A DNA stretch of 64,000 nt from Thermoplasmata archaeon (GTDB lineage Archaea; Thermoplasmatota; Thermoplasmata; Lutacidiplasmatales; UBA184): positions 3,664 through 67,663 of the forward strand of contig JAKIWQ010000001.1 in assembly GCA_022749935.1 (NCBI GenBank), read 5' to 3'. Shown here one piece after another: positions 1-64,000 of this stretch (positions within the stretch are counted from its first letter, which is position 1; each line of letters opens with the position of its first letter). The notes below the pieces were generated by a model. That model was not told where the DNA came from, did no database searches, and worked only from the letters and a program-made list of their open reading frames with translations. The translations under genes were made by a program, and so were the position numbers.

Positions 1-125
1 CCCATGAACCGGAGCCCCACGGCCGTGGTACCTGTGGGGGACCCCGTCCGAAGGGTGCCCGTGGAGACGGGGCCCATCCACGACCTGCTCGGAGGGGTTC
101 GATCGACCCACTCCGCGCGAAAGGG

Positions 126-581
126 CTACCGGCGGTCGTCGCTCGATGGTCGAAGGGCAGGCCAAAAAGCGCCGATCATCAGTGCGTACGTGACGAATAA
201 GGGGGACATCGCCACGACGATCGGACCGACCGAGGCGATGAGAGCCACCCAATTGGTGACAAATTCTGTCAAGAGCTGGACGGCCAGATCGCCGACGACC
301 AGGCCGGCGACCGTTGCGACGCCCAGGGACCAGGTGAACCCACCCCAGCCGAGTGTGCTACACCACGGCGTGCCCACGTGTCGCGCCTCGTTCTTCAGGC
401 CGTTGAAAAAGTTCCCGAACGCGAGGACGACCACACCTCCGACCGGCAACGCGATCCAGAAAGGGGCCGCCCCAGACCCTCCACCCCCCGTTGCAATGCT
501 AAGAGCGCCGGTACCCGCGGTACCTCCGACCCAGAACAGAACGCCGAGCCATGCCCACCCACGCGTGGATGGGATCGGCAT
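126..581 (-). pseudogene. Membrane protein (about 4 TM helices), 5' end split off by IS630
   Basis: Hydrophobic ORF MPIPSTRGWAWLGVLFWVGG... Removing the IS and one TA copy restores the in-frame ATG GTC GAA CCA GCT AGG ATG CCG (MVEPARMP) from the ATG at 1766. Confidence 0.6.
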
Positions 582-583
582 CC

Positions 584-1752
584 TAGTGCCGCTTCTAGCC
601 AGGTAGTTCGACATCCCGACCGAAAGAGCTAGTGCCGGGGAGCGCATGCTCCCCGAGCGTGGTGCGCCGCGTTCGATCGATCTCCAACGAGGAAGGGACG
701 AAGCTCGCCCGACTCTGCCGCCACCCCAGCGATGCCATCGAGCTCCACCGAGCGATGGTGATCCTCTCCAGTGCCCAGGGGTTCACTCCGCCCTACATCG
801 CCCGACTCGTGGGCTACTCCCCCGACTGGGTTCGGACCCTCATTCGAGAGTTCAACCTCCACGGGTTCAAGATGCTCAAGCCGAACTGGAAGGCCGGGGG
901 GAACTGGAAGTTCACTCAGGAGCAGAAGGACCAACTGGTGGCGCTCGCCACTCGCCGGCCGAGGGACCTCGGCCTCCCCTACTCCCAGTGGTCCCTTTCA
1001 CGACTGAGGGACGAGGCGAGGAACCAGCGTATCGTCGACTCGATCTCGATCGAGTGGCTTCGCGTCGTGCTCGACGAGGCGGACATGAGTCACCAGTCGA
1101 TCAAGAGCTGGAAGCAGTCCAGTGACCCCAAGTTCGAGGAGAAACGGAAGCGGATCGACCGGCTCACTCACAAGAAACACAACCCTCCGGTCGTGCTGAG
1201 CATGGACGAGATCGGTCCAATCTCCCTTCAGCCCCATGGAGGTCAGGGGTGGTTCCGGTCGGGCCACCCCGAGCGGATCCCCTCCACCTACAAGCGACTC
1301 AAGGGCACTCGGTATCTCTACCTCACCCTCAACGTCTACCACCAACAGCTGAGCGGTCGATTGTATCGGCACAAGGGAGGAGAGCCGTGGCTGGATTACG
1401 TCCAGCGAGAGGTAGAGCGGTACCCGAAGGACGAGGGGATCTACCTAATCCAGGACAACCTGAGCGCCCACTGGACCCCCGAAGTGCGAGAGTGGGCGAG
1501 GAACAACCGAGTGACCTTGGTGGCCTCGGCGACCCAGGCCAGTTGGATGAACCCGGTGGAGAGCCACGCAGGCGACCTCCAGAAACTCGTGCTGGCCGGG
1601 TCGAACTATAGCTCGTGGACCGAGGTTCGGAGAGAGGTAGCCCGAGCGATCTCCTTTCGGAACCGAGAGCGCGGGCTACGCAAGAAGCGGTTCCGCGACG
1701 CTCAGATGGGCAAATGGAAAATCCACCGACGACCTATCTGGAAGCGGCACTA
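584..1752 (+). mobile_element. IS630-family insertion sequence with TA duplication at a CTAG site
   Basis: Left end ctagtgccgcttctagccaggtagt (583-607) matches the reverse complement of the right end, ctagtgccgcttccagataggtcgt (1729-1753). TA at 584-585 and 1751-1752. Encloses the transposase. Confidence 0.9.
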
Positions 1753-1753
1753 G
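632..1753 (+). CDS. IS630-family transposase (start may be GTG at 659 or 662)
   Basis: N-terminal HTH region and DDE motifs SMDEIG, IQDNLSAH, MNPVESH. Single ORF without a frameshift. Confidence 0.92.
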   Translation: MPGSACSPSVVRRVRSISNEEGTKLARLCRHPSDAIELHRAMVILSSAQGFTPPYIARLVGYSPDWVRTLIREFNLHGFKMLKPNWKAGGNWKFTQEQKDQLVALATRRPRDLGLPYSQWSLSRLRDEARNQRIVDSISIEWLRVVLDEADMSHQSIKSWKQSSDPKFEEKRKRIDRLTHKKHNPPVVLSMDEIGPISLQPHGGQGWFRSGHPERIPSTYKRLKGTRYLYLTLNVYHQQLSGRLYRHKGGEPWLDYVQREVERYPKDEGIYLIQDNLSAHWTPEVREWARNNRVTLVASATQASWMNPVESHAGDLQKLVLAGSNYSSWTEVRREVARAISFRNRERGLRKKRFRDAQMGKWKIHRRPIWKRH

Positions 1754-1830
1754 CTGGTTCGACCATGTGGAAGTCAAGGAGATCTTGCGGACGCGTCCAT
1801 CCGAGTGGAAGGAACGTGTGGTGCTGTGAA

Positions 1831-4800
1831 GTGACGCGCACACGGAGTCGCGCCCAAGGTAATCGACGGCGCCCAACTGCGGTTGTCATAGTGGCCGTGC
1901 TCGCATTCTCTGTGGTGTGGGTGACGGGGCAGGGACAACCCTTAGGCCCGATTGCGCCCGCAGGGGGGCCCGCCTCAATCCTAGGCGAATCCTTCGCAAC
2001 TAGAGGGTCTCTCCCGACGACCGATTTTGATCGGAGCCACTCCGCACTCACCCGGTGGATCCCCACTTCTACCGCCTACACGCTCGATCCACTCAATGCA
2101 ACCCTCTTGCAAGGCGAAATCAATCCACCCTCTCCGGGGTACTCGCAGGCCGTACTGGATGTTCCATCGCTCGGGGAGTTTGTCGTAGGAGACTCCGCGG
2201 GAGATTTCGCCTATGTCATCAATGCGAGCTCAGGCCACGAAATTCGAGCCATAAACCTCGGTCCTCCGAGCTTGCAGTTTTACGGAAGCGACCCGATCGG
2301 TTTCGCATTCAATCCGGCCAAAGGGCTGCTCTACGTTTCGCTTCTCGGTGACAGTTCGGTTGCGTTTGTCAATCTCTCTTCGGGGAATGTGCTAATGAAC
2401 CTCGCCCTCCCCGGTCATCCGTACGGGGTCGTCTTCGATGTAGCGGACAATCAACTCTACACGACTAACGACACCGGGGTGTTCGCTCTTAACGGGACGA
2501 CGGGTGCGGAGATCGGGTTCTTGGCAATCCATTGGGGTGTCACGCCCATAGTGATCGATCCATTAACGGACACCCTCCTAACCGCCGACAGCGGAAACAG
2601 CACGGTTTACGTGGTCAACATTTCAACATTTAGTGTGACCACAAGATTCTACACGTCGCATAACGGTGGTGGCGTTGACCCAACCGCGTTGATTTTCGAC
2701 CCTTATACGAAGCAGGTTTACACGGCCGATCAGGACGGAAATGTCAGCGTAATCAATGCCGAGACTTACCAACTCAATGCCACAACACCTGAGATAAATC
2801 TAGGCGGGTATCCCAACTCACTCGCCATCAACCCCGTCCGTCACGAAATCTACGTCAGTAGTTGCCATCAGTTCGGGTTCCGGTCCTGCGTATTCTACGA
2901 TTCCAACGATTCCGTGGCGAGCTACACCCTTCCCAACTCATGGCCGGGATGGCTCGCCTACGACGCCCCGACCAAGCACTTGTTGATCGACAACAACAAC
3001 GACACGCTTTACCTTTTCAACGGCTCGAACGACCTACAGGTCGGTTTCGTGCCGATGGTCACCTCGTACCTAGGGGGCGTACTCGACCCCTCAAACGGGC
3101 GCGAATACGTCGCGACGCCAGCGCTCGGAGGGGTATGCGTGCTACCAGGGACGGTCACGGTCTTGATGCCTGGCCCGGAGCCTTCCTTCGTCGCGACGGT
3201 ACCGGTCGGGGACGGGCCGAGCCAGGTGGCATACGACTCTGCCGACGACCGAGTCTTCGTCACGAATTACTGCTCAAACTCAGTGACAGTGATCGACCCT
3301 ACGAATGACTCCATACTCCGGGCTAGTATCCCAGTAGGCTCCGAACCATACGGAGTCGCCTACGACTCTCTCAACGACACGATCTGGATTGCGAACTACA
3401 ACTCACGGAACCTGACCGTACTGAATGGATCGACGCTCGCGACTGTTCGGACAGTCACCCTCCCGCAAGGGTATCCATATGACTTGGCAATCGATTCGAT
3501 TTCCCAGTCGGTTTTCGTCTCTGACATTTTAGGCAACTCTGTCACTGTGGTGAATTCGACCACCTACACCATCTCAGTTTCATCGATTCCCGTCGGATCC
3601 AGCCCCCAGGGGTTGCTTTACGATCCCCAGAACGGAGACGTCTATGTCGCGAATGGTGGCTCCAACAACGTCACAGTACTGAATGCGGCAAACCGGAGTG
3701 TGGCCGGGTCCATCCGTACGGCAGGGGGGACCACAGCTCTAGCCCTCGACCCGATCGACCACCTTGTGTTTGCCACGGACGCGGGGGGAAGTCGAATCGT
3801 CGTCATCGACGCCCTTGACAATCAGGCGGAATTTCCGTCTCTTCCGGCCTCGGGAGAGCCGCAGGGCGTTGTGTACGTCCCGAACGACCACCAGTTGGAC
3901 GTGCTGAATTTCGGTGCCAATGCGATCAACATTCTTGCCAACGTCCCGACGCTTTCAAACTTCACAGCGATCCCAGCTCAAACTGAAGTGGGCGACCCGT
4001 TCGCATTCTCTGTCGCGGCTTCGAACGGCACTCCTCCCTACGCATTCTCGTACTCTGGATTACCGCCTGGCTGCGCATCGGCCGACAGTATCGTCCTCGA
4101 GTGCACACCAACCCTCCCCGGCCACTTCGTTGTGACACTGACCGCGGTTGACTCGGCGGGCTACTTCTGGTCCACCAGTGTCAACGTGTCGGTATGGACC
4201 CACCTAGGGTCCGGAAACCTCAGCCTGACGCCCTCGACCATCGACTTGGGGATGACCTCGGACCTAGTCCTCACAGGCGCGGGTGGAGTTCCTCCGCTCA
4301 ACTACTCGTACCAGGGACTCCCGACCGGTTGCGTTTCGTCCAACAATTCCACGTTGAGCTGCAAGCCCACGGAGGCGGGCATTTTCACTGTGGTTGGGAC
4401 GGTGACAGACAATCTGGGAGTGGTCACCGTCGCTGGGACGGATCTCGTTGTCGATCCGCTTCCTCAGGTGGAAGCTTTCGTCGCCAACCCTTCGACTGTT
4501 CCTGTGAACTCGTCCTTCCTCCTCCTCGCGAGTGTGTCTGGGGGCACCCCCCCTTTCAACTACTCGTACGACGGCCTCCCGCCCGGCTGCCACTCCTCTG
4601 ACTCCACCGAACTGGAGTGCGTACCGACCGTTCCGGGGAGTTACACAGTCAGGCTCACTGCGAGCGACTCCCTCGGGGAGAGTGTGAACGGGAGCCTACC
4701 GCTCATCATATTGTCCTCACCGGTCGCGACGCCCCCTCCCCAGATCATCGCTTTCTTTGCAGACCCGTCGACGGTGACCATCGGAACTAATGTCACTCTC

Positions 4801-5169
4801 TACGTTATCCACACGGGTGGGACCCCTTCCTATTCCCTGGGTTGGGCGGGGCTTCCAGGTGGTTGTACGGCGAACACTCAAACATCCTCCACCATCACAT
4901 GCCGTCCCACCCAGGTCGGGAACTTCACGCTTCGAGTCAATCTAACTGACTCGCTCGGTCGATCGGTCGAGGACCGGACATCCTTGACAGTGCTTCCGGT
5001 CGAGGTTAACGCGAAGGTTCCCCCTTCTGCCTCGGTGGTTTCAGAACTGACCCTCGCGTACGTTGCGTTTGCAGCCGCTGCCATTGGGGGCGTAGGCGGG
5101 GCGGTAGTTGCGGGTCTTGTGTCCCGGCGCAAACCAGAACCGGCGAAATCCGTGCCTCCCCCTAGATAG
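1831..5169 (+). CDS. Membrane-anchored surface protein: two YVTN/YncE beta-propellers, 4 Cys-containing Ig/PKD-like repeats, C-terminal TM
   Basis: Basic plus hydrophobic signal after GTG 1831; repeated VGxxPxxxxYD...YVxN..SN.VTVI blades; four Y/W-x-GLP-x-GC repeats; TM followed by SRRK; many N-x-S/T sequons. Confidence 0.85.
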   Translation: MTRTRSRAQGNRRRPTAVVIVAVLAFSVVWVTGQGQPLGPIAPAGGPASILGESFATRGSLPTTDFDRSHSALTRWIPTSTAYTLDPLNATLLQGEINPPSPGYSQAVLDVPSLGEFVVGDSAGDFAYVINASSGHEIRAINLGPPSLQFYGSDPIGFAFNPAKGLLYVSLLGDSSVAFVNLSSGNVLMNLALPGHPYGVVFDVADNQLYTTNDTGVFALNGTTGAEIGFLAIHWGVTPIVIDPLTDTLLTADSGNSTVYVVNISTFSVTTRFYTSHNGGGVDPTALIFDPYTKQVYTADQDGNVSVINAETYQLNATTPEINLGGYPNSLAINPVRHEIYVSSCHQFGFRSCVFYDSNDSVASYTLPNSWPGWLAYDAPTKHLLIDNNNDTLYLFNGSNDLQVGFVPMVTSYLGGVLDPSNGREYVATPALGGVCVLPGTVTVLMPGPEPSFVATVPVGDGPSQVAYDSADDRVFVTNYCSNSVTVIDPTNDSILRASIPVGSEPYGVAYDSLNDTIWIANYNSRNLTVLNGSTLATVRTVTLPQGYPYDLAIDSISQSVFVSDILGNSVTVVNSTTYTISVSSIPVGSSPQGLLYDPQNGDVYVANGGSNNVTVLNAANRSVAGSIRTAGGTTALALDPIDHLVFATDAGGSRIVVIDALDNQAEFPSLPASGEPQGVVYVPNDHQLDVLNFGANAINILANVPTLSNFTAIPAQTEVGDPFAFSVAASNGTPPYAFSYSGLPPGCASADSIVLECTPTLPGHFVVTLTAVDSAGYFWSTSVNVSVWTHLGSGNLSLTPSTIDLGMTSDLVLTGAGGVPPLNYSYQGLPTGCVSSNNSTLSCKPTEAGIFTVVGTVTDNLGVVTVAGTDLVVDPLPQVEAFVANPSTVPVNSSFLLLASVSGGTPPFNYSYDGLPPGCHSSDSTELECVPTVPGSYTVRLTASDSLGESVNGSLPLIILSSPVATPPPQIIAFFADPSTVTIGTNVTLYVIHTGGTPSYSLGWAGLPGGCTANTQTSSTITCRPTQVGNFTLRVNLTDSLGRSVEDRTSLTVLPVEVNAKVPPSASVVSELTLAYVAFAAAAIGGVGGAVVAGLVSRRKPEPAKSVPPPR

Positions 5170-5379
5170 GGAAGCGGCCCTTATCGACTCTCAGACCGGC
5201 CCCGCATACTCACGAGGACGTGGGCAACGTCCTCGCCGTCGACCAACCCTCCTGAGACTCTCCTGGGCGACTGGCGTACGGCGGCGTGGTTCAAATCGCG
5301 GTTCGGGTTTTCGGAAGGACCTTCCCCAGGACGGATTGCGTGGGCGTCGGGTCACGATTCACATCAAGACGCCAATTGA
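5170..5379 (+). pseudogene. Start-less remnant homologous to the small ORF at 5948-6316
   Basis: Hand translation ETLLGDWRTAAWFKSRFGFSEG matches DTLSRDWRHAAWFYARFGITEG of 5948-6316. Confidence 0.65.
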
Positions 5380-5746
5380 CGAATCCGTCAAGAAGAAGGC
5401 TGAGAGACGGAGCGTCGACCTGCGGTGTCGGAAAAGTCCTGCGCGGCGTCTAGGGATTCCTGAGGTGGGCGGCCCACTGCCTAACTGACGTGGTCCAGGC
5501 CTTCATGGCCACCGGGTGTTCGTGCGAATCTTCTGTTGTAGTCGGAGAGATGGGGCTGGGCCCGTCGTTCAAAGCGGGCAGTGGCGGAGGCGGTGGCCGG
5601 TGCCGCGTGTCCCGCCCCGTCCGGGTCACAACGGCCCATCGGTTCCCGAAGGAAATGCCAGGTTTGGCGGGCGACAGATTCACCTCCTCGGGGGGTTCGA
5701 ATACTCGCGACGGAACATTTCCACGAGGTGATTAGCGGGGCATGGA
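5273..5746. repeat. Att-proximal arm, copy 1 (homologous to ~12147-12623)
   Basis: Shared blocks gattcacatca, ttgacgaatccgtcaaga, ggttccc.aaggaaatgccagg, gattcacctcctcg, gggttcgaatactcgc, acgaggtgattagcggggcatgga. Confidence 0.9.
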
Positions 5747-5754
5747 GTCGAACC
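5733..5754 (-). repeat. att site: displaced 3' end of tRNA-iMet
   Basis: Reverse complement GGTTCGACTCCATGCCCCGCTA versus tRNA GGTTCAAATCCATGCCCCGCTA. 5723-5746 is identical to 12600-12623 (24 bp). Confidence 0.85.
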
Positions 5755-5947
5755 CCCGGGGGGTTCGAATATCGAGAAAAGTGGGGGACCAGCAGTCCTG
5801 GAGGCCATCACCTCTCGTCTTGGGTTCGGGCAATGACACGACTGGGATACCTTCCAAGAAGCAGCGATAACAATTCGACCCGGGCTAGTTCACTCGATTC
5901 GCCTGGGAACTTCCCACGAGGGCTCCCGGAGCCGTGCGGAGGCCCGC

Positions 5948-6316
5948 GTGGCGTTCCCGGACGCCGACAACGACGAGGAGGACGGGGTCGACTCTCGGCG
6001 GTTCAGCCTCATGGAGATCACGAGCGGCCTCCCAGACGACTCGCGGGAGGCGGATGAGCGCGCTGCGGTGCGGAACCTACCCGACCTGCGCGCTCGCGTG
6101 AAGGCGGCCCGCCCCCTGGTCGCGAGCAGCCCGGGCGTGGCCGATACGCTCTCGCGCGACTGGCGCCATGCCGCGTGGTTCTACGCGCGATTCGGGATCA
6201 CCGAGGGGCAGTTCAGAGGCAAGGGAGCCCTTGGGACTCTCGACCCACTGGCTGAGAAGGGTGCCCTTCGAGGAATCGAAGAAACCTCGAAATCGGGTGT
6301 GGTCCACTGGAGGTAG
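5948..6316 (+). CDS. Small hypothetical protein (DWRxAAWFxxRFG motif)
   Basis: 122-aa ORF. Coding status is supported by two degenerate paralogous remnants nearby. Confidence 0.6.
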   Translation: MAFPDADNDEEDGVDSRRFSLMEITSGLPDDSREADERAAVRNLPDLRARVKAARPLVASSPGVADTLSRDWRHAAWFYARFGITEGQFRGKGALGTLDPLAEKGALRGIEETSKSGVVHWR

Positions 6317-6470
6317 GCGAACTGCCCAAGGGCCGCGGATGGGCCCCTGGCCGCACGCGTATGATATCGGGGAAAGTGCGTCTAACCCGTTCGTGTAATC
6401 GTTCTCGCCTGTTTTGCGCTCGAGCGAACAGATTTGAGGGGGAGAGGCATGCTCCCGGTTGGATGTGCCG

Positions 6471-8609
6471 ATGGCGGTAAGTCGCCGGAGGAGACAGGCC
6501 ACGTCTCGTACCCTTTGCCTTGTTGTCCTGATTGTTGTAGTGGCGTCTTCCGTAGCAATGGGCAACACGACTCGTAAGGGCTCGCTTGCCGCCCCAACAT
6601 CCCCTTCGTCACTTCTTCGGGCTGAGGACAACAACTCGTCATCCTCACTGCTGTTACCCTCTTTATCCATCTCCTCATTTGGAACTTGGCCGATGTACGA
6701 TCAAAACCCCTTCCGCACAGGCGATCAGGGCATGGAGCGAACCCTAGCCCGGACGAACGCCAGTCTGCTCACAATTTCTCCCCACTTCCCATTCGCCCCC
6801 TCCTACCTTCGGGCGGTCGCCGGCTCAGTTGCCGTGGCGAACGGCACGGCGTACTTCCCTTCCGCCGGCGGGAACCTCGTAGCATTGAACGTGACGACAG
6901 GGACTATTCATGGGAGTAGCTCATGGGTTGCCAACACCACTCACTTCGGGATTATCAACTGCTCCGGATCGCCAAGCGGGCTAGTTTCTACCCCGGCCAT
7001 TTGGGGGAATCTTGCCATCGTAGGAACCGGGGGTGCACTCGGAGCCCAGGGGTACGGATGGGTACGCGCATACAACGTTACCGGCCCGAACCCAGGCACG
7101 GCCCGGTGGTCCACAAACCTAACGGGGAGTGTCGGCGGTTCCTGGGCAGGTGCTTACACCTGGTCGAGCCCGGTGATCGCGGGTGGTGATGCCTACATTG
7201 GGCTCGCTAGTGGTTGTGACGCTCCTCTTGTGCAGGGCGCTCTCTTTCAGCTCAATGCCACGACCGGAAACATCCTCAACGTTGCACATATGGTCTCAAC
7301 CGGCCAGACGGGCGCTGGAATCTGGAGCTCGCCGACTGTGGACCTTAAGAACCACACAGTCTGGGTAACCACCGGCAATGAGAACAAGCACCAGATCTAC
7401 CAACAATATGCCCGTTCTCTCATCGCGTTAAATACCAGCACCTTCCAAGTCATCGGGCACGCCCAGGAAGGGACCCCTGGGACCGACCAAGACTTTGGAG
7501 CCGGCCCGACCCTGTTCTCGACTTCATCGGGGGTTCCTATGGTTGTCGCGGTCAACAAGAACGATTCTGCCTATGCCTTCGCCCGGAGCAACTTCACGGG
7601 CAACATGTCGCCGAACGGAGGGGTGAAGGGATGGGTGTGGGAGAAGTACATCGGCGGACCAACGACCCCGGGGGCGATCGCACCCGCTGCATTTGGAGAC
7701 AGCCAACTTTACTTCGCTGGGGGGCCGGAAGGGTCACAGGCTGGCAGCGTATGGGCCCTCGCCCCGAGCGGGGCCACAATCTGGCATGTCGGCGTGGGGG
7801 GTTACATCCGGGCCGGGGTAACGTATGCGGACGGGCTGGTCATCGCCGCAGCAATCGGTTCTTCGAACAACGCCTCTTCTGTTATCATTCTGAACGCTAC
7901 CAACGGCAGGCTGATCGCTGAGTACAACGCGAGCGGGCAGGTCAACGGGGAGCCGGCAGTGGCGGACGGCCGCGTCTACTTCGGAACGGCGTGGGGAAAC
8001 GCCGGTGGGCCGGACTTCTCGGCTCCCGGCTCGCTCTACGCTCTTGAGATCCCCATCCACGCTCAACCCAATGCATACCCGGGGACCGTGCCTACTCCGG
8101 TGGTTGTGTTCGACGGCCTCGGTATCGGCGGGTCCCCTCCTTATTCCTGCGTATGGATCTTTGGCCCTGGGGCTAGGTCGAATCTCTGTGGCTTGGTGAG
8201 CTATTCGTACACCAGCACCGGGGTTTACGAAGCCAGCCTCTGGGTGAATGATTCGGTAAGCGAATCGTCCAGGTGGATCTATACTATTCAGGTCGTTGAC
8301 AACGGGGGATGCCTCTTAGGGCATCCGTGTTCTAATTGGATTCTCGTTGGGAACTTCACGACGGGCGGCTGTTACGCTCAGCCCCCCTCGCTATTTTGTC
8401 CAGTGAATGGGCTGCTAGACTTCGCTTCGTACAGTTCGGGGGGGACGCCCCCCTATACGTATCTCTGGAACTTCGGAGACAGGACACAATCGGAACTCCC
8501 CACCCCGATTCACCAGTACTTGGAACCGGGTGAATACACGGTTACGCTGACCCTTACTGACAAGAATCACCTACAGGCCTCGACACAGTTCGTGGTCACG
8601 GCGACCTGA
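6471..8609 (+). CDS. Secreted PQQ-like (BamB-type) beta-propeller protein with C-terminal PKD domains
   Basis: Signal RRRR plus hydrophobic helix; WPMY...RTG; SSPV/STPA/SSPTV blades; DQDFGAGP; PKD motif YLWNFGD...HQYLEPGEYTVTLT. Confidence 0.85.
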   Translation: MAVSRRRRQATSRTLCLVVLIVVVASSVAMGNTTRKGSLAAPTSPSSLLRAEDNNSSSSLLLPSLSISSFGTWPMYDQNPFRTGDQGMERTLARTNASLLTISPHFPFAPSYLRAVAGSVAVANGTAYFPSAGGNLVALNVTTGTIHGSSSWVANTTHFGIINCSGSPSGLVSTPAIWGNLAIVGTGGALGAQGYGWVRAYNVTGPNPGTARWSTNLTGSVGGSWAGAYTWSSPVIAGGDAYIGLASGCDAPLVQGALFQLNATTGNILNVAHMVSTGQTGAGIWSSPTVDLKNHTVWVTTGNENKHQIYQQYARSLIALNTSTFQVIGHAQEGTPGTDQDFGAGPTLFSTSSGVPMVVAVNKNDSAYAFARSNFTGNMSPNGGVKGWVWEKYIGGPTTPGAIAPAAFGDSQLYFAGGPEGSQAGSVWALAPSGATIWHVGVGGYIRAGVTYADGLVIAAAIGSSNNASSVIILNATNGRLIAEYNASGQVNGEPAVADGRVYFGTAWGNAGGPDFSAPGSLYALEIPIHAQPNAYPGTVPTPVVVFDGLGIGGSPPYSCVWIFGPGARSNLCGLVSYSYTSTGVYEASLWVNDSVSESSRWIYTIQVVDNGGCLLGHPCSNWILVGNFTTGGCYAQPPSLFCPVNGLLDFASYSSGGTPPYTYLWNFGDRTQSELPTPIHQYLEPGEYTVTLTLTDKNHLQASTQFVVTAT

Positions 8610-8645
8610 GTCGAAGGCCCCACACGACGCAGGGCCGCGTGGGAA

Positions 8646-11600
8646 ATGTCGATATCCGACATCGGTGGACCGCATGGGAGAAGGAACGGACGTCGCGGAG
8701 GACGGTCATTTGATGCGTGTCGAACCTGGCGCGTACGTGGTACGGGGTGGGTACAAGCCATCCAGTCGACCCTTTTGATCATCCTTCTGGTTTCCTCCAT
8801 CCCTTGGGGGACGATTCACTCACGGCCCTTTGATGTCCCCTCTAGCGGAGAGCGATCAGTCTCGACCTCGGCCGAGGTCGCGGCTGTTGCTCCGACTCAC
8901 TCGGTACATGCTGAAGGGCGTACCGAGGTGACAAACTCGCGGTGGGCCCCTACCACAACCGCATACACCTTAGACCCGCTCAACAGGACTTTGATCCAGG
9001 GAGCGTTCAGCCCTCCCGCTCCTGGGTATCCGTGGGGCGCGCTCGACATCCCGTCACTTGGTGAAGTCGTTCTGGGCGACAGCCAAGGCGGCGATGTGTA
9101 CCTGATAAATGCCACTAACGGCGGTGAAGTACGTGCATTGCCTGTGGGCAACACGCCGGACGCATTCGCCTATGATCCGACCACAAGAATTCTGTACTGC
9201 ACCCTGGCAGGAGGCGAAGATGACTCGATTTCGTTCGTGAATCTGTCCACCGGGGAGGTCGAAAGGACGTTGACAGGGATCCACAACGCCGGAGACTTGC
9301 TGTACGATTCATCGAACAATCTACTCTATGTAACGAACTGGAGCGGACTGCTTGAATTGAATGGGTCGACAGGCTCGGTCGAATCCTACCTACCCATTCA
9401 TTGGGGGGTCAAACCGCTCGTCCTCGACCCTCTCACTGGGTCTCTGTTCGTAGCAGATGCTGGCAATGGCACAGTCTACATAATCAACACGAGCCTGAAT
9501 CAGGTAAAATCGAATCTGACGATCCATAACAGTGGCGGCGGCTCGGCGGTTGCGATGCTCTTCGATCCGCACAGCCGGCAGATCTACACGGCCGACTACG
9601 GAGACGGAAACGTGTCTGTTATCGACGCTACTTCTATGAAGGTAAACCGGACCACCCCCGAAATCAATTTAGGAGGCGTGCTCACCTCCCTTGCCCTGAA
9701 CCCCACGACCCATGAGGTGTATGTCAGTAACTGCGCCCCGCCCCCCCTCAACTTTCGAACCTGTATCATCTACGACTCAAATGACACTCTCGCGTCCCAG
9801 ACACTCCCGGACTCCTTTCCGGCCTTCCTCGCGTACGACTCGGCCTCGAGTCACCTGCGGGTCATCATCAACTACGAGTCGAGCTATGGGTTCAGCGGCT
9901 CGGACGACCGCCAAGTTGGTTTCGTATCGATCGTTACCTCCTACCTCGGGGGGGCGTTGGATTCAGCGAACGGCCTCGAATACATTGCGACGCCGGCGCT
10001 GGGGGGGGTTTGCGTGCTCCCGGGGACGATCACCGTCCTGGATCCAAGCCCGAAACCTTCCTTCGTCGCTTCTCTGCCAGTCGGAGATGGTCCCAGCCAG
10101 GTGGCCTACGACTCAGCCGACGGTCGAATCTTTGTCACGAATTACTGCTCGAATTCGGTGAGCGTGATTGACGCGACGAACGATTCGATAGTCCGCCTTG
10201 ATCTCCCGGTCGGCTCCGAACCGTACGGGATCACCTTCGACTCTCTCAAGGACACAATTTGGATTGCGGACTACAATTCACAGAACCTGACAGTGCTCAA
10301 CGGGTCCACGCTTGCGACGGTCCGGACGGTCACCTTGCCGCTAGCATATCCGTACGGTCTGGCAATCGACCCAACCGCACACTCGGTGTTCGTCTCGGAT
10401 ATTGTCGGCAACGCGGTGACCGTAGTGAATTCGACCACCTATAGCATTTCAACCCTGATGATCCCAGTCGGATCTAGCCCCCAAGGGATCTTTTACGACC
10501 CCCAGAATGGAAATGTGTATGTTGCGAATGGTGGCTCGGACAACATCACGGTAATCAATGGCACGAACGATAGTGTAGTCGAGTCAATCGCGACCGCCGG
10601 AGGGACGACGGCCCTCGCCCTTGATCCGATCGACCACCTGATCCTCGGCACCAACGCGGGGGGAAGTCGGATCATCGTGCTCGACGCACTCACAAACCTA
10701 GCGGAGTTCTCGAGTCTTCCAGCCTCCGGGAACCCGCAGGGGATCGTCTACGTCCCAACGGACCACCAGGTTGACGTGTTCAACTTCGGAGCCAGCGCCA
10801 TCAACATTCTGGCCGACGCTCCGACCCTTTCCAACTTCACTGCGAACCCAGCCCAATCCGAGGTTGGGACCCTGCTTACCTTCTTCGCTATCGCCGCCAA
10901 CGGCACTCCTCCCTACGCCTTCTCGTACTCCGGACTTCCCCCCGGATGCGCATCGACCGACAGCGTCGTCATCGCATGCACGCCCACCCTCCCGGGCCAG
11001 TTCGTTGTGACCCTCACCGTCGTTGACTCGGCGAGCTACTTCTGGTCCGCCACTCTCAAAGTATCTGTGTGGACCCACTTAGGGTCCGGAGCCCTGAGCG
11101 TCAGACCCCCGACGATCGACTTGGGGATGACGACCACGTTCGCCCTCACCGGGGCGGGTGGAGTACCGCCGGTCACTTACGCCTACCAGGGCCTCCCGTC
11201 CGGCTGCTCCTCCTCCGACAGTCCCTTCGTGAACTGCACCCCTGCGGGGGTGGGCAGTTTCGTTGTGGTTGGGTTCGTGACGGACAATCTCGGTGTGGTT
11301 TCTGTCGCTGCGACTGGTCTTAGGGTGAATCCGCCGCCTCTGGTCGAGGCGTTCGTCAATACCCCCACTACCATTCTGGTGAACTCGTCCGTCCTCCTCC
11401 TCGCAAGTGTCTCTGGGGGTACTGCCCCCTTCAGCTACTCGTATCGCGGGCTCCCACCCGGATGCTCCTCCACCGACTCCACCGCACTGGGCTGCACGCC
11501 TACCGTTCCGGGAAACTTCACCGTCACCCTCACCGCGAGTGATTCCCTAGGGCGAAGTGTGAACGCGAGCCTACCAATCACCGTCTTGCCCCCGCCGGTC

Positions 11601-12041
11601 GCGACACTTCCTCCACAGATCTCGGCCTTCTTTGCGGACCCATCGACGGTGACGATCGGAACTAATGTCACTTTCTACGTGCTGCACACAGGTGGGACTC
11701 CCTCCTATACCCTGAGTTGGACGGGGCTCCCCGCTGCTTGTCTGGTGAACAATCAAACCGCCTCCACCCTAACATGCCGCCCCACTCAAGTCGGTAGTTT
11801 CTCGGTCCGGGTCAATCTGACCGATGCGCTCGGTCGATCAGTGGAGAGCCGGACCTCCCTAACGGTGCTTGCGGCCGAGCCAAACGCCACGGTTCCCCCT
11901 GCCCCACCCGAAATCTTGGGATTGACTCTCGTCTACCTTGGGGTGATAGCCGCAGTTATCGGGGGCGTCGTGGGGGCAATCGCGACGCTTCTCATCTCGC
12001 GTGGCAGACAGAAGCCAAGGAATGATACCATGTCGACGTAG
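8646..12041 (+). CDS. YVTN beta-propeller/Ig-repeat surface protein, paralogue of 1831-5169 (start uncertain)
   Basis: Collinear with 1831-5169 (AYTLDPLN, IHWGV, ATPALGGVCVLPGT, FFADPSTVTIGTNVT); four GLP-x-x-C repeats; C-terminal TM. Confidence 0.85.
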   Translation: MSISDIGGPHGRRNGRRGGRSFDACRTWRVRGTGWVQAIQSTLLIILLVSSIPWGTIHSRPFDVPSSGERSVSTSAEVAAVAPTHSVHAEGRTEVTNSRWAPTTTAYTLDPLNRTLIQGAFSPPAPGYPWGALDIPSLGEVVLGDSQGGDVYLINATNGGEVRALPVGNTPDAFAYDPTTRILYCTLAGGEDDSISFVNLSTGEVERTLTGIHNAGDLLYDSSNNLLYVTNWSGLLELNGSTGSVESYLPIHWGVKPLVLDPLTGSLFVADAGNGTVYIINTSLNQVKSNLTIHNSGGGSAVAMLFDPHSRQIYTADYGDGNVSVIDATSMKVNRTTPEINLGGVLTSLALNPTTHEVYVSNCAPPPLNFRTCIIYDSNDTLASQTLPDSFPAFLAYDSASSHLRVIINYESSYGFSGSDDRQVGFVSIVTSYLGGALDSANGLEYIATPALGGVCVLPGTITVLDPSPKPSFVASLPVGDGPSQVAYDSADGRIFVTNYCSNSVSVIDATNDSIVRLDLPVGSEPYGITFDSLKDTIWIADYNSQNLTVLNGSTLATVRTVTLPLAYPYGLAIDPTAHSVFVSDIVGNAVTVVNSTTYSISTLMIPVGSSPQGIFYDPQNGNVYVANGGSDNITVINGTNDSVVESIATAGGTTALALDPIDHLILGTNAGGSRIIVLDALTNLAEFSSLPASGNPQGIVYVPTDHQVDVFNFGASAINILADAPTLSNFTANPAQSEVGTLLTFFAIAANGTPPYAFSYSGLPPGCASTDSVVIACTPTLPGQFVVTLTVVDSASYFWSATLKVSVWTHLGSGALSVRPPTIDLGMTTTFALTGAGGVPPVTYAYQGLPSGCSSSDSPFVNCTPAGVGSFVVVGFVTDNLGVVSVAATGLRVNPPPLVEAFVNTPTTILVNSSVLLLASVSGGTAPFSYSYRGLPPGCSSTDSTALGCTPTVPGNFTVTLTASDSLGRSVNASLPITVLPPPVATLPPQISAFFADPSTVTIGTNVTFYVLHTGGTPSYTLSWTGLPAACLVNNQTASTLTCRPTQVGSFSVRVNLTDALGRSVESRTSLTVLAAEPNATVPPAPPEILGLTLVYLGVIAAVIGGVVGAIATLLISRGRQKPRNDTMST

Positions 12042-12061
12042 CAGATGCCCGGCCTGTAAAG

Positions 12062-12244
12062 GCTGGTCAACCGGACTCGGACGTGTAGGCGGCCCGGGTG
12101 TAGGCAGCGACCCTCCAAAGTCTGTCCGGACCCCTCGCGCACGAGCGGCGCAAGGCGGCCTGGTTCTCCGTGCGGTACGGGATTATGGAGGGACAGTACC
12201 GAAGAGGGGGTTCCTTCCACGTCGGATCCCGATTCACATCATGA
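12062..12244 (+). pseudogene. Second remnant of the small DWR/AAWF gene, with in-frame stops
   Basis: Hand translation AARV*AA...HERRKAAWFSVRYGIMEGQYR matches RARVKAA...RDWRHAAWFYARFGITEGQFR. Confidence 0.65.
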
Positions 12245-12623
12245 CGCCGATTGACGAATCCGTCAAGAGAACGGCGGAAAGCCAGAGCCTAGATTGCCGG
12301 TGTGGGAAGACCCCCTTCACGAGGCTCATGGATTCCTGACTTCGGAGGCCCTTGGCCTGATAGCCGTAGTCCACGCCTCCATGGTCACCTGGGGTCTTGT
12401 GCCACTCTGCTATCATGGTCGGAAAGATTGGTGTGGCCCCGTCCGTCCAAACAGGCTGTGACGTAGGTCGTGGCCGGTGCCACTGGCTCCCGCCCCGTGC
12501 GGGTTCTACAGGCCTGACGGTTCCCTAAGGAAATGCCAGGTCTAGCGGGCGTCGGATTCACCTCCTCGAGGGTTCGAATACTCGCAACGGGGCGATTCTA
12601 CGAGGTGATTAGCGGGGCATGGA
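12147..12623. repeat. Att-proximal arm, copy 2
   Basis: Homologous to 5273-5746; ends in the tRNA-iMet 3' end. Confidence 0.9.
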
Positions 12624-12712
12624 TTTGAACCATGGATCTACGGGTTATGAGCCCGTCGGGATTTCAGGACGGCCGGGATTCCCGGACGTTTTCCTGACTA
12701 CCCTACCCCGCT
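12610..12712 (-). tRNA. tRNA-iMet(CAT) with a 28-nt D-loop intron (12663-12690)
   Basis: AGCGGGG/CCCCGCT acceptor stem with A1:U72; ACGGG-CTCATAA-CCCGT arm with three G:C pairs; T-arm CATGG-TTCAAAT-CCATG; insert folds as CAGG[AAA]ACG...CGT CCTG[AAA]. Confidence 0.93.
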
Positions 12713-12871
12713 GCGCGGCGCCCATGGAGGGCTCCGTATATGAGCTTCAACCTCGGCGGAGCGGACTCGATGGCCTCTCGATGGGTTCCTGTCGAAAGGG
12801 TCGTGCGTCGACCTCGTAGAATCACCGGGTGACCACAATCCCATTTACTCCCCCGTCGCGAAGTGAAGGGC

Positions 12872-13906
12872 ATGCGGGTGGGTGCATTCTCCGTCGTCGA
12901 GTCCCGATCGGGCGCCTCGGCCGAACCGCTGGCGGAGCGCTTCGACGAGCTCCTCCGATTGGTCGAGACCTCGGAGCGCGCCGGGCTTACGTCCTTCTGG
13001 GTCGCGGAACATCACTTTCAATCGAGTGGATTGTGCCCATCTCCGCCCGTGTTGCTGGCGGCCGCCGGCCAGCGAACCGGGTCCATCCGGCTCGGGTCCC
13101 TCGTGTGCGTGCTCCCGTTTCATCGGCCGATCGACGTGGCCGAGGAGTACTCCCTGCTCGACGTGCTCCTTCACGGGAGGCTCAACCTGGGGGTCGGCTC
13201 CGGATACGTGCCGCTCGAACTCGACGCCTACGGGGTCCCGGGGGCGTCCAAGCGGGAATGGTTCGATCGAAACCTGGCGGAGGTACACGCGGCCCTCCGG
13301 GGAGAGGCGATCGGGATTCCCGGGGGCGGGTCGGTGCGACTAAACGTGCGCTCTCCTCAGATGCCCCATCCCCCGATTTGGGTAGCGGCCCAGCGTCGAG
13401 AAAGCGTTCCTCACGTCGCAAGGGCGGGACTGTCCATCGCGTTCCTCCCGTACGCGACGTTTCAAGACCCTACCGAACTCGGAGCGTCGATCAGGGAGTA
13501 CCGCAGGGCCCTGCCGGAGGGGGTCCAGGGGACGGTCTCCGTCGCGATGCCGGTCTACGTCGGAGAGGACACCGGACGGGCGACCCGGGCCCTCGATCGT
13601 CACCTCCAGAGTCGCCCGTCGTCGCAACAAGGGTTCTACGAAGGGGCCGTGCGCCGGGGTCCTTCCCTCATTTCGGCCGCCGCGGTCGAGCGGGCCGGAT
13701 TCGCCCTGTTCGGCCCATCGTCCGATCTCCCCGACCGTCTCGAGGAGTTTGACCGGCTCGGCGTGGACGAGATCCTGGGAATGTACGACATTGGGGACCT
13801 GCCGGCCGAACGGGTCGTCCAGTCGATCCGACGGATTGGCTCGGTCTGCCCGGGGGCCGTCGGCCTCGCGCCGATGGGGGTTCGTTCGACCGCCGCTGCG
13901 AGATAG
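12872..13906 (+). CDS. LLM-class (luciferase-like) flavin-dependent oxidoreductase
   Basis: FWVAEHHF, PSPPVLLAAA, RLNLGVGSGY, PPIWVAA motifs. Confidence 0.9.
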   Translation: MRVGAFSVVESRSGASAEPLAERFDELLRLVETSERAGLTSFWVAEHHFQSSGLCPSPPVLLAAAGQRTGSIRLGSLVCVLPFHRPIDVAEEYSLLDVLLHGRLNLGVGSGYVPLELDAYGVPGASKREWFDRNLAEVHAALRGEAIGIPGGGSVRLNVRSPQMPHPPIWVAAQRRESVPHVARAGLSIAFLPYATFQDPTELGASIREYRRALPEGVQGTVSVAMPVYVGEDTGRATRALDRHLQSRPSSQQGFYEGAVRRGPSLISAAAVERAGFALFGPSSDLPDRLEEFDRLGVDEILGMYDIGDLPAERVVQSIRRIGSVCPGAVGLAPMGVRSTAAAR

Positions 13907-13952
13907 AAGAAGGGGCGGGGAAGGGGTTGGCTCCGGCGGTGTCGGGATCGAC

Positions 13953-14111
13953 CTACGGGTGCTTGGCCATTTTGAGGATTTCTGCCTCAGGCACATCCTT
14001 CTGGTGGGTGTGTTTGAGGTGCCACTGAACCGTGGCGACCAGTTCCTTCTGGTCCTTCGAGACGACTTCGAACCCGTCGGCACACTCGACTTTCATCCTT
14101 CCGCATCCCAT
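13953..14111 (-). CDS. Small DUF1059-like metal-binding protein
   Basis: KVECADGFEVVSKDQKELV...HLKHTH pattern; start at 14111 or 14096. Confidence 0.7.
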   Translation of the reverse strand: MGCGRMKVECADGFEVVSKDQKELVATVQWHLKHTHQKDVPEAEILKMAKHP

Positions 14112-14239
14112 GGTTTCACTCTGCCCACCGTGCGGTGGACGAGGGGGAGTAGGACTCCGCCGGGATATAGGGGCTAGTAGTGGCCCCGAATGACAACAAC
14201 CCGCGCTCTGCGGCGAAGGCGAGCCCCTCCGGCGGGCGA

Positions 14240-15106
14240 TTACCTCGTCCGGCGGACCTTCGGCCCGGGTTTTGCAGGGGGTCGGGTTCGAGGGGCTCGA
14301 CGCACCCGCCACGTGGCCGGTCCCGCGCGTTCCCACATCCCGTCAAAGTAGAGCCCTTGGCTCCGTATGAAATCGGGGTTGTCCGTCCAGATGGCCACCT
14401 CCTGCACTCCCCGTGCGTGTCCATTGGGAACCGGGAAGATCAGCACTTCCCGGTCGTCGACGATCGTCACGCGCGCCGATTGTGGGTAGAGCTGGCGGAT
14501 CTCCAAGGAGGGGAACAACCGGCTCGACCGTTCGAAGCCGTGAAGGACGGACCGCACGCGGGGGTCGGATTCGACGATCATCCGGACGCGTCCTCCGGAC
14601 CGGAGGAACCGGGGGATCTCTTGCTGGATCCCGTACTCGACCGAACGTCGAAGGCCACTGTGAGTGATCATGACGGACAGATTAGTCCGAGCTCGCTTCA
14701 CCATCTCCCGTAGGAGGGGGTAGATCCCGGGCGCTCCTTGCAGGACTTGAAAGCGCGGCGCCCCCGCCTGGCTTTGATCGAGATAGGTGGGGAGCAGTTC
14801 GGTCAGTGCCGTCGCCAGCTTCTCGTCCTCGGTGACTCCGGAACGCTTGGTCTCGAGATGCTCGTCGAACAGGGTTCGGGGGGCGACGGGGACATAGCGT
14901 CGGGGGCGCTCGGCTGTCACTGTGACGGTCCCCCGGGCGCGGAGTGCATCCAACATGCGGTAGGCGACCACGCGGTCCGATCCGGCCTCCCGCGCCAGTT
15001 CCGGTGCGGTCGACGGTCCGCGTTGGAGCAGAGCGAGATAGAGCTGGGCCTCCCGCTCGTTCAAGCCGAAGCGGACTAGCGACTGGATCATCTCGGTACG
15101 GTCCAC
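14240..15106 (-). CDS. TrmB-family transcriptional regulator
   Basis: FGLNEREAQLYLALL HTH, RPRRYVPV, C-terminal PLD-like effector domain (TIVDDREVL). Confidence 0.9.
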   Translation of the reverse strand: MDRTEMIQSLVRFGLNEREAQLYLALLQRGPSTAPELAREAGSDRVVAYRMLDALRARGTVTVTAERPRRYVPVAPRTLFDEHLETKRSGVTEDEKLATALTELLPTYLDQSQAGAPRFQVLQGAPGIYPLLREMVKRARTNLSVMITHSGLRRSVEYGIQQEIPRFLRSGGRVRMIVESDPRVRSVLHGFERSSRLFPSLEIRQLYPQSARVTIVDDREVLIFPVPNGHARGVQEVAIWTDNPDFIRSQGLYFDGMWERAGPATWRVRRAPRTRPPAKPGPKVRRTR

Positions 15107-15372
15107 GGGAACTCAAACCTCGCCGCCGGGGACCCGAGTAGACGGTTGTCATTACAAAAGCTACGGGGTCACTCGATATCGAACGTCCCCCTCAGGCGCA
15201 GCCCGAGGGCCCGGATCGGGCGACGCGCACATCGGGCGCGCGATGGAGGCTCCGTGGTGCATCGCGACGGAGAGTCGGAAGACTCGCACCGTGCCGACCC
15301 GGTACGCCCGCCGAGTTTCACAGGACCGGGGGATGACCCCCCATCCGGAGGTTCGACGGGCCCGCGAATGTT

Positions 15373-15762
15373 TCAGCCCTTGGGGGGCTGGTACAGACCC
15401 ACCGTGTTTCCTTCGCTGTCCTTGAAGTAGCCCGTGAAGCCCATGCTGCCGTCTCCGATGGGCTGTTTCTTCTGGATGATCTTTCCCCCATTCTTCTCGA
15501 CCGACTTCTCGGCCGCGGTCAGATCGTCCACGATGATCGTCACGACCGGATGCTCAAGAGGGCCCCCGCGTTTCCCGATCCCGCCACCGATGGACCCAGG
15601 TTTGGTAGGCATTCCCTGGTCATCGACGGGTCCGGTGCTGACCATCGTGTAGTCCATCCCCGGCATCTCGTTCATCTTCCAGCCGAACGTCGTCGAGTAG
15701 AACTTTCGGGCGCGTTCGGGTTTGTCCGCGGGTATCTCAAAGTGGCCCACTTCTCCGGTCAT
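15373..15762 (-). CDS. VOC/glyoxalase-family protein
   Basis: HFEIPADKPERARKFY...FGW, FKDSEGNTVGL. Confidence 0.9.
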   Translation of the reverse strand: MTGEVGHFEIPADKPERARKFYSTTFGWKMNEMPGMDYTMVSTGPVDDQGMPTKPGSIGGGIGKRGGPLEHPVVTIIVDDLTAAEKSVEKNGGKIIQKKQPIGDGSMGFTGYFKDSEGNTVGLYQPPKG

Positions 15763-15957
15763 GGCTCTTCGGGCGAGGGAGTACCTCGGCGATTAAAGGA
15801 GTTCGGAGAGAGGGTGAAACGCCCGCCCCCGACCAGGCCGAAGAGTGGAGTCTGAGACCGCAGGCGCGTCCGGGTCGTGCGATGTCGCGCGGATCCTGGC
15901 CGCGGCGGAGACATCGTGGTCGACCCGGGGGTCGACCGGGAAGTACGAAGCCTAGGG

Positions 15958-17094
15958 TCAGCTCCCGGCCGGGTTGGCGATGCTGACCGAGTGGATGGCC
16001 GGGAACTGGTACGGGACCAGTCTCCACGTCTTTCCCGCGTCGGGGCTGACGAAGAGTTGGCCGGTCGTCGTACCGACGTAGATCCCCGCCGGATCGAGGT
16101 TATCGGCCGCGATCCCCTCCCGCTGCACCCCGAAGTCGCCGGGAAAGGCCTTCGGGGCGAGCAACTTTCGCCACGTGCGGGTCTTGTCGTTCCACTCCTG
16201 GACCTGGAAGTACCCTAGGCCTGTCGTGCGGCCCTTCCCGTCGAGGCGAACGAAGTAAGCCTTCCCGGGTGTGGAGGCCGGCGACGCGACTCCGAACCCG
16301 AAGTCTTCGCCCAGCGGCTTTCCGATCCGAACCCACTTCTCCATCCGGTCGTGGGAGACATACATTCCCCCGTGGTCCTGCCGATAGAACGTGTCAGGGT
16401 CCGCGGCGTCCGCGACCACGTGGTGGACGCACTGGCCGGTCTCCGGGTACTTGTTCGGAAGGAACGGCGCTTCCACCCCCTTGTTCTTGGGGGTCCAGCT
16501 CTGCCCCCCGTCGTCCGAGCGGAACGTTCCGACGGCGGACAATCCGACGTACAAGCGACGGGCATCCCGCGGGTCGAGGAGGATGGTGTGCAGACAGGGG
16601 CCGCCGAACCCTGGGGCCCAATCCTTCCTGCCGGGGTGGTTGTTCAGACTGTCGACGGGTTCCCAGCTGGCGCCGAGGTCCGAGCTTCGGAAGAGCAGAT
16701 GGGGGTCGGCCCCGAGGTAGAGCGTCTTCGGTTCGCTGGCGATGCCGGGTTCGATGTGCCAGAGGTTGTTGATCGGCCGCTTCACGGGGGTCGCAGGGTC
16801 GGATTCGTTCATTTCCGGTTTGCGATCCTTCTTCGCGGGCGCCAGAGGCGTCGCGATCTCCTTCCAGGTCTTGCCCCAGTTCTTCGATCGTTGCACGGTG
16901 GGGCCCCAGAACCCATTGTTCACGGCCGCGTAGAGGTCCCCCGGGTGCCGGGGGTCCGCCACGACATGATAGATCTCCTCCCCTTCGTGGGACACGGGGC
17001 CCACCTTCCACGTCTTACGACGGGTGTCGCCCTCGACCACGTAGGTCCCCTTCCGCGTTCCCACCAGAATCCGCAACCGATTGTCCTTCGGCAT
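15958..17094 (-). CDS. BNR/Asp-box (sialidase-like) beta-propeller protein
   Basis: ILVGTRKG start; Asp-boxes RSSDLGASW, RSDDGGQSW, SPDAGKTW; PCLHTI, GQCVH, RQDHGG. No signal peptide. Confidence 0.88.
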   Translation of the reverse strand: MPKDNRLRILVGTRKGTYVVEGDTRRKTWKVGPVSHEGEEIYHVVADPRHPGDLYAAVNNGFWGPTVQRSKNWGKTWKEIATPLAPAKKDRKPEMNESDPATPVKRPINNLWHIEPGIASEPKTLYLGADPHLLFRSSDLGASWEPVDSLNNHPGRKDWAPGFGGPCLHTILLDPRDARRLYVGLSAVGTFRSDDGGQSWTPKNKGVEAPFLPNKYPETGQCVHHVVADAADPDTFYRQDHGGMYVSHDRMEKWVRIGKPLGEDFGFGVASPASTPGKAYFVRLDGKGRTTGLGYFQVQEWNDKTRTWRKLLAPKAFPGDFGVQREGIAADNLDPAGIYVGTTTGQLFVSPDAGKTWRLVPYQFPAIHSVSIANPAGS

Positions 17095-17107
17095 GTTCTC
17101 GATGTCC

Positions 17108-17407
17108 CTATCCTCCCGCAATCGAATGGAGGATATCTATGGTTCGGGCGCCGGTCAGGGGTGTGCCCACCCCCGTCGTCCCACTTACATCGACCCCGTC
17201 CACGAAGACCCGGACGTATCGGCGCAATTGTCCGGTCTCGTCCCGGACCTTGAACCGGAGACGGGGGTACCGCGTTTCCAGTACGTCAATCAGGTGCGCG
17301 ACGGAATCCGCGGCCACCTGCTCCTTGCTCTTGGGGCCGAATTCCCGGAGCCATCCGTCGACGTGCACTTCGAGCATGGGGGAAATGGGAGCTCGGGGCC
17401 TGCTCAT
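17108..17407 (-). CDS. MoaD/ThiS/SAMP ubiquitin-like protein
   Basis: DETGQLRRYVRVFVDG and C-terminal SIAGG. Start at 17407 or 17377. Confidence 0.88.
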   Translation of the reverse strand: MSRPRAPISPMLEVHVDGWLREFGPKSKEQVAADSVAHLIDVLETRYPRLRFKVRDETGQLRRYVRVFVDGVDVSGTTGVGTPLTGARTIDILHSIAGG

Positions 17408-17527
17408 GTCGGTTTCGCTCCGGGACACGGTTCGTCTCCGGCCGACGCGGCCCCTCTGTCGTCGCACTCCAGCGTCGGCGTGCCCCGCCCGGATAAAGGT
17501 CAATAGAATGGGGGCCGTCGGTAGGAG

Positions 17528-17983
17528 ATGATGGACGTATCATCCACCCCCGAGAAGGAGGGATCCCAGCCGAATCCGAAGCGAATCTCGATCGGATCCA
17601 TTGTCGTCGATTGCACCAAGCTCGACCAGATGATCGCCTTCTGGAGCGAGGCGCTCCACTACGTTCCCCAAGGTCCCATCCGACCCGATGGGGTCATGTT
17701 GAAGGACCCCAAGGGTGGCGGCCCCAACCTGAACATGAGCCTGTCGAGCGAGGGCCCCCTCGCCGAATACCGGCTCCACCTGGACCTCTACGTCACCGAC
17801 CCCCTCGCCGAAGCCGAGCGGCTGATCGGCCTAGGAGCGACGATGAACTTTCCGGCCGAGAAGGGCCGGGATTTCGTCACCCTCGCGGACCCCGACGGGA
17901 ACCTATTCTGTTTGATCGACATCGATTGGCCCGCGGAACGGAACTCCTGGGCGGACGACTGGGAGTTCGGACGGCGAACCTGA
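17528..17983 (+). CDS. VOC family protein (glyoxalase_6 type)
   Basis: IVVDC...FWSEAL, RLHLDL, TLADPDGNLFC. Confidence 0.88.
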   Translation: MMDVSSTPEKEGSQPNPKRISIGSIVVDCTKLDQMIAFWSEALHYVPQGPIRPDGVMLKDPKGGGPNLNMSLSSEGPLAEYRLHLDLYVTDPLAEAERLIGLGATMNFPAEKGRDFVTLADPDGNLFCLIDIDWPAERNSWADDWEFGRRT

Positions 17984-18207
17984 GCCCCAGGCTACCGTTC
18001 CCACGCAGGGAGCCCGAGCGGACCGCCGAGATGGGTCTCTCGCTGGCCGTTGCTCCGGATGCGGCGAGGAGTGGTGGACGTACGGTCGGTCGTTCGAGAC
18101 GCCCCCCCGGAACTCCCACGGAGCTCACGAACGGGCGAAGAGGGTGTCGGAGCTTCTACGACCGCTCAGGCCGGCGAGGAGGAGTGGTTGCGGATGGGGA
18201 AGTTGCG

Positions 18208-18280
18208 AGCCGCGGGAGGGATTTGAACCCTCGGCCTGCTCCTTACCAAGGAGCCGCTCTGCCAGCTGAGCCACCGCGGC
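18208..18280 (-). tRNA. tRNA-Thr(GGT)
   Basis: GCCGCGG...GCTCC-TTGGTAA-GGAGC...GAGGG-TTCAAAT-CCCTC-CCGCGGCT cloverleaf. Confidence 0.95.
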
Positions 18281-18281
18281 G

Positions 18282-19184
18282 TCAGTCCCGACCCGACCCG
18301 TCGTCCCTCTTCCGCTTTCCGCTGGGGGTCGAGGCGCCAGGAGCATCGGGTGGTTCGCCCCAGGGAAACCCGAGCGAGGATTCGCTCCAGCCCGAGCGAT
18401 CTCGAGCCGCGAGGGGCTTCTTCTCGAGAAACGCTTGCATGCCTTCCCGCTGGTCGCGGGTCCCGAACAGTCGGCTCCAGAGGTCGAGTTCGTAGTCGAG
18501 CGCCGCGTCGAGCGAGGGGTCGGCGGCCCGCAAGATCTCATACTTCGACGCGGCGAGCGCCAACGCCGGCTTACCCGCCAGCTCGACTCCGAACTCTACG
18601 GCGGTTCGCAGGAGGTCTTCTCGAGGAACGATCCGCTCGACCCAGCCGTCCGCGTGGGCCTCCGCGGCGGAGACCGGACGGCCGGTGTAGATCCATCGGC
18701 GCGCCTTGGCGACCCCGATGCGTCGGGGCAGGCGCTGCGAACCTCCCCATCCGGGCGTCACCCCGAGGTTGATCTCCGGTTGACCGAAGAGGGCATCGGG
18801 GCTGGCGAGAACGAAGTCGCACGCGAGAGCGACCTCGCAGCCGCCCCCGAGGCACACCCCGTGGACCGCAGCGATCACCGGGAGAGGGAGTCGCTCGATT
18901 CGTCGCGTGACCGCCTGACCGCGGGACCCGTGCACCCGGGCCTCGTCCGGGCCCATCCGGGCCATCTCGCGAATGTCGGCTCCCGCGGCGAACGCCTTCT
19001 CGGCCGCGCTCGCGAGGACGACCACTCGGACCCGAGGGTCCGCCTCGGCCTCCTCCAGCCGCTTCAGCAGGGCCTCGAGGACGGCTCGAGAGAGCACGTT
19101 CACGGGCGGGTGGTCGAGGGTGAGGACGAGGACGGCTCCCGTCCGTTCGGATCGGACGAGCGGACGAGCGACTTCGGTCGACAT
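18282..19184 (-). CDS. Enoyl-CoA hydratase/isomerase
   Basis: AFAAGADI, GGGCEVALACD, FGQPEINLG, EGMQAFLEK. Confidence 0.93.
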   Translation of the reverse strand: MSTEVARPLVRSERTGAVLVLTLDHPPVNVLSRAVLEALLKRLEEAEADPRVRVVVLASAAEKAFAAGADIREMARMGPDEARVHGSRGQAVTRRIERLPLPVIAAVHGVCLGGGCEVALACDFVLASPDALFGQPEINLGVTPGWGGSQRLPRRIGVAKARRWIYTGRPVSAAEAHADGWVERIVPREDLLRTAVEFGVELAGKPALALAASKYEILRAADPSLDAALDYELDLWSRLFGTRDQREGMQAFLEKKPLAARDRSGWSESSLGFPWGEPPDAPGASTPSGKRKRDDGSGRD

Positions 19185-19311
19185 GCCGAGCGCCGACCCG
19201 AGCCGGGCTATTTATGCGCGGTGGCTTGCACGTCTCCGTGACGGAACCGCTCCCTCTACGACGCAGGACGTGGTCCGCCGGCGAGCCGGGGCGCTCCCGC
19301 CCGGGAGGACT

Positions 19312-20358
19312 GTGACGCCCACATTGGTCACCACCTGGTTCGGGGCCTTTCTCATCGAGGGTGAGACGGTGGTCCGAGCCGTCCCCTCCCCGCTCGACCC
19401 CGAGGCCCTCGGCGACCGGGCTCAGCGACGACGGGCGGGCGGGTTGACCCCCGAGGAGGATACTCTGTTGGGGGAGCGCGGATCCGCGGAATGGGTGACG
19501 CGCGATCGACGGGTCGCGGAACGCGGGGTTCGCTTCGACCCCACGGCGGAGGAAGCCATCGACCCCTCGGGCTCCGGAATCGACGGTACGCTCCAGCGTC
19601 GTTTGCTCCTCCTCGAGGCGGAACGGGCGCTCGAGGTCGAGTGGGACCCGAGCATCCACGTCCAGGAGGCCGTGCGGGCGGCCGCCGACCTCGACCGAGT
19701 GCGAAACCTCATCGGCGAACGTCTCGGAACGTGGGTCTCTCGGGACCGGCCGGACGTCGATCCGGGCGACCACGACCGGGCGGCGCGCGAGGCGATGACC
19801 CCCGTCGACGCCTCGACCCTGGGCCCCCGGGACCCGTCGCTCGCCGAGGCACGGCGCAAGTTGGCCGAACTCTTCCGGGCCGTCGAGGGGACTCGGTTCG
19901 CCCTGACGCACGCGATCGAGGTGACGTCACCAGGGAGCGCTCCGAACGTAGCGTCGCTCCTCGGCCCCGAGTTATCCGCGCGGATGATCGCTCAGGCGGG
20001 TGGCCTGGACCGGCTGGCACGGCTCCCCTCGAGCACCGTCCAAGTTCTGGGAGCGGAGCGGGCTTTCTTCGAGCACCTCCGCGGACGGGCCCCCCCGCCC
20101 CGCCACGGGCTCCTCTTCCTCCATCCCGCGATCCAATCCGCGCCGAAGTCCGAGCGGGGGAAGCTGGCCCGGGCCCTCGCGGGGAAGGTGTCCATCGCCG
20201 CCCGGCTGGACGTGGGGCGGGCCCCCATCCACCCCGAGCTCGCCCAAGCGTTCGACGCGCGACGCGGGGCGCTTAAGGCACGCCGTGGGGCCCCGCGCAC
20301 CGCACGGAAGGACCGCCGTTCAGGCCTTCCACTTGACCGTGCAGCCCGAGACCGTTAG
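19312..20358 (+). CDS. nop5: C/D-box sRNP protein Nop5/Nop58 homologue
   Basis: LVTTWFG N-terminus after GGAGG; Nop domain APNVASLLG, PSSTVQVLGAERAFF, PRHGLLF, RGKLARALAGK. Confidence 0.85.
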   Translation: MTPTLVTTWFGAFLIEGETVVRAVPSPLDPEALGDRAQRRRAGGLTPEEDTLLGERGSAEWVTRDRRVAERGVRFDPTAEEAIDPSGSGIDGTLQRRLLLLEAERALEVEWDPSIHVQEAVRAAADLDRVRNLIGERLGTWVSRDRPDVDPGDHDRAAREAMTPVDASTLGPRDPSLAEARRKLAELFRAVEGTRFALTHAIEVTSPGSAPNVASLLGPELSARMIAQAGGLDRLARLPSSTVQVLGAERAFFEHLRGRAPPPRHGLLFLHPAIQSAPKSERGKLARALAGKVSIAARLDVGRAPIHPELAQAFDARRGALKARRGAPRTARKDRRSGLPLDRAARDR

Positions 20359-20871
20359 CTCCGCGGGCGTGACCGGGCGGTTCGCGAGGGCTTGGTCGAG
20401 GGCCCGCTCCAGGTACCGCTCGGTCACCCGTTCGGGATGCTGATGGTCGTTGTCGATGCGGCCCTGGTAGAGGAGCTTTCGGTCGCGTCCGAAGAGCAGT
20501 GGATGGGGCGTCACCAGCGCCCCGTACGCGTGCGCGACCGCCTGGGACTCGTCCACGAGGTAGGGGAAGGGGTAGCCTTTCTGCTGGGCTCGGAGGACCA
20601 TCGCATCGAGGCGGTCTTCGGGATAGGCGCGGGCGTCGTTGGAGTTGATGAGCACGACTCCGAGGCCGCGGGACTCGTACCGTCGGCCCAGGTCGATCAT
20701 CCGACCCTCCCACGCCTGGACGTAGGGGCAGTGGTTGCACCAGAACACGACGGCGAGGTACGGATACCGTTCGAAGTCGGCTAGGCGGTACGTCCTCCCG
20801 TCCACCCCCGGGAGCTCGAAGTCCGGGGCGCGGTCTCCGGGATGCAACGTGTACTGACCCAATTCCGCCAT
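20320..20871 (-). CDS. Thioredoxin-fold AhpC/TSA-like protein
   Basis: APDFELPG, CNHCPYV, YQGRID, GCTVKW. Confidence 0.92.
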   Translation of the reverse strand: MAELGQYTLHPGDRAPDFELPGVDGRTYRLADFERYPYLAVVFWCNHCPYVQAWEGRMIDLGRRYESRGLGVVLINSNDARAYPEDRLDAMVLRAQQKGYPFPYLVDESQAVAHAYGALVTPHPLLFGRDRKLLYQGRIDNDHQHPERVTERYLERALDQALANRPVTPAELTVSGCTVKWKA

Positions 20872-20940
20872 GGGCCGCCGAGCGGCCGATGACCATTAGT
20901 CTATGCGCCGGCCGTCCCTCCACGGCCGAGGAGCTGCCCC

Positions 20941-21612
20941 GTGCCGAACGCGTGGGAGGTACGGATCGACCCCTCCGGGCCGCTGGACGGCGCTCTCGCG
21001 ACCCAGGAGGCGCTCCTGGGTCGGGGAGGTCTCGCCGTTCACGTGGCGGCGGTCCAGACGACGGTCCTCTCCTACGGGGTCGGGATCTCGGCGGACGCTC
21101 CGTTCGTGCGGCACGCGGAGGCTCTCGGGGTCCGAGCGGTCCGACGTTCCTCCGGCGGGGCCGGAGTAGTTCACCTGGCTGGCGACTTGGTGTGGGGAGT
21201 CGTCCTCCCGCGGACCGACCCTCGGGTGGGCCGCGACTTCGTGCGGGCCGCCCCCCGGTTCGGGGCCGGCCTCATCCGCGCGCTCGCCGCCCGCGGGCTT
21301 CGGTCGACCTGGGTCCCAGCCCCTGGCCTTTCGGAAGACTGCTGTCCCCTGGGGAGGCTCGGTCACGTCCTCGAGGTCGGTGGAGGGATCGTCGCGGCCG
21401 TCGCCCAGCACGTCAACCGACAGGCCTTGCTCCACCAGGGGACCCTTTCCCGGTCGGTCGATCGAGCCCTCCTGACGGAGCTCTTCGCCTTCGTCGACCC
21501 CTCAGTCGCGGACCGGCTCACCGGAGTGAGAGAGTGCGGGGTCGAGGCGCCGGCCGCCGAGCTCGCCGGGGAAGTCGCCGCAGGTCTGGTCGCCGCGTTG
21601 GACGCCCGATAG
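20941..21612 (+). CDS. Lipoate-protein ligase A family catalytic domain (divergent)
   Basis: VRRSSGGAGVVH, AQ...LLHQGTL. Confidence 0.75.
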   Translation: MPNAWEVRIDPSGPLDGALATQEALLGRGGLAVHVAAVQTTVLSYGVGISADAPFVRHAEALGVRAVRRSSGGAGVVHLAGDLVWGVVLPRTDPRVGRDFVRAAPRFGAGLIRALAARGLRSTWVPAPGLSEDCCPLGRLGHVLEVGGGIVAAVAQHVNRQALLHQGTLSRSVDRALLTELFAFVDPSVADRLTGVRECGVEAPAAELAGEVAAGLVAALDAR

Positions 21613-21622
21613 GACCCCGAGG

Positions 21623-22939
21623 CTACTTCGGGCGCGCGGACCAGAGCGTATCGGCCGCGGATTCGAGCCCGCGGCGGATGGCCTCCCAGTCGCCGCGGAC
21701 CAGTCGGCGGTGGTCGACCACGCACGTCCCGTCCACGTAGACCGATTCGATGGCCTCCTCAGCAGCCGAGTACGCGAGGTGGGAGACCAGGACCTCCGGT
21801 CGAGCGGGCTGCAGCGTGGGATGATCGAGCCGGACGAGCGAGAAGTCGGCCTGCTTGCCGACCTCGATCGACCCGATCGCGTCGGCGCGGCCGAGCGCGC
21901 GGGCCCCTTCGATCGTGGCGAGGTCGAGGAGCTGCTGGGCCGGAAGGACGGTCGCGTCCCAATGGTGGTTCTTCTGGACCAGGCCCGCGAGGTGCATTTC
22001 CCGGAGCATCGAGAGCGAGTTGTTCGAGGCGACCGAGTCGGTCCCGAGTCCCACGGCTGCTCCCGCGGCCCTCAGTTCGACGATCGGCGCGACCCCTCCA
22101 GAAGCGAGCTTCAGATTCGAGCTCGCACAGTGGGCGACGGCGACGCCCGCCTGGGCGAGGCGGGTGATCTCCCCACCGGTCAACCACACCGCATGGGCGG
22201 CGACCTGGCCCGGGCCGAGAAAGCCGATCTCGCCGAGCCAGTCGGCGGGGCGACGGCCCGTCTTGGCTTCGTGTTCGGAGACCTCCCGACGGGTCTCCGA
22301 GAGGTGGTAGTGGACGAGGGTCTTTTCCCGAACGGCGAGGTCCCTGGCCCCCAGCCAGGAATCCGCGCCGCAGACGTAGACTCCCTGGGGAGCGACGAGC
22401 GGCACGACCCGGGAGTGGTCGCGCCAGCGCGCGATGAATCCCGCGGCGTTGTCCAGGGGTCGACCTTGCTGGGTCGTCATCTCGGGGTCGAGGACCGCCC
22501 ACCCGAGGAATCCCCGGGCGCCGAGGGCCTCGACCGCCCGGGCGACGGCGTCCTGGAAGTAGTAGAGGTCGAGGAACGAGGTCGTTCCCCCGAGGAGCAT
22601 CTCGGCGATTCCCGCGCGCGCGCCCGCTTCCACGTCCGCCTCGGTGCGGTGCGCGTCCACCGCGAACAACGTCTCGAGGAACCCCGCGAGTTCCCGGTCG
22701 TCCGCGATCCCGCGGAGCGGATGCATCGCGACGTGCGTGTGGAGGTTCACGAAGCCGGGGACCAGGGCGACGCCCGACGCGTCCACGACCTCCGCCCCTT
22801 CGCCGGGGGCGCGGGGTCCTACGTGGGTGAACCGACCCCCCTCGACGCGAACGTCCGCCCGCACCACGCGGCGCGTGGCGTCCTGGGTGACGACGAGGGC
22901 GTTCCGGAAGACCCGCGGGGCCGCGTGGGCCTCCGACAT
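21623..22939 (-). CDS. Amidohydrolase (MTA/SAH deaminase family)
   Basis: PGFVNLHTH, HYHLSET, SNLKLASG, GLGTDS, GSIEVGKQAD. Confidence 0.9.
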   Translation of the reverse strand: MSEAHAAPRVFRNALVVTQDATRRVVRADVRVEGGRFTHVGPRAPGEGAEVVDASGVALVPGFVNLHTHVAMHPLRGIADDRELAGFLETLFAVDAHRTEADVEAGARAGIAEMLLGGTTSFLDLYYFQDAVARAVEALGARGFLGWAVLDPEMTTQQGRPLDNAAGFIARWRDHSRVVPLVAPQGVYVCGADSWLGARDLAVREKTLVHYHLSETRREVSEHEAKTGRRPADWLGEIGFLGPGQVAAHAVWLTGGEITRLAQAGVAVAHCASSNLKLASGGVAPIVELRAAGAAVGLGTDSVASNNSLSMLREMHLAGLVQKNHHWDATVLPAQQLLDLATIEGARALGRADAIGSIEVGKQADFSLVRLDHPTLQPARPEVLVSHLAYSAAEEAIESVYVDGTCVVDHRRLVRGDWEAIRRGLESAADTLWSARPK

Positions 22940-23937
22940 CACGGAGGCCCCGCCGGGGGCGCCGAACTCAGCCGCTCTTCGGCCGCCGGAGTGTCCACCA
23001 CCGACGGCTGGATCTCGGGGAGGTCCTTGAGGCCCTCCCTCGTCCGGGCCTCGATCGACCCGATCTCCCGGAGCATCGCCCGGACCCAGGAGCGGCTGAA
23101 CACGATCGCGAACGGTGCGACCGCCAGCACGGCCAGGATCACGTCGATCCAAAGGCCCGGGACCCACCCGGCGCTGGGCATTCCGAGGATGGTCGCCGCG
23201 GTGTTCGGGATGAGGACGACCGCGCTCACGAGCGCGAGGATGAGGGCGACGTAGGCGATCCCGAGCATCCGGATGTTCGAGATGTTGGCGACGGCCGCGA
23301 TCTGGTTGGAGACCGAGCCGAGCCGGTTGGTCGCCTCCGACAGACGGTTGGATTCGGCCGCGTTGCGGAGCGCGAGGAGGTCCCGGATCGACTGGCCGAG
23401 CCCGTTCGAGAACTCATCGAGGTGGGAGAGCTCGGCTTGCACCCGAGGCAGGGCCTTCGCGAGACCCGGGAACCGTTCTCCCAGGGGCCCGTCCAATTCC
23501 TCGACGGCGATCGAGAACCGTCCGATCGCCTCCCGCAACACGCGGAAGGTCCGGTGAAGGCCGCCGAGCTCGCGGATGGGAACGGTCTCCCACTTCGCCT
23601 CGACGCCATCGACCCGTTCCGCGAGGGACTCGAGTCGCTCGATGTAGGACCGGGCGGCGGCCTGGAACAGGTTCACGAGCTCGGCCGTAGGTCCGGAGAG
23701 GCGCAGCCCTTCGGCGAGGAGGCTCGACGCCGCTCGGGGTCCGATCCAACGGATTCCTTCTTTGGAGACCCAGACTCCGTGGGCCGTCGAGCGGCCGGCG
23801 GGGTCGAAGGTCGAGAGAAGGAGCACCGTTCCCGCGGCTCCGTGGAGGACCGGGCGGGAGGGGAGCTTCTCCGTGGGGTGGCCCACCGCGCGCAGCGCGT
23901 CGGCGACCGTTGCTTCCCCGTCGAGCGAGTCTGCCAC
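22939..23937 (-). CDS. Divergent CorA/ZntB-like membrane protein
   Basis: Long helical stalk followed by two C-terminal TM helices with NTAATILGMP at the GMN position. Confidence 0.55.
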   Translation of the reverse strand: MADSLDGEATVADALRAVGHPTEKLPSRPVLHGAAGTVLLLSTFDPAGRSTAHGVWVSKEGIRWIGPRAASSLLAEGLRLSGPTAELVNLFQAAARSYIERLESLAERVDGVEAKWETVPIRELGGLHRTFRVLREAIGRFSIAVEELDGPLGERFPGLAKALPRVQAELSHLDEFSNGLGQSIRDLLALRNAAESNRLSEATNRLGSVSNQIAAVANISNIRMLGIAYVALILALVSAVVLIPNTAATILGMPSAGWVPGLWIDVILAVLAVAPFAIVFSRSWVRAMLREIGSIEARTREGLKDLPEIQPSVVDTPAAEERLSSAPPAGPP

Positions 23938-23947
23938 GCCACCCCGC

Positions 23948-25921
<1,974 letters not shown>

Positions 25922-26095
25922 TTGGGCCGGGGTGGAAAATCGACCCCTCCGGGACCCCCCTTTCGGCCGTCGGAAACCGACCCGGAACCGGGTCCGGGTA
26001 GGTCCGGTTCGGAGAAGGATTCCGGCCCGAGTTCCCGGAGGATTTGGTCGCGACAAGACCTAATAATGCGGGCTTCCTCCTCGGCGCCGGTGGGC

Positions 26096-26650
26096 ATGTC
26101 GGACGAAACGAGGGAGACCCCTCCCGAGGAACCTCCCCCCTCTCCCCCGACCGAGGCGACCCCGCCGTTGGTGGGCGGGTCCGAGGACTGGTCGACCCGG
26201 TACAAGTACCTCCTCGCGGACTTCGAGAACTTCCGTCGACGGACCGAGCGGGAGCGGGAATCGATCACCCGTCAGGCCCGCGGTGCCCTGATCCGCGAGC
26301 TTCTCCCCATCTTCGAGGCGTTCCGCGCAGCCCGCGCCGCGGTCGCGGGTCTCCCTTCCGCGGACCCGGTCCGCCACGGTCTCGAACTCCTGGACCGAGA
26401 GTGGACGACGTTCCTGAAACATGAGGGCGTCGAACCGATCGCCACGGTCGGACAGCCCTTCCGCCCCGAGGAGGAAGAGGCCGTGGGCGACGCCGTGCCC
26501 AGCGACTCGGTTCCTGCCGGGGCCGTCGCGGAGATCGTACAGCAGGGATACCGGTTCTTCGGCGGGATCCTCCGCCCCGCGAAGGTGATCGTCGCCCGGG
26601 CTTCGACGGAGGGGACGGCGGAGCTCGCGACCCCGGAGACCGCTCCATGA
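26096..26650 (+). CDS. grpE: Nucleotide exchange factor GrpE
   Basis: ADFENFRRR, GQPFRP, QQGY...LRPAKVIV. Confidence 0.92.
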   Translation: MSDETRETPPEEPPPSPPTEATPPLVGGSEDWSTRYKYLLADFENFRRRTERERESITRQARGALIRELLPIFEAFRAARAAVAGLPSADPVRHGLELLDREWTTFLKHEGVEPIATVGQPFRPEEEEAVGDAVPSDSVPAGAVAEIVQQGYRFFGGILRPAKVIVARASTEGTAELATPETAP

Positions 26651-27948
26651 ACGACTCTTCCGAGATCTCCGGATTTTACCGGAAGTCGATCGCGGAACGT
26701 CGGGCCGTCGCCCAGGAATGGGCGGGGCTCACCGAGCAGGAGGCCCGGGCGTGGGAGTTTCCGCCGGGGGTCGACCCCGGCACGTTTGACCGTATGATCG
26801 AGAACGTCATCGGCGTCATGCCGCTGCCGCTCGGGATCGCCACGAACTTCCGGATCAACGAGAAGGACTACCTCATCCCGATGGCGATCGAGGAGCCCAG
26901 CGTGGTCGCGGCGGCCTCGAACGCCGCCAAGGTGGCCCGGGGCGGAGGGGGGTTCTTTGCCCAATCGACCGATCCGGTGATGATCGGCCAGGTCCAGATT
27001 ATGGACGTTCACGACCCCTCCGCGGCGCGGCTCCGTATCCTCCACCACCGCGACGAGCTCCTCGCCGCGGCGAACGCGAAGGACCCCGTGCTGGTCAAGT
27101 TCGGGGGCGGCGCGAAAGACCTGGAGGTCCGGATCCTTCCTTCCCCCCGGGGCGTCATGGTGGTCGTCCACCTCCTCGTGGACGCGCGGGACGCCGGCGG
27201 GATGAACGCGGTGAACACGATGTGCGAGGCCCTGGCGCCGGAGCTCGCGCGCTTGGCCGGGGGTCGGTCGGTGTTACGCATCATCTCCAACCTGGCCATC
27301 CACCGGCTCGCCCGCGCTCGGGCTACGTTCCACGCCGACCAATTGAAGACGGAGACGATGACCGGCGCGGAGGTCGTGGACGGAATCCTGGACGCCTATG
27401 CGTTTGCGGTGGCCGACCCGTTCCGCTGCGCGACCCACAACAAGGGGATCATGAACGGGATCTCCAGTGTCGTGATCGCGACCGGGAATGACTACCGGGC
27501 GATCGAGAGCGGCGCCCACACGTTCGCGGCGTGGCAAGCCGCAACCGCCGGTGCCGTCGTCCGTCCGCTCACCACGTACGAGAAGGACCGGGACGGGAAC
27601 CTCGTGGGGACCATCGAATTCCCTGCCCCGGTCGGATTGATCGGAGGGGCCACAGCGGTCCACCCGACCGCGAAGGCGAACGTGAAGCTCCTGCGCCTCA
27701 AGTCGGCCCGCGAACTGGGGGAAGTGCTGGCCGCCGTCGGCCTGGCGCAGAATTTCTCGGCGCTCCGCGCGCTCGCCACCGAAGGGATCCAGCGGGGCCA
27801 CATGGAACTGCACGCCCGAAACCTCGCGGCGAGCGCCGGCGCCCGGCCCGACGAGGTCGACCGCGTGGTGGCCCGCCTGGTGAGCGAGCATGCCATCCGC
27901 TTCGACCGGGCGAAAGCCATCCTCGACGAGCTCCGGGCCGCGGGATGA
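26647..27948 (+). CDS. mvaA: Class II HMG-CoA reductase
   Basis: MIENVIG, EEPSVVAAAS, THNKGIMNG, GNDYRAIE, GIQRGHMELH. Confidence 0.94.
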   Translation: MNDSSEISGFYRKSIAERRAVAQEWAGLTEQEARAWEFPPGVDPGTFDRMIENVIGVMPLPLGIATNFRINEKDYLIPMAIEEPSVVAAASNAAKVARGGGGFFAQSTDPVMIGQVQIMDVHDPSAARLRILHHRDELLAAANAKDPVLVKFGGGAKDLEVRILPSPRGVMVVVHLLVDARDAGGMNAVNTMCEALAPELARLAGGRSVLRIISNLAIHRLARARATFHADQLKTETMTGAEVVDGILDAYAFAVADPFRCATHNKGIMNGISSVVIATGNDYRAIESGAHTFAAWQAATAGAVVRPLTTYEKDRDGNLVGTIEFPAPVGLIGGATAVHPTAKANVKLLRLKSARELGEVLAAVGLAQNFSALRALATEGIQRGHMELHARNLAASAGARPDEVDRVVARLVSEHAIRFDRAKAILDELRAAG

Positions 27949-28547
27949 AGGTCGGAGTCCTCGCCCTCCAAGGGGACGTTCCGGAGCACCTGCGCGCCCT
28001 CGAGGGCGTCCTGCCCAAAGGGTCGCTCGTCCCGGTGCGACGACCGGACGAGCTCTCGCATCTCGGTGCCCTCTTCCTGCCCGGAGGCGAGTCGACCACG
28101 ATCGCCCGTTTGCTGTCCGAGTCCGGACTCTGGACCGCCCTCGCGGCAAAACTCGCGGACGGCCTGCCGGTGCTCGCGACCTGCGCCGGCCTCATCCTCC
28201 TCGCTCGCGACCTCGCGCCGAGCGTGGGGGGTCAGGACCCTCCGACCTTTGGTCTGCTGGACGTCCGGGTCCGACGGAACGACTACGGCACGCAGCGCGA
28301 GTCGTTCGAAGCCGACGTGCGGGTAGAGGGGGTCGCCGGTCGGCCGTTCCCCGGCGTATTCATCCGGGCCCCGCGGATCCAGGCGGTCGGAGCCGATGCG
28401 CGACCGATCGCCTGGCGAGGCGAGGAAGTGGTCGGAGTGCGTGCAGGTCCGGTCTGGGGTCTGGCTTTCCATCCCGAGCTCTCCGGGGACCCCCGGATCC
28501 ACCAACTGTTCCTGCGGGCCGCGTCGCGCGCGCACTACCGCACGTAA
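27945..28547 (+). CDS. pdxT: PLP synthase glutaminase subunit
   Basis: GVLALQG, PGGESTT, TCAGLI, FIRAP, FHPEL. Confidence 0.95.
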   Translation: MKVGVLALQGDVPEHLRALEGVLPKGSLVPVRRPDELSHLGALFLPGGESTTIARLLSESGLWTALAAKLADGLPVLATCAGLILLARDLAPSVGGQDPPTFGLLDVRVRRNDYGTQRESFEADVRVEGVAGRPFPGVFIRAPRIQAVGADARPIAWRGEEVVGVRAGPVWGLAFHPELSGDPRIHQLFLRAASRAHYRT

Positions 28548-28942
28548 AGCGCCCAGATCACGAGGAGCAGGAGCGCGGCCCCGACCGCGGCCACCGCGAG
28601 CTTCGTCGTGGTCGGGACCGACTTCCAGCTTCCGAAGAAGACCGGGACGGGTCCGATCAGCACGAAACCGCCCACCTCCGCCGAAGGGACCTCCTCGCGC
28701 GCCCGGGCTGCGGGGGCACCGACCGGCCGCTCGACCGGTTCGGGCCAGGGAAGCGCGAGCGGCAGTGTCAGGAAACCCGCGAGCAGGAGGACGACCCCGC
28801 CCAGGAATTCGGCCGACGAGCCAAAAAAGATGGGCAGTACCACGAGGAGCGCTACCGACGCGGACCCTCGAACCAGAGAGTCTGCGATGAGGGCAGCCCC
28901 CGCCACGAACAGGGCCAGCGGGAGCAGCGCGGCGCGGCCCAT
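28535..28942 (-). CDS. DUF131-like archaeal membrane protein
   Basis: GGFVLIGPVPVFFGS signature. Confidence 0.8.
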   Translation of the reverse strand: MGRAALLPLALFVAGAALIADSLVRGSASVALLVVLPIFFGSSAEFLGGVVLLLAGFLTLPLALPWPEPVERPVGAPAARAREEVPSAEVGGFVLIGPVPVFFGSWKSVPTTTKLAVAAVGAALLLLVIWALYVR

Positions 28943-28985
28943 GCCCGGCGACACGTCGCTCCCGGGACAAGAGAATGCCGACGCG

Positions 28986-30011
28986 CTAGTGGTAGGTGTC
29001 GAACCGGTAGGGTTCGAGGGGGAGCTCGCCGAGAGCCATCAGGAATTCCGGCGGCGTGAGGACCGGCTTGGGGTAGTTCGGGCCATCGTCCAAGGCGATC
29101 CGCGGGCATGCCGTGTTCACGTACGCGTCGAGGGCTCTCCCCTCCAGGTCCCGGGGGTCGAGCCGGTCGAACGTGATGAGCTCCGCTTCCCGCCCTCGGG
29201 CACGGGCCCGTTCCTGCAGTGCAAGTGCCGTAGCCGAACGATTCTGCCCCCCGAACGTGGAGACCAGGATCCCCCACCGTCGAGCGTCGCGGACCGAGGC
29301 GACGGCCAGGAGACGTCGTCGGATGAGCCCGGCCCGGTCGATCGGCGGCTCGAGCACGTTCTGCAGGGGGTCGAGCGACCACACGGGGCGGTCGACGGCA
29401 AAGGCGAGGCCTATCGGGTGGAACCGGCCCGTACCGAGAAAGACAAACCCTTCGACCTCTCCGGCCACCGCCTCCGCCCCGGTGTAGTTACAGCCGAGGG
29501 CCTGGGCCGCGTAGGCGAGGCGTCGGTCGCCCCGCTCGATCCGCACGTGATAGCCCCGCCGGCGCAGTTCCTCCGAGAGCGGCGACACCAGGTCGAGGTG
29601 CTGGACCGATGCGACCAGTCCGAGCTGATGCGGTAGGTGGGCGCCGTCGATCAGGTCCGCGAGCGCCCCGGGGTCCCCGCCGGGTTCTCGCATTTCTACG
29701 AAGTACGTAGGGCGGGGGAGCGAGACGTTCGGGATCGGGGCATGCCCGAGGACCACGGCGACGTCCGCGCGGGGCGCCTCATCCTTCGAGGGGAAGTCGC
29801 ACGCGCCGAAGCAGGGACGTGCCCCCAGCACCACGGTGGCACCCGTCTCGGACCGGATCCGGTCGACGAGTTCGGTGGCGTTCCGGACGAGCCCCGCGGG
29901 CACCTGGAGGATGATCCGCCGGGGGTGGGCTTCCCGGAGCGCCTCGAACAACTCCGGGCCGACCCGGGGAAAGACCCATGCGTCCTCGGCCGGATGCGTC
30001 GTCTCCCCCAT
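28986..30011 (-). CDS. dph2: Diphthamide biosynthesis enzyme Dph2
   Basis: LQVPAGL, CFGACD, QALGC, NTACPRI (Fe-S cysteines). Confidence 0.93.
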   Translation of the reverse strand: MGETTHPAEDAWVFPRVGPELFEALREAHPRRIILQVPAGLVRNATELVDRIRSETGATVVLGARPCFGACDFPSKDEAPRADVAVVLGHAPIPNVSLPRPTYFVEMREPGGDPGALADLIDGAHLPHQLGLVASVQHLDLVSPLSEELRRRGYHVRIERGDRRLAYAAQALGCNYTGAEAVAGEVEGFVFLGTGRFHPIGLAFAVDRPVWSLDPLQNVLEPPIDRAGLIRRRLLAVASVRDARRWGILVSTFGGQNRSATALALQERARARGREAELITFDRLDPRDLEGRALDAYVNTACPRIALDDGPNYPKPVLTPPEFLMALGELPLEPYRFDTYH

Positions 30012-30038
30012 ACGGGGTTGCCGAGCCGGAGGAGGCGG

Positions 30039-30527
30039 CTAAGCGTTGCGGGCGGCCCGCCCGACGGACCCGACGAGGAGCGCGACGGCCTCCCGGTTAT
30101 CCCCGTAATGGAGCCGGGTCGCCGCCTCCGCCGGGGTCACCCATTCAAACGCGTCATGTTCGGGGCTCAGTCGCGGCGCGAACCCCGTGGGCACCTCGAC
30201 GGCATAGGCATGCAGGCGCCACACCTCCCCGTTGTCGGCCCGAAAGGGTACTTGCCAATCCAGGGACCGGAGGTCGATCGGGTCGGCCAGCCCTGTTTCC
30301 TCGAGGAGCTCCCGGCGAATCGCCGCGTCGAGGGTCGGGTCCTCCGGATCCACCTTCCCGCTGACGGGCACCCAGATCGAGCCCCGCGCGGGGGGCCGCC
30401 GGAAGAGGAGGACTTGGAGCGGGTCGCGGGAGTACAGGTATCCTTCCACGCACTCCCGGGCGATCGGTTCGTCCGGCCCGGGGGGTCCCTTTCGAACCGG
30501 TGGAACGGCGGAGGTCGTCCGGTCCAT
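30039..30527 (-). CDS. NUDIX hydrolase
   Basis: GKVD...AAIRRELLEETGL, LSPEHDAFEW. Confidence 0.9.
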   Translation of the reverse strand: MDRTTSAVPPVRKGPPGPDEPIARECVEGYLYSRDPLQVLLFRRPPARGSIWVPVSGKVDPEDPTLDAAIRRELLEETGLADPIDLRSLDWQVPFRADNGEVWRLHAYAVEVPTGFAPRLSPEHDAFEWVTPAEAATRLHYGDNREAVALLVGSVGRAARNA

Positions 30528-30542
30528 CGGAGTCGAAAGGAC

Positions 30543-30944
30543 CTAGCGGCTCCGCGTCATGAGCTTCATGATCGCTTCCGCCGGCTCTCCGGAGGATTGA
30601 AACAGGGCCTCGATGGCTTCTGAACGGGACACCTCGGCCTGGTCCATGACGAGTTGAACATCCTCCTCAGGGGGCCCGGCGGCCGGCGTCGGGACCGCTG
30701 CGCCACCGGTCGAACTCGGCAAGGGTCCGGCCGAACGGGCCCGGATCTCCGGGGTGCCCACCACCTGGTACGTCCGTACGCCCTGGACGGTGAGCGCCGT
30801 CACTTCGGGGGATTTGAAGATGTGGTCCTTGGTCTTGGTCCGAACGATGACCTCCTCGACGCCGGGGATCTCCTCGGTCGTCATCCCGAGGCGGCGCATC
30901 ATCATCTCCATCTGGCGCTGGTTGCGGGGGCCGCCCGGGATCAT
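30543..30944 (-). CDS. nac: Archaeal nascent polypeptide-associated complex protein
   Basis: NQRQMEMMMRRLG, EEVIV, YQVVG; C-terminal UBA EDVQLVMDQA...AEAIMKL. Confidence 0.93.
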   Translation of the reverse strand: MIPGGPRNQRQMEMMMRRLGMTTEEIPGVEEVIVRTKTKDHIFKSPEVTALTVQGVRTYQVVGTPEIRARSAGPLPSSTGGAAVPTPAAGPPEEDVQLVMDQAEVSRSEAIEALFQSSGEPAEAIMKLMTRSR

Positions 30945-30952
30945 GGGGTCCT

Positions 30953-32191
30953 CTACGGTTCCTCGTCCTCGGTCGCCGACCGGATCCGTCGCTCGAGTTC
31001 CGGGTCCACGACCTCGGTCTCGTCCTCCGCCCCCGACTTGGGGCGCCGACGACCCTTCGTCCGCCGGGTTTCGCGGGTGCGCTGGACCTGGGACGTAAGT
31101 TCGTCCATCAGGCCCGAGATGCCGGCCATGAGGTTCCACCCCGTGTGCGAGGCGTAGAAGATCCCGGTGTCGGTGTGGAGTCGCGCCTCGACCGTGAGGT
31201 CGGACGTCCGATGCGTCGAGTGGGGGCTCAGGTGAAGGCTGAGGAGGATCGGCCGGACGTGGTGCGCGATCCGTTTGAGGGACCCCGCGACCAGGTGGTC
31301 GATGTCGGCCAGCAGCGCCGGGTCGCTCGACCCGCGAAGCCCCGTGACCTCGACGTAGACGTCCTCGACCCCGCCTTTCCCGTGCGCCGGCGCGACGCTC
31401 CCCACCACGAGACTGAGCAGGTCGGTTTGCGCCAGGATCCGCGTCGGGCGTCCGTTCTCGAGCACGAACACGCTCGAGATCTTTTCCCGAGTCATGAGCC
31501 GCGCGGCGTCCAGCGCGTCGGAGCCCACCGCGACCGTGAATGCGGGGGAGCGCATGATGGAGGTGACCTCGACGTCCAGGGCCGAGCCTCGGGTCACGAC
31601 ATCGAGCTTCCCGCCCACCGTCGGGCGCCAGAGGATCGCGCCAAGGTCCTCGAGTCCCACAGCCCCGACCAGCTTGCCCCTTTTGTCGACGACCGGAAGG
31701 GCGTGCTCTTCGAGGAGCCGGATCTGACCGATGAGATGGCGGATCGTATCGTTCTCCCGGACGAAGTACGACGCCGACCGGCCGATCTTCTCCACCGGCG
31801 CGCGGGCCAATCCCGAGAGGCCAGGGAGGGCGCGGACGAGGTCGGTACGACTGATGACGCCGAGAAGTTCCCCGCGCCGTCCCACGACCGGGGCGGCCCG
31901 GAGCCCGGTCGCGAGCAGTTCGGCCGCCACCTCCGGAAGGGTCGAACCCGGCGTGACGAGGGGAGGCACCACCAACAGGTGGCCGACTTTCGTCGCCACC
32001 GACCGGCTCGACCGACGGGCGATCGTCTCGAACGTGATCATCCCCAGGAGGCGGGAGCGTTGCAGGACAGGGATCTCGTGGATGTTCCGGGAGCGCATGA
32101 GGCCGAGGGCGCGGGAGATCGGCGCGTCGTGGGGCAGGGTTACCGGGCGGGCGGTCATCAGGTCCCCCGCGAGGGGCCATGCAACGGGCAT
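30953..32191 (-). CDS. 4xCBS protein with C-terminal HPF/RaiA-like domain
   Basis: Four CBS repeats, then VYVEVTG...VEARLHTDTGIFYASHTGWNLMAGISGLMDELTSQV. Confidence 0.8.
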   Translation of the reverse strand: MPVAWPLAGDLMTARPVTLPHDAPISRALGLMRSRNIHEIPVLQRSRLLGMITFETIARRSSRSVATKVGHLLVVPPLVTPGSTLPEVAAELLATGLRAAPVVGRRGELLGVISRTDLVRALPGLSGLARAPVEKIGRSASYFVRENDTIRHLIGQIRLLEEHALPVVDKRGKLVGAVGLEDLGAILWRPTVGGKLDVVTRGSALDVEVTSIMRSPAFTVAVGSDALDAARLMTREKISSVFVLENGRPTRILAQTDLLSLVVGSVAPAHGKGGVEDVYVEVTGLRGSSDPALLADIDHLVAGSLKRIAHHVRPILLSLHLSPHSTHRTSDLTVEARLHTDTGIFYASHTGWNLMAGISGLMDELTSQVQRTRETRRTKGRRRPKSGAEDETEVVDPELERRIRSATEDEEP

Positions 32192-32244
32192 GGTCGCCAA
32201 TCCGGGGCGTAGGCTTTAGCGACTACGGTTCGAATCGCATCCGG

Positions 32245-32751
32245 TCACGGGAGCGGACGGGCCATCTGGTACCCGTTCTCGCCGTCGGAGTAGTACCCCT
32301 TCAAGAGGTCGATGACCGAGTACTGGTATCGTGCGTAGAACCGGATGGCGGTGGCGTTCGACACGCGGACCTCGAGCGTGACCCGCCGGTACCCGCGATC
32401 CCGGCACCGGTCGAGAAACGTCCGCATGAGGAGGTGGCCGACACCAACCTCCCGATGCTGGCGATCGACCGCGAACATGAGGACCCGCGCCTCCCGCTCG
32501 ACCTGGGAGACGCCGAGGAGGAATCCGACCGGAACTTCGTCCGGGTTGGCCGCGACCAGAAACCCCTCGGGCCACTCCCCGCTTAAGGAGGGGTAGAGCC
32601 CGGGATCGTAGTGTTCGTGGAGGGAGTCGGCGACGATCGCGGCGATGAACGGGACGTCACTCGGCCGGAACCCCCGGAGAGTGACGGCCAGCCGGTCCTC
32701 GGGCAACGGAACGGCCCGGGGGGACGGAGCGGTATCAGCGATACATCTCAC
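32245..32751 (-). CDS. RimI/Ard1-like N-acetyltransferase
   Basis: FAVDRQHREVGVG, LEVRVSNATAIRFY, YYSDGENGYQM. Confidence 0.9.
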   Translation of the reverse strand: MRCIADTAPSPRAVPLPEDRLAVTLRGFRPSDVPFIAAIVADSLHEHYDPGLYPSLSGEWPEGFLVAANPDEVPVGFLLGVSQVEREARVLMFAVDRQHREVGVGHLLMRTFLDRCRDRGYRRVTLEVRVSNATAIRFYARYQYSVIDLLKGYYSDGENGYQMARPLP

Positions 32752-33511
32752 CCGGCCCTTCGGGTTCGGCGGAACGCATCGCCGACATCGATTGCTTGGT
32801 CTGCTGGAGGGTCTTCCGGACCCCTTCTTCGATCTCGCGCGCCTTCTCCCGCAGGGGTTTCGTGTCGAGGGCGAGCAAGGGGACGAGCGGGTTCAGCGTC
32901 TCGATGACCTTCGCGGCCGCCCGCGCGTCCGGGTAGTCCTTGTGCGCCTGCGCCACGAAGCACAGGACCGGTATGGTCCGGTTGATCGCGCCCAGCAGCA
33001 GGCCGCCGGCCAACCCGGTCACGACCCCGTTGGCCGCCGCGAACTGGTACTTTTCGAGGAGCGGCGCGGCGGCCCGATTCGTCATGGCCACCACGCGGGC
33101 GTCCCCGCCGACCTCGGTCTCGATCGGTTGGCCCTCGATCGCGACCACGAGCTGGACTCCCTTGGCCTCGGCCCAGTCGAGGAGTACTCGGCCGAGCTCG
33201 TTCAGCATCCCGGGCGACGGTTGGATGTCGGCGATCAGGACGACGAGCTGGTCACACGACCGGTCGATGCCGCAGACGAGCTTGCTCGCATAGAATCGGA
33301 CTGGTGCGCTCACGACGCCCTCCTCCATGACGACGGTGGGCGGAAACTCTTCGCTGATCATGTAGGCAATCGGGCTCATGTCGAGCGCGTGGACAAGATA
33401 GGAGACCGCGACGGAGCCGACCAGCCCGTGCGTAGGAAACCCGACGACGAGCATCGCCCCCTTCAGCGGCTCGTCCCGGGTGTCGACGATGTGGATGTTC
33501 GAGGCGCCCAT
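32735..33511 (-). CDS. PAC2-family proteasome assembly chaperone
   Basis: GFPTHGLVGS, PVRFY, YPDARAAA. Confidence 0.88.
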   Translation of the reverse strand: MGASNIHIVDTRDEPLKGAMLVVGFPTHGLVGSVAVSYLVHALDMSPIAYMISEEFPPTVVMEEGVVSAPVRFYASKLVCGIDRSCDQLVVLIADIQPSPGMLNELGRVLLDWAEAKGVQLVVAIEGQPIETEVGGDARVVAMTNRAAAPLLEKYQFAAANGVVTGLAGGLLLGAINRTIPVLCFVAQAHKDYPDARAAAKVIETLNPLVPLLALDTKPLREKAREIEEGVRKTLQQTKQSMSAMRSAEPEGPGEMYR

Positions 33512-33771
33512 GTGGTCTGGTTACTGGAGGGCCCCGAGTTCCTACCGTTCGTCCACTTATTGGTCTTTGGTTGGGAAGATCCGGGCCGCAGCGAAAGGCG
33601 TTTTCGAGCGAATTGTAAGACGTTCCGCGGGGAGCGTATCGAGGAAGAATGAGAACAGCTGTCTCATTTCAGCCCGAAACCTGGCACGTTACGTGATATC
33701 ACTGCAGGTGGACCGACGGCGGCCTAACGCTTAAAGAGGGGGACCGAGCATTCACAGTCCGCTCCGAAGCT

Positions 33772-35016
33772 ATGAAAGTCCTGATTACTGGCGTGGATGG
33801 GTACTCCGGTTGGCCTCTCGCCCTGCATCTTCTCGCCCGCGGACACGAAGTGGTCGGAATTGACAATTTCGTCACGCGGAAGCGCGTGAAGGAGGTCGGG
33901 AGCTGGTCCGCGACCCCGATCCCCACGTTCGCGAAACGCCAGGTCGCCGTCCGGGAGATCATGGGGAAGGAGCTCGGGTTCTACCGCGGCGACCTGCAGA
34001 ACTACGACTTCGTCCACCACGTCCTCCAGGCCGAGCACCCGGACGCGATCGTCCATCTCGCCGAGCAGCGGAGCGCGCCCTACTCGATGATCGATGTCCA
34101 CCACGCGGTCGCGACCCAGGTGGAGAATCTCACCGGTACGCTGCACATCCTCTACGCCATGAAGGAAGCCTGCCCCGACGCCCATCTCGTCAAGATGGGG
34201 ACGATGGGAGAGTACGGGACCCCGAACACCGACATCCCCGAGGGATTCTTCGATGTCGAGTTCCACGGTAGAAAGGACCACCTGCCCTTCCCGCGCCAGG
34301 GCGGCTCGTGGTACCACTGGAGCAAGGTCTTCGACTCCGGGGACGTCATGTTCGCGGCGAAGATCTTCAACCTGCGCGCGACGGACGTGATGCAGGGCGT
34401 CATCTACGGCATCCGGACGCCGGAGATCACGGACGACCGGCTCCTCACACGGTTCGATTTCGACGAGACGTGGGGGACGGCCCTGAACCGGTTCATCGCC
34501 CAGGCCGTTCTCGGTTCGCCCATCACGCCGTACGGCCGGGGCGAGCAGAAGCGGGGATTCTTGGCGCTCGAGGATTCTATGCAATCCCTCCGCCTGGCCG
34601 TCGAACACCCGGCCGCTCCCGGCGAGTATCGCGTGTTCAATCAGTTCGACGCATCCTACTCGGTCAACGAGCTCGCCGACCGGGTCGCCCGCATCGCCGG
34701 CGAATTCGACCTCAAACCGGTCATCGAGCACCCCGCCGACCCCCGGGTGGAGGCCGAGCAACACTACTACCAGCCGATCCACGAGCACCTCCCGGCGCTC
34801 GGGTACCGCCGCACCCGCGAACTCGACGAGGTCGTGCGGGAGATCTTTACCGACTTGCTCCGGTTCCGCCGGCGACTCGAGGCTGGGCGCCACGTGGTCG
34901 TTCCGACGGTCCAGTGGCGCGTACCGGACAGCCGACCGTTGCTCAAGGCCCGGGCGGCGCCCGAGGCTCCGCTTCCCACGCACCCAGGGTCCCCCTCGTT
35001 GGACAGTCCGGCCTAA
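33772..35016 (+). CDS. sqdB: UDP-sulfoquinovose synthase (SqdB/Agl3)
   Basis: GVDGYSGWP, HLAEQRSAPYSMI, KMGTMGEYGTPN, SWYHWSKVFDS, GTALNRF, RVFNQF. Confidence 0.93.
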   Translation: MKVLITGVDGYSGWPLALHLLARGHEVVGIDNFVTRKRVKEVGSWSATPIPTFAKRQVAVREIMGKELGFYRGDLQNYDFVHHVLQAEHPDAIVHLAEQRSAPYSMIDVHHAVATQVENLTGTLHILYAMKEACPDAHLVKMGTMGEYGTPNTDIPEGFFDVEFHGRKDHLPFPRQGGSWYHWSKVFDSGDVMFAAKIFNLRATDVMQGVIYGIRTPEITDDRLLTRFDFDETWGTALNRFIAQAVLGSPITPYGRGEQKRGFLALEDSMQSLRLAVEHPAAPGEYRVFNQFDASYSVNELADRVARIAGEFDLKPVIEHPADPRVEAEQHYYQPIHEHLPALGYRRTRELDEVVREIFTDLLRFRRRLEAGRHVVVPTVQWRVPDSRPLLKARAAPEAPLPTHPGSPSLDSPA

Positions 35017-35027
35017 TTCGGGAGCCG

Positions 35028-35921
35028 ATGCACGCGGTCATCACCCTCGCCGGTGAAGGCACGCGCATGCTCCCCTGGAGCCGGGGGCTGCGGAAGGAGT
35101 TCCTTCCGCTCTACGATCGTGGCACGAACGGCTCGTTGGTCCTGAAGCCGGTCGCCCACCTCGTCGTGGAATCCCTGGTCGGGGCCGGCGCCCAGCTGGT
35201 GACCATCGTCGTCCAGCCCCGGGACGCCGGGTTCGTGCAGAACTATTTCACCATCGACCACAACTTCCTCAACCGGCACAAGCGCCACCCCGACCGGTTG
35301 GTCGAGACCCGGAGGTTCTATCGGACCCTGGACGAGGTCCGTTTCGTCTTCACTTCCCAGCCCCGCCCGGCAGGTTTCGGGGACGCGGTCCTCCGCACCC
35401 AGGGCGTCGTGGGACACAACCCGTTCCTCCTCCACGCGGGCGACGGGATCGTCGTCGAGCGCCACCGGGGCGCCGCCCTTCGGGCGATGTCCGAGCTGCG
35501 CGAGCGGGAGAACCTGGACGCGGTGGTCCTCGCCCGGCGCGTGAAGAACCCTCGCCACTACGGGGTGATGGAGGGGCGGCCCGGCAAGAAGGTCGGCGAG
35601 TACCCCCGGCTCGATGTGACCCGGATGGTCGAGAAGCCGGACCGGCCGAGGAGCCATTGGGCCGCCGCGGCCGTCTACACGTTCGGCCCCCGGCTGTTCC
35701 CCGCCCTGGAGGCCGTCCGGAAGGAGAAGCGGTCGCCGGAGCTCGAGCTCACCGACGGGATCCAGAAGATGATCTCCGACGGGGGACGCGTGGCGGCCCT
35801 CCTGATCAGCCCCCGAACCGGGACCTGGAGGTCCGTGGGTTCCCCCGAGGGGTACGGGCACGCGCTCGCTCAGACCCGCCGTGAGGCCGAACGGGCGGCC
35901 GGTGCCGCTCGGAACGATTAA
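35028..35921 (+). CDS. Sugar-phosphate nucleotidyltransferase (GalU-like)
   Basis: AGEGTRMLP...KEFLP, QPRPAGFGDAV, MVEKP, ELELTDGI. Confidence 0.88.
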   Translation: MHAVITLAGEGTRMLPWSRGLRKEFLPLYDRGTNGSLVLKPVAHLVVESLVGAGAQLVTIVVQPRDAGFVQNYFTIDHNFLNRHKRHPDRLVETRRFYRTLDEVRFVFTSQPRPAGFGDAVLRTQGVVGHNPFLLHAGDGIVVERHRGAALRAMSELRERENLDAVVLARRVKNPRHYGVMEGRPGKKVGEYPRLDVTRMVEKPDRPRSHWAAAAVYTFGPRLFPALEAVRKEKRSPELELTDGIQKMISDGGRVAALLISPRTGTWRSVGSPEGYGHALAQTRREAERAAGAARND

Positions 35922-35991
35922 GACACTTCCGGCGTTGGCGGCGCGTCGTCTACGAGGGGCGCTGCCTCCTCGGGACCAGGTCGGAATCTCG

Positions 35992-37074
35992 ATGAAACGC
36001 CAGATGGTCGATATGCTGGCGGAGCTGATCAAGATCCCGAGCGACCCGACGTCCGACAAGCAGGAGGTGCTGGACTACGTCCAGTCGTTCACCGACCAGA
36101 TCCACATGCGGAACACCCTCTTCGGGGACGCCCAGGCGCCGAGCCTGCTCGCGGAATACGGGCAGGGCGGCGTGGTCCTGTCCGGACATCTCGACACTCC
36201 CCCCATCGGGGACTACTGGAGCTTCTCCCAGAGCCAGCTCGCCTCCGGAAGGATGTACGGCCGTGGCGCCGCCGACATGAAGGGGACGGTGGTCGCGATG
36301 CTCGAGGCGGCGCAAGACCTCGTGACCCGGAAGATCCCCGTCGTCCTCGCGTTCACGACCGACGAGGAGACGACCATGCAGGGCGCGATCGCCCTCTCCA
36401 AGACCCTCCCGCTCCGCCGAGCCAAGGCGGTCGTGGTCGGCGAGCCGACCGGCCTCCGCGTCGCGCATGCCGAGAAGGGAGTGTTGGACCTCGCGATCGA
36501 GACCCGCGGGAAGGCGGCCCACGGCGCCATGCCGCATCTCGGGGAGAACGCCATCGGCAAGATGATGCGGATCCTGCGCGGGCTCGAGTCGTTCAAGGGC
36601 CGGATCGCCCACCCCGAGCTCGGGTCGGTCACCATGAACCTTGGTACGTTCCACGGAGGAAGCCGTCTCAACGTCGTCCCCAACAAGTGCACGAGCGAGG
36701 TCGATATCCGGTTCCCCCCGCCCTACACCCCCGAACAGCTCTACCAGGAGGTCGAGGAGCACCTGCGGCGGATCAAGACCCCGTTCACGCTCCGGCGGAT
36801 CCTGACGATGCCGGCGGTCCAGATCGACCCAAACGCCGAGCACGTCCGCATCCTCCGCGAGGTGGCCCAGGCCGAGACCACCGTCCTCGTCCACGCCTCC
36901 GAGGCGGTGCACTACACCCAGGTAAACCCGCGGGTCGTGATCTTCGGGGCTGGTGAGGAGGAGCTCTCCCACCAGGCCAACGAGTACGTCAAGGTCGAGG
37001 CGGTCGCCCGCGCCACGGAAGTCTACAAGAAATATGCCCAGCGGCTGGCCGCGGCCCGCTCCTCCTCATCGTAG
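35992..37074 (+). CDS. M20 metallopeptidase/deacylase (ArgE/DapE-like)
   Basis: SGHLDT, GRGAADMKG, DEE, GEPT, HQANEY. Confidence 0.9.
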   Translation: MKRQMVDMLAELIKIPSDPTSDKQEVLDYVQSFTDQIHMRNTLFGDAQAPSLLAEYGQGGVVLSGHLDTPPIGDYWSFSQSQLASGRMYGRGAADMKGTVVAMLEAAQDLVTRKIPVVLAFTTDEETTMQGAIALSKTLPLRRAKAVVVGEPTGLRVAHAEKGVLDLAIETRGKAAHGAMPHLGENAIGKMMRILRGLESFKGRIAHPELGSVTMNLGTFHGGSRLNVVPNKCTSEVDIRFPPPYTPEQLYQEVEEHLRRIKTPFTLRRILTMPAVQIDPNAEHVRILREVAQAETTVLVHASEAVHYTQVNPRVVIFGAGEEELSHQANEYVKVEAVARATEVYKKYAQRLAAARSSSS

Positions 37075-37141
37075 GCACCTCCGGTCGACGGCCGGCTCCG
37101 GCAACGGCGTTATCAAGGGACCGGCGCGGTACCTCCTTCCG

Positions 37142-38320
37142 GTGAAGATCGCCCAGGTCTCGATGCGATTCCCCCCCGGGCCGGGGGGCGTCGAGCGGCA
37201 TGTCGCCGAGATCTCCGGCCGCCTCGGGGCTCGGGGCCACCGGGTCGACGTGTTCACGAGCGAGCTGTACCGGGAATTTCCGATGCAACGACTCGGCCCG
37301 GACGTCCCCCGCGAAGAGGCTCGCCCTTTCGGGAACGTCCACCGCCTCCCGGTCCGGTCCCTTCCCGGACCGCTCCACTACCCGTTCTTCCGCGGTCTGG
37401 AATCCGCGCTTTCTCGTCAGCAGCCGGAGGTCGTCCACGTCCACACCTACGGGACCCACCAGGTGGCGGTCGCCGGCCGGTACGGCCGGGCGACGGGCAC
37501 GCCGTTCGTCCTCACGGCCCACTTTCATCCGATCTGGTCGATCGAGGGGGGTTGGGTACGCCACCGACTCCGAGGGTTCTACGACCGACGCCTGGCCGGA
37601 CCGATCGTGCGCGCGGCCGCGCGGGTGATCGTGCAGACCCGGGAGGAGGAGCGGCTCCTCCGATCGCTCGGGCTCGAGCTCCCACCGGTCCACGTCATCC
37701 CGCCGGGATACGCTCCCCTCGCCGCGACGGCCCCCGGCGGTACGTTTCGCGCGCGGTACGGGATCACCGGACCCTACCTGCTGTTCGTCGGCCGACTCGC
37801 GTCGAACAAGGGGTTGCTCCCGCTCCTCGAAGCGTTCAGGACCGTGGCGCACGACGCACCCAGCGCGACGCTCGTGCTCATCGGGGAGGACGGCGGGATG
37901 CGGACCTCGGTCGAGGCGGCCGCGGTCCGGCTCGGCCTCGGAGAGCGGGTGCGGATCCTCGGCCACGTGCCGGACGACGCCGTGCTGGCCGATGCGTACC
38001 GCGACGCGCGGCTCACCGTACTTCCGAGCGAGTACGAGGCGTTCGGTCTCGTCCTCCTCGAGTCGCTGGCGCAAGGGACGCCCGTCGTCGCGTCCCGGGT
38101 CGGGGGAATCCCCGAGTTCGTCCCGGACGGCCAGGCCGGCCTGCTCGTGACCCCGAACGACCCCTCCGAACTCGCCCGAGCGATCCTCCGGCTCTGGGAC
38201 GACACGTCGCTCGCCGGCCGGCTCGGCGCCTACGGACGGGAGGTGGTGGTCCCCCAGTACACGTGGGATCGGTTGGTCGACCGGCTCGAAGGGGTCTACC
38301 GAGACGTGGTGGGCCCGTGA
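37142..38320 (+). CDS. Glycosyltransferase family 4
   Basis: GGVERH, FVGRLASNKG, EAFGLVLLE. Confidence 0.92.
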   Translation: MKIAQVSMRFPPGPGGVERHVAEISGRLGARGHRVDVFTSELYREFPMQRLGPDVPREEARPFGNVHRLPVRSLPGPLHYPFFRGLESALSRQQPEVVHVHTYGTHQVAVAGRYGRATGTPFVLTAHFHPIWSIEGGWVRHRLRGFYDRRLAGPIVRAAARVIVQTREEERLLRSLGLELPPVHVIPPGYAPLAATAPGGTFRARYGITGPYLLFVGRLASNKGLLPLLEAFRTVAHDAPSATLVLIGEDGGMRTSVEAAAVRLGLGERVRILGHVPDDAVLADAYRDARLTVLPSEYEAFGLVLLESLAQGTPVVASRVGGIPEFVPDGQAGLLVTPNDPSELARAILRLWDDTSLAGRLGAYGREVVVPQYTWDRLVDRLEGVYRDVVGP

Positions 38321-39471
38321 AGATCGCGCAAGTGACCCTGCGATTCGACGCCCCGGGGGGCGTCGAGACGAATGTCCGCGAAGTGGCGCGCCTGCTGAAG
38401 GCGTCGGGGGAAGACGTGACGGTGTACGCGAGCGACCTCTACGACGAAGCGCGCTGGGACCGGCGAGACCACTACGCTCCGGTAGTGGACGGGGTGCCGG
38501 TCCGTCGCTTCCCCGTGCGGAAGCGACTCGTCCCGGGCCTGACGATGCCCATGATGGTGGGTCTGATGGACGCCCTCTCCGAGAGCGGGTCCGACGTGCT
38601 GCATGCGCACTCGCACCGGTACGGCCATGTGCTCGAGACCGCGGCGGTCGCCGAACGGCGAGGGATCCCGTTGGTCGTGACGACGCACTACCACCCCGCC
38701 GACCACCGGGAGCCCGCGTGGAAACGTGGGATGCTCCGATTGCAGGACGTCGGGTTCGGGGCGACCGCGTACCGAATCGCCCGGGCGCTGGTCGTGGAGA
38801 CCGAACGCGAGGCCGGTCTCGTGCGCGAGTTCGCCCCGGCCGACCGGATCCGTGTGATACCGCCCGGCATCGACCTGGCCCGCTGGTGCGCACCGGGGCG
38901 GGAGGACCCACCTCCGGGCTTGCCTCCGGAATACTTCCTCTTCTTCGGACGCGTCGCCTCCAACAAGGGCGTCCCCTCGCTGGTCGAGGCGATCGCCCGT
39001 CTCCCGGCCGCCGCGCGACGGCCGCTCGTGCTCATGGGGCCCGACTGGGGGGAGCGTGCGGCCATCGAGGAGCGCGCGCGGGCCCTCGGCGTCGAGCGGG
39101 AGGTCGTGTTCCTCGGTCACGTCGAACCGCTCGAATCGGCTCGCGCCGTCGTGCGAGGCGCCCGGGCACTCGTCCTGCCGTCGGAGTGGGAGGCGTTCGG
39201 CCTCGTCCTCCTGATCGCGATGGCGGTCGGGACGCCGATCGTCGCGACCGCGGTCGGAGGGGTCCCGGAGGTGCTGGATCGAGGACGGGCCGGACTCCTC
39301 GTTCCCTATGGGGATGGACCGGCGCTGACCGAGGCGCTGCGGCAGGTCATCGAGGACCCCGAGTCCGCCCGCGGCCGCGTCCGCGCCGGCCGGGAGCGGG
39401 TGCTACAATTCGACTGGTCGGTGGCGGCCGAGCGTCACCGTGCCCTCTACCGGGAGGTCGTGGGGAGCTGA
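38317..39471 (+). CDS. Glycosyltransferase family 4 (paralogue)
   Basis: GGVETN, FGRVASNKG, EAFGLVLLI (second Glu of E-x7-E replaced by Ile). Confidence 0.9.
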   Translation: MKIAQVTLRFDAPGGVETNVREVARLLKASGEDVTVYASDLYDEARWDRRDHYAPVVDGVPVRRFPVRKRLVPGLTMPMMVGLMDALSESGSDVLHAHSHRYGHVLETAAVAERRGIPLVVTTHYHPADHREPAWKRGMLRLQDVGFGATAYRIARALVVETEREAGLVREFAPADRIRVIPPGIDLARWCAPGREDPPPGLPPEYFLFFGRVASNKGVPSLVEAIARLPAAARRPLVLMGPDWGERAAIEERARALGVEREVVFLGHVEPLESARAVVRGARALVLPSEWEAFGLVLLIAMAVGTPIVATAVGGVPEVLDRGRAGLLVPYGDGPALTEALRQVIEDPESARGRVRAGRERVLQFDWSVAAERHRALYREVVGS

Positions 39472-39586
39472 GCCGGCGGCCTCGCGAGGCGACGCAGTTC
39501 TTCTCCCACGTGGGCGAGGTCGCTGCCGGCCGACCCGGGGCGCAACCGGGCCGCGGCCACGAAGAGACGCCCGATGAGTCCGACCA

Positions 39587-40720
39587 TCATCGGTCCACCC
39601 TCTCCTCCGCGAATGCGCGAATGATCCCCAGTCCGAGCCGGAGCTTTTCCCGGGACGCCGCGAACGACAGGCGGAGATGGGAGGCCCCGAGAGAGCCGAA
39701 CGCGTCGCCGGGGGTGGTGATCACGCCCCGCGCGAGGATCGCGGTCGCCGCCTCGGTCGCGGTCAGTCCCCAGTCGACTTTCGGGAATGCGTAGAACGCT
39801 CCCGCCGGCGGAACGAGGGTGACCCCGGGGATCGTACGAAGGAGTCGAAGTAGGAGGGAGCGCCGGGCCTTGAATTCCCGGACCATCGCGCGGGTCGCGG
39901 CGTTTCCCGCTTCGAAGCCGGCGAGGATCGCGGTCTGGGCCGGGGTCGGAGGGCAGGCCATGATGTGGTAGTGGATCTTGTTCAACTCGATCGCGAGGGG
40001 CTTGGCCGCGACCAGGAAACCGAGCCGCCAGCCGGTGACGGCGAACGTCTTGGAGAACGAGTTCACGACCACGGTGCGATCGTACTTTCCCCAGAACGAG
40101 GAGAATCGACCTTCGTAGACGATCTCCTCGTAGACCTCGTCCGAGACGATCGCGAGGTGGTGTCGGTCGGCGAACTCGACGATCCGTTCGACCGTCGACT
40201 CCGGGAGGAGAGAGCCCGTCGGGTTCGAGGGGCTGTTCACCACGATCGCACGGGTCTTCGGAGTGACGAGCCGTTCGAGGGCGTTGAGGTCCGGTTGGTA
40301 CTGACGTTTTTCGAGGAGGGGATAGGGGACCGGGACCGCACCGGCGAGGCGGGCGTGCGGGCCGTAGAGGACGAACCCCGGGTTCGGAACCAGGACTTCG
40401 TCCCCCGGGTCGTAGAGCGTGAGCGCGGTCGTCATGAGGCCCTCCGAGCCGCTCGCGGTGACGATGACGTTCTCCCGTACCGTCCGCGGGTCCCGGTCGG
40501 TGTACCGCGCGGCGATCTGGTCCCGCAGGGCGGAGAGGCCGGCGCTGGGGCCGTAGTGGTTCCCTCCGGTCCGGACCGCCTGGCAAAGGGCGGCGATCAC
40601 CTCCGGCGGTGGGTCGAAATCCGGCTCGCCCAGGCCGAGGTTGATGGAGTTCGGGGGGGCCGACTCGAACATCCGCCGGATGCCGGAGATCTCGACGCGG
40701 CGCGCGCGCTCGGCGACCAT
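39587..40720 (-). CDS. Class I/II PLP-dependent aminotransferase
   Basis: GEPDF, NSPSNPTG, SDEVY, SFSKTFAVTGWRLG. Confidence 0.93.
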   Translation of the reverse strand: MVAERARRVEISGIRRMFESAPPNSINLGLGEPDFDPPPEVIAALCQAVRTGGNHYGPSAGLSALRDQIAARYTDRDPRTVRENVIVTASGSEGLMTTALTLYDPGDEVLVPNPGFVLYGPHARLAGAVPVPYPLLEKRQYQPDLNALERLVTPKTRAIVVNSPSNPTGSLLPESTVERIVEFADRHHLAIVSDEVYEEIVYEGRFSSFWGKYDRTVVVNSFSKTFAVTGWRLGFLVAAKPLAIELNKIHYHIMACPPTPAQTAILAGFEAGNAATRAMVREFKARRSLLLRLLRTIPGVTLVPPAGAFYAFPKVDWGLTATEAATAILARGVITTPGDAFGSLGASHLRLSFAASREKLRLGLGIIRAFAEERVDR

Positions 40721-40859
40721 TCGCGCGGCGACGGAGGGACCCCTCTTTATCGTTGCTTCCGCCGTGCTAGTGCGCGACGTCTCCGCCGGTGAGGAGGGGC
40801 CTCCGGCGCGGCCAAACGTTTAGGACCGGCCCCGGTCTATCGAGTGCGGAGGACCCCCC

Positions 40860-43124
40860 ATGGCCCGGATACTGATCGGCGTCGCCTGGCCGTACGCGAA
40901 CGGGCCCTTCCACATCGGACACCTGGCCGGAGCCTACCTGCCCGGCGATATCTTCGCCCGGTTCCACCGGCTTCGGGGCGATGAAGTGTTGATGGTCTCG
41001 GGATCTGACATGCACGGCACCCCCATCCTCGTGACCGCGGAGCGGGAGCACCGGACCCCCTCCGAGGTCTCCGAGCAGTACCACGAGGTCAACCGCGCGG
41101 CGTTCTCCCGCCTCGGGTTCACGTTCGATTGCTACACCACAACCCGCACGATCGTCCACGAGAAGACCGTCCAAGAGGTCTTTCTCGCGCTGCTCGAGCA
41201 CGGGTTCGTTTCCCGCCAGACCGAGGAGGGAGCGTTCTGCCCCCAGCACCGTCGGTTCCTCCCCGACCGGTACCTGGTCGGGACGTGCCCGAATTGCGGG
41301 TTTGAGAGCGCTCGGGGCGACGAGTGCGACCGGTGTGGTCGGCCGCTCGAGCCCCGGCAGCTCGGCCATCCCCGCTGTCTCCTCTGCAATACGCCAGCGG
41401 AGTTCCGGCCCAGCGAACACTTCTATCTCCGACTGGACCTACTCCAGCCCCAACTCACCGAGTACCTCTCCCGGCAACCGCACTGGCGTGCCGGGACCCG
41501 CCGCGTCGCGGAGAACTTCCTCACCGAAGGACTCCGTCCCACCCCGATCACTCGGGACTTGGATTGGGGCGTCTCGATACCCCTCGACGGCTACCCCTCG
41601 AAGCGGTTCTACGTGTGGTTCGACGCCCTCATCGGGTACCTCTCGGCCTCCAAGGAGTGGGCCATCCGAGCAGGCCGCCCGGAGGCGTGGCGACGCTACT
41701 GGGACGAAGGGGAACCCGTCCGTTCGTACTACTTCATCGGCAAGGACAACAAGTTCCACCACTCGATCCTCTGGCCCGGGGTCCTGCTCGGCCACGGCGG
41801 CCTGTCCCTTCCGTTTGACGTCCCGGCGAACGAATGGCTCCTCATCGGAGGCAAAAAACCTTCGAAGTCCCGTCCCACCGAGGCTACGGCGTTCATTCCG
41901 TCGCTCCTGGAACACTTCTCGCCGGACGTCATCCGGTTCTACAGCGCCCTCCTCGCGCCCCAGAACCACGACACCGAGCTCGACTGGGATGAGGTCGGCA
42001 AGGTTCGGGACGAGGTCCTCGCCAACCAGTTCGGCAACCTCGTGCAACGGTCCCTGGTCCTCTGTCGAGACCGGTACTCGGGGCGCGTCCCGTCGCCCCC
42101 CGACTCCTGGAACGGGGAGGGCGCAGGTGGCGTCGGACTCCGACTCCGGGAGGCGCACGCCCAGATCACCGCGGAGTTTGAGGCGGTCCACCTGAAGGAA
42201 GCCCTCGACCGGACGTTGGATGAGGTGCGAGGGGCCAACCGGAGCTTCCACGAGGCGAAGCCTTGGCAACTCTCGGACCCGGAGAGAGCTCGAGTCGTGT
42301 ACGAGACGGTCTGGACCCTTCGGGCCCTCGCCACGTGGCTCTCGCCGGTGATCCCGTTCGCGTGCGCGGACACCTTCCGCATGCTCGGGTTTGCGGACGG
42401 GCCCGGGGCCGGAGACTGGGACCGGGCGCTCGAGCCGGTCCCCGGAGGTCAGGCCCTGGGCGAGATCCGACCGCTCTTCCCGAAGCCCGAGTCGGCCCGC
42501 GCCCTGGGGTCCACCGCCCCCGTCGTTGCGGCCGATACGGTCGTTGTGGCTCCGCCATTGGCCGTGCGGTCGGGCGTCGTCCTTCGCGCCGCCCCCCACC
42601 CTTCCGCGGACCGTCTTCTCGTCCTCGAGGTCGATGCGGGCGAAGCGAACCCGCGGTCGATCGTCGCGGGCATCCGGGCCAACTACGGGCCCGACACGCT
42701 GGTCGGTCGACCGATCGTCTTCCTGTCGAATCTCGCCGCGCGGACGATCCGGGGGGTACCGTCGCAGGGGATGGTCCTCGCGGCAGACACGGGTGAGCGT
42801 CCGGTCCTCCTGTCACCGCCTCCGGGGGTCCGGCCGGGAGAGTTCGTGGAGGGCCGTTCGGCGTCGGACCGCACAATCACCCACGCGGAGTTCATGTCGT
42901 ACGGACTGGTCGTCGCGAGGGTTCTAGGGGCTCCCGCCGCCGGTCGGTCGGTCGTGGAGAGCCGGGGAACTCCCGAAGAAGTCGACGGTGACTGGAACGA
43001 GGGGACTCAAGTGATCGTGGTCCGACGACCACCCGATGCGGTCGGGGCGAAGGTTCTCTCGTTCGGCCCCGGCCGGCCCGTCCGACCGAGCGAAGACATC
43101 GCGGTGGGGGCGGTGGTCCGATGA
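40860..43124 (+). CDS. metG: Methionyl-tRNA synthetase with C-terminal tRNA-binding domain(s)
   Basis: PYANGPFHIGH, zinc knuckle, YVWFDA, KPSKS, HPSADRLL, SQGMVLA. Confidence 0.96.
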   Translation: MARILIGVAWPYANGPFHIGHLAGAYLPGDIFARFHRLRGDEVLMVSGSDMHGTPILVTAEREHRTPSEVSEQYHEVNRAAFSRLGFTFDCYTTTRTIVHEKTVQEVFLALLEHGFVSRQTEEGAFCPQHRRFLPDRYLVGTCPNCGFESARGDECDRCGRPLEPRQLGHPRCLLCNTPAEFRPSEHFYLRLDLLQPQLTEYLSRQPHWRAGTRRVAENFLTEGLRPTPITRDLDWGVSIPLDGYPSKRFYVWFDALIGYLSASKEWAIRAGRPEAWRRYWDEGEPVRSYYFIGKDNKFHHSILWPGVLLGHGGLSLPFDVPANEWLLIGGKKPSKSRPTEATAFIPSLLEHFSPDVIRFYSALLAPQNHDTELDWDEVGKVRDEVLANQFGNLVQRSLVLCRDRYSGRVPSPPDSWNGEGAGGVGLRLREAHAQITAEFEAVHLKEALDRTLDEVRGANRSFHEAKPWQLSDPERARVVYETVWTLRALATWLSPVIPFACADTFRMLGFADGPGAGDWDRALEPVPGGQALGEIRPLFPKPESARALGSTAPVVAADTVVVAPPLAVRSGVVLRAAPHPSADRLLVLEVDAGEANPRSIVAGIRANYGPDTLVGRPIVFLSNLAARTIRGVPSQGMVLAADTGERPVLLSPPPGVRPGEFVEGRSASDRTITHAEFMSYGLVVARVLGAPAAGRSVVESRGTPEEVDGDWNEGTQVIVVRRPPDAVGAKVLSFGPGRPVRPSEDIAVGAVVR

Positions 43125-43801
43125 GTGACGGCCCCCGACTCGACCTGCACGTGCATTCCCGGTACTCCCCCGACTCCACGTTGAGGCTCGAGCAGTTGGT
43201 GGCGCGACTGCCGTACACCGGCCTGCGGGGATTCGCTCTCACGGACCACAACTCGGTAGGCGGACATGCGGAGCTGGCCGAGCTCCGACGAGCGCACCCC
43301 AGCTACGTATTCCTCCCGGGCGTGGAGGTCTCGACCCTCGAAGGACATCTCCTGGCGTACGGCGTAACCGAACGTCCTCCCTCACGCCGGCCTCTCGCCG
43401 AATCCATCGAATGGGTTCGGGCGCACGGGGGGGAGCCGGTACTCGCCCACCCGTTCCGACTCGTGCACGGGGTGGGTCGGCGCCTCGCCGAGACGGCTCC
43501 GGTGAGGGCCCTCGAAGCACGCAACGGACACAACTCGGAAGTGGCGAACGCAAAGGCGGAGTTGGTCGGGGCCCGACGTGGGATCGGTATGACGGGCGGG
43601 GGCGATGTGCACGCGCTCGCCGAGCTCGGCCGGGCGTACACCTTCTTTCCCGAGGGGGCCAGTAAGGTGGACGACCTCCTCGAGGCGCTGCGGCGAGGTC
43701 ATACGCAGCCGGGCGGACGGTCCCTGGCCTGGCCGGGACGTGTCCGGCTGAGCCTTGCAACAGGCCTGAAGTTCTTCACGCGCGGACTTCGGCCCCTGTA
43801 G
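43121..43801 (+). CDS. PHP-domain phosphoesterase
   Basis: DLHVHS, LTDHN, GVEVST, AHP, GGGDVH. Confidence 0.9.
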   Translation: MSDGPRLDLHVHSRYSPDSTLRLEQLVARLPYTGLRGFALTDHNSVGGHAELAELRRAHPSYVFLPGVEVSTLEGHLLAYGVTERPPSRRPLAESIEWVRAHGGEPVLAHPFRLVHGVGRRLAETAPVRALEARNGHNSEVANAKAELVGARRGIGMTGGGDVHALAELGRAYTFFPEGASKVDDLLEALRRGHTQPGGRSLAWPGRVRLSLATGLKFFTRGLRPL

Positions 43802-43854
43802 TCGACGGCACGCCTCCCTGAGGGCTTTAAGGGGAAGGTCCTTGGGCCCGCCGC

Positions 43855-43927
43855 GCCAAGGTGGCAGAATGGTTAATGCGACGGACTGCAGATCCGTTTC
43901 CTGGGGGTTCGATTCCCTCCCTTGGCT
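43855..43927 (+). tRNA. tRNA-Cys(GCA)
   Basis: GCCAAGG...ACGGA-CTGCAGA-TCCGT...GGTTCGATTCC...CCTTGGCT; TTTAA box about 25 nt upstream. Confidence 0.95.
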
Positions 43928-44490
43928 CGCAGTCCTTGTACTTCCGGTAAGAGGGTAGGTTCCTTGACTCTGGTCGGCGGGACACCGTTCCTCGTGAGGT
44001 CCCGGCGCACCGCGGCGTGCGATGGTCTCCACCTACGGAAGAAGAGTCGGGCCCTTCGGGTGTCCGCCCTTTAGCGGAGCCCGGGTGGACGGGCCCGATT
44101 CCAGTCGGGTCGGCTTAGAATCCCGGACTCCCTAGATCCCGCTACAGATCGAGGGATCGAGATCGAACTGCGAGGCGGGCATGGACCTCGCCGCACGGCT
44201 GGAGTTTCCCTGCCGCGAGCTGCCGCAGCAACTGCCGAATCGTCGGCTCCCTGGTCCGGGAAAAATAGGGTGCTTGCTCCGGGACCGGGAAGGTCTGTTC
44301 CGAGTCTCGCGTTAGGAGTTCCCCTTAGGATCGGTCCGCCTCGGCTCGCACCGCCTCTGCGCAGCGCCGTACCTCCTCGAGGGGCGCGGCCGGCTCGGCA
44401 CGGGGCCCGATTTCGTCGGGCGCGACCACGCAATAACTGCAACGTCGGAACCTTATTTGTAGGATAACTCGTTCCGGGGCCGAGGCAACC

Positions 44491-46695
44491 TTGAGCGCCC
44501 GCGAGCACACAAAAACCCGTTTGGCCGTCCTCTCGGTAGTCGTTTTGGCCGGTCTGGTACTGAGCGGGGTCGCCATCGGTCCCAGTCAGGCCAGCAATCG
44601 TGGATCCTCGGCGCCCGCCGTCCCGGCGCCCCCCGTGAGCCCCCCGGGCTCGCTGGCCAGGGTCACCACCACCACCCTGCATGCCCAAGGGCCGACCTAT
44701 GCCGGTCCGGCCAGTCGAGCGATCATCGGTCCCTTTCCAGGGACTCCCTCGGCTGCCAGCCCGGCGCTCACGAATGAAATGAACCGCCAGCTGATCAAGG
44801 CGCCGATCCCTCTTCCCACGCCACGAGAGAAGGCCCTGTCGAACTACCATGGGGCCATGGGGTCCATCTCGGGTTCGATCGCACTCCCCTCGGTGAGTTG
44901 CGTGCCCTTGGGAGCCGGTTGCGACTCCATCAGCACCAGCTCGGGGGGCGCCACGGGCGTGAAGGGACTGAACGCGATCGACAGCAGCGGAATCTACGGG
45001 CTGACCGTCGAGCCCGCGGACCAGGGATTGTGTGCAGGCAACGGCTACGTGATGGAGGACAACAACATCGGAGAGCTCGAGGTGTTCCACTCGTCCTCGC
45101 TGAGCCATGCCTCCTCCGACATTTCGCTGGACAGTGTGATGGGCCTCCCCAACATCCCGGCGAGCATGGGAGGGCCGTGGAGCAGCGGAGGGGACACCTC
45201 GTGCCTCTATGACTACAACGACGGCGGTCACTGGTTCATCACGGAGATCGTCTCGAACAGCTCCTGGGCCGTTGCCGGACCGTTCGGTGGTTGCTTTGCG
45301 GGCAAGGCTCTCGGCTGCTGGGAAGGGATCGCCGTGAGCACGAGCTCCAATCCCCTCGGTTCCTACAACGTGTATTTCATGAACGCCAACTACAATTCGT
45401 CCGAGCCCGGGTACCCGTACCTGCTCAACGATTTCGCCAAGATCGGGTCGACGCAGGACGCCTTCCTCGTGTTCTACGACGAATTCCCGCTTCTCTACCC
45501 GAGCGTCCCCGGGCTGGGCGGTGGGTTCCTGAACGGCGCCCAGGAGTTCGCGATCAACAAGAAGGCGTTGGAGTTGGGTCTCCCGGTGACCACCTCGTTC
45601 GGTTCTCCGAACCCCTACTTCACGATGGCGATCGAGAACATGGGGCTCCTTGCGACTCCCAACGGGTCGTGTGCGAGCACCGGGGGATTCTATTGCTGGT
45701 TCCAGGTGATACCGGCGCAATCGCCCGACCCGACGCAGTTCGACAACACCCACGGCGGCTCGGGGTTCATGCTCGAATCGTTCGACTTTGTCGGGCAGGG
45801 AGATAACCGGATCGCCATCTTTGACTGGACGGGGCTGAAGAATCTGAACAGCTACGCGTGCGGTCAATGCACCAGCATTCACTTCGGCGGCCAGGAATTC
45901 GACAGAGTGAATCCGTACTTTGACCCCGGTGTGGTCGCTCCGCAGAAGGACGGCAAGATCCCCCTCGGTCACGCGTGCGTCGCCTACGGACTCAACAGTT
46001 CGAAGGTCTCCAAGTGTCCGGAGGGTGGAATCGCTTCCAACGGAGACGGGTTCACCCAGGCGTCGTTCGCTGGAGATCACGTGTGGGGAGCCCAGAGCAC
46101 CGAGATCGACCAAACCTTCGCCACCGGAAGCGGCTGCCCGTGCACGGAGACCCACCTCGGGGTCGCCTACGACGTGATCGGAACGAAGAGCTTCGACAAC
46201 CGCGGGGTGTTCAAACTCACGAACCAGGGATACATCTCTGGGGCGCACGAGGAGCTGGAATTCCCGGCGATGGCCGGCGAGGGCTCTTCGGCGGCTGACG
46301 GGGGTAACCTCGGCGCCCTGATCACCTTCGCATTGAACGGTGACGGCGGACCCTCTGGGGCAGACCACGGGGGATTCTTCCCGAGCACGGCGTACGGATG
46401 GCTGACCGCCTCCGGTACCGGTTTGACGGGGAAGGTCATTTACGTCGCCGACCTCGGCAAGGCGCCGCAGGACGGGTTCTCCGAGTACCAAGGATTCCCG
46501 GGGGCGACGCGACCTCGCTGGGGAGACTACAGCGAGGCAATTTTCGTGCCCAACTCGGGCGGGGCGGTCTACTTCGCGACCAACTACATCCAATCCCCGA
46601 ACTGCAGCGCGGCCACCTTCCTGGTGGACCCGTCGTGCGGTGGGACTCGGGACCCGTTTGCGAATTGGGGGACCTCAGTGAACTTCGCCACGTAA
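44491..46695 (+). CDS. Secreted Cys-rich hypothetical protein (RWGDYS motif)
   Basis: Signal peptide LAVLSVVVLAGLVLSG, Pro/Ser linker, many Cys, strong coding bias. Confidence 0.75.
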   Translation: MSAREHTKTRLAVLSVVVLAGLVLSGVAIGPSQASNRGSSAPAVPAPPVSPPGSLARVTTTTLHAQGPTYAGPASRAIIGPFPGTPSAASPALTNEMNRQLIKAPIPLPTPREKALSNYHGAMGSISGSIALPSVSCVPLGAGCDSISTSSGGATGVKGLNAIDSSGIYGLTVEPADQGLCAGNGYVMEDNNIGELEVFHSSSLSHASSDISLDSVMGLPNIPASMGGPWSSGGDTSCLYDYNDGGHWFITEIVSNSSWAVAGPFGGCFAGKALGCWEGIAVSTSSNPLGSYNVYFMNANYNSSEPGYPYLLNDFAKIGSTQDAFLVFYDEFPLLYPSVPGLGGGFLNGAQEFAINKKALELGLPVTTSFGSPNPYFTMAIENMGLLATPNGSCASTGGFYCWFQVIPAQSPDPTQFDNTHGGSGFMLESFDFVGQGDNRIAIFDWTGLKNLNSYACGQCTSIHFGGQEFDRVNPYFDPGVVAPQKDGKIPLGHACVAYGLNSSKVSKCPEGGIASNGDGFTQASFAGDHVWGAQSTEIDQTFATGSGCPCTETHLGVAYDVIGTKSFDNRGVFKLTNQGYISGAHEELEFPAMAGEGSSAADGGNLGALITFALNGDGGPSGADHGGFFPSTAYGWLTASGTGLTGKVIYVADLGKAPQDGFSEYQGFPGATRPRWGDYSEAIFVPNSGGAVYFATNYIQSPNCSAATFLVDPSCGGTRDPFANWGTSVNFAT

Positions 46696-46706
46696 GCCAC
46701 CCCTCC

Positions 46707-46729
46707 GCGGGTGACCCGGGGTCACCCGC
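46707..46729. terminator. GC-rich hairpin after the secreted-protein gene
   Basis: GCGGGTGACC-CGG-GGTCACCCGC, 11 nt after the stop, followed by a pyrimidine-rich tract. Confidence 0.45.
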
Positions 46730-46972
46730 CCCCAACCCCTTCCTCTGCCCTTCGCCCGAATCCCGTGCGGGGTCGACCTGCTCGGTGGAGTGCCGCACGC
46801 GGTGACCTCTGGCCTTCCATGTCATCCCGATAGGGTCCCCGGAAAGGCCCCTGTCACCTCCGAGACGACCGGGGCGTGGGCGGCCGCCCGATCGACGGGC
46901 TCGGACGGCGCATTACTCGGGTGAAAGGGTGCGACGTGGGCCTTTATCTCTGCCGTCCATGTCGGTGCTGAA

Positions 46973-47413
46973 ATGGCGAACCCCGAGCGGATTGCGATGG
47001 CCCGAACCCTCGACCTTCTGGGCGCGGTTCCCCTCTTCGCGAGCGTGAACAAGCGCCAGCTTCGCATGATCGCGGACACCGCCAAGGACCGGTCGATCCG
47101 GGCCGACGAAGTGATCGTGCGGGCCGGCGAGAAGGGAGTCGGATTGTTCGTGATCTTGGAGGGCCAGGTCTCGGTGGAAAAATCGGGGAAGCAGGTCGCT
47201 CGCCTCGGACCGGGCAAGTTCTTCGGCGAGATGGCCCTCCTCGATGACGAACCGAGGACGGCGGATGTCCGCGCTGCGACGCCCGTGCGGTGCCTCGTCC
47301 TCTCCCGATGGGAGTTCTGGGGTGCCGTCTCGAAAGAGCCGGAAGTCATTCGGAACCTACTGGTCGAAACGGTCCGCCGACTTCGTTCCACCTCGCCGGG
47401 CCTCACCGAGTAG
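46973..47413 (+). CDS. Stand-alone cyclic-nucleotide-binding domain protein
   Basis: VPLFA, LFVILEGQV, FFGEMALL...PRTADV phosphate-binding cassette. Confidence 0.92.
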   Translation: MANPERIAMARTLDLLGAVPLFASVNKRQLRMIADTAKDRSIRADEVIVRAGEKGVGLFVILEGQVSVEKSGKQVARLGPGKFFGEMALLDDEPRTADVRAATPVRCLVLSRWEFWGAVSKEPEVIRNLLVETVRRLRSTSPGLTE

Positions 47414-47504
47414 ACGGGCGCCCTCGTTCCGCGCCCGTGCCTGAAGGCTCCACCCTCCGCGGATCACCGGTCGCGTACGTCCGCCGAAGTGAGTCCCACG
47501 GGGC

Positions 47505-48281
47505 CTAGCTGACCGGGACTCCGGATCTTCCGGGGAGCAGACCCGTGTGCGAGGACGCGTTCGTCCCGTGGGTCGCCGCCGAGAAGACCAACTCGTACGC
47601 GACCTGACCTCGTGGGTACTCCTTCGTTCGGACGCTGCTACGTTCTACCCGGATCCCCGCCTCCCCGAGGCGATCGCGTTCCCGCTCAAACTTCTCACCG
47701 AGGTACACGTTCACGAGCGTCTGGTGGGCCTTGGCCCCGGCGACCATCCGGGTCGCCCCGACGATCGGACTCCCCACTAGGGTGAGGTTGCCGCCCACGA
47801 GGACGAGCTCGCAAGGACCCGAATCAGCCCCGAGCGAGAGGCCCACGCCCACCGGGAAGTTGCGGGAGTTGCGTCGGAGGTTGGCGATCAGACTTTCCGC
47901 GGCGGGCAGCACCGACCGGCAGAACTCCGGCACTTCTCCGAGGTCGGGGTGGTCGGCTTCCGGTCGGACCCAGTACGCCACGAACCCGTCCCCCGTGAAC
48001 CGGTCGAACCATCCTCCGCTATCGTTGGCGAGGCTCCTCACCGCCTCGGTAAAGCCGATGATGAACCGAGCGTAGAGGGACGTTTGGACCGCCTCCTTCA
48101 GTACCATCGCCGACATCCGGAGGTCCCCGACGACCACGTCGGCCTCCACCGGCGTGGAACCGCCGGTCAGGATGTTCGTGACCGCCACCTCGCCCAGCCG
48201 AACCCGGGCGTCGACGGGACCGTGCCGGGAAAGGACGGAGTCGAGCTCGGTTGCAGGTCCGGATTCACCCTCCCGGCTCAT
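47505..48281 (-). CDS. Class III nucleotidyl cyclase (divergent)
   Basis: VVVGDLRMS, DRFTGDGF, GLSLGADSG, TLVGSPIVGATRM. Confidence 0.8.
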   Translation of the reverse strand: MSREGESGPATELDSVLSRHGPVDARVRLGEVAVTNILTGGSTPVEADVVVGDLRMSAMVLKEAVQTSLYARFIIGFTEAVRSLANDSGGWFDRFTGDGFVAYWVRPEADHPDLGEVPEFCRSVLPAAESLIANLRRNSRNFPVGVGLSLGADSGPCELVLVGGNLTLVGSPIVGATRMVAGAKAHQTLVNVYLGEKFERERDRLGEAGIRVERSSVRTKEYPRGQVAYELVFSAATHGTNASSHTGLLPGRSGVPVS

Positions 48282-48379
48282 CCACTCAGGTGACCCTCTG
48301 GGTCCCGTTAAGGTACGTTCATGCGAACCCGGTCCGGCGAAGTACGTCGGTGAGAGGGAGGATTCCATTCCCCGTCGAC

Positions 48380-48907
48380 TTAGTTCCCACGCGAGCGCTT
48401 GGGGGGACGGACCGGGCGTCCCCGAGACGACCGTCTTGGTCCGGCACTGTTCGTCCGGGTCTTTCGGGAGAGGGTCCGGGGTTGTCGCGGAACCGGGAAC
48501 AACGTCGGCAGGCTGCCCGGGCTAGAAGGACCGCAGGAACACAGCCCGATCCCGTCGGGGTCCTCCACGAAGAGGAGCTGGGCCGGACCGTCCACGAACC
48601 CCACCTTCGACTTGGCCCCGGCCCGGATCACGGATCGTAGCCACCGCCGGGGATCGGAAACATAGAACCCAAAGTGGTCGAATTCCGTGCCCGGACGGAA
48701 CCGTTCGTAAAACGCGGTCCCGGGCGGGTAGTAGTTGAGCTCGATACGATGGGGCGAGCCCGGGAAGACCAGATGGACCCACCTTCCCCCGTGGGAGAAC
48801 CCCCCTCGCTTCACGACCCGGAATCCGAGACGACGGTAGAACCGGACCGAACGCTCGAGGTTCCGGACCCGAATGCCGGAGTACATGAACCGGACTTCGT
48901 ACGACAT
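48380..48907 (-). CDS. VOC/lactoylglutathione lyase-like protein
   Basis: IRVRNLERSVRFY, IELNYY, FDHFGFYV, FVEDPDG. Confidence 0.85.
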   Translation of the reverse strand: MSYEVRFMYSGIRVRNLERSVRFYRRLGFRVVKRGGFSHGGRWVHLVFPGSPHRIELNYYPPGTAFYERFRPGTEFDHFGFYVSDPRRWLRSVIRAGAKSKVGFVDGPAQLLFVEDPDGIGLCSCGPSSPGSLPTLFPVPRQPRTLSRKTRTNSAGPRRSSRGRPVRPPKRSRGN

Positions 48908-49192
48908 CGAGGGGGGAGGGGGCACCCCCGTTCATAGCTCTTGTACGGTGGATCCTGACGACCGAAGTCGATTCCTCGGGACGGCCCCCCGTCGCGCCGC
49001 CGCGAGGACCACGGCCCCGGGCCTTGGATTCGGTCGAAGGACGGTTCTTAATCCCTCATGATCGAGCCGATGATGTTAGACCGGAGTGAGTGCGAGCACG
49101 CGGGGAGTGCGACCTACTCACCAGGCTGATCGGATTGAATCGACCCGTTCGTTAAGAACTGCTGAAGGTATCAGTTCGCCCGAGGAGCAGGT

Positions 49193-49741
49193 ACGGGGGG
49201 AGCGTCGCCCGTTCGGGCTCAGCTGGACGGCTGGTGGCCGAGAAATGCGGTCGTCCTGAAGACCCTGTTCCGTGTACTGTTCGGATTCATCTGGGTGATC
49301 GACGGGTCCCTCAAGTTCGCCCCCGGGTTTGTGGATGCCTTCAGCGGCAAGGTCTCGGGGGCCGGTCAGCCGGCGTGGCTCCAGGGTTGGTTTGCCTTCT
49401 GGAGCACGCAAGTGAACGGCAATCCCGCGTTCTGGGTCTACCTTACCGGATCGCTCGAACTCGCCCTCGGTCTGGCGCTGGTATTCGGCTTCATGCGGAA
49501 GGCCGCCTACGCCGGCGGTGCCCTCCTGAGCCTCTTCATCTGGGCCGTTCCCGAGGGTTTTGGGGGTCCGTACGGGCCAGGGTCGACGGACATCGGGACG
49601 GGCGCGATGTATGCCTTGCTCTTTCTCGCGCTCATCCTCATCAACGCTACCTACGGACCCAGCCGTTGGAGCCTCGACTATCTGATCGAACGTCGGTTCC
49701 CTGCGTGGGCTCGCATCGCGGAATTCGTTCCCCGTACCTAA
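49193..49741 (+). CDS. DoxX/DoxD-like membrane protein (start uncertain)
   Basis: FRVLFGFIWVIDGSLKF, ELALGLAL, EGFGGPY...TDIG, WSLD. The frame is open from 49166; the first canonical start is GTG 49295. Confidence 0.75.
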   Translation, partial: TGGASPVRAQLDGWWPRNAVVLKTLFRVLFGFIWVIDGSLKFAPGFVDAFSGKVSGAGQPAWLQGWFAFWSTQVNGNPAFWVYLTGSLELALGLALVFGFMRKAAYAGGALLSLFIWAVPEGFGGPYGPGSTDIGTGAMYALLFLALILINATYGPSRWSLDYLIERRFPAWARIAEFVPRT

Positions 49742-49983
49742 ATCGTGGAACCCGGGTAGGTCGTCCGTGGCGGTGGCGTACGCCCGGGCCACCCACTCGG
49801 TCGCGGCGGAGAACGCTCGACAGGGTTCGGTGCGCTCGGCGGAGACTCACGCCCGTCCCGGGAAGGGAGCCATCGCGGCCCGTCCGACTTTATATCTGAA
49901 CAAGCGGTCCACCGATGTCGCCGTCCGACCCGCACTGAACGACGGGGCCCGGAAACGGCGGGAGGAGTTCCGCGTCCGAACGA

Positions 49984-50739
49984 GTGCCCCGACGGGCGGA
50001 GCGTCCGGTCGCTCCTCCGGCGGCGGAACGGTCCACGCGCGCCCGTCTCGAACGGTTGCGAACCTCCTCCGACGAACCCCGTGAGGACCGTCTCTTCCTC
50101 GCGACGCTTCGAATCCGTATCCCGAGAGACATCTGGACGGGCCCCTTTTCCTCGGCCCACCCTCACATCCGGCTTGAAGCGTTGAACCGGACCGACGTCA
50201 CTCCGGGGCTCTCCGTCTCGGACTACTGGATCAGCGGTTCGCCTCCGGGAGTCTGGGCCCACGAGATCGGGGAGTTCCCGGATGTCGTGAAGGCGGAGAG
50301 CCTCGCCGAGGTCGGTGACGGATGTCTCTATCGTATCACGTACAAGAATCCCCCCATCATCTACCTCTACCGCAAGCTGCGACTTCCCCTCCAGTTCCCG
50401 CTCCGGCTCCAGGCGGGGTACATCGCCTGGGAGATCGTGGCCCGATACAGTGAGTTCCAGGAGATCATGGAGCACGCCAAGATGGCCGACCCGGCCGTGT
50501 CCATCGTGTCGATCCGTCGCCGCCCGCTTCGGAGCCACCTTCCGCTCCTCACGGATGCCCAGCACCATCTGTTGGACCAGGCGATGGCCGCCGGCTATTT
50601 TGCGGTCCCCCGGGGGATCACCCTGACCGCGCTGGCCCGGAAGCTGGGACGGAGCAAATCGGGTCTTTCCGAGACCATCGCCCTCATCGAGAAGAAGCTG
50701 TTCGAGACGGCCCTTCGCCCGGACATGGCCCTCGCCTAG
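49984..50739 (+). CDS. Bacterio-opsin-activator-type (HTH_10) transcriptional regulator
   Basis: LTDAQ...AMAAGYFAVPRGITLTALARKLGRSKS...IEKKL. Confidence 0.88.
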   Translation: MPRRAERPVAPPAAERSTRARLERLRTSSDEPREDRLFLATLRIRIPRDIWTGPFSSAHPHIRLEALNRTDVTPGLSVSDYWISGSPPGVWAHEIGEFPDVVKAESLAEVGDGCLYRITYKNPPIIYLYRKLRLPLQFPLRLQAGYIAWEIVARYSEFQEIMEHAKMADPAVSIVSIRRRPLRSHLPLLTDAQHHLLDQAMAAGYFAVPRGITLTALARKLGRSKSGLSETIALIEKKLFETALRPDMALA

Positions 50740-50861
50740 CCGCCAACCCCCCCGGAAACCCCGGGCGCCCGACCGAACCCGTTCGGTGGGCCGAACGAGT
50801 TCGGCCTCGCCTCATCCCCTGAACGGCGGTAGAAGGTTTCGGAGCAGACCCGGCATCGCAG

Positions 50862-51593
50862 ATGGGCGCCGTGAACACGTGCGGGGGGGTTCCGCCCCCG
50901 GTCGGCTCGATCTTGATCTCGGGGGTCGGCGAACGGTCGATCTCGATCCTCGTGGCCGCTCTCGCCCGGAGGGACCCGTACCCGTTCGGGTGGGCCGATT
51001 GTTCGCGGGCCGGCCAGGTGTGGGACGCCGTAGCGCAGCGGCTTCTCGCGGAGGGATCGGACCGGAGCCGAGAAGTCCCCATGGACCTGGACGAACTCCG
51101 TCCACCGCCGTCCCCCGAGGAGGCGCTCTCGCGACTCGTCGCGCCCGACCCCGCGCCCACCCCCCTAGAGTCCCGGCTCGCGGCCTTCCTTCGTCTCCCC
51201 GTGCTCTTCCAACGGCTGGCGTCGCGCACCGCAACCCCGAGCGGGAGGTCGGCGATCGTCCTCACGAACGTGGACTCGCTTCCTGCGAACCTCATGGAAG
51301 CCGCCCTGGGGCCGCTCGAAATCCACGAGACGCTCCACGCGGAGGGAGTGACCCTCCTCGTCACATTCCGCGGAACGCCCCCCAGTCGGCTCGAGGGAGT
51401 GTTCGACCAAGGGTACCGCGTCGAAGCTCCCGTCGGCTCCGACTGGCAGGAGGCCCGTGTGGCCCGCGCCCGCGGGAATCCCGCCGACGGGTTACCCCCG
51501 AGCGGCCTGTTACGGGAGTGGCTCCCGTCGCTGGGGCTCACCGAACTGCACCTCGACCGATTGGGCGACTCGCCGGGTCCCCGTCCCCGTTAG
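50862..51593 (+). CDS. Hypothetical protein, possibly a degenerate RecA/KaiC-like fold
   Basis: ILISG, IVLTNVDSL, GVTLLVT pattern; no GKT/S. Confidence 0.5.
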   Translation: MGAVNTCGGVPPPVGSILISGVGERSISILVAALARRDPYPFGWADCSRAGQVWDAVAQRLLAEGSDRSREVPMDLDELRPPPSPEEALSRLVAPDPAPTPLESRLAAFLRLPVLFQRLASRTATPSGRSAIVLTNVDSLPANLMEAALGPLEIHETLHAEGVTLLVTFRGTPPSRLEGVFDQGYRVEAPVGSDWQEARVARARGNPADGLPPSGLLREWLPSLGLTELHLDRLGDSPGPRPR

Positions 51594-51686
51594 GCTTCTC
51601 CCCGACCGGAGCCGGCTCCGCCCAGAGGAGACGTCGGCCCATCGCTCGCGCATCAAGTTGAATACCCCCCTTCAGTTCGGCCCGGC

Positions 51687-54197
51687 GTGAAGGTCCGGGA
51701 GTACGCCCTGGACCTCGAGGTCGAATCCGCCACAGGGGTGTTCCGGGGCGACCTGACCCTGAGTGGCTCCGACCTCCGGGGATTGGTCGAGCTCGACTCC
51801 GAGGACCTGGACGTCAGCTCGGCCAGTGTCGACGGAACCCCCGTCCCCTTCTCGGTTGATCCGACCCGCCAAAAGCTCATCGTGGACGCGGGGGACCGGG
51901 ACGGCTCTCAACTCCGAGTGTTCTACACCGGGGCGGCCTCGCGCAAGAGCCTGTCCGGATTGTACTTCTCCTCCTCGGGCGAATTCCCCGTGCTGACCAC
52001 TATGATGGAGCCGATCTCATGCCGTCGCCTGTTGCCGTGTCTCGACGTACCGGATGCGAAGGCCGTTTTTCGGCTGAGCGTCACGACCGAAGTCGGGCTG
52101 ACGGTGATCTCGAACGCCGACCTGGTCGGTGCCGAGCCCTCCGGGGGCCGACAGAAGTGGACGTTCGCTCGGACACCGCCGATGGCGACCTACCTGCTCT
52201 ACCTGGGCATCGGGCCGTTCGAAACGATGGAGTGCGTCCACGACGGGGTTCGGATCATCGCCGCCACCCTACCGGGCAAGGTAGCGCGTACGCGGGGCCT
52301 GCTGGAATCCGCGGGCCCGCTGCTTCAGGCCTACGGAGAGTACTACGGCCAGCGGTACCCCCTCTCGAAGTTGCACCTGGTCGGGGTCCCGGACCTGTGG
52401 GCCGGCGCGATGGAGAACTGGGGCGCGATCGCGTTTCCCGAGCTCGGGCTCCTCGTGGACGCGGCGACCAGTCCCGCGATCCGACGCTGGGCGATGGAGA
52501 CGCTCGCGCACGAGATTGCGCACCAGTGGTTTGGAAACCTCGTGACCATGCGGTCGTTCAACGACCTCTGGTTGAACGAGAGTTTCGCGACGTTCGTGGC
52601 CGCGAAGATGGAGGCGCGACTCGGCATGCGGACGGATGCGTGGAGCGAGTTTCTCGTACGGATCAGCCCGGCCTACTTTGGAGATTCGCTCGCGAGCACG
52701 CATCCCATCCAGATGGACATTACCGACCCCAAGACCATCGCCGAAAGCACCGATGAGATCACCTACTTCAAGGGTGCCAGCGTCGTCCGGATGATCGAGG
52801 CCTACCTCGGCGAGGACGTCTTCCGCCGAGGTGTAGCCGCCTACCTCGAGCGATACCAGTACGGGAATGCCCGGGGCGACGACCTGTGGGCGATCCTGGA
52901 ATCGGTCTCGGGCGAACCCGTGACGGAGGTACTCCGTGCCTGGGTGGAGCGACCCGGGTTCCCGGTCGTACGGGCGAGTCTTCGAGGGGCTGCGCTGCAG
53001 CTGGAGCAATCGCGGTTCCGGTTCGGACCCGCCCGGCCCGAGGAGCCCCCCTGGCCCATTCCCCTGACGCTGACGGTAGGAGGTGTGACGCAGCGGCTGG
53101 TGCTCGGCTCCCACAAGACGGAGCTCCCGTACGATGGGTCGGCTAAGCTGCGCATCAACCCCGGGCGCTCCGCGTTTGTCCGGGTCTGGTTCGCCTCCGA
53201 GCTCCGGGCGGGAATCCTGCGGGACCTTCCGACGATGGACGGGGCGGAGCGATGGGCCATCCTCAATGACGGGTGGGCGTTTCTCCTGTCCGGCGACTCG
53301 AGTCTCCCGGAAGTCCTCGAGCTGGTGCATGCCGCTCGGGCGTGTTCGGACTATCCGAGCGTGTGGGAGCTGGCGCACTCCCTCGCCGCACTCGAGATGA
53401 TCGCCGGGGAGGACGCCGCCTTCCGGGAGGCCGCCCTGACCTTTTACCGAACCCAGTTGGACCGCCTCACCCTCGACGAGCGTCCCGGCGAACCCGACAC
53501 GGACCCGGTGCTCCGGGAACAATTGGCCCTGAACTTGGCCCGGCTCGATGAGGGATTTGCCGAGGAGCTCGCCCATCGGTTCGACACGATCGATCGACTC
53601 GCAGCAGCCCTCCGGCCCGCGGTCGTGTACGCGTTCGCTCGGACGCGAGGGGAGGGGGCCTACGCCCCTCTCCTCGCACGGGCGCGCTCGACCGCCGATG
53701 AGGACGGGGCGTTGCAGAGCGGCGAAGCCCTCGGCGGCATGCCCACGGAGGAGCTGCTCGTGCGCGCGCTCGAGGCCTCCCTCGAACCGGGCATGCGGGC
53801 CACCGTGACCTACGAGATTATCACCGGTGTCGCACGAAATCGACGAGGCGGAAGCCTCGCCTGGGCCTGGTTGAAGAAAAACCTCCGGGAGATGGAGGAC
53901 CGTGCGAGGGGGAGTTGGGCGCTCGCCCGCTTGCTCGAGCGAACGATTCCCCTCGTCGGGCTCGGACGGAGGGAGGAGGTGGAGCGCTACTTTGCCTCCG
54001 AAAGCTTCCCCGAGGCGGCGAACGGGATTCGAAAGTCGCTCGAAGTGCTCTCCCTCGAAACGCGTCTTGCTTCCCGGATCCTGACGGCGGGTCGGGCCCC
54101 CGCCATCGGAGCGGCCACGGAGCCCGGGGCCCCCCGCCCCGTCCTCGCGGCCGGTGTACGGGCCGGTGGACGCTTGGATCGGCGACCTAGCGGTTGA
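51687..54197 (+). CDS. M1 aminopeptidase (tricorn-interacting factor-like)
   Basis: GAMENWG, HEIAHQWFGN...LWLNE, YFKGAS. Confidence 0.95.
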   Translation: MKVREYALDLEVESATGVFRGDLTLSGSDLRGLVELDSEDLDVSSASVDGTPVPFSVDPTRQKLIVDAGDRDGSQLRVFYTGAASRKSLSGLYFSSSGEFPVLTTMMEPISCRRLLPCLDVPDAKAVFRLSVTTEVGLTVISNADLVGAEPSGGRQKWTFARTPPMATYLLYLGIGPFETMECVHDGVRIIAATLPGKVARTRGLLESAGPLLQAYGEYYGQRYPLSKLHLVGVPDLWAGAMENWGAIAFPELGLLVDAATSPAIRRWAMETLAHEIAHQWFGNLVTMRSFNDLWLNESFATFVAAKMEARLGMRTDAWSEFLVRISPAYFGDSLASTHPIQMDITDPKTIAESTDEITYFKGASVVRMIEAYLGEDVFRRGVAAYLERYQYGNARGDDLWAILESVSGEPVTEVLRAWVERPGFPVVRASLRGAALQLEQSRFRFGPARPEEPPWPIPLTLTVGGVTQRLVLGSHKTELPYDGSAKLRINPGRSAFVRVWFASELRAGILRDLPTMDGAERWAILNDGWAFLLSGDSSLPEVLELVHAARACSDYPSVWELAHSLAALEMIAGEDAAFREAALTFYRTQLDRLTLDERPGEPDTDPVLREQLALNLARLDEGFAEELAHRFDTIDRLAAALRPAVVYAFARTRGEGAYAPLLARARSTADEDGALQSGEALGGMPTEELLVRALEASLEPGMRATVTYEIITGVARNRRGGSLAWAWLKKNLREMEDRARGSWALARLLERTIPLVGLGRREEVERYFASESFPEAANGIRKSLEVLSLETRLASRILTAGRAPAIGAATEPGAPRPVLAAGVRAGGRLDRRPSG

Positions 54198-54376
54198 ACT
54201 CAGAGCCGAGCGAGTCGAGAGTGAGGCGCCCGCCGCGCCTCCGGCCCAGATGGTCGAGCCACGCACGGCCTCGGCGGGGTGTGGCCCGATCCGCCCCCTC
54301 GACGGGCTCAACGCCTATGTAGGCCAGTCTAGTGGACCGCCGAGTTCGTGCGGGCCGTCGCACGGGAGAGGTCAGG

Positions 54377-55054
54377 ATGGGAGAACCGGTCGTGGTCGGA
54401 GAAGAGGTCTGGAAGGTCTACGGCGCGGGGGACACGGAGGTGAACGCCCTCCAGGGACTCACGGTCGAGATCCAGCGCGGCGAGATGGTCGCCGTCATGG
54501 GACCGTCGGGATGCGGTAAGACGACCTTTCTCAATTGCTTCTCCGGGCTCGACGCGATCTCCCGGGGGCGAGTCCTCATCGGCGGGGTGGACGTGCACGC
54601 GATGCCGGACGCGAAGCGGAGTGAGTTTCGAGCGAAACGGACCGGCTTCGTGTTCCAGGCCTACAACCTCCTCCCCGTCCTCAGTGCGGTGGAGAACGTC
54701 GAGATGCCTCTGCTCATCTCCGGGTCGGGCGCGAAGGACGCCCGCCGGCAGGCGAGCGAGATCCTGAACCAGTTGGGGCTCGGGGACCGACTGGGGCACC
54801 GACCTTCCGAGCTCTCCGGCGGGCAGCAGCAGCGCGTCTCCCTTGCTCGTGCTTTGGTCTCCCATCCAGCGATCGTCTGGGCGGACGAACCCACCGGCAA
54901 TCTCGACGACGAGGGGTCCCGTCAGGTGACCACGCTGCTGCGCAAGCTGAACCGGGACTACGGTCAGACGATGGTGGTCGTCACGCACGACGCGGAAGTG
55001 GCGGCGGGCTGCGACCGGACGCTCAAGATGCGCGACGGGCGATTCATCAGCTAG
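54377..55054 (+). CDS. ABC ATP-binding protein (LolD/MacB type)
   Basis: [29 protein letters not shown]. Confidence 0.95.
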
Positions 55055-55070
55055 GCGGGGGTCCTCCCGG

Positions 55071-58025
55071 ATGGTCGATTCCACCCTCGTGGTCGGCGCC
55101 CTCATCCTCGCCGTCGTGGGCGTCATCGCTCTCGTCTTCGCCCTCGGTCACCGCCTCGCCTTGCGCATCGCGCTGCGGAACGTCCGAAGGGGCCGCGCCC
55201 GGACGGTGCTCCTCATCCTCGGATTGCTCGTGGGCACGACCATCATTTCCGGGAGTTTGATCGTCGGCTCCACCGTCCAGGCGCTGAGCGTCCACTACAC
55301 CTACCTCGGTGGTGGGTATGTGGACGAGTCGATCTACGCCCTCTCCCCTACCGGCGGGTACGCTCCCTTCTCCGTGGCGGCTTCCCACGATGTTGCTCTC
55401 GCCGCCCAGGGTCATCCCGGTATCGCAGGGGTGACTCCCATGATCATCGCGACCACGCAAGCCTACGACCATACGACCGGGATTCCAGAGACCGCGCTGA
55501 ACCTCATCGCTTCGAACTCCTCGGAGAGCGGGAATCTCGGCTCGTTCATGTCGACCTCCGGAGGGATGCTCTCGGGGCCCAGCGCGGGTCAGGTGTTCCT
55601 GGACGATCAGACCGCCCAAGCCCTCGGGGCCTCGGTCGGAGATTCTCTCGAGCTCTACGGGCCGACCCCGATCGGTGTGACGGTCAGCGCCATCGTTCAG
55701 GAGAACCTCCGGGGGGGCTACCTCACGGCGGGTCTCGCTCCGGGGAACGTCTTCCTCGACCTCCCCACGGCCCAGACCCTGGAGAACCTTTCGGGGCACG
55801 TCAACTTCATCGCGATCACCAACGCCGGGTCCCAGCAGGACGGGATCGCCCTTTCGGACACCGTCAGCGGCTACCTCAACACGACCCTGGCGACGATCCC
55901 TTTGGCGGCGGGACTGACCGTGCACGAGCCGCTCAAGGACGGCATCGCCGCGGCCGATGTGTCGGGGTCCAGCATCCAGACGATCTTCCTCGTGCTCGGG
56001 TTGTTCTCGATCGTCGCGGGAGCGATGCTGATCGTCGGGATCTTCGTCATGCTCGCGGAAGAACGCAAGGGGGAGATGGGCATGCTCCGGGCCGTCGGGA
56101 TGCGGCGGCGGGAGTTGGTGTTCGTCTACTATTTCGAAGGCCTCGTCTACGCCGTCGGGAGCGCTCTCGCGGGAACGTTGCTCGGCGTCCTGGTCGGGTA
56201 CTTCCTCACCTACACGTTCAGTCTTCTCTTCTCCTCCGGCGGCCTCACGTCGGCGGCGATCCTCCAGTCGTTCAACGTCTCCACCGACGATCTCGTGATC
56301 AGTTACGTGACCGGCTTCCTGCTGACGGTCGTGACCGTGGCGATCGCCAGCTCTCGCGTCAGCCGGCTCAACATCGTCCAGGCCATCCGGGACCTCCCCT
56401 CGCCGCCCCCTCCGGTCCGGCTCTACACCACCCTGGGGTACGTGGGAGTGGCGCTGACGATCGTCGGCGCCCTCGTGCTCCTACCCAATGCCCAGGGAAC
56501 CTCGGACATCTCCCTGCCGATCCTCGGCGGGGGCATGATGATCCTCGGGTTGGGGCTCATCGCCTCCCGGTTCGTCCGCAACCGGATCGCGTTCAGCCTG
56601 GTCGGAGTGGCCCTCCTGGTCTGGGCCGGAGCCGAGCCGTTGCACCGTGTCGTCCTCGGTCAGGCGCACACGGGAGGGATCTTCATCGTGTTCGTGGAAG
56701 GGATTCTGATGGTCTCGGGGGCGCTCCTCCTCTACGTATTCAATTCGAACACGCTCATCGCCGCGCTCTTGCGCGTCGCCGGACGCGGAGCCCGGGGCGC
56801 CCCGATCGCCCGGGTCGGCCTCGCCTACCCCGGCCGTCGACCGGCCCGAACGGCGATCAACCTCACCATCTTTGCGCTCGTGACGTTCACCATGGTCGCG
56901 ATCGCCTGCTTCGGCGCCACGGTCCAGGCCAACCTGAACAACACGATCCAGAGCGAGACCGGAGGGTACACGTACTTTGGGGTCTCGACCCAGCCGATCC
57001 CTACCCTCCCGGAGCAGGTCGCCAACAACCCGACCTTGAACGGGGAATACGCGGTCACGGTGCCCCTGATTTCCGGGGCGATCCAAGTGAACATCACCGG
57101 GTCGACGCCGAACCCGTACACCGATTCGCTCTACTCGGCTCCGGGCAATCAGTCGAGCACGTCCAGTTTCTATGCGACGAGCCAGTTTCCGTTCACGGCG
57201 ACCTGGGAGGGATGGTCGCCCTCGGCCGTACTGGCGGAGCTCGCGTCCAACCGATCCGTGGCCCTCGTCGACCAGAACTACGCCCCCGCGACCTCCTCCG
57301 TCGGAGGAGGTCCGAGCGCGCCTCACCCCTCGATCGAGGTCGGCGGACTCATGGAACTCACCCCTCCGGGAAGTTCGAACCACCTCACCGTTCGGGTCAT
57401 CGGAATCCTCTCCCAGAGCGTGCTCACGGGAGTCTGGATCAATCCCGGCGCCGCGGAAACGCTCGGTTACTCGAACGAGACCGCCTTTCTGCTGACGCTC
57501 CGGTCGGGGGTATCGACGACCCTGGCCTCCCAGGACGCGAAACGAGAGTTCTTCCGCGACGGGCTCGTCCTCTTCGAAATCGCCCAGATCCTGGAGACGT
57601 CCATCGCCTCCACGGAGGGGATCATCGGCCTCCTCGAGATCTTCGTCGGACTCGGTCTGGGGGTCGGGATCGCCGCGATGGGGATCCTCGCGCTCCGGGC
57701 GGTGGTCGAGCGCCGTCGCGAGATCGGGATGCTGCGCGCGATGGGATTCACCCAGCGGGCGATCTTGAAGACCTTCTTCATCGAGTACTCGTTCATCACG
57801 CTCCTGGGGCTCGGGATCGGGACGTCGCTCGGCATCCTCATCGTCTACAACCTGTCCACGAGTCCGAGCGCGGCGGCCTCGGGCGTCTCGTTCTTCGCGA
57901 TTCCCGTCCTCAACATCGTGCTCATTCTGGTCGTGGCGTACGGGCTCGCCATGCTCGCGATCGCCGTCCCCTCGATCCGCGCGTCCCGGATCCCGCCGGC
58001 GGAAGCGGTCCGGGCCACCGAATAG
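55071..58025 (+). CDS. FtsX/MacB-like ABC permease (duplicated module)
   Basis: ERKGEMGMLRAVG and ERRREIGMLRAMG, PAEAVR; multiple TM helices and two extracellular domains. Confidence 0.92.
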   Translation: MVDSTLVVGALILAVVGVIALVFALGHRLALRIALRNVRRGRARTVLLILGLLVGTTIISGSLIVGSTVQALSVHYTYLGGGYVDESIYALSPTGGYAPFSVAASHDVALAAQGHPGIAGVTPMIIATTQAYDHTTGIPETALNLIASNSSESGNLGSFMSTSGGMLSGPSAGQVFLDDQTAQALGASVGDSLELYGPTPIGVTVSAIVQENLRGGYLTAGLAPGNVFLDLPTAQTLENLSGHVNFIAITNAGSQQDGIALSDTVSGYLNTTLATIPLAAGLTVHEPLKDGIAAADVSGSSIQTIFLVLGLFSIVAGAMLIVGIFVMLAEERKGEMGMLRAVGMRRRELVFVYYFEGLVYAVGSALAGTLLGVLVGYFLTYTFSLLFSSGGLTSAAILQSFNVSTDDLVISYVTGFLLTVVTVAIASSRVSRLNIVQAIRDLPSPPPPVRLYTTLGYVGVALTIVGALVLLPNAQGTSDISLPILGGGMMILGLGLIASRFVRNRIAFSLVGVALLVWAGAEPLHRVVLGQAHTGGIFIVFVEGILMVSGALLLYVFNSNTLIAALLRVAGRGARGAPIARVGLAYPGRRPARTAINLTIFALVTFTMVAIACFGATVQANLNNTIQSETGGYTYFGVSTQPIPTLPEQVANNPTLNGEYAVTVPLISGAIQVNITGSTPNPYTDSLYSAPGNQSSTSSFYATSQFPFTATWEGWSPSAVLAELASNRSVALVDQNYAPATSSVGGGPSAPHPSIEVGGLMELTPPGSSNHLTVRVIGILSQSVLTGVWINPGAAETLGYSNETAFLLTLRSGVSTTLASQDAKREFFRDGLVLFEIAQILETSIASTEGIIGLLEIFVGLGLGVGIAAMGILALRAVVERRREIGMLRAMGFTQRAILKTFFIEYSFITLLGLGIGTSLGILIVYNLSTSPSAAASGVSFFAIPVLNIVLILVVAYGLAMLAIAVPSIRASRIPPAEAVRATE

Positions 58026-58123
58026 CGCCGCCCCCGACCCCACGGCGGGTCCTCTGCCCTCGGGCCGGGCTCGAGGGCGAGGGCCGCCCGTCGGGTTCAA
58101 GTACCCAACCACTCTGCTCGGGC

Positions 58124-59134
58124 GTGGCCGGCCCCTCGAACCCTTCGTCGGCGGGCGGGGTTCTCCTTCGCGAACTCCGGCGATCCGACCGCGATTCGTT
58201 TCTCGAGGTGATGAGTGGGAACTACGGTCCGTTCGAAGCGATGCTCGGATTCCGTTCCGAAGGCGCTTCGGAGTTCCGCGGGCTCTTCGGTCCGGGGACC
58301 TGGTTCCTACTTCGGTTCCTGAACTTGCTCGGGCGGCCTCCCCTGAGATTCCTGGTGGCGGCCCAGGAAGGTAGGATCGTCGGCACGACGCTGATCGTGC
58401 CCTGGGAAAGATCGGGGTACGTCCTCGGGGTGGGGGTTCGTCCCTCCCATCGCCGACAGGGCCTGGCGGGTCGGCTGGTCGCCTGGGCGGAGGAGCTCGC
58501 CCTCCAGCGCGGGAAGGAGTGGGCGGTCCTGGATGTGGAGGAGGACAATCTCCCTGCGGTGACGTTGTACCTCGCCCGCCAGTACGGGACCATCCAGAAG
58601 ACCCTCTGGTTCCGTTGCGCCCCGCCGGCGGGGCAGGCCGGTGCGGATCCTCCCTCCGCCCAGGTGGAGGTCGTCGGGAAGGCCGGTAGGAAGGGGGCCG
58701 CGCTCTGGTGCGCGCGGCAGGTCCCCGCCACCGTCACCTCGGTGCTTCCGCCCTCCGCAGCGCGTCTTTCGCATCTCGAGTCGCTCGGTCAGTTCCCGGG
58801 AGTCACCCGAGAGACGTGGGCGGCCGGCCCGCACGACGCCCGAGTCGGTTACCTCGCAGCGTATTGGAGAGGGAAGGAACGACCCGGGGTTCTCTTCCTT
58901 CCCGCGCTGGGTGCGCAGGCTACCCGGGCGGATGTCCTGCGACTCGTTCAGGAGGGAGTCGCCTGGCTGCGCTCTCGCGGAAGTCCCGAGGTCCTCCTGG
59001 CCGTGCCGGACCCGGCGAGGAGCGCCTTACCCTTTCTCGCGGAACAGGGATTCTCCCCTCAGCTCACGACCCTGACCATGGCACGGCGCCTGCGCGGCGC
59101 CGGGTCGCCCGCGCCGGCACCAAAGCGTCCGTGA
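58124..59134 (+). CDS. GNAT acetyltransferase (tandem GNAT-like)
   Basis: VGVRPSHRRQGLA, LDVEEDNLPAVTLY. Confidence 0.82.
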   Translation: MAGPSNPSSAGGVLLRELRRSDRDSFLEVMSGNYGPFEAMLGFRSEGASEFRGLFGPGTWFLLRFLNLLGRPPLRFLVAAQEGRIVGTTLIVPWERSGYVLGVGVRPSHRRQGLAGRLVAWAEELALQRGKEWAVLDVEEDNLPAVTLYLARQYGTIQKTLWFRCAPPAGQAGADPPSAQVEVVGKAGRKGAALWCARQVPATVTSVLPPSAARLSHLESLGQFPGVTRETWAAGPHDARVGYLAAYWRGKERPGVLFLPALGAQATRADVLRLVQEGVAWLRSRGSPEVLLAVPDPARSALPFLAEQGFSPQLTTLTMARRLRGAGSPAPAPKRP

Positions 59135-59489
59135 GACGATGGGTGTCCCACACCCCCTGTCGTGTTTGGAGGACGAGGACCGAGCCTTGGGTTGACCGCC
59201 TCCCCGCCCGGGCCGGCGCGGCGCCCCTCCGCGAAGGCGGAATCGAGTGGGTGCTCGCGGACCCCCGAGTCCGTGCCCAAGGTCCCGGCTCCTCTCCTCC
59301 GGCGAACCACCTCCGCGACCGGGACAACACCCCGGCCGTGCCGTGGCTCGGGACCCGGTTGGGCCTCGGCGCGACGGACACCGAGCCCCTCCCTTTTTCC
59401 GCCCCAACGGCGGTTGTCGAACGGCCTCCTTGGGCCCCGTACGGCCCTTCATGTAGGTCCAACGGGGTCGGCCCGCGAGTGGGTTTCCC

Positions 59490-59894
59490 ATGGCAGATAT
59501 CACGGACGCACAGGCGTGGAGCGCGATCGAACACGCGACGAAGAAGGCGAAAGATCTCGGAACCAAGATGGACATCGCCGTCGTGGACGCCGGGGCGAAC
59601 CTGAAGGCGTTCCTTCGGATGGACGATGCGTGGTTGGGGAGCATCGACATCTCGATCAAGAAGGCCCGGACCGCGCGGTTCTTCAACATGAACACCGGCG
59701 AGATCGGGAAGCTCTCGCAACCGGGCGGCCCTCTCTACAACATCGAGCATTCGAACGGGGGCTTGATCTCGTTCCCGGGGGGGATCCCCCTCAAGAACGC
59801 GAAGGGCGAGGTCGTCGGGGCGATCGGAGTCAGCGGGAGTACGGTCGAGCACGACCACGAGGTCGCGGCCGCCGGCGCGAAGGCCGTCGCCTAA
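59490..59894 (+). CDS. GlcG/HbpS heme-binding protein
   Basis: AVVDAG, RMDDA, KARTA, GGIPL, GAIGVSG, DHEVA. Confidence 0.92.
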
Positions 59895-59927
59895 CGACCC
59901 GGGCGATACGACCGCACGGAGGTCCCG

Positions 59928-61073
59928 ATGAAAGCGAATGTCTACCTCGGCCCGTACAAACTCGCCATCCAGGACAAGCCGAAGCCCAAGATCGAGAAGC
60001 CGACCGACGTCATACTCAAGATCACCGCGACGTGCATTTGTGGCTCGGACCTCCATCTCTATCACGGCCTCATCAGCCCGGACCTACCGGGGCAGACGCT
60101 TGGGCACGAGAACGTCGGGGTGGTGGACGAGGTCGGCTCCGCCGTCCAGCGGGTCAAGAAGGGGGACCGAGTGGTCGTCCCGTTCAACATCAGCTGCGGG
60201 GCGTGTCAATTCTGCAACAACGGCCTCTGGTCGATGTGCGACAACGCCAACCCGTTCAACCCCAAAGGTCCGGGCGCGGCGTTCGGCTACGCGAAGCTCC
60301 TCGGCGGGTACGACGGGGGCCAGGCCGAGTTCCTCCGGGTGCCCTGGGGGGACACGATGTGCCTCCAGATCCCGGACAACGTCCGGGACGACCAGGCGGT
60401 CCTGCTGGCGGACATCTTCCCGACGGGGTACTTCGGGTGTGACATAGCGGGAGTGAGACCGGGTCACATCGTCGTGGTCGGCGGATGCGGACCGGTCGGC
60501 CTCATGGCTCAGATGAGCGCACTTCTCCGTGGAGCCGCCCGGGTCTACGCCACCGATCGTATTCCCGAGCGTCTCGCCCTGGCCAAGAAGATCGGAGCGA
60601 TCCCGATCAACGTGGACAAGGAAGACCCGGTCACCCGGATCATGGACGAGACCGACGGATGGGGCGCCGACGCATGCGTCGAGGCGGTGGGGTACGAGGC
60701 CACGGGGAAGGGCGTGATGGCGCCGGGCCCGAAGGTGGAGGCCAAGCCCGTCGCGGTCCTCGAGACGCTCATGAAGGTCGCCAAGAAGGGTGCCATCATC
60801 GGCATGCCCGGCCTCTTCGCTCCCACGCCGGCCGACCCGGACGGTCGGGTCAGCTTCCCTCTCGGGGCGGCGTTCACGAAGGAGCTAGGGTTCCGAATGG
60901 GGCAGTGCAACGTGAAAAATTACAATCGGTACCTGATGCAGGTCATCGCCGACAAGCGAGTCGACCCATCCATCGTGATCACCCACCGGGAACCGTTGGA
61001 AAGGGCTCCGAAGCTCTACGAGCAGTTCGACCGGCGGGAGGGCGGGATCATCAAGGTGGTCCTCAAGCCCTGA
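59928..61073 (+). CDS. Zn-dependent dehydrogenase (formaldehyde dehydrogenase-like MDR)
   Basis: CICGSDLH, LGHE, CGACQFC...C, GGQAE, DIFPTG, GCGPVG. Confidence 0.92.
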   Translation: MKANVYLGPYKLAIQDKPKPKIEKPTDVILKITATCICGSDLHLYHGLISPDLPGQTLGHENVGVVDEVGSAVQRVKKGDRVVVPFNISCGACQFCNNGLWSMCDNANPFNPKGPGAAFGYAKLLGGYDGGQAEFLRVPWGDTMCLQIPDNVRDDQAVLLADIFPTGYFGCDIAGVRPGHIVVVGGCGPVGLMAQMSALLRGAARVYATDRIPERLALAKKIGAIPINVDKEDPVTRIMDETDGWGADACVEAVGYEATGKGVMAPGPKVEAKPVAVLETLMKVAKKGAIIGMPGLFAPTPADPDGRVSFPLGAAFTKELGFRMGQCNVKNYNRYLMQVIADKRVDPSIVITHREPLERAPKLYEQFDRREGGIIKVVLKP

Positions 61074-61247
61074 GTCAGCGGATGCGCAATGGTGGGGTCC
61101 CGTCCTAGGTAGGAGGCCCGGCCGAGTTTCTGCGCGTGACACCGGGGGGTCGCGAGGTATTGGCCTCGTCTGGCCGTATTGCCACCCCCGATAGGCCCCG
61201 GCAGAACTGCAGATTGATGAAACTAAATCAGAAAGTCAAGAGGAAAC

Positions 61248-61721
61248 TCAGGGCATCGGCGCCTGATAGGTCCCGACGTACGTCACATTCTGGCTCTCGA
61301 CCGTCCCGCCATAATTCACCGCAGAGAATTCATACACGCCGGCGACCGATAGGAACCAACAGGTCCCGTTCGAAACTCCGATCCACCTACAGTGGTCCGG
61401 TATTGCGCCGCTCGGCTCCCATACGGTAAAGCGGACCAATCCCCCGGTGAGGTCGACCCAGTGGAGGCTCACGTTCTTCCGGTCCAGAAGGGACTGGGCT
61501 TGCGACGGCGGCGGCACCGGACAGAATGCACCCCCCTCGCATCGGCTGAGGGTAGCAATCTGTCCCGAGAAGGACGCGGGGGGCGGGGGAGACCCGGGAG
61601 CCAAGAGAAATCCTGCAGCCGTCACGACGAGCAGACCGACTGCCAGCGAGGCCGTCGGCACGAGCCACCCCCGGCGGTATGGAGCCAAACCTCGTCCATT
61701 TGTGGCCACAGCAGCCTCCAT
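61248..61721 (-). CDS. Hypothetical N-terminally anchored extracellular protein
   Basis: RR plus TM, Pro linker, two Cys pairs, sequons. Confidence 0.55.
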   Translation of the reverse strand: MEAAVATNGRGLAPYRRGWLVPTASLAVGLLVVTAAGFLLAPGSPPPPASFSGQIATLSRCEGGAFCPVPPPSQAQSLLDRKNVSLHWVDLTGGLVRFTVWEPSGAIPDHCRWIGVSNGTCWFLSVAGVYEFSAVNYGGTVESQNVTYVGTYQAPMP

Positions 61722-62067
61722 CGCCCCGGGGATCGACCCGCGCTCACGCTAGAGCGTCGGGGATGGGATAAGGGCCAAGCCCGCGAATGGTTAGACGGGC
61801 TAGACCGGCAGGACGAAATCGAGGGTGTCGGAAACGTGACAGGTCCAACGGGGCTAGCGATCCCGCCATCACGCTCCGGGAACCTCTGAAGAATCCATTG
61901 ACGCCGTCCGACAAACGAAGTACATCGGTCGGACAATCTCGTCGCACGACGGGTCGTCACCCTGCCATTCTAACACGAAAACGACCCCCCGGCTTCCCCC
62001 AGCCGGGCGCCGTTATGTAGTTCACGGGGGCTGGAATCGGCCGTGTCCATGACCGAGGAGGGAGAGG

Positions 62068-62310
62068 ATGCTGCCGGAGCAGATCGGACGAGACCGGGCG
62101 GCGCGCCTCCTCCCCGGGAGTGCGAGCGTTAGGGAGTTCGCGAATAGCGAGTTCCCGCGCGAGGACTACCACTGGGTGGTGTCCCTGACCCGCCTTACCT
62201 CGCCCGTTAGGGCGGGGGCTGGCGGGATCTGGGCTCGCCTGACCTGGGTCCTTCGCACTCCGGAGAGCGAGACGGAGGCCGACGCGGCCTCCGAGCCCGT
62301 CCCCGCGTGA
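62068..62310 (+). CDS. Small hypothetical protein
   Basis: 80-aa ORF preceded by GGAGG-rich sequence; no recognised motif. Confidence 0.35.
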   Translation: MLPEQIGRDRAARLLPGSASVREFANSEFPREDYHWVVSLTRLTSPVRAGAGGIWARLTWVLRTPESETEADAASEPVPA

Positions 62311-62532
62311 GCGGGAACCTGCCCCACGCCGGGCCTACATCCGCCAGGATGGGCGGCCCGGCGAACCATTTCTAGAGGTCCCGAATCTTCAACACTTCCC
62401 GGGCGCCGGACCAACGACCCTACCTTCCGTGCGGGCGGGATCTGAGTCCGGCGTACCCAGCCTGGGACCGCACGTAGGGTCCGCTGGATGGGCATTAAGT
62501 GTCTCCGGTCGGTGGCGCCCGAGGGGGTTTTC

Positions 62533-64000
62533 TTGGTCAAGTTCGACGTGGCCATCGTGGGCGGGGGTCACAACGCGCTCGTCCATGCGGGATACCTCGC
62601 CAAAGCTGGCGCGCGGGTGGTCGTCCTCGAGCGGCGACCGATCCTGGGAGGCGCCTGCGTCACCGAAGAACCGTGGCCCGGATACCGGATCAACACCTAC
62701 GCCTACGTCGCCGGCCTCCTTCGCCCCAATATCGCGGAAGAGCTCGAGCTGTCCAAGTTCGGGTATTCGCCCATCCTGTACGACCCACAGGCGTTCTGCC
62801 CCTTCCCGGACGGTCGTTCTCTCTCGCTGTGGAACGACACCGACAAGACCGTGAAGGAGATCGCCAAGTTCTCCAAGAAGGACGCGGCCGCCTACCCCAA
62901 GTACGAGGAGTTCTGGGACAACGTCCTCGACCTAGTGGAACCCCTCATGCTGGCCCCTCCGGTCCCGCTGGCGGACCTGGTCTCCCAGTTCCCCGGGGCC
63001 GAGGCGGAGGAGCTGGTCCGAAGCCTTTTCCTCCTGAGTGCCCAGGATTTTCTGGACGAGTGGTTCGAGAGCGACCACGTCAAGGTCGCCTTCGCGACCA
63101 ACGCGGTCATCGGGGAGATGGCCGGTCCACGGACGCCCGGGACGGCCTACGTCCTCGCCCACCACAACATCGGAGTCCTCGAAGGTTCGCGGAAGGTGTG
63201 GGGATTCTCCAAGGGCGGCATGGGCCGGATCACCGAGGCGATGGCCAAGTCGGCGCAACACCACGGGGCGGTCTTGCGTACCGGAGTCACCGTCAAGGAA
63301 ATCCTGGTGCACGGCGGGCGTGCCGTCGGGGTCGAACTCGAAGGAGGAGAGCGGATCGAGGCCCGGGCGGTCTCGTCGTCGGTGGACGCGAAGCAGACCT
63401 TCCTGCATCTCGTCCCACGCGAGCACCTCTCGAGCGACGTGGTTCGGGAGGTCGAACGGATCAAGAGCCGGGGTGCGGCGCTCAAGTTCAACGCCGCCCT
63501 GAGCGGTCTTCCCAAGTTCACGGTCGCCCCCGAAACCCCGGGCCCTCACCATCGGGGAGCCATCGAGCTCTGCCCCTCCATGGAGTACCTCGAAAAGGCG
63601 TACGACGACGGCAAGTATGGTCGCTTCTCCGAGCATCCGTTCATCGACTGCGAACTCCAGAGCGTTCTCGACCCGTCCATGGCGCCGCCGGGGCGGCACG
63701 TGATGACCTGCTTCGTCCAGTACGCCCCCTACGAGCTCCGTGGGACGACGTGGGACGAGTTCAAACCGAAAGCCGCCGAGCGGATCCTCGACACGTACGC
63801 CGAGTACGCGCCCAACATCCGGGACGTGGTCGAACACTGGCAGGTCATCTCCCCCCTCGACATCGAGCGGACGCTCGGTCTCACGGGGGGGAACATCTTC
63901 CAGGGGGACATCACGCCCGACCAGATCTTCTCCTTCCGCCCGATACTGGGCTGGTCGGGCTACCGGACCCCCGTCACGGGACTCTACCTCTGTGGCTCTG
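62533..64000 (+). CDS. Phytoene-dehydrogenase-like FAD oxidoreductase (runs off the window)
   Basis: Hand translation from TTG 62533: KFDVAIVGGGHNALV...LERR..LGGACVTEE ... GGNIFQG ... YRTPVTGLYLCGS. Confidence 0.9.
   Translation, partial: MVKFDVAIVGGGHNALVHAGYLAKAGARVVVLERRPILGGACVTEEPWPGYRINTYAYVAGLLRPNIAEELELSKFGYSPILYDPQAFCPFPDGRSLSLWNDTDKTVKEIAKFSKKDAAAYPKYEEFWDNVLDLVEPLMLAPPVPLADLVSQFPGAEAEELVRSLFLLSAQDFLDEWFESDHVKVAFATNAVIGEMAGPRTPGTAYVLAHHNIGVLEGSRKVWGFSKGGMGRITEAMAKSAQHHGAVLRTGVTVKEILVHGGRAVGVELEGGERIEARAVSSSVDAKQTFLHLVPREHLSSDVVREVERIKSRGAALKFNAALSGLPKFTVAPETPGPHHRGAIELCPSMEYLEKAYDDGKYGRFSEHPFIDCELQSVLDPSMAPPGRHVMTCFVQYAPYELRGTTWDEFKPKAAERILDTYAEYAPNIRDVVEHWQVISPLDIERTLGLTGGNIFQGDITPDQIFSFRPILGWSGYRTPVTGLYLCGS

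Follow-up and report, generated by a model that had tools for sequence, protein, structure and literature searches.

Cis-mobilisable elements (CIMEs) and their tandem accretion at ICE attachment sites were reportedly described by Pavlovic et al. in 2004 for ICESt1 and ICESt3 of Streptococcus thermophilus. The locus analysed here, which lies in a stretch of 64,000 nucleotides from the genome of a Thermoplasmata archaeon (hereafter the window), resembles them in that att-bounded units devoid of recombination and transfer genes form tandem arrangements with related elements at a single site, but it differs in its archaeal host, in the use of a tRNA 3' end as the site and in the absence of an integrase-bearing partner at that site. 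Integrons are comparable as well, being recombinase-less gene units piled at one site, whereas the units described here are multi-gene and have no adjacent IntI-type gene, attI, Pc promoter or attC-type folded sites.

In Dehalococcoides, multiple islands stand in tandem downstream of the single-copy RNA gene ssrA and are each delimited by a ∼20 bp repeat of its 3' end, beside which lies a conserved motif that is unmatched in the gene, and 15 islands without integration modules were suggested by the authors to be cis-mobilisable, as reported in passages of PMC3146451. According to these passages, the islands use a serine integrase, a tmRNA target and reductive dehalogenase cargo; our locus shares with them the tandem units, the RNA-gene-end repeats and the integrase-less members, but is associated with what is likely a divergent tyrosine integrase, a tRNA-iMet target and surface-protein cargo. 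In the tycheposon islands of Prochlorococcus, parts of a preprint (bioRxiv 10.1101/2020.12.28.424599) describe successive insertions at one tRNA that displace older elements inward, the retention of partial tRNA copies, degraded elements and cargo, and PCR evidence for excision and tandem junctions; here the host and the integrases are others, and the evidence comes from sequence data. Archaeal elements with tyrosine recombinases likewise re-use one site and form arrays, and some integrated elements have no integrase, presumably through loss, as stated in main-text passages of PMC6563490 and PMC8371274, which contain no description of a Thermoplasmata or genus-wide tRNA-iMet hot spot or of one-to-few-gene units with conserved junction motifs. 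As bacteria are already known to have integrase-less tandem units at tRNA or tmRNA genes, and archaea to have integrated elements in tandem arrays, the ‘new system’ seen at this locus in a first-pass annotation was too strong a term; most likely, a site-specific insertion of a kind already well known in microbes left the gene blocks at the tRNA.

Two surface-protein gene blocks behind an initiator tRNA gene

Two related surface-protein gene blocks were found in tandem behind tRNA-iMet, neither of which encodes a recombinase (Table 1), and the ORF list, Pfam searches and an alignment of the two copies bore out the gene order given in the first-pass annotation. Unit B (5747-12599), consisting of a small gene, a PQQ/PKD protein gene, YVTN-2 and an arm of ∼470 bp, is bounded by both copies of a 24 bp core. 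To its left, behind an IS630 element, lies unit A, a homologous half-unit (YVTN-1 plus arm) with a proximal att only; the IS630 element is located directly upstream of YVTN-1, where the left part of unit A and its distal att would be expected. The YVTN-1 start is probably the ATG at 1765 of the listed ORF (1615-5169), and its product is predicted to carry a signal/TM segment at the N-terminus and a TM anchor at the C-terminus. Arm A contains a perfect hairpin (TTGACG-AATC-CGTCAA) and the motif CCTCGGGGGGTTCGAATAC. The gene at the left edge of the window is the sole left-side gene in common with the closest relative, G007, at this locus; its homologue there lies 6.1 kb from tRNA-iMet.

Table 1. 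Features of the tRNA-iMet locus (positions in the window)
Feature	Position	Strand	Basis or remark
Left-flank gene, 200 aa, no Pfam family	4..606	+	ORF list, Pfam
IS630-family element, HTH + DDE_3 transposase (ORF 632-1753), 25-nt terminal inverted repeats	583..1753	+	Pfam, repeat search
YVTN-1, beta-propeller (YNCE/NHL) + PKD surface protein	1765..5169	+	Pfam
Small-gene remnant A (C-terminal motif DWRxAAWF..RFG), out of frame, no start codon	5254..5334	+	Homology
Arm A, non-coding	5341..5722	.	74% identical to arm B
Distal att copy	5723..5746	+	24/24 identical to proximal copy (12600-12623)
Left-end motif, G/C palindrome then TTCGAATATC	5747..5776	+	Layout comparison with congeners
Small gene, 122 aa, no known family	5948..6316	+	Pfam, homologues
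PQQ-like beta-propeller + PKD protein, 716 aa, N-terminal signal/TM segment	6459..8609	+	Pfam
YVTN-2, 1131 aa	8646..12041	+	63% identical overall to YVTN-1
Small-gene remnant B, same truncation as remnant A	12128..12204	+	Homology
Arm B, tRNA-proximal end of unit B	12216..12599	.	Alignment with arm A
Proximal att copy	12600..12623	+	Overlaps tRNA 3' end
tRNA-Met(CAT), initiator type, ∼29-nt D-loop insert (intron)	12610..12712	-	ARAGORN after insert removal

The tRNA gene, whose 3' end is at its low coordinate, is missed by ARAGORN at default settings and miscalled as tRNA-Trp by intron-allowing ARAGORN, and its Rfam tRNA match is only partial (23.6 bits). Upon in silico removal of 22-35 nt of the D-loop insert (392 variants), 259 of 311 tRNA calls were tRNA-Met(CAT). 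We take the A1:U72 pair and three G:C pairs in the anticodon stem to mark it as an initiator. Beyond the tRNA, which itself forms the head of the array, the next genes encode a luciferase-like monooxygenase and a TrmB regulator, and no IntI-type gene, attI or promoter of the integron kind was found at this head.

The 24-mer ACGAGGTGATTAGCGGGGCATGGA, comprising 10 nt of trailer and the final 14 nt of tRNA-iMet, occurs exactly twice in the window, the distal copy being 6877 bp from the genuine tRNA copy, and represents the att-type duplication of the tRNA 3' end that had been proposed. No third core site with up to three mismatches was present in the window, nor did any arise in 100 shuffles, and a search of 1-13000 for a further degenerate core yielded none. 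As in tRNA-targeted genomic islands, the insert lies between direct repeats of the tRNA 3' end and leaves an intact tRNA; it is absent at the site in relatives (G007 has other content there), and its composition is atypical, with 59-60% G+C in the units against 67.6% in the genome (the lowest 1-2% of 5 kb windows); low G+C is also frequent among surface-protein genes.

Pfam detected no recombinase, replication or transfer domains in 5747-12599, a genome search with PF00589 found no recombinase there, and no tblastn hit in 1-16000 of the window was better than E = 4 when two integrases from the family typical of the genus served as queries. No integrase gene was therefore detected inside the element beside its att site, and the same searches supported the proposal that the units are integrase-less and revealed no decayed integrase in 5747-6470, a finding that would have spoken against it. 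Unit B accordingly has the constitution of a CIME, being flanked by att on either side and free of genes for recombination or transfer. A tyrosine recombinase at the distal end, which the first-pass annotation had advised looking for, was not found in the 3.6 kb of contig left of the window. As regards casposons, a Pfam scan of four ORFs in 1615-12041 detected neither Cas1 nor a polymerase domain, and no long terminal inverted repeats were found.

The tRNA-iMet site across the genus

The site was compared in 150 congeneric genomes (149 besides this one), 133 of which keep the tRNA as judged by its 3' 13-mer. Ten of the 150 (G000, G004 with four copies, G010, G108, G123, G139, G144, G160, G164 and G165) showed at least two same-strand copies of this 13-mer on one contig, 0.7-18 kb apart. 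The exact repeats measured 13-24 bp, and in all ten genomes the similarity to the tRNA stops within 3 nt of CATGG. No integrase was found between the copies in eight of them, and the cargo differs in each, whereas G108 and G010 bear elements of 17.9 and 15.8 kb, respectively, at the site; the ends of these two elements are 97% identical, their host flanks are without any match, and genes for a primase-helicase, a resolvase and a methylase are present in that of G010. Accretion was seen directly in one pair: G144 and G108 have in common a 1.8 kb unit with an older tRNA-end copy (92% identity), and only in G108 is the newer 17.9 kb element placed between this unit and the tRNA. These data support the tRNA-iMet end as a recurrent integration site with stacked units of varied cargo, a genus-wide hot spot, and the locus illustrates how, in an uncultured lineage of archaea, surface-protein genes are gained and stacked at one tRNA gene. 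The first-pass annotation had suggested looking in related MAGs for more units with different cargo; such units were found, none of them bearing the arm of the window (0/149).

In G108, an ORF of 503 aa that begins at the tRNA gave no Pfam or PDB sequence match. The top Foldseek matches of its structural model were all tyrosine recombinases (XerA, IntI, XerH, lambda Int and Cre; E from 6e-5), and the protein retains a YVLR..LGH..RY box, suggesting that it is likely a very divergent tyrosine integrase; the G010 copy of the gene is interrupted by stops. Matches to this family were present in 85 of the 150 genomes, directly beside tRNA-iMet in G108, G010, G074, G017, G053 and G051. Such elements would escape standard island and provirus finders, as neither Pfam nor a sequence search of PDB picks up the family. 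Among the integrases of the present assembly (95% complete), none belonged to the tRNA-iMet-adjacent subgroup; the two members of the family found there are located at tRNA-Arg genes and are 54-57% identical to the G108 integrase.

The integrase-bearing elements of six congeners use the same core as unit B, and its left-end motif resembles theirs. In layout and spacing this motif corresponds to the sequence after the tRNA-end copy in the integrase-bearing element of G053, and the layout recurs in G108/G010 and G139, the palindrome-plus-TTCGAATAT arrangement being that found at the far ends of integrase-bearing elements. The motif GTATTTGAACTCTCCGAGAG, which abuts the core in those elements, is missing from the tRNA-side end of unit B, the trailer of arm B differs from the genus-common trailer GCCTCGCCAGAAGC, and the arm has no match in the congeners' integrase-bearing elements.

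Origin of the two units

On balance, we favour the view that 1754-12623 is a genomic island accreted at the initiator tRNA 3' end via serial site-specific integration. Elements with tyrosine integrases would recombine with the tRNA gene through a short site that is identical to its 3' end and trailer, whereby the tRNA would be restored and a copy of its end would remain on the far side of the insert. We infer that unit B may have entered as a circle through an integrase acting in trans, and that it would have been the last to enter, so that the homologous unit A, the older of the two, with YVTN-1 and arm A, would have been moved away from the tRNA; the left part of unit A would afterwards have been lost, and the IS630 element now stands in its place. 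Since units A and B are both integrase-less and share the YVTN gene, the truncated small gene, the arm and the att, this layout should be older than the divergence of the two, and a unit without its own integrase must then have been copied or integrated at least once, as in a cis-mobilisable element. The units are probably now fixed remnants with cell-surface proteins as cargo. This view draws on the att repeat, the repeated use of the site in the genus, the accretion in G108, the left-end layout, the N-terminal grouping of YVTN-1, the tRNA-Cys case of G144 described below and the low G+C; counting against it are the restriction of the arms to two copies in register, the C-terminal grouping of the YVTN genes, the lack of a distal att in unit A and of GTATTTGAACTCTCCGAGAG at the tRNA side of unit B, and the absence of a tRNA-iMet-type integrase from the assembly.

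The homology between copy A (about 2032-5754) and copy B (about 8919-12631) keeps a constant register (offset 6875-6878), and the two arms are 74% identical over 385 columns of the pairwise alignment and 79% over the last 124, having diverged as proposed next to an identical core. Possible, though improbable, is that one integrase-less unit was duplicated in situ by unequal exchange between the distal and proximal att copies of sister chromosomes, through an integrase or homologous recombination, and that after long divergence foreign DNA replaced one YVTN 5' part. The register held across 3.7 kb, the same truncation of the small gene in both copies and the restriction of the arms to this genome would fit such a duplication, as would the C-terminal YVTN part, which groups both copies together (support 83/88) as local duplication or gene conversion would. 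However, the arms differ by ∼26%, yet the core, 10 nt of which are unconstrained trailer, shows no difference and forms the longest exact run in the 3749-column alignment (the next being 20); the probability that these 24 named positions all match at the local 79% identity is P = 0.0035. Furthermore, over its N-terminal third YVTN-1 clusters with the orthologues of G068 and G144 (support 95/99), and a clade of YVTN-1 and YVTN-2 in this third was rejected (AU p = 0.008, the group having been named after the tree was seen), which makes a simple local duplication unlikely. An old event would also predict a retained arm in congeners, but none of the 149 other genomes keeps even one; as no further copies were found elsewhere in this genome or, using two exact patterns, in metagenome contigs, this arm belongs to no known element family. 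Fixed synteny across relatives, the mark of an old local duplication in the first-pass annotation, was not observed either, as the synteny varies.

The integron-like reading of that annotation, an active platform at which integrases acting in trans excise and re-insert non-autonomous cassettes at tRNA-iMet as a shuffling store of surface variants, appears very doubtful for this locus. It draws on G004, in which three stacked units of 2059, 3952 and 672 bp contain essentially one ORF each (for NHL, PKD/SBP-like and DUF3237 proteins of 522, 1254 and 156 aa, respectively), and on the common end of ∼85 nt after the core, and for some units a common arm of ∼160 nt ahead of the next core, that accompany differing cargo in G004, G123 and G165. 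The junction pattern GCATGG-N13-TTCAAATC occurred nine times in seven of the 149 other genomes and not at all in its reversed control, at or beside mapped tRNA-end copies (1.8 kb from one in G108), and G004 and G123 have a single, strong, XerA-like PF00589 match each. Against it, the only homologues of the G004 cassettes elsewhere are distant (65-71%) and none is at tRNA-iMet, the window units are multi-gene with a non-coding region ahead of each YVTN gene, no integrase gene or attI/attC-like layout adjoins them, and decaying, serially integrated elements would give the same picture. Single-ORF cassettes with attC-type imperfect palindromes were not found, unit B containing three genes and a remnant, and the junctions in the window are tRNA-end copies with flanking motifs. 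In a broader and still quite unlikely form, the tRNA-iMet 3' end would serve the whole genus as a gene-capture platform, at which integrases encoded elsewhere might move recombinase-less units of one to few genes, excising and re-inserting them by way of conserved ends that extend ∼85 nt behind the core and about 160-470 nt ahead of it; a cell could then keep and exchange stacked surface and accessory proteins, in an archaeal, tRNA-anchored counterpart of the integron. Should the small integrase-less units turn out to be mobile, they would count as archaeal analogues of cis-mobilisable elements or of integron cassettes; otherwise, the locus is an ordinary decaying island.

An ordinary segmental duplication without site-specific recombination, in which the 24 bp identity survived by chance, is highly improbable and already disfavoured: a run of at least 24 anywhere in the 577 nt non-coding part is not extremely rare (P = 0.016, permutation), but this run falls exactly on the tRNA end, stops, to the nucleotide, where the repeats of integrase-bearing elements in other species stop, and is followed by the end motif of those elements.

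With respect to the cargo, the gene order PQQ/PKD followed by YVTN is conserved in G068, G078 and G144, and homologues of the small gene adjoin YVTN-type genes, before or after, in this genome (contig C12), G068 and G010. In G144, the PQQ/PKD and YVTN pair is located between a 13 bp repeat of the tRNA-Cys 3' end and tRNA-Cys itself, with an integrase just outside.

The repeated end of tRNA-iMet and the two units

The 24-bp repeat claimed in the first-pass annotation (hereafter the core) was confirmed, with exactly two copies in the window, no further site at up to three mismatches, no degenerate core elsewhere within positions 1-13000, and no site in 100 shuffles. As tRNA-iMet lies on the minus strand, its 3′ end points to the low coordinates, where the cassettes lie, and the position of the 24-mer on the tRNA resolves it into 10 nt of trailer and the terminal 14 nt of the tRNA. 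This tRNA was absent from the default ARAGORN output, was miscalled as tRNA-Trp when introns were allowed, and matched the Rfam tRNA family partially, at 23.6 bits and so under the gathering score, because its D-loop carries an insert (intron) of ∼29 nt that folds as a hairpin. After in silico removal of D-loop sequence (22-35 nt, 392 variants), 259 of the 311 tRNA calls were tRNA-Met(CAT); the A1:U72 pair and the GGG/CCC anticodon stem presumably mark it as the initiator. Among congeners the hairpin varies in sequence, with its pairing kept.

Direct-repeat families spaced 6875-6878 and tblastx homology between approximately 2032-5754 and 8919-12631 relate unit A (YVTN-1, a small-gene remnant and the non-coding 'arm' that precedes the core) to unit B (5747-12599) across both YVTN genes, the remnant, the arm and the core, while the stretch 5747-8900, with the small gene, the PQQ/PKD gene and the start of YVTN-2, is without counterpart on the left. 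In global alignments the arms are 74% identical (79% over the last 124 columns) and the YVTN genes 51-74% at the nucleotide level, and the core (24/24) is the longest exact run of the 3749-column A/B alignment. The probability of a match at all 24 of these positions, given the local identity, is 0.0035, and that of any exact run of at least 24 in the non-coding part is 0.016. The G+C content of the units is 59-60% vs. 67.6% for the genome. Since an IS630-family element ends 11 nt before the probable start of YVTN-1, unit A is left without its left part and without a distal att site. Given its place directly upstream, this element may drive or silence YVTN-1; related IS630 copies adjoin a YVTN module in G068 and a tRNA-end copy in G011, both genomes of the genus.

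Features of the window and of related loci (G numbers, genomes of the genus; C, contigs; L, loci)
Genome	Feature	Position or spacing	Content or context	Source
Window	IS630-family element, ORF	632-1753	HTH + DDE_3	Pfam
Window	IS630-family element, 25-nt inverted repeats	583-607, 1729-1753
Window	YVTN-1, probable start	1765	ATG
Window	YVTN-1 and YVTN-2		YNCE/NHL/lactonase-type propellers + PKD	Pfam
Window	Perfect hairpin of the arms	5375-5393, 12250-12268	TTGACG-AATC-CGTCAA, within a 19-nt block identical in both arms
Window	Core	5723-5746, 12600-12623
Window	Small gene	5948-6316	C-terminal motif DWRxAAWF..RFGI family
Window	PQQ/PKD gene	6459-8609	PQQ_2 + PKD	Pfam
Window	tRNA-iMet	12610-12712, minus strand		Sequence reading
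Own genome	Integrases	C12:105146-106669, C38:2-949	Abut tRNA-Arg(GCG) and tRNA-Arg(CCT)
G000 (own genome)	tRNA-end copies	6877 bp
G004	tRNA-end copies (four)	672, 3952, 2059 bp
G004	Three successive units	L046, C32:7117-13812	NHL-repeat, 522 aa; PKD/SBP-like, 1254 aa; DUF3237, 156 aa	Pfam
G007	Gene behind degenerate tRNA-end copy		SBP_bac_5 protein	Pfam
G010	tRNA-end copies	15.8 kb
G108	tRNA-end copies	17.9 kb
G123	tRNA-end copies; unit	4117 bp	Adenylate/guanylate cyclase-domain protein + cation-efflux protein	Pfam
G139	tRNA-end copies; unit	2265 bp	649-aa protein, no family	Pfam
G144	tRNA-end copies; unit	1789 bp	Alpha/beta hydrolase	Pfam
G160	tRNA-end copies; unit	3582 bp	Adenylate/guanylate cyclase-domain protein + TPR proteins	Pfam
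G164	tRNA-end copies	901 bp
G165	tRNA-end copies	832 bp

tRNA-end copies, junctions and integrases in the genus

The tRNA itself is conserved among congeners, and the 13-mer TAGCGGGGCATGG is present in 133 of the 150 genomes of the genus, with at least two same-strand copies on one contig in 10 of the 150; the genus tallies of the 13-mer, of YVTN and G004-unit homologues and of the integrase family take in the unpublished G019, G147 and G148, the conservation survey of the tRNA takes in G019, and all loci described here come from other genomes. The exact repeats measure 13-24 bp, and in all cases similarity to the tRNA stops no further than 3 nt from CATGG. In eight genomes two exact 13-mer copies lie on separate contigs; four of these genomes hold two full tRNAs (G079, G103, G122 and G132) and three a tRNA-end copy with a junction motif (G053, G011 and G015). 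The 13-mer sites G149:C19 and G015:C182, which lack a junction motif, may be due to chance. A degenerate tRNA-end copy was found in G007, a third, older copy in G108 and an internal degenerate junction in G123.

Sequences following the tRNA-end copies are of two kinds. Type I consists of a G/C palindrome and then, 18 nt past CATGG, TTCGAATAT or a close variant, and was found in the window (5747-5776), G053 and G139, with variants of it in both G108 and G010; type II reads TTCCCCnTTTGG-TTCAAATCC. In the same 150 genomes, the pattern GCATGG-N13-TTCAAATC gave nine matches in seven of the 149 other genomes, located at or beside mapped tRNA-end copies (in G108, 1.8 kb from one), and its reversed control gave none. 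By its type I motif the left end of unit B thus resembles the far ends of elements that bear an integrase; at its tRNA-side end the motif found next to the core in such elements is missing.

Genes for a Prim-Pol/D5_N/DUF5906 primase-helicase, a resolvase-type serine recombinase and a DNA methylase are present in the large element of G010. Between this element and that of G108 the ends agree at 97% identity, with no match between the host flanks, so two species have received the same element. The 503-aa ORF of G108 (L052:4421-5932) starts inside the T-arm of the tRNA and runs into the element, and had neither a Pfam match at E <= 1 nor a PDB sequence match. In Foldseek its AlphaFold model, moderate in quality with a mean pLDDT of 64, had only tyrosine recombinases among the best matches (XerA, IntI, XerH, lambda Int and Cre; E from 6e-5, probability 1.0, low TM scores), and an alignment of six members retains the GLRPG arginine and the YVLR..LGH..RY box. 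This integrase family (460-530 aa) likewise lacks Pfam and PDB sequence matches; it was matched in 85 of the 150 genomes, often in several copies, and every copy examined abuts a tRNA 3′ end. It directly adjoins tRNA-iMet in G108, G010 (broken by stops), G074, G017, G053 and G051; in G011 a different integrase, of the PF00589 + zinc-ribbon type, lies beside tRNA-iMet. The window's own genome has two members, at 54-57% identity with the G108 protein, and no tRNA-iMet-type integrase was found in its assembly (95% complete).

A 1.8-kb unit together with the older tRNA-end copy is common to G144 and G108 (92% identity), and the 17.9-kb element between this unit and the tRNA is present in G108 alone. 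Accretion is thus directly visible here: newer elements enter at the tRNA and push older ones outward, as the accretion model requires.

Integrase-less units and the history of their cargo

Very small units separate the four tRNA-iMet end copies of G004, where units of 2059, 3952 and 672 bp contain essentially one ORF each and the assembly holds a single PF00589 gene, XerA-like. The small units listed in the table (in G004, G007, G123, G139, G144 and G160) have no PF00589 domain, and tblastn with the new family of integrases found nothing in the six searched (in G004, G123, G139, G144 and G160). Copies of the G004 units in other arrays were looked for, and only distant homologues were found, at other loci. 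The unit gene of G007 has a 78% identical paralogue in the window's own genome, in an ABC-transporter operon (C15) unrelated to the tRNA.

Pfam detected no recombinase in the window units, the PF00589 search of the whole assembly yielded three genes, all on other contigs, and tblastn with the G108 and own C12 integrases gave no integrase-family match in positions 1-16000. On the tblastn result the arm was rejected as a decayed integrase. It is not a gene either, given that from one copy to the other all six frames contain stops or frame changes, and not a known RNA, as no Rfam match at E <= 1 occurred in 1-20000 except tRNAs and chance matches; a casposon or transposon origin was rejected, as neither Cas1 nor terminal inverted repeats were found. 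The arm was not found elsewhere in its own genome, and among the 150 genomes of the genus the arm (5320-5722) is confined to its own, the 149 congeners giving two marginal matches (32-39 nt, E ∼8e-4). Two exact patterns searched against metagenome contigs hit 0 and 9 loci, and the nine match only the 19-21-mer itself.

The order PQQ/PKD followed by YVTN is kept in G068 (with a small gene after it), G078 and G144, and G010 has a small gene, a PKD protein, a YVTN-like protein and the small-gene motif in succession. In G144 (L044:1583-8482) tRNA-Cys and a 13-bp copy of its 3′ end enclose the cargo pair in a 6.8-kb stretch, and a 307-aa PF00589 integrase is located ∼230 nt outside this copy; the 13-bp repeat (BLAST E = 0.013 within the locus) is only suggestive. 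Overall identity of YVTN-2 is 63% with YVTN-1 and 58% with the G068 protein. Segment trees comprising the two window proteins and those of G068, G144, G078, G070, G041 and G064 (the orthologue of unpublished G019 was left out) grouped YVTN-1 in the N-terminal third with the G068 and G144 proteins (95/99), left the trio without resolution in the middle, and joined YVTN-1 and YVTN-2 in the C-terminal fifth (83/88). For the N-terminal segment the AU test rejected a window-copy clade (p = 0.008), the group having been named after the tree was seen.

The small gene has no Pfam family and no useful ESM Atlas match (best score 0.80). Its family regularly flanks YVTN/PKD surface-protein genes, also on the own contig C12 (7414-8070) and in G010 (L082, L083), where seven stretches match the remnant part of the query; truncated copies come after YVTN genes.

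Origin of the units and comparison with known arrays

The exact core on the tRNA end, its agreement with the sites that integrase-bearing elements use in congeners, the motif that follows it and the mosaic phylogeny together argue that 5723-5746 is an att site left by recombination of the site-specific kind and that the addition of unit B came after unit A. As the truncated small gene, the arm and the missing integrase are common to both units, the integrase-less layout is older than their split, so that a unit without an integrase was copied or moved in one step at least, which is the defining trait of a cis-mobilisable element. Serial integration leaving integrase-less units is the account that we consider, with considerable reserve, probable. 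In-situ tandem duplication of one integrase-less unit, to which the locally homogenised appearance of the C-terminal YVTN parts lends some weight, seems unlikely, if still to be reckoned with. The same homogenisation speaks against an active cassette platform, as do the presence of only two copies, the restriction of the arms to this locus in all that was searched (own genome, 149 congeners, metagenome contigs) and the absence of a suitable integrase from the assembly, and we regard this origin as improbable. Chance is a very improbable source of the core.

Serial integration has parallels in the portions of the literature consulted. In Dehalococcoides, multiple tandem islands downstream of ssrA are bounded by a 20-bp repeat of that gene's 3′ end, each repeat having beside it a motif without match to ssrA, and fifteen islands without integration modules were suggested to be cis-mobilisable and moved by accretion (PMC3146451). 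For tycheposons, successive integrations at one tRNA are described as pushing older elements into an island that retains partial tRNAs and degraded elements (bioRxiv 10.1101/2020.12.28.424599). Archaeal tyrosine-recombinase elements form arrays via site re-use, and some integrated ones are without integrase, presumably lost (PMC6563490, PMC8371274). The literature searched yielded no description of arrays of this kind in Thermoplasmata, and full papers or supplements may hold cases; the present analysis adds tRNA-iMet as a genus-wide hot spot, an integrase family missed by Pfam, and very small units with conserved junctions.

On the other side of tRNA-iMet, the 5.5 kb up to tRNA-Thr (12713-18206; 65% G+C) encode a luciferase-like monooxygenase, a TrmB regulator and others, and a search of 12713-18180 for a repeated 3′ end of tRNA-Thr found none. 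This stretch is variable among relatives, the gap between the two tRNAs in G139 being ∼0.9 kb.
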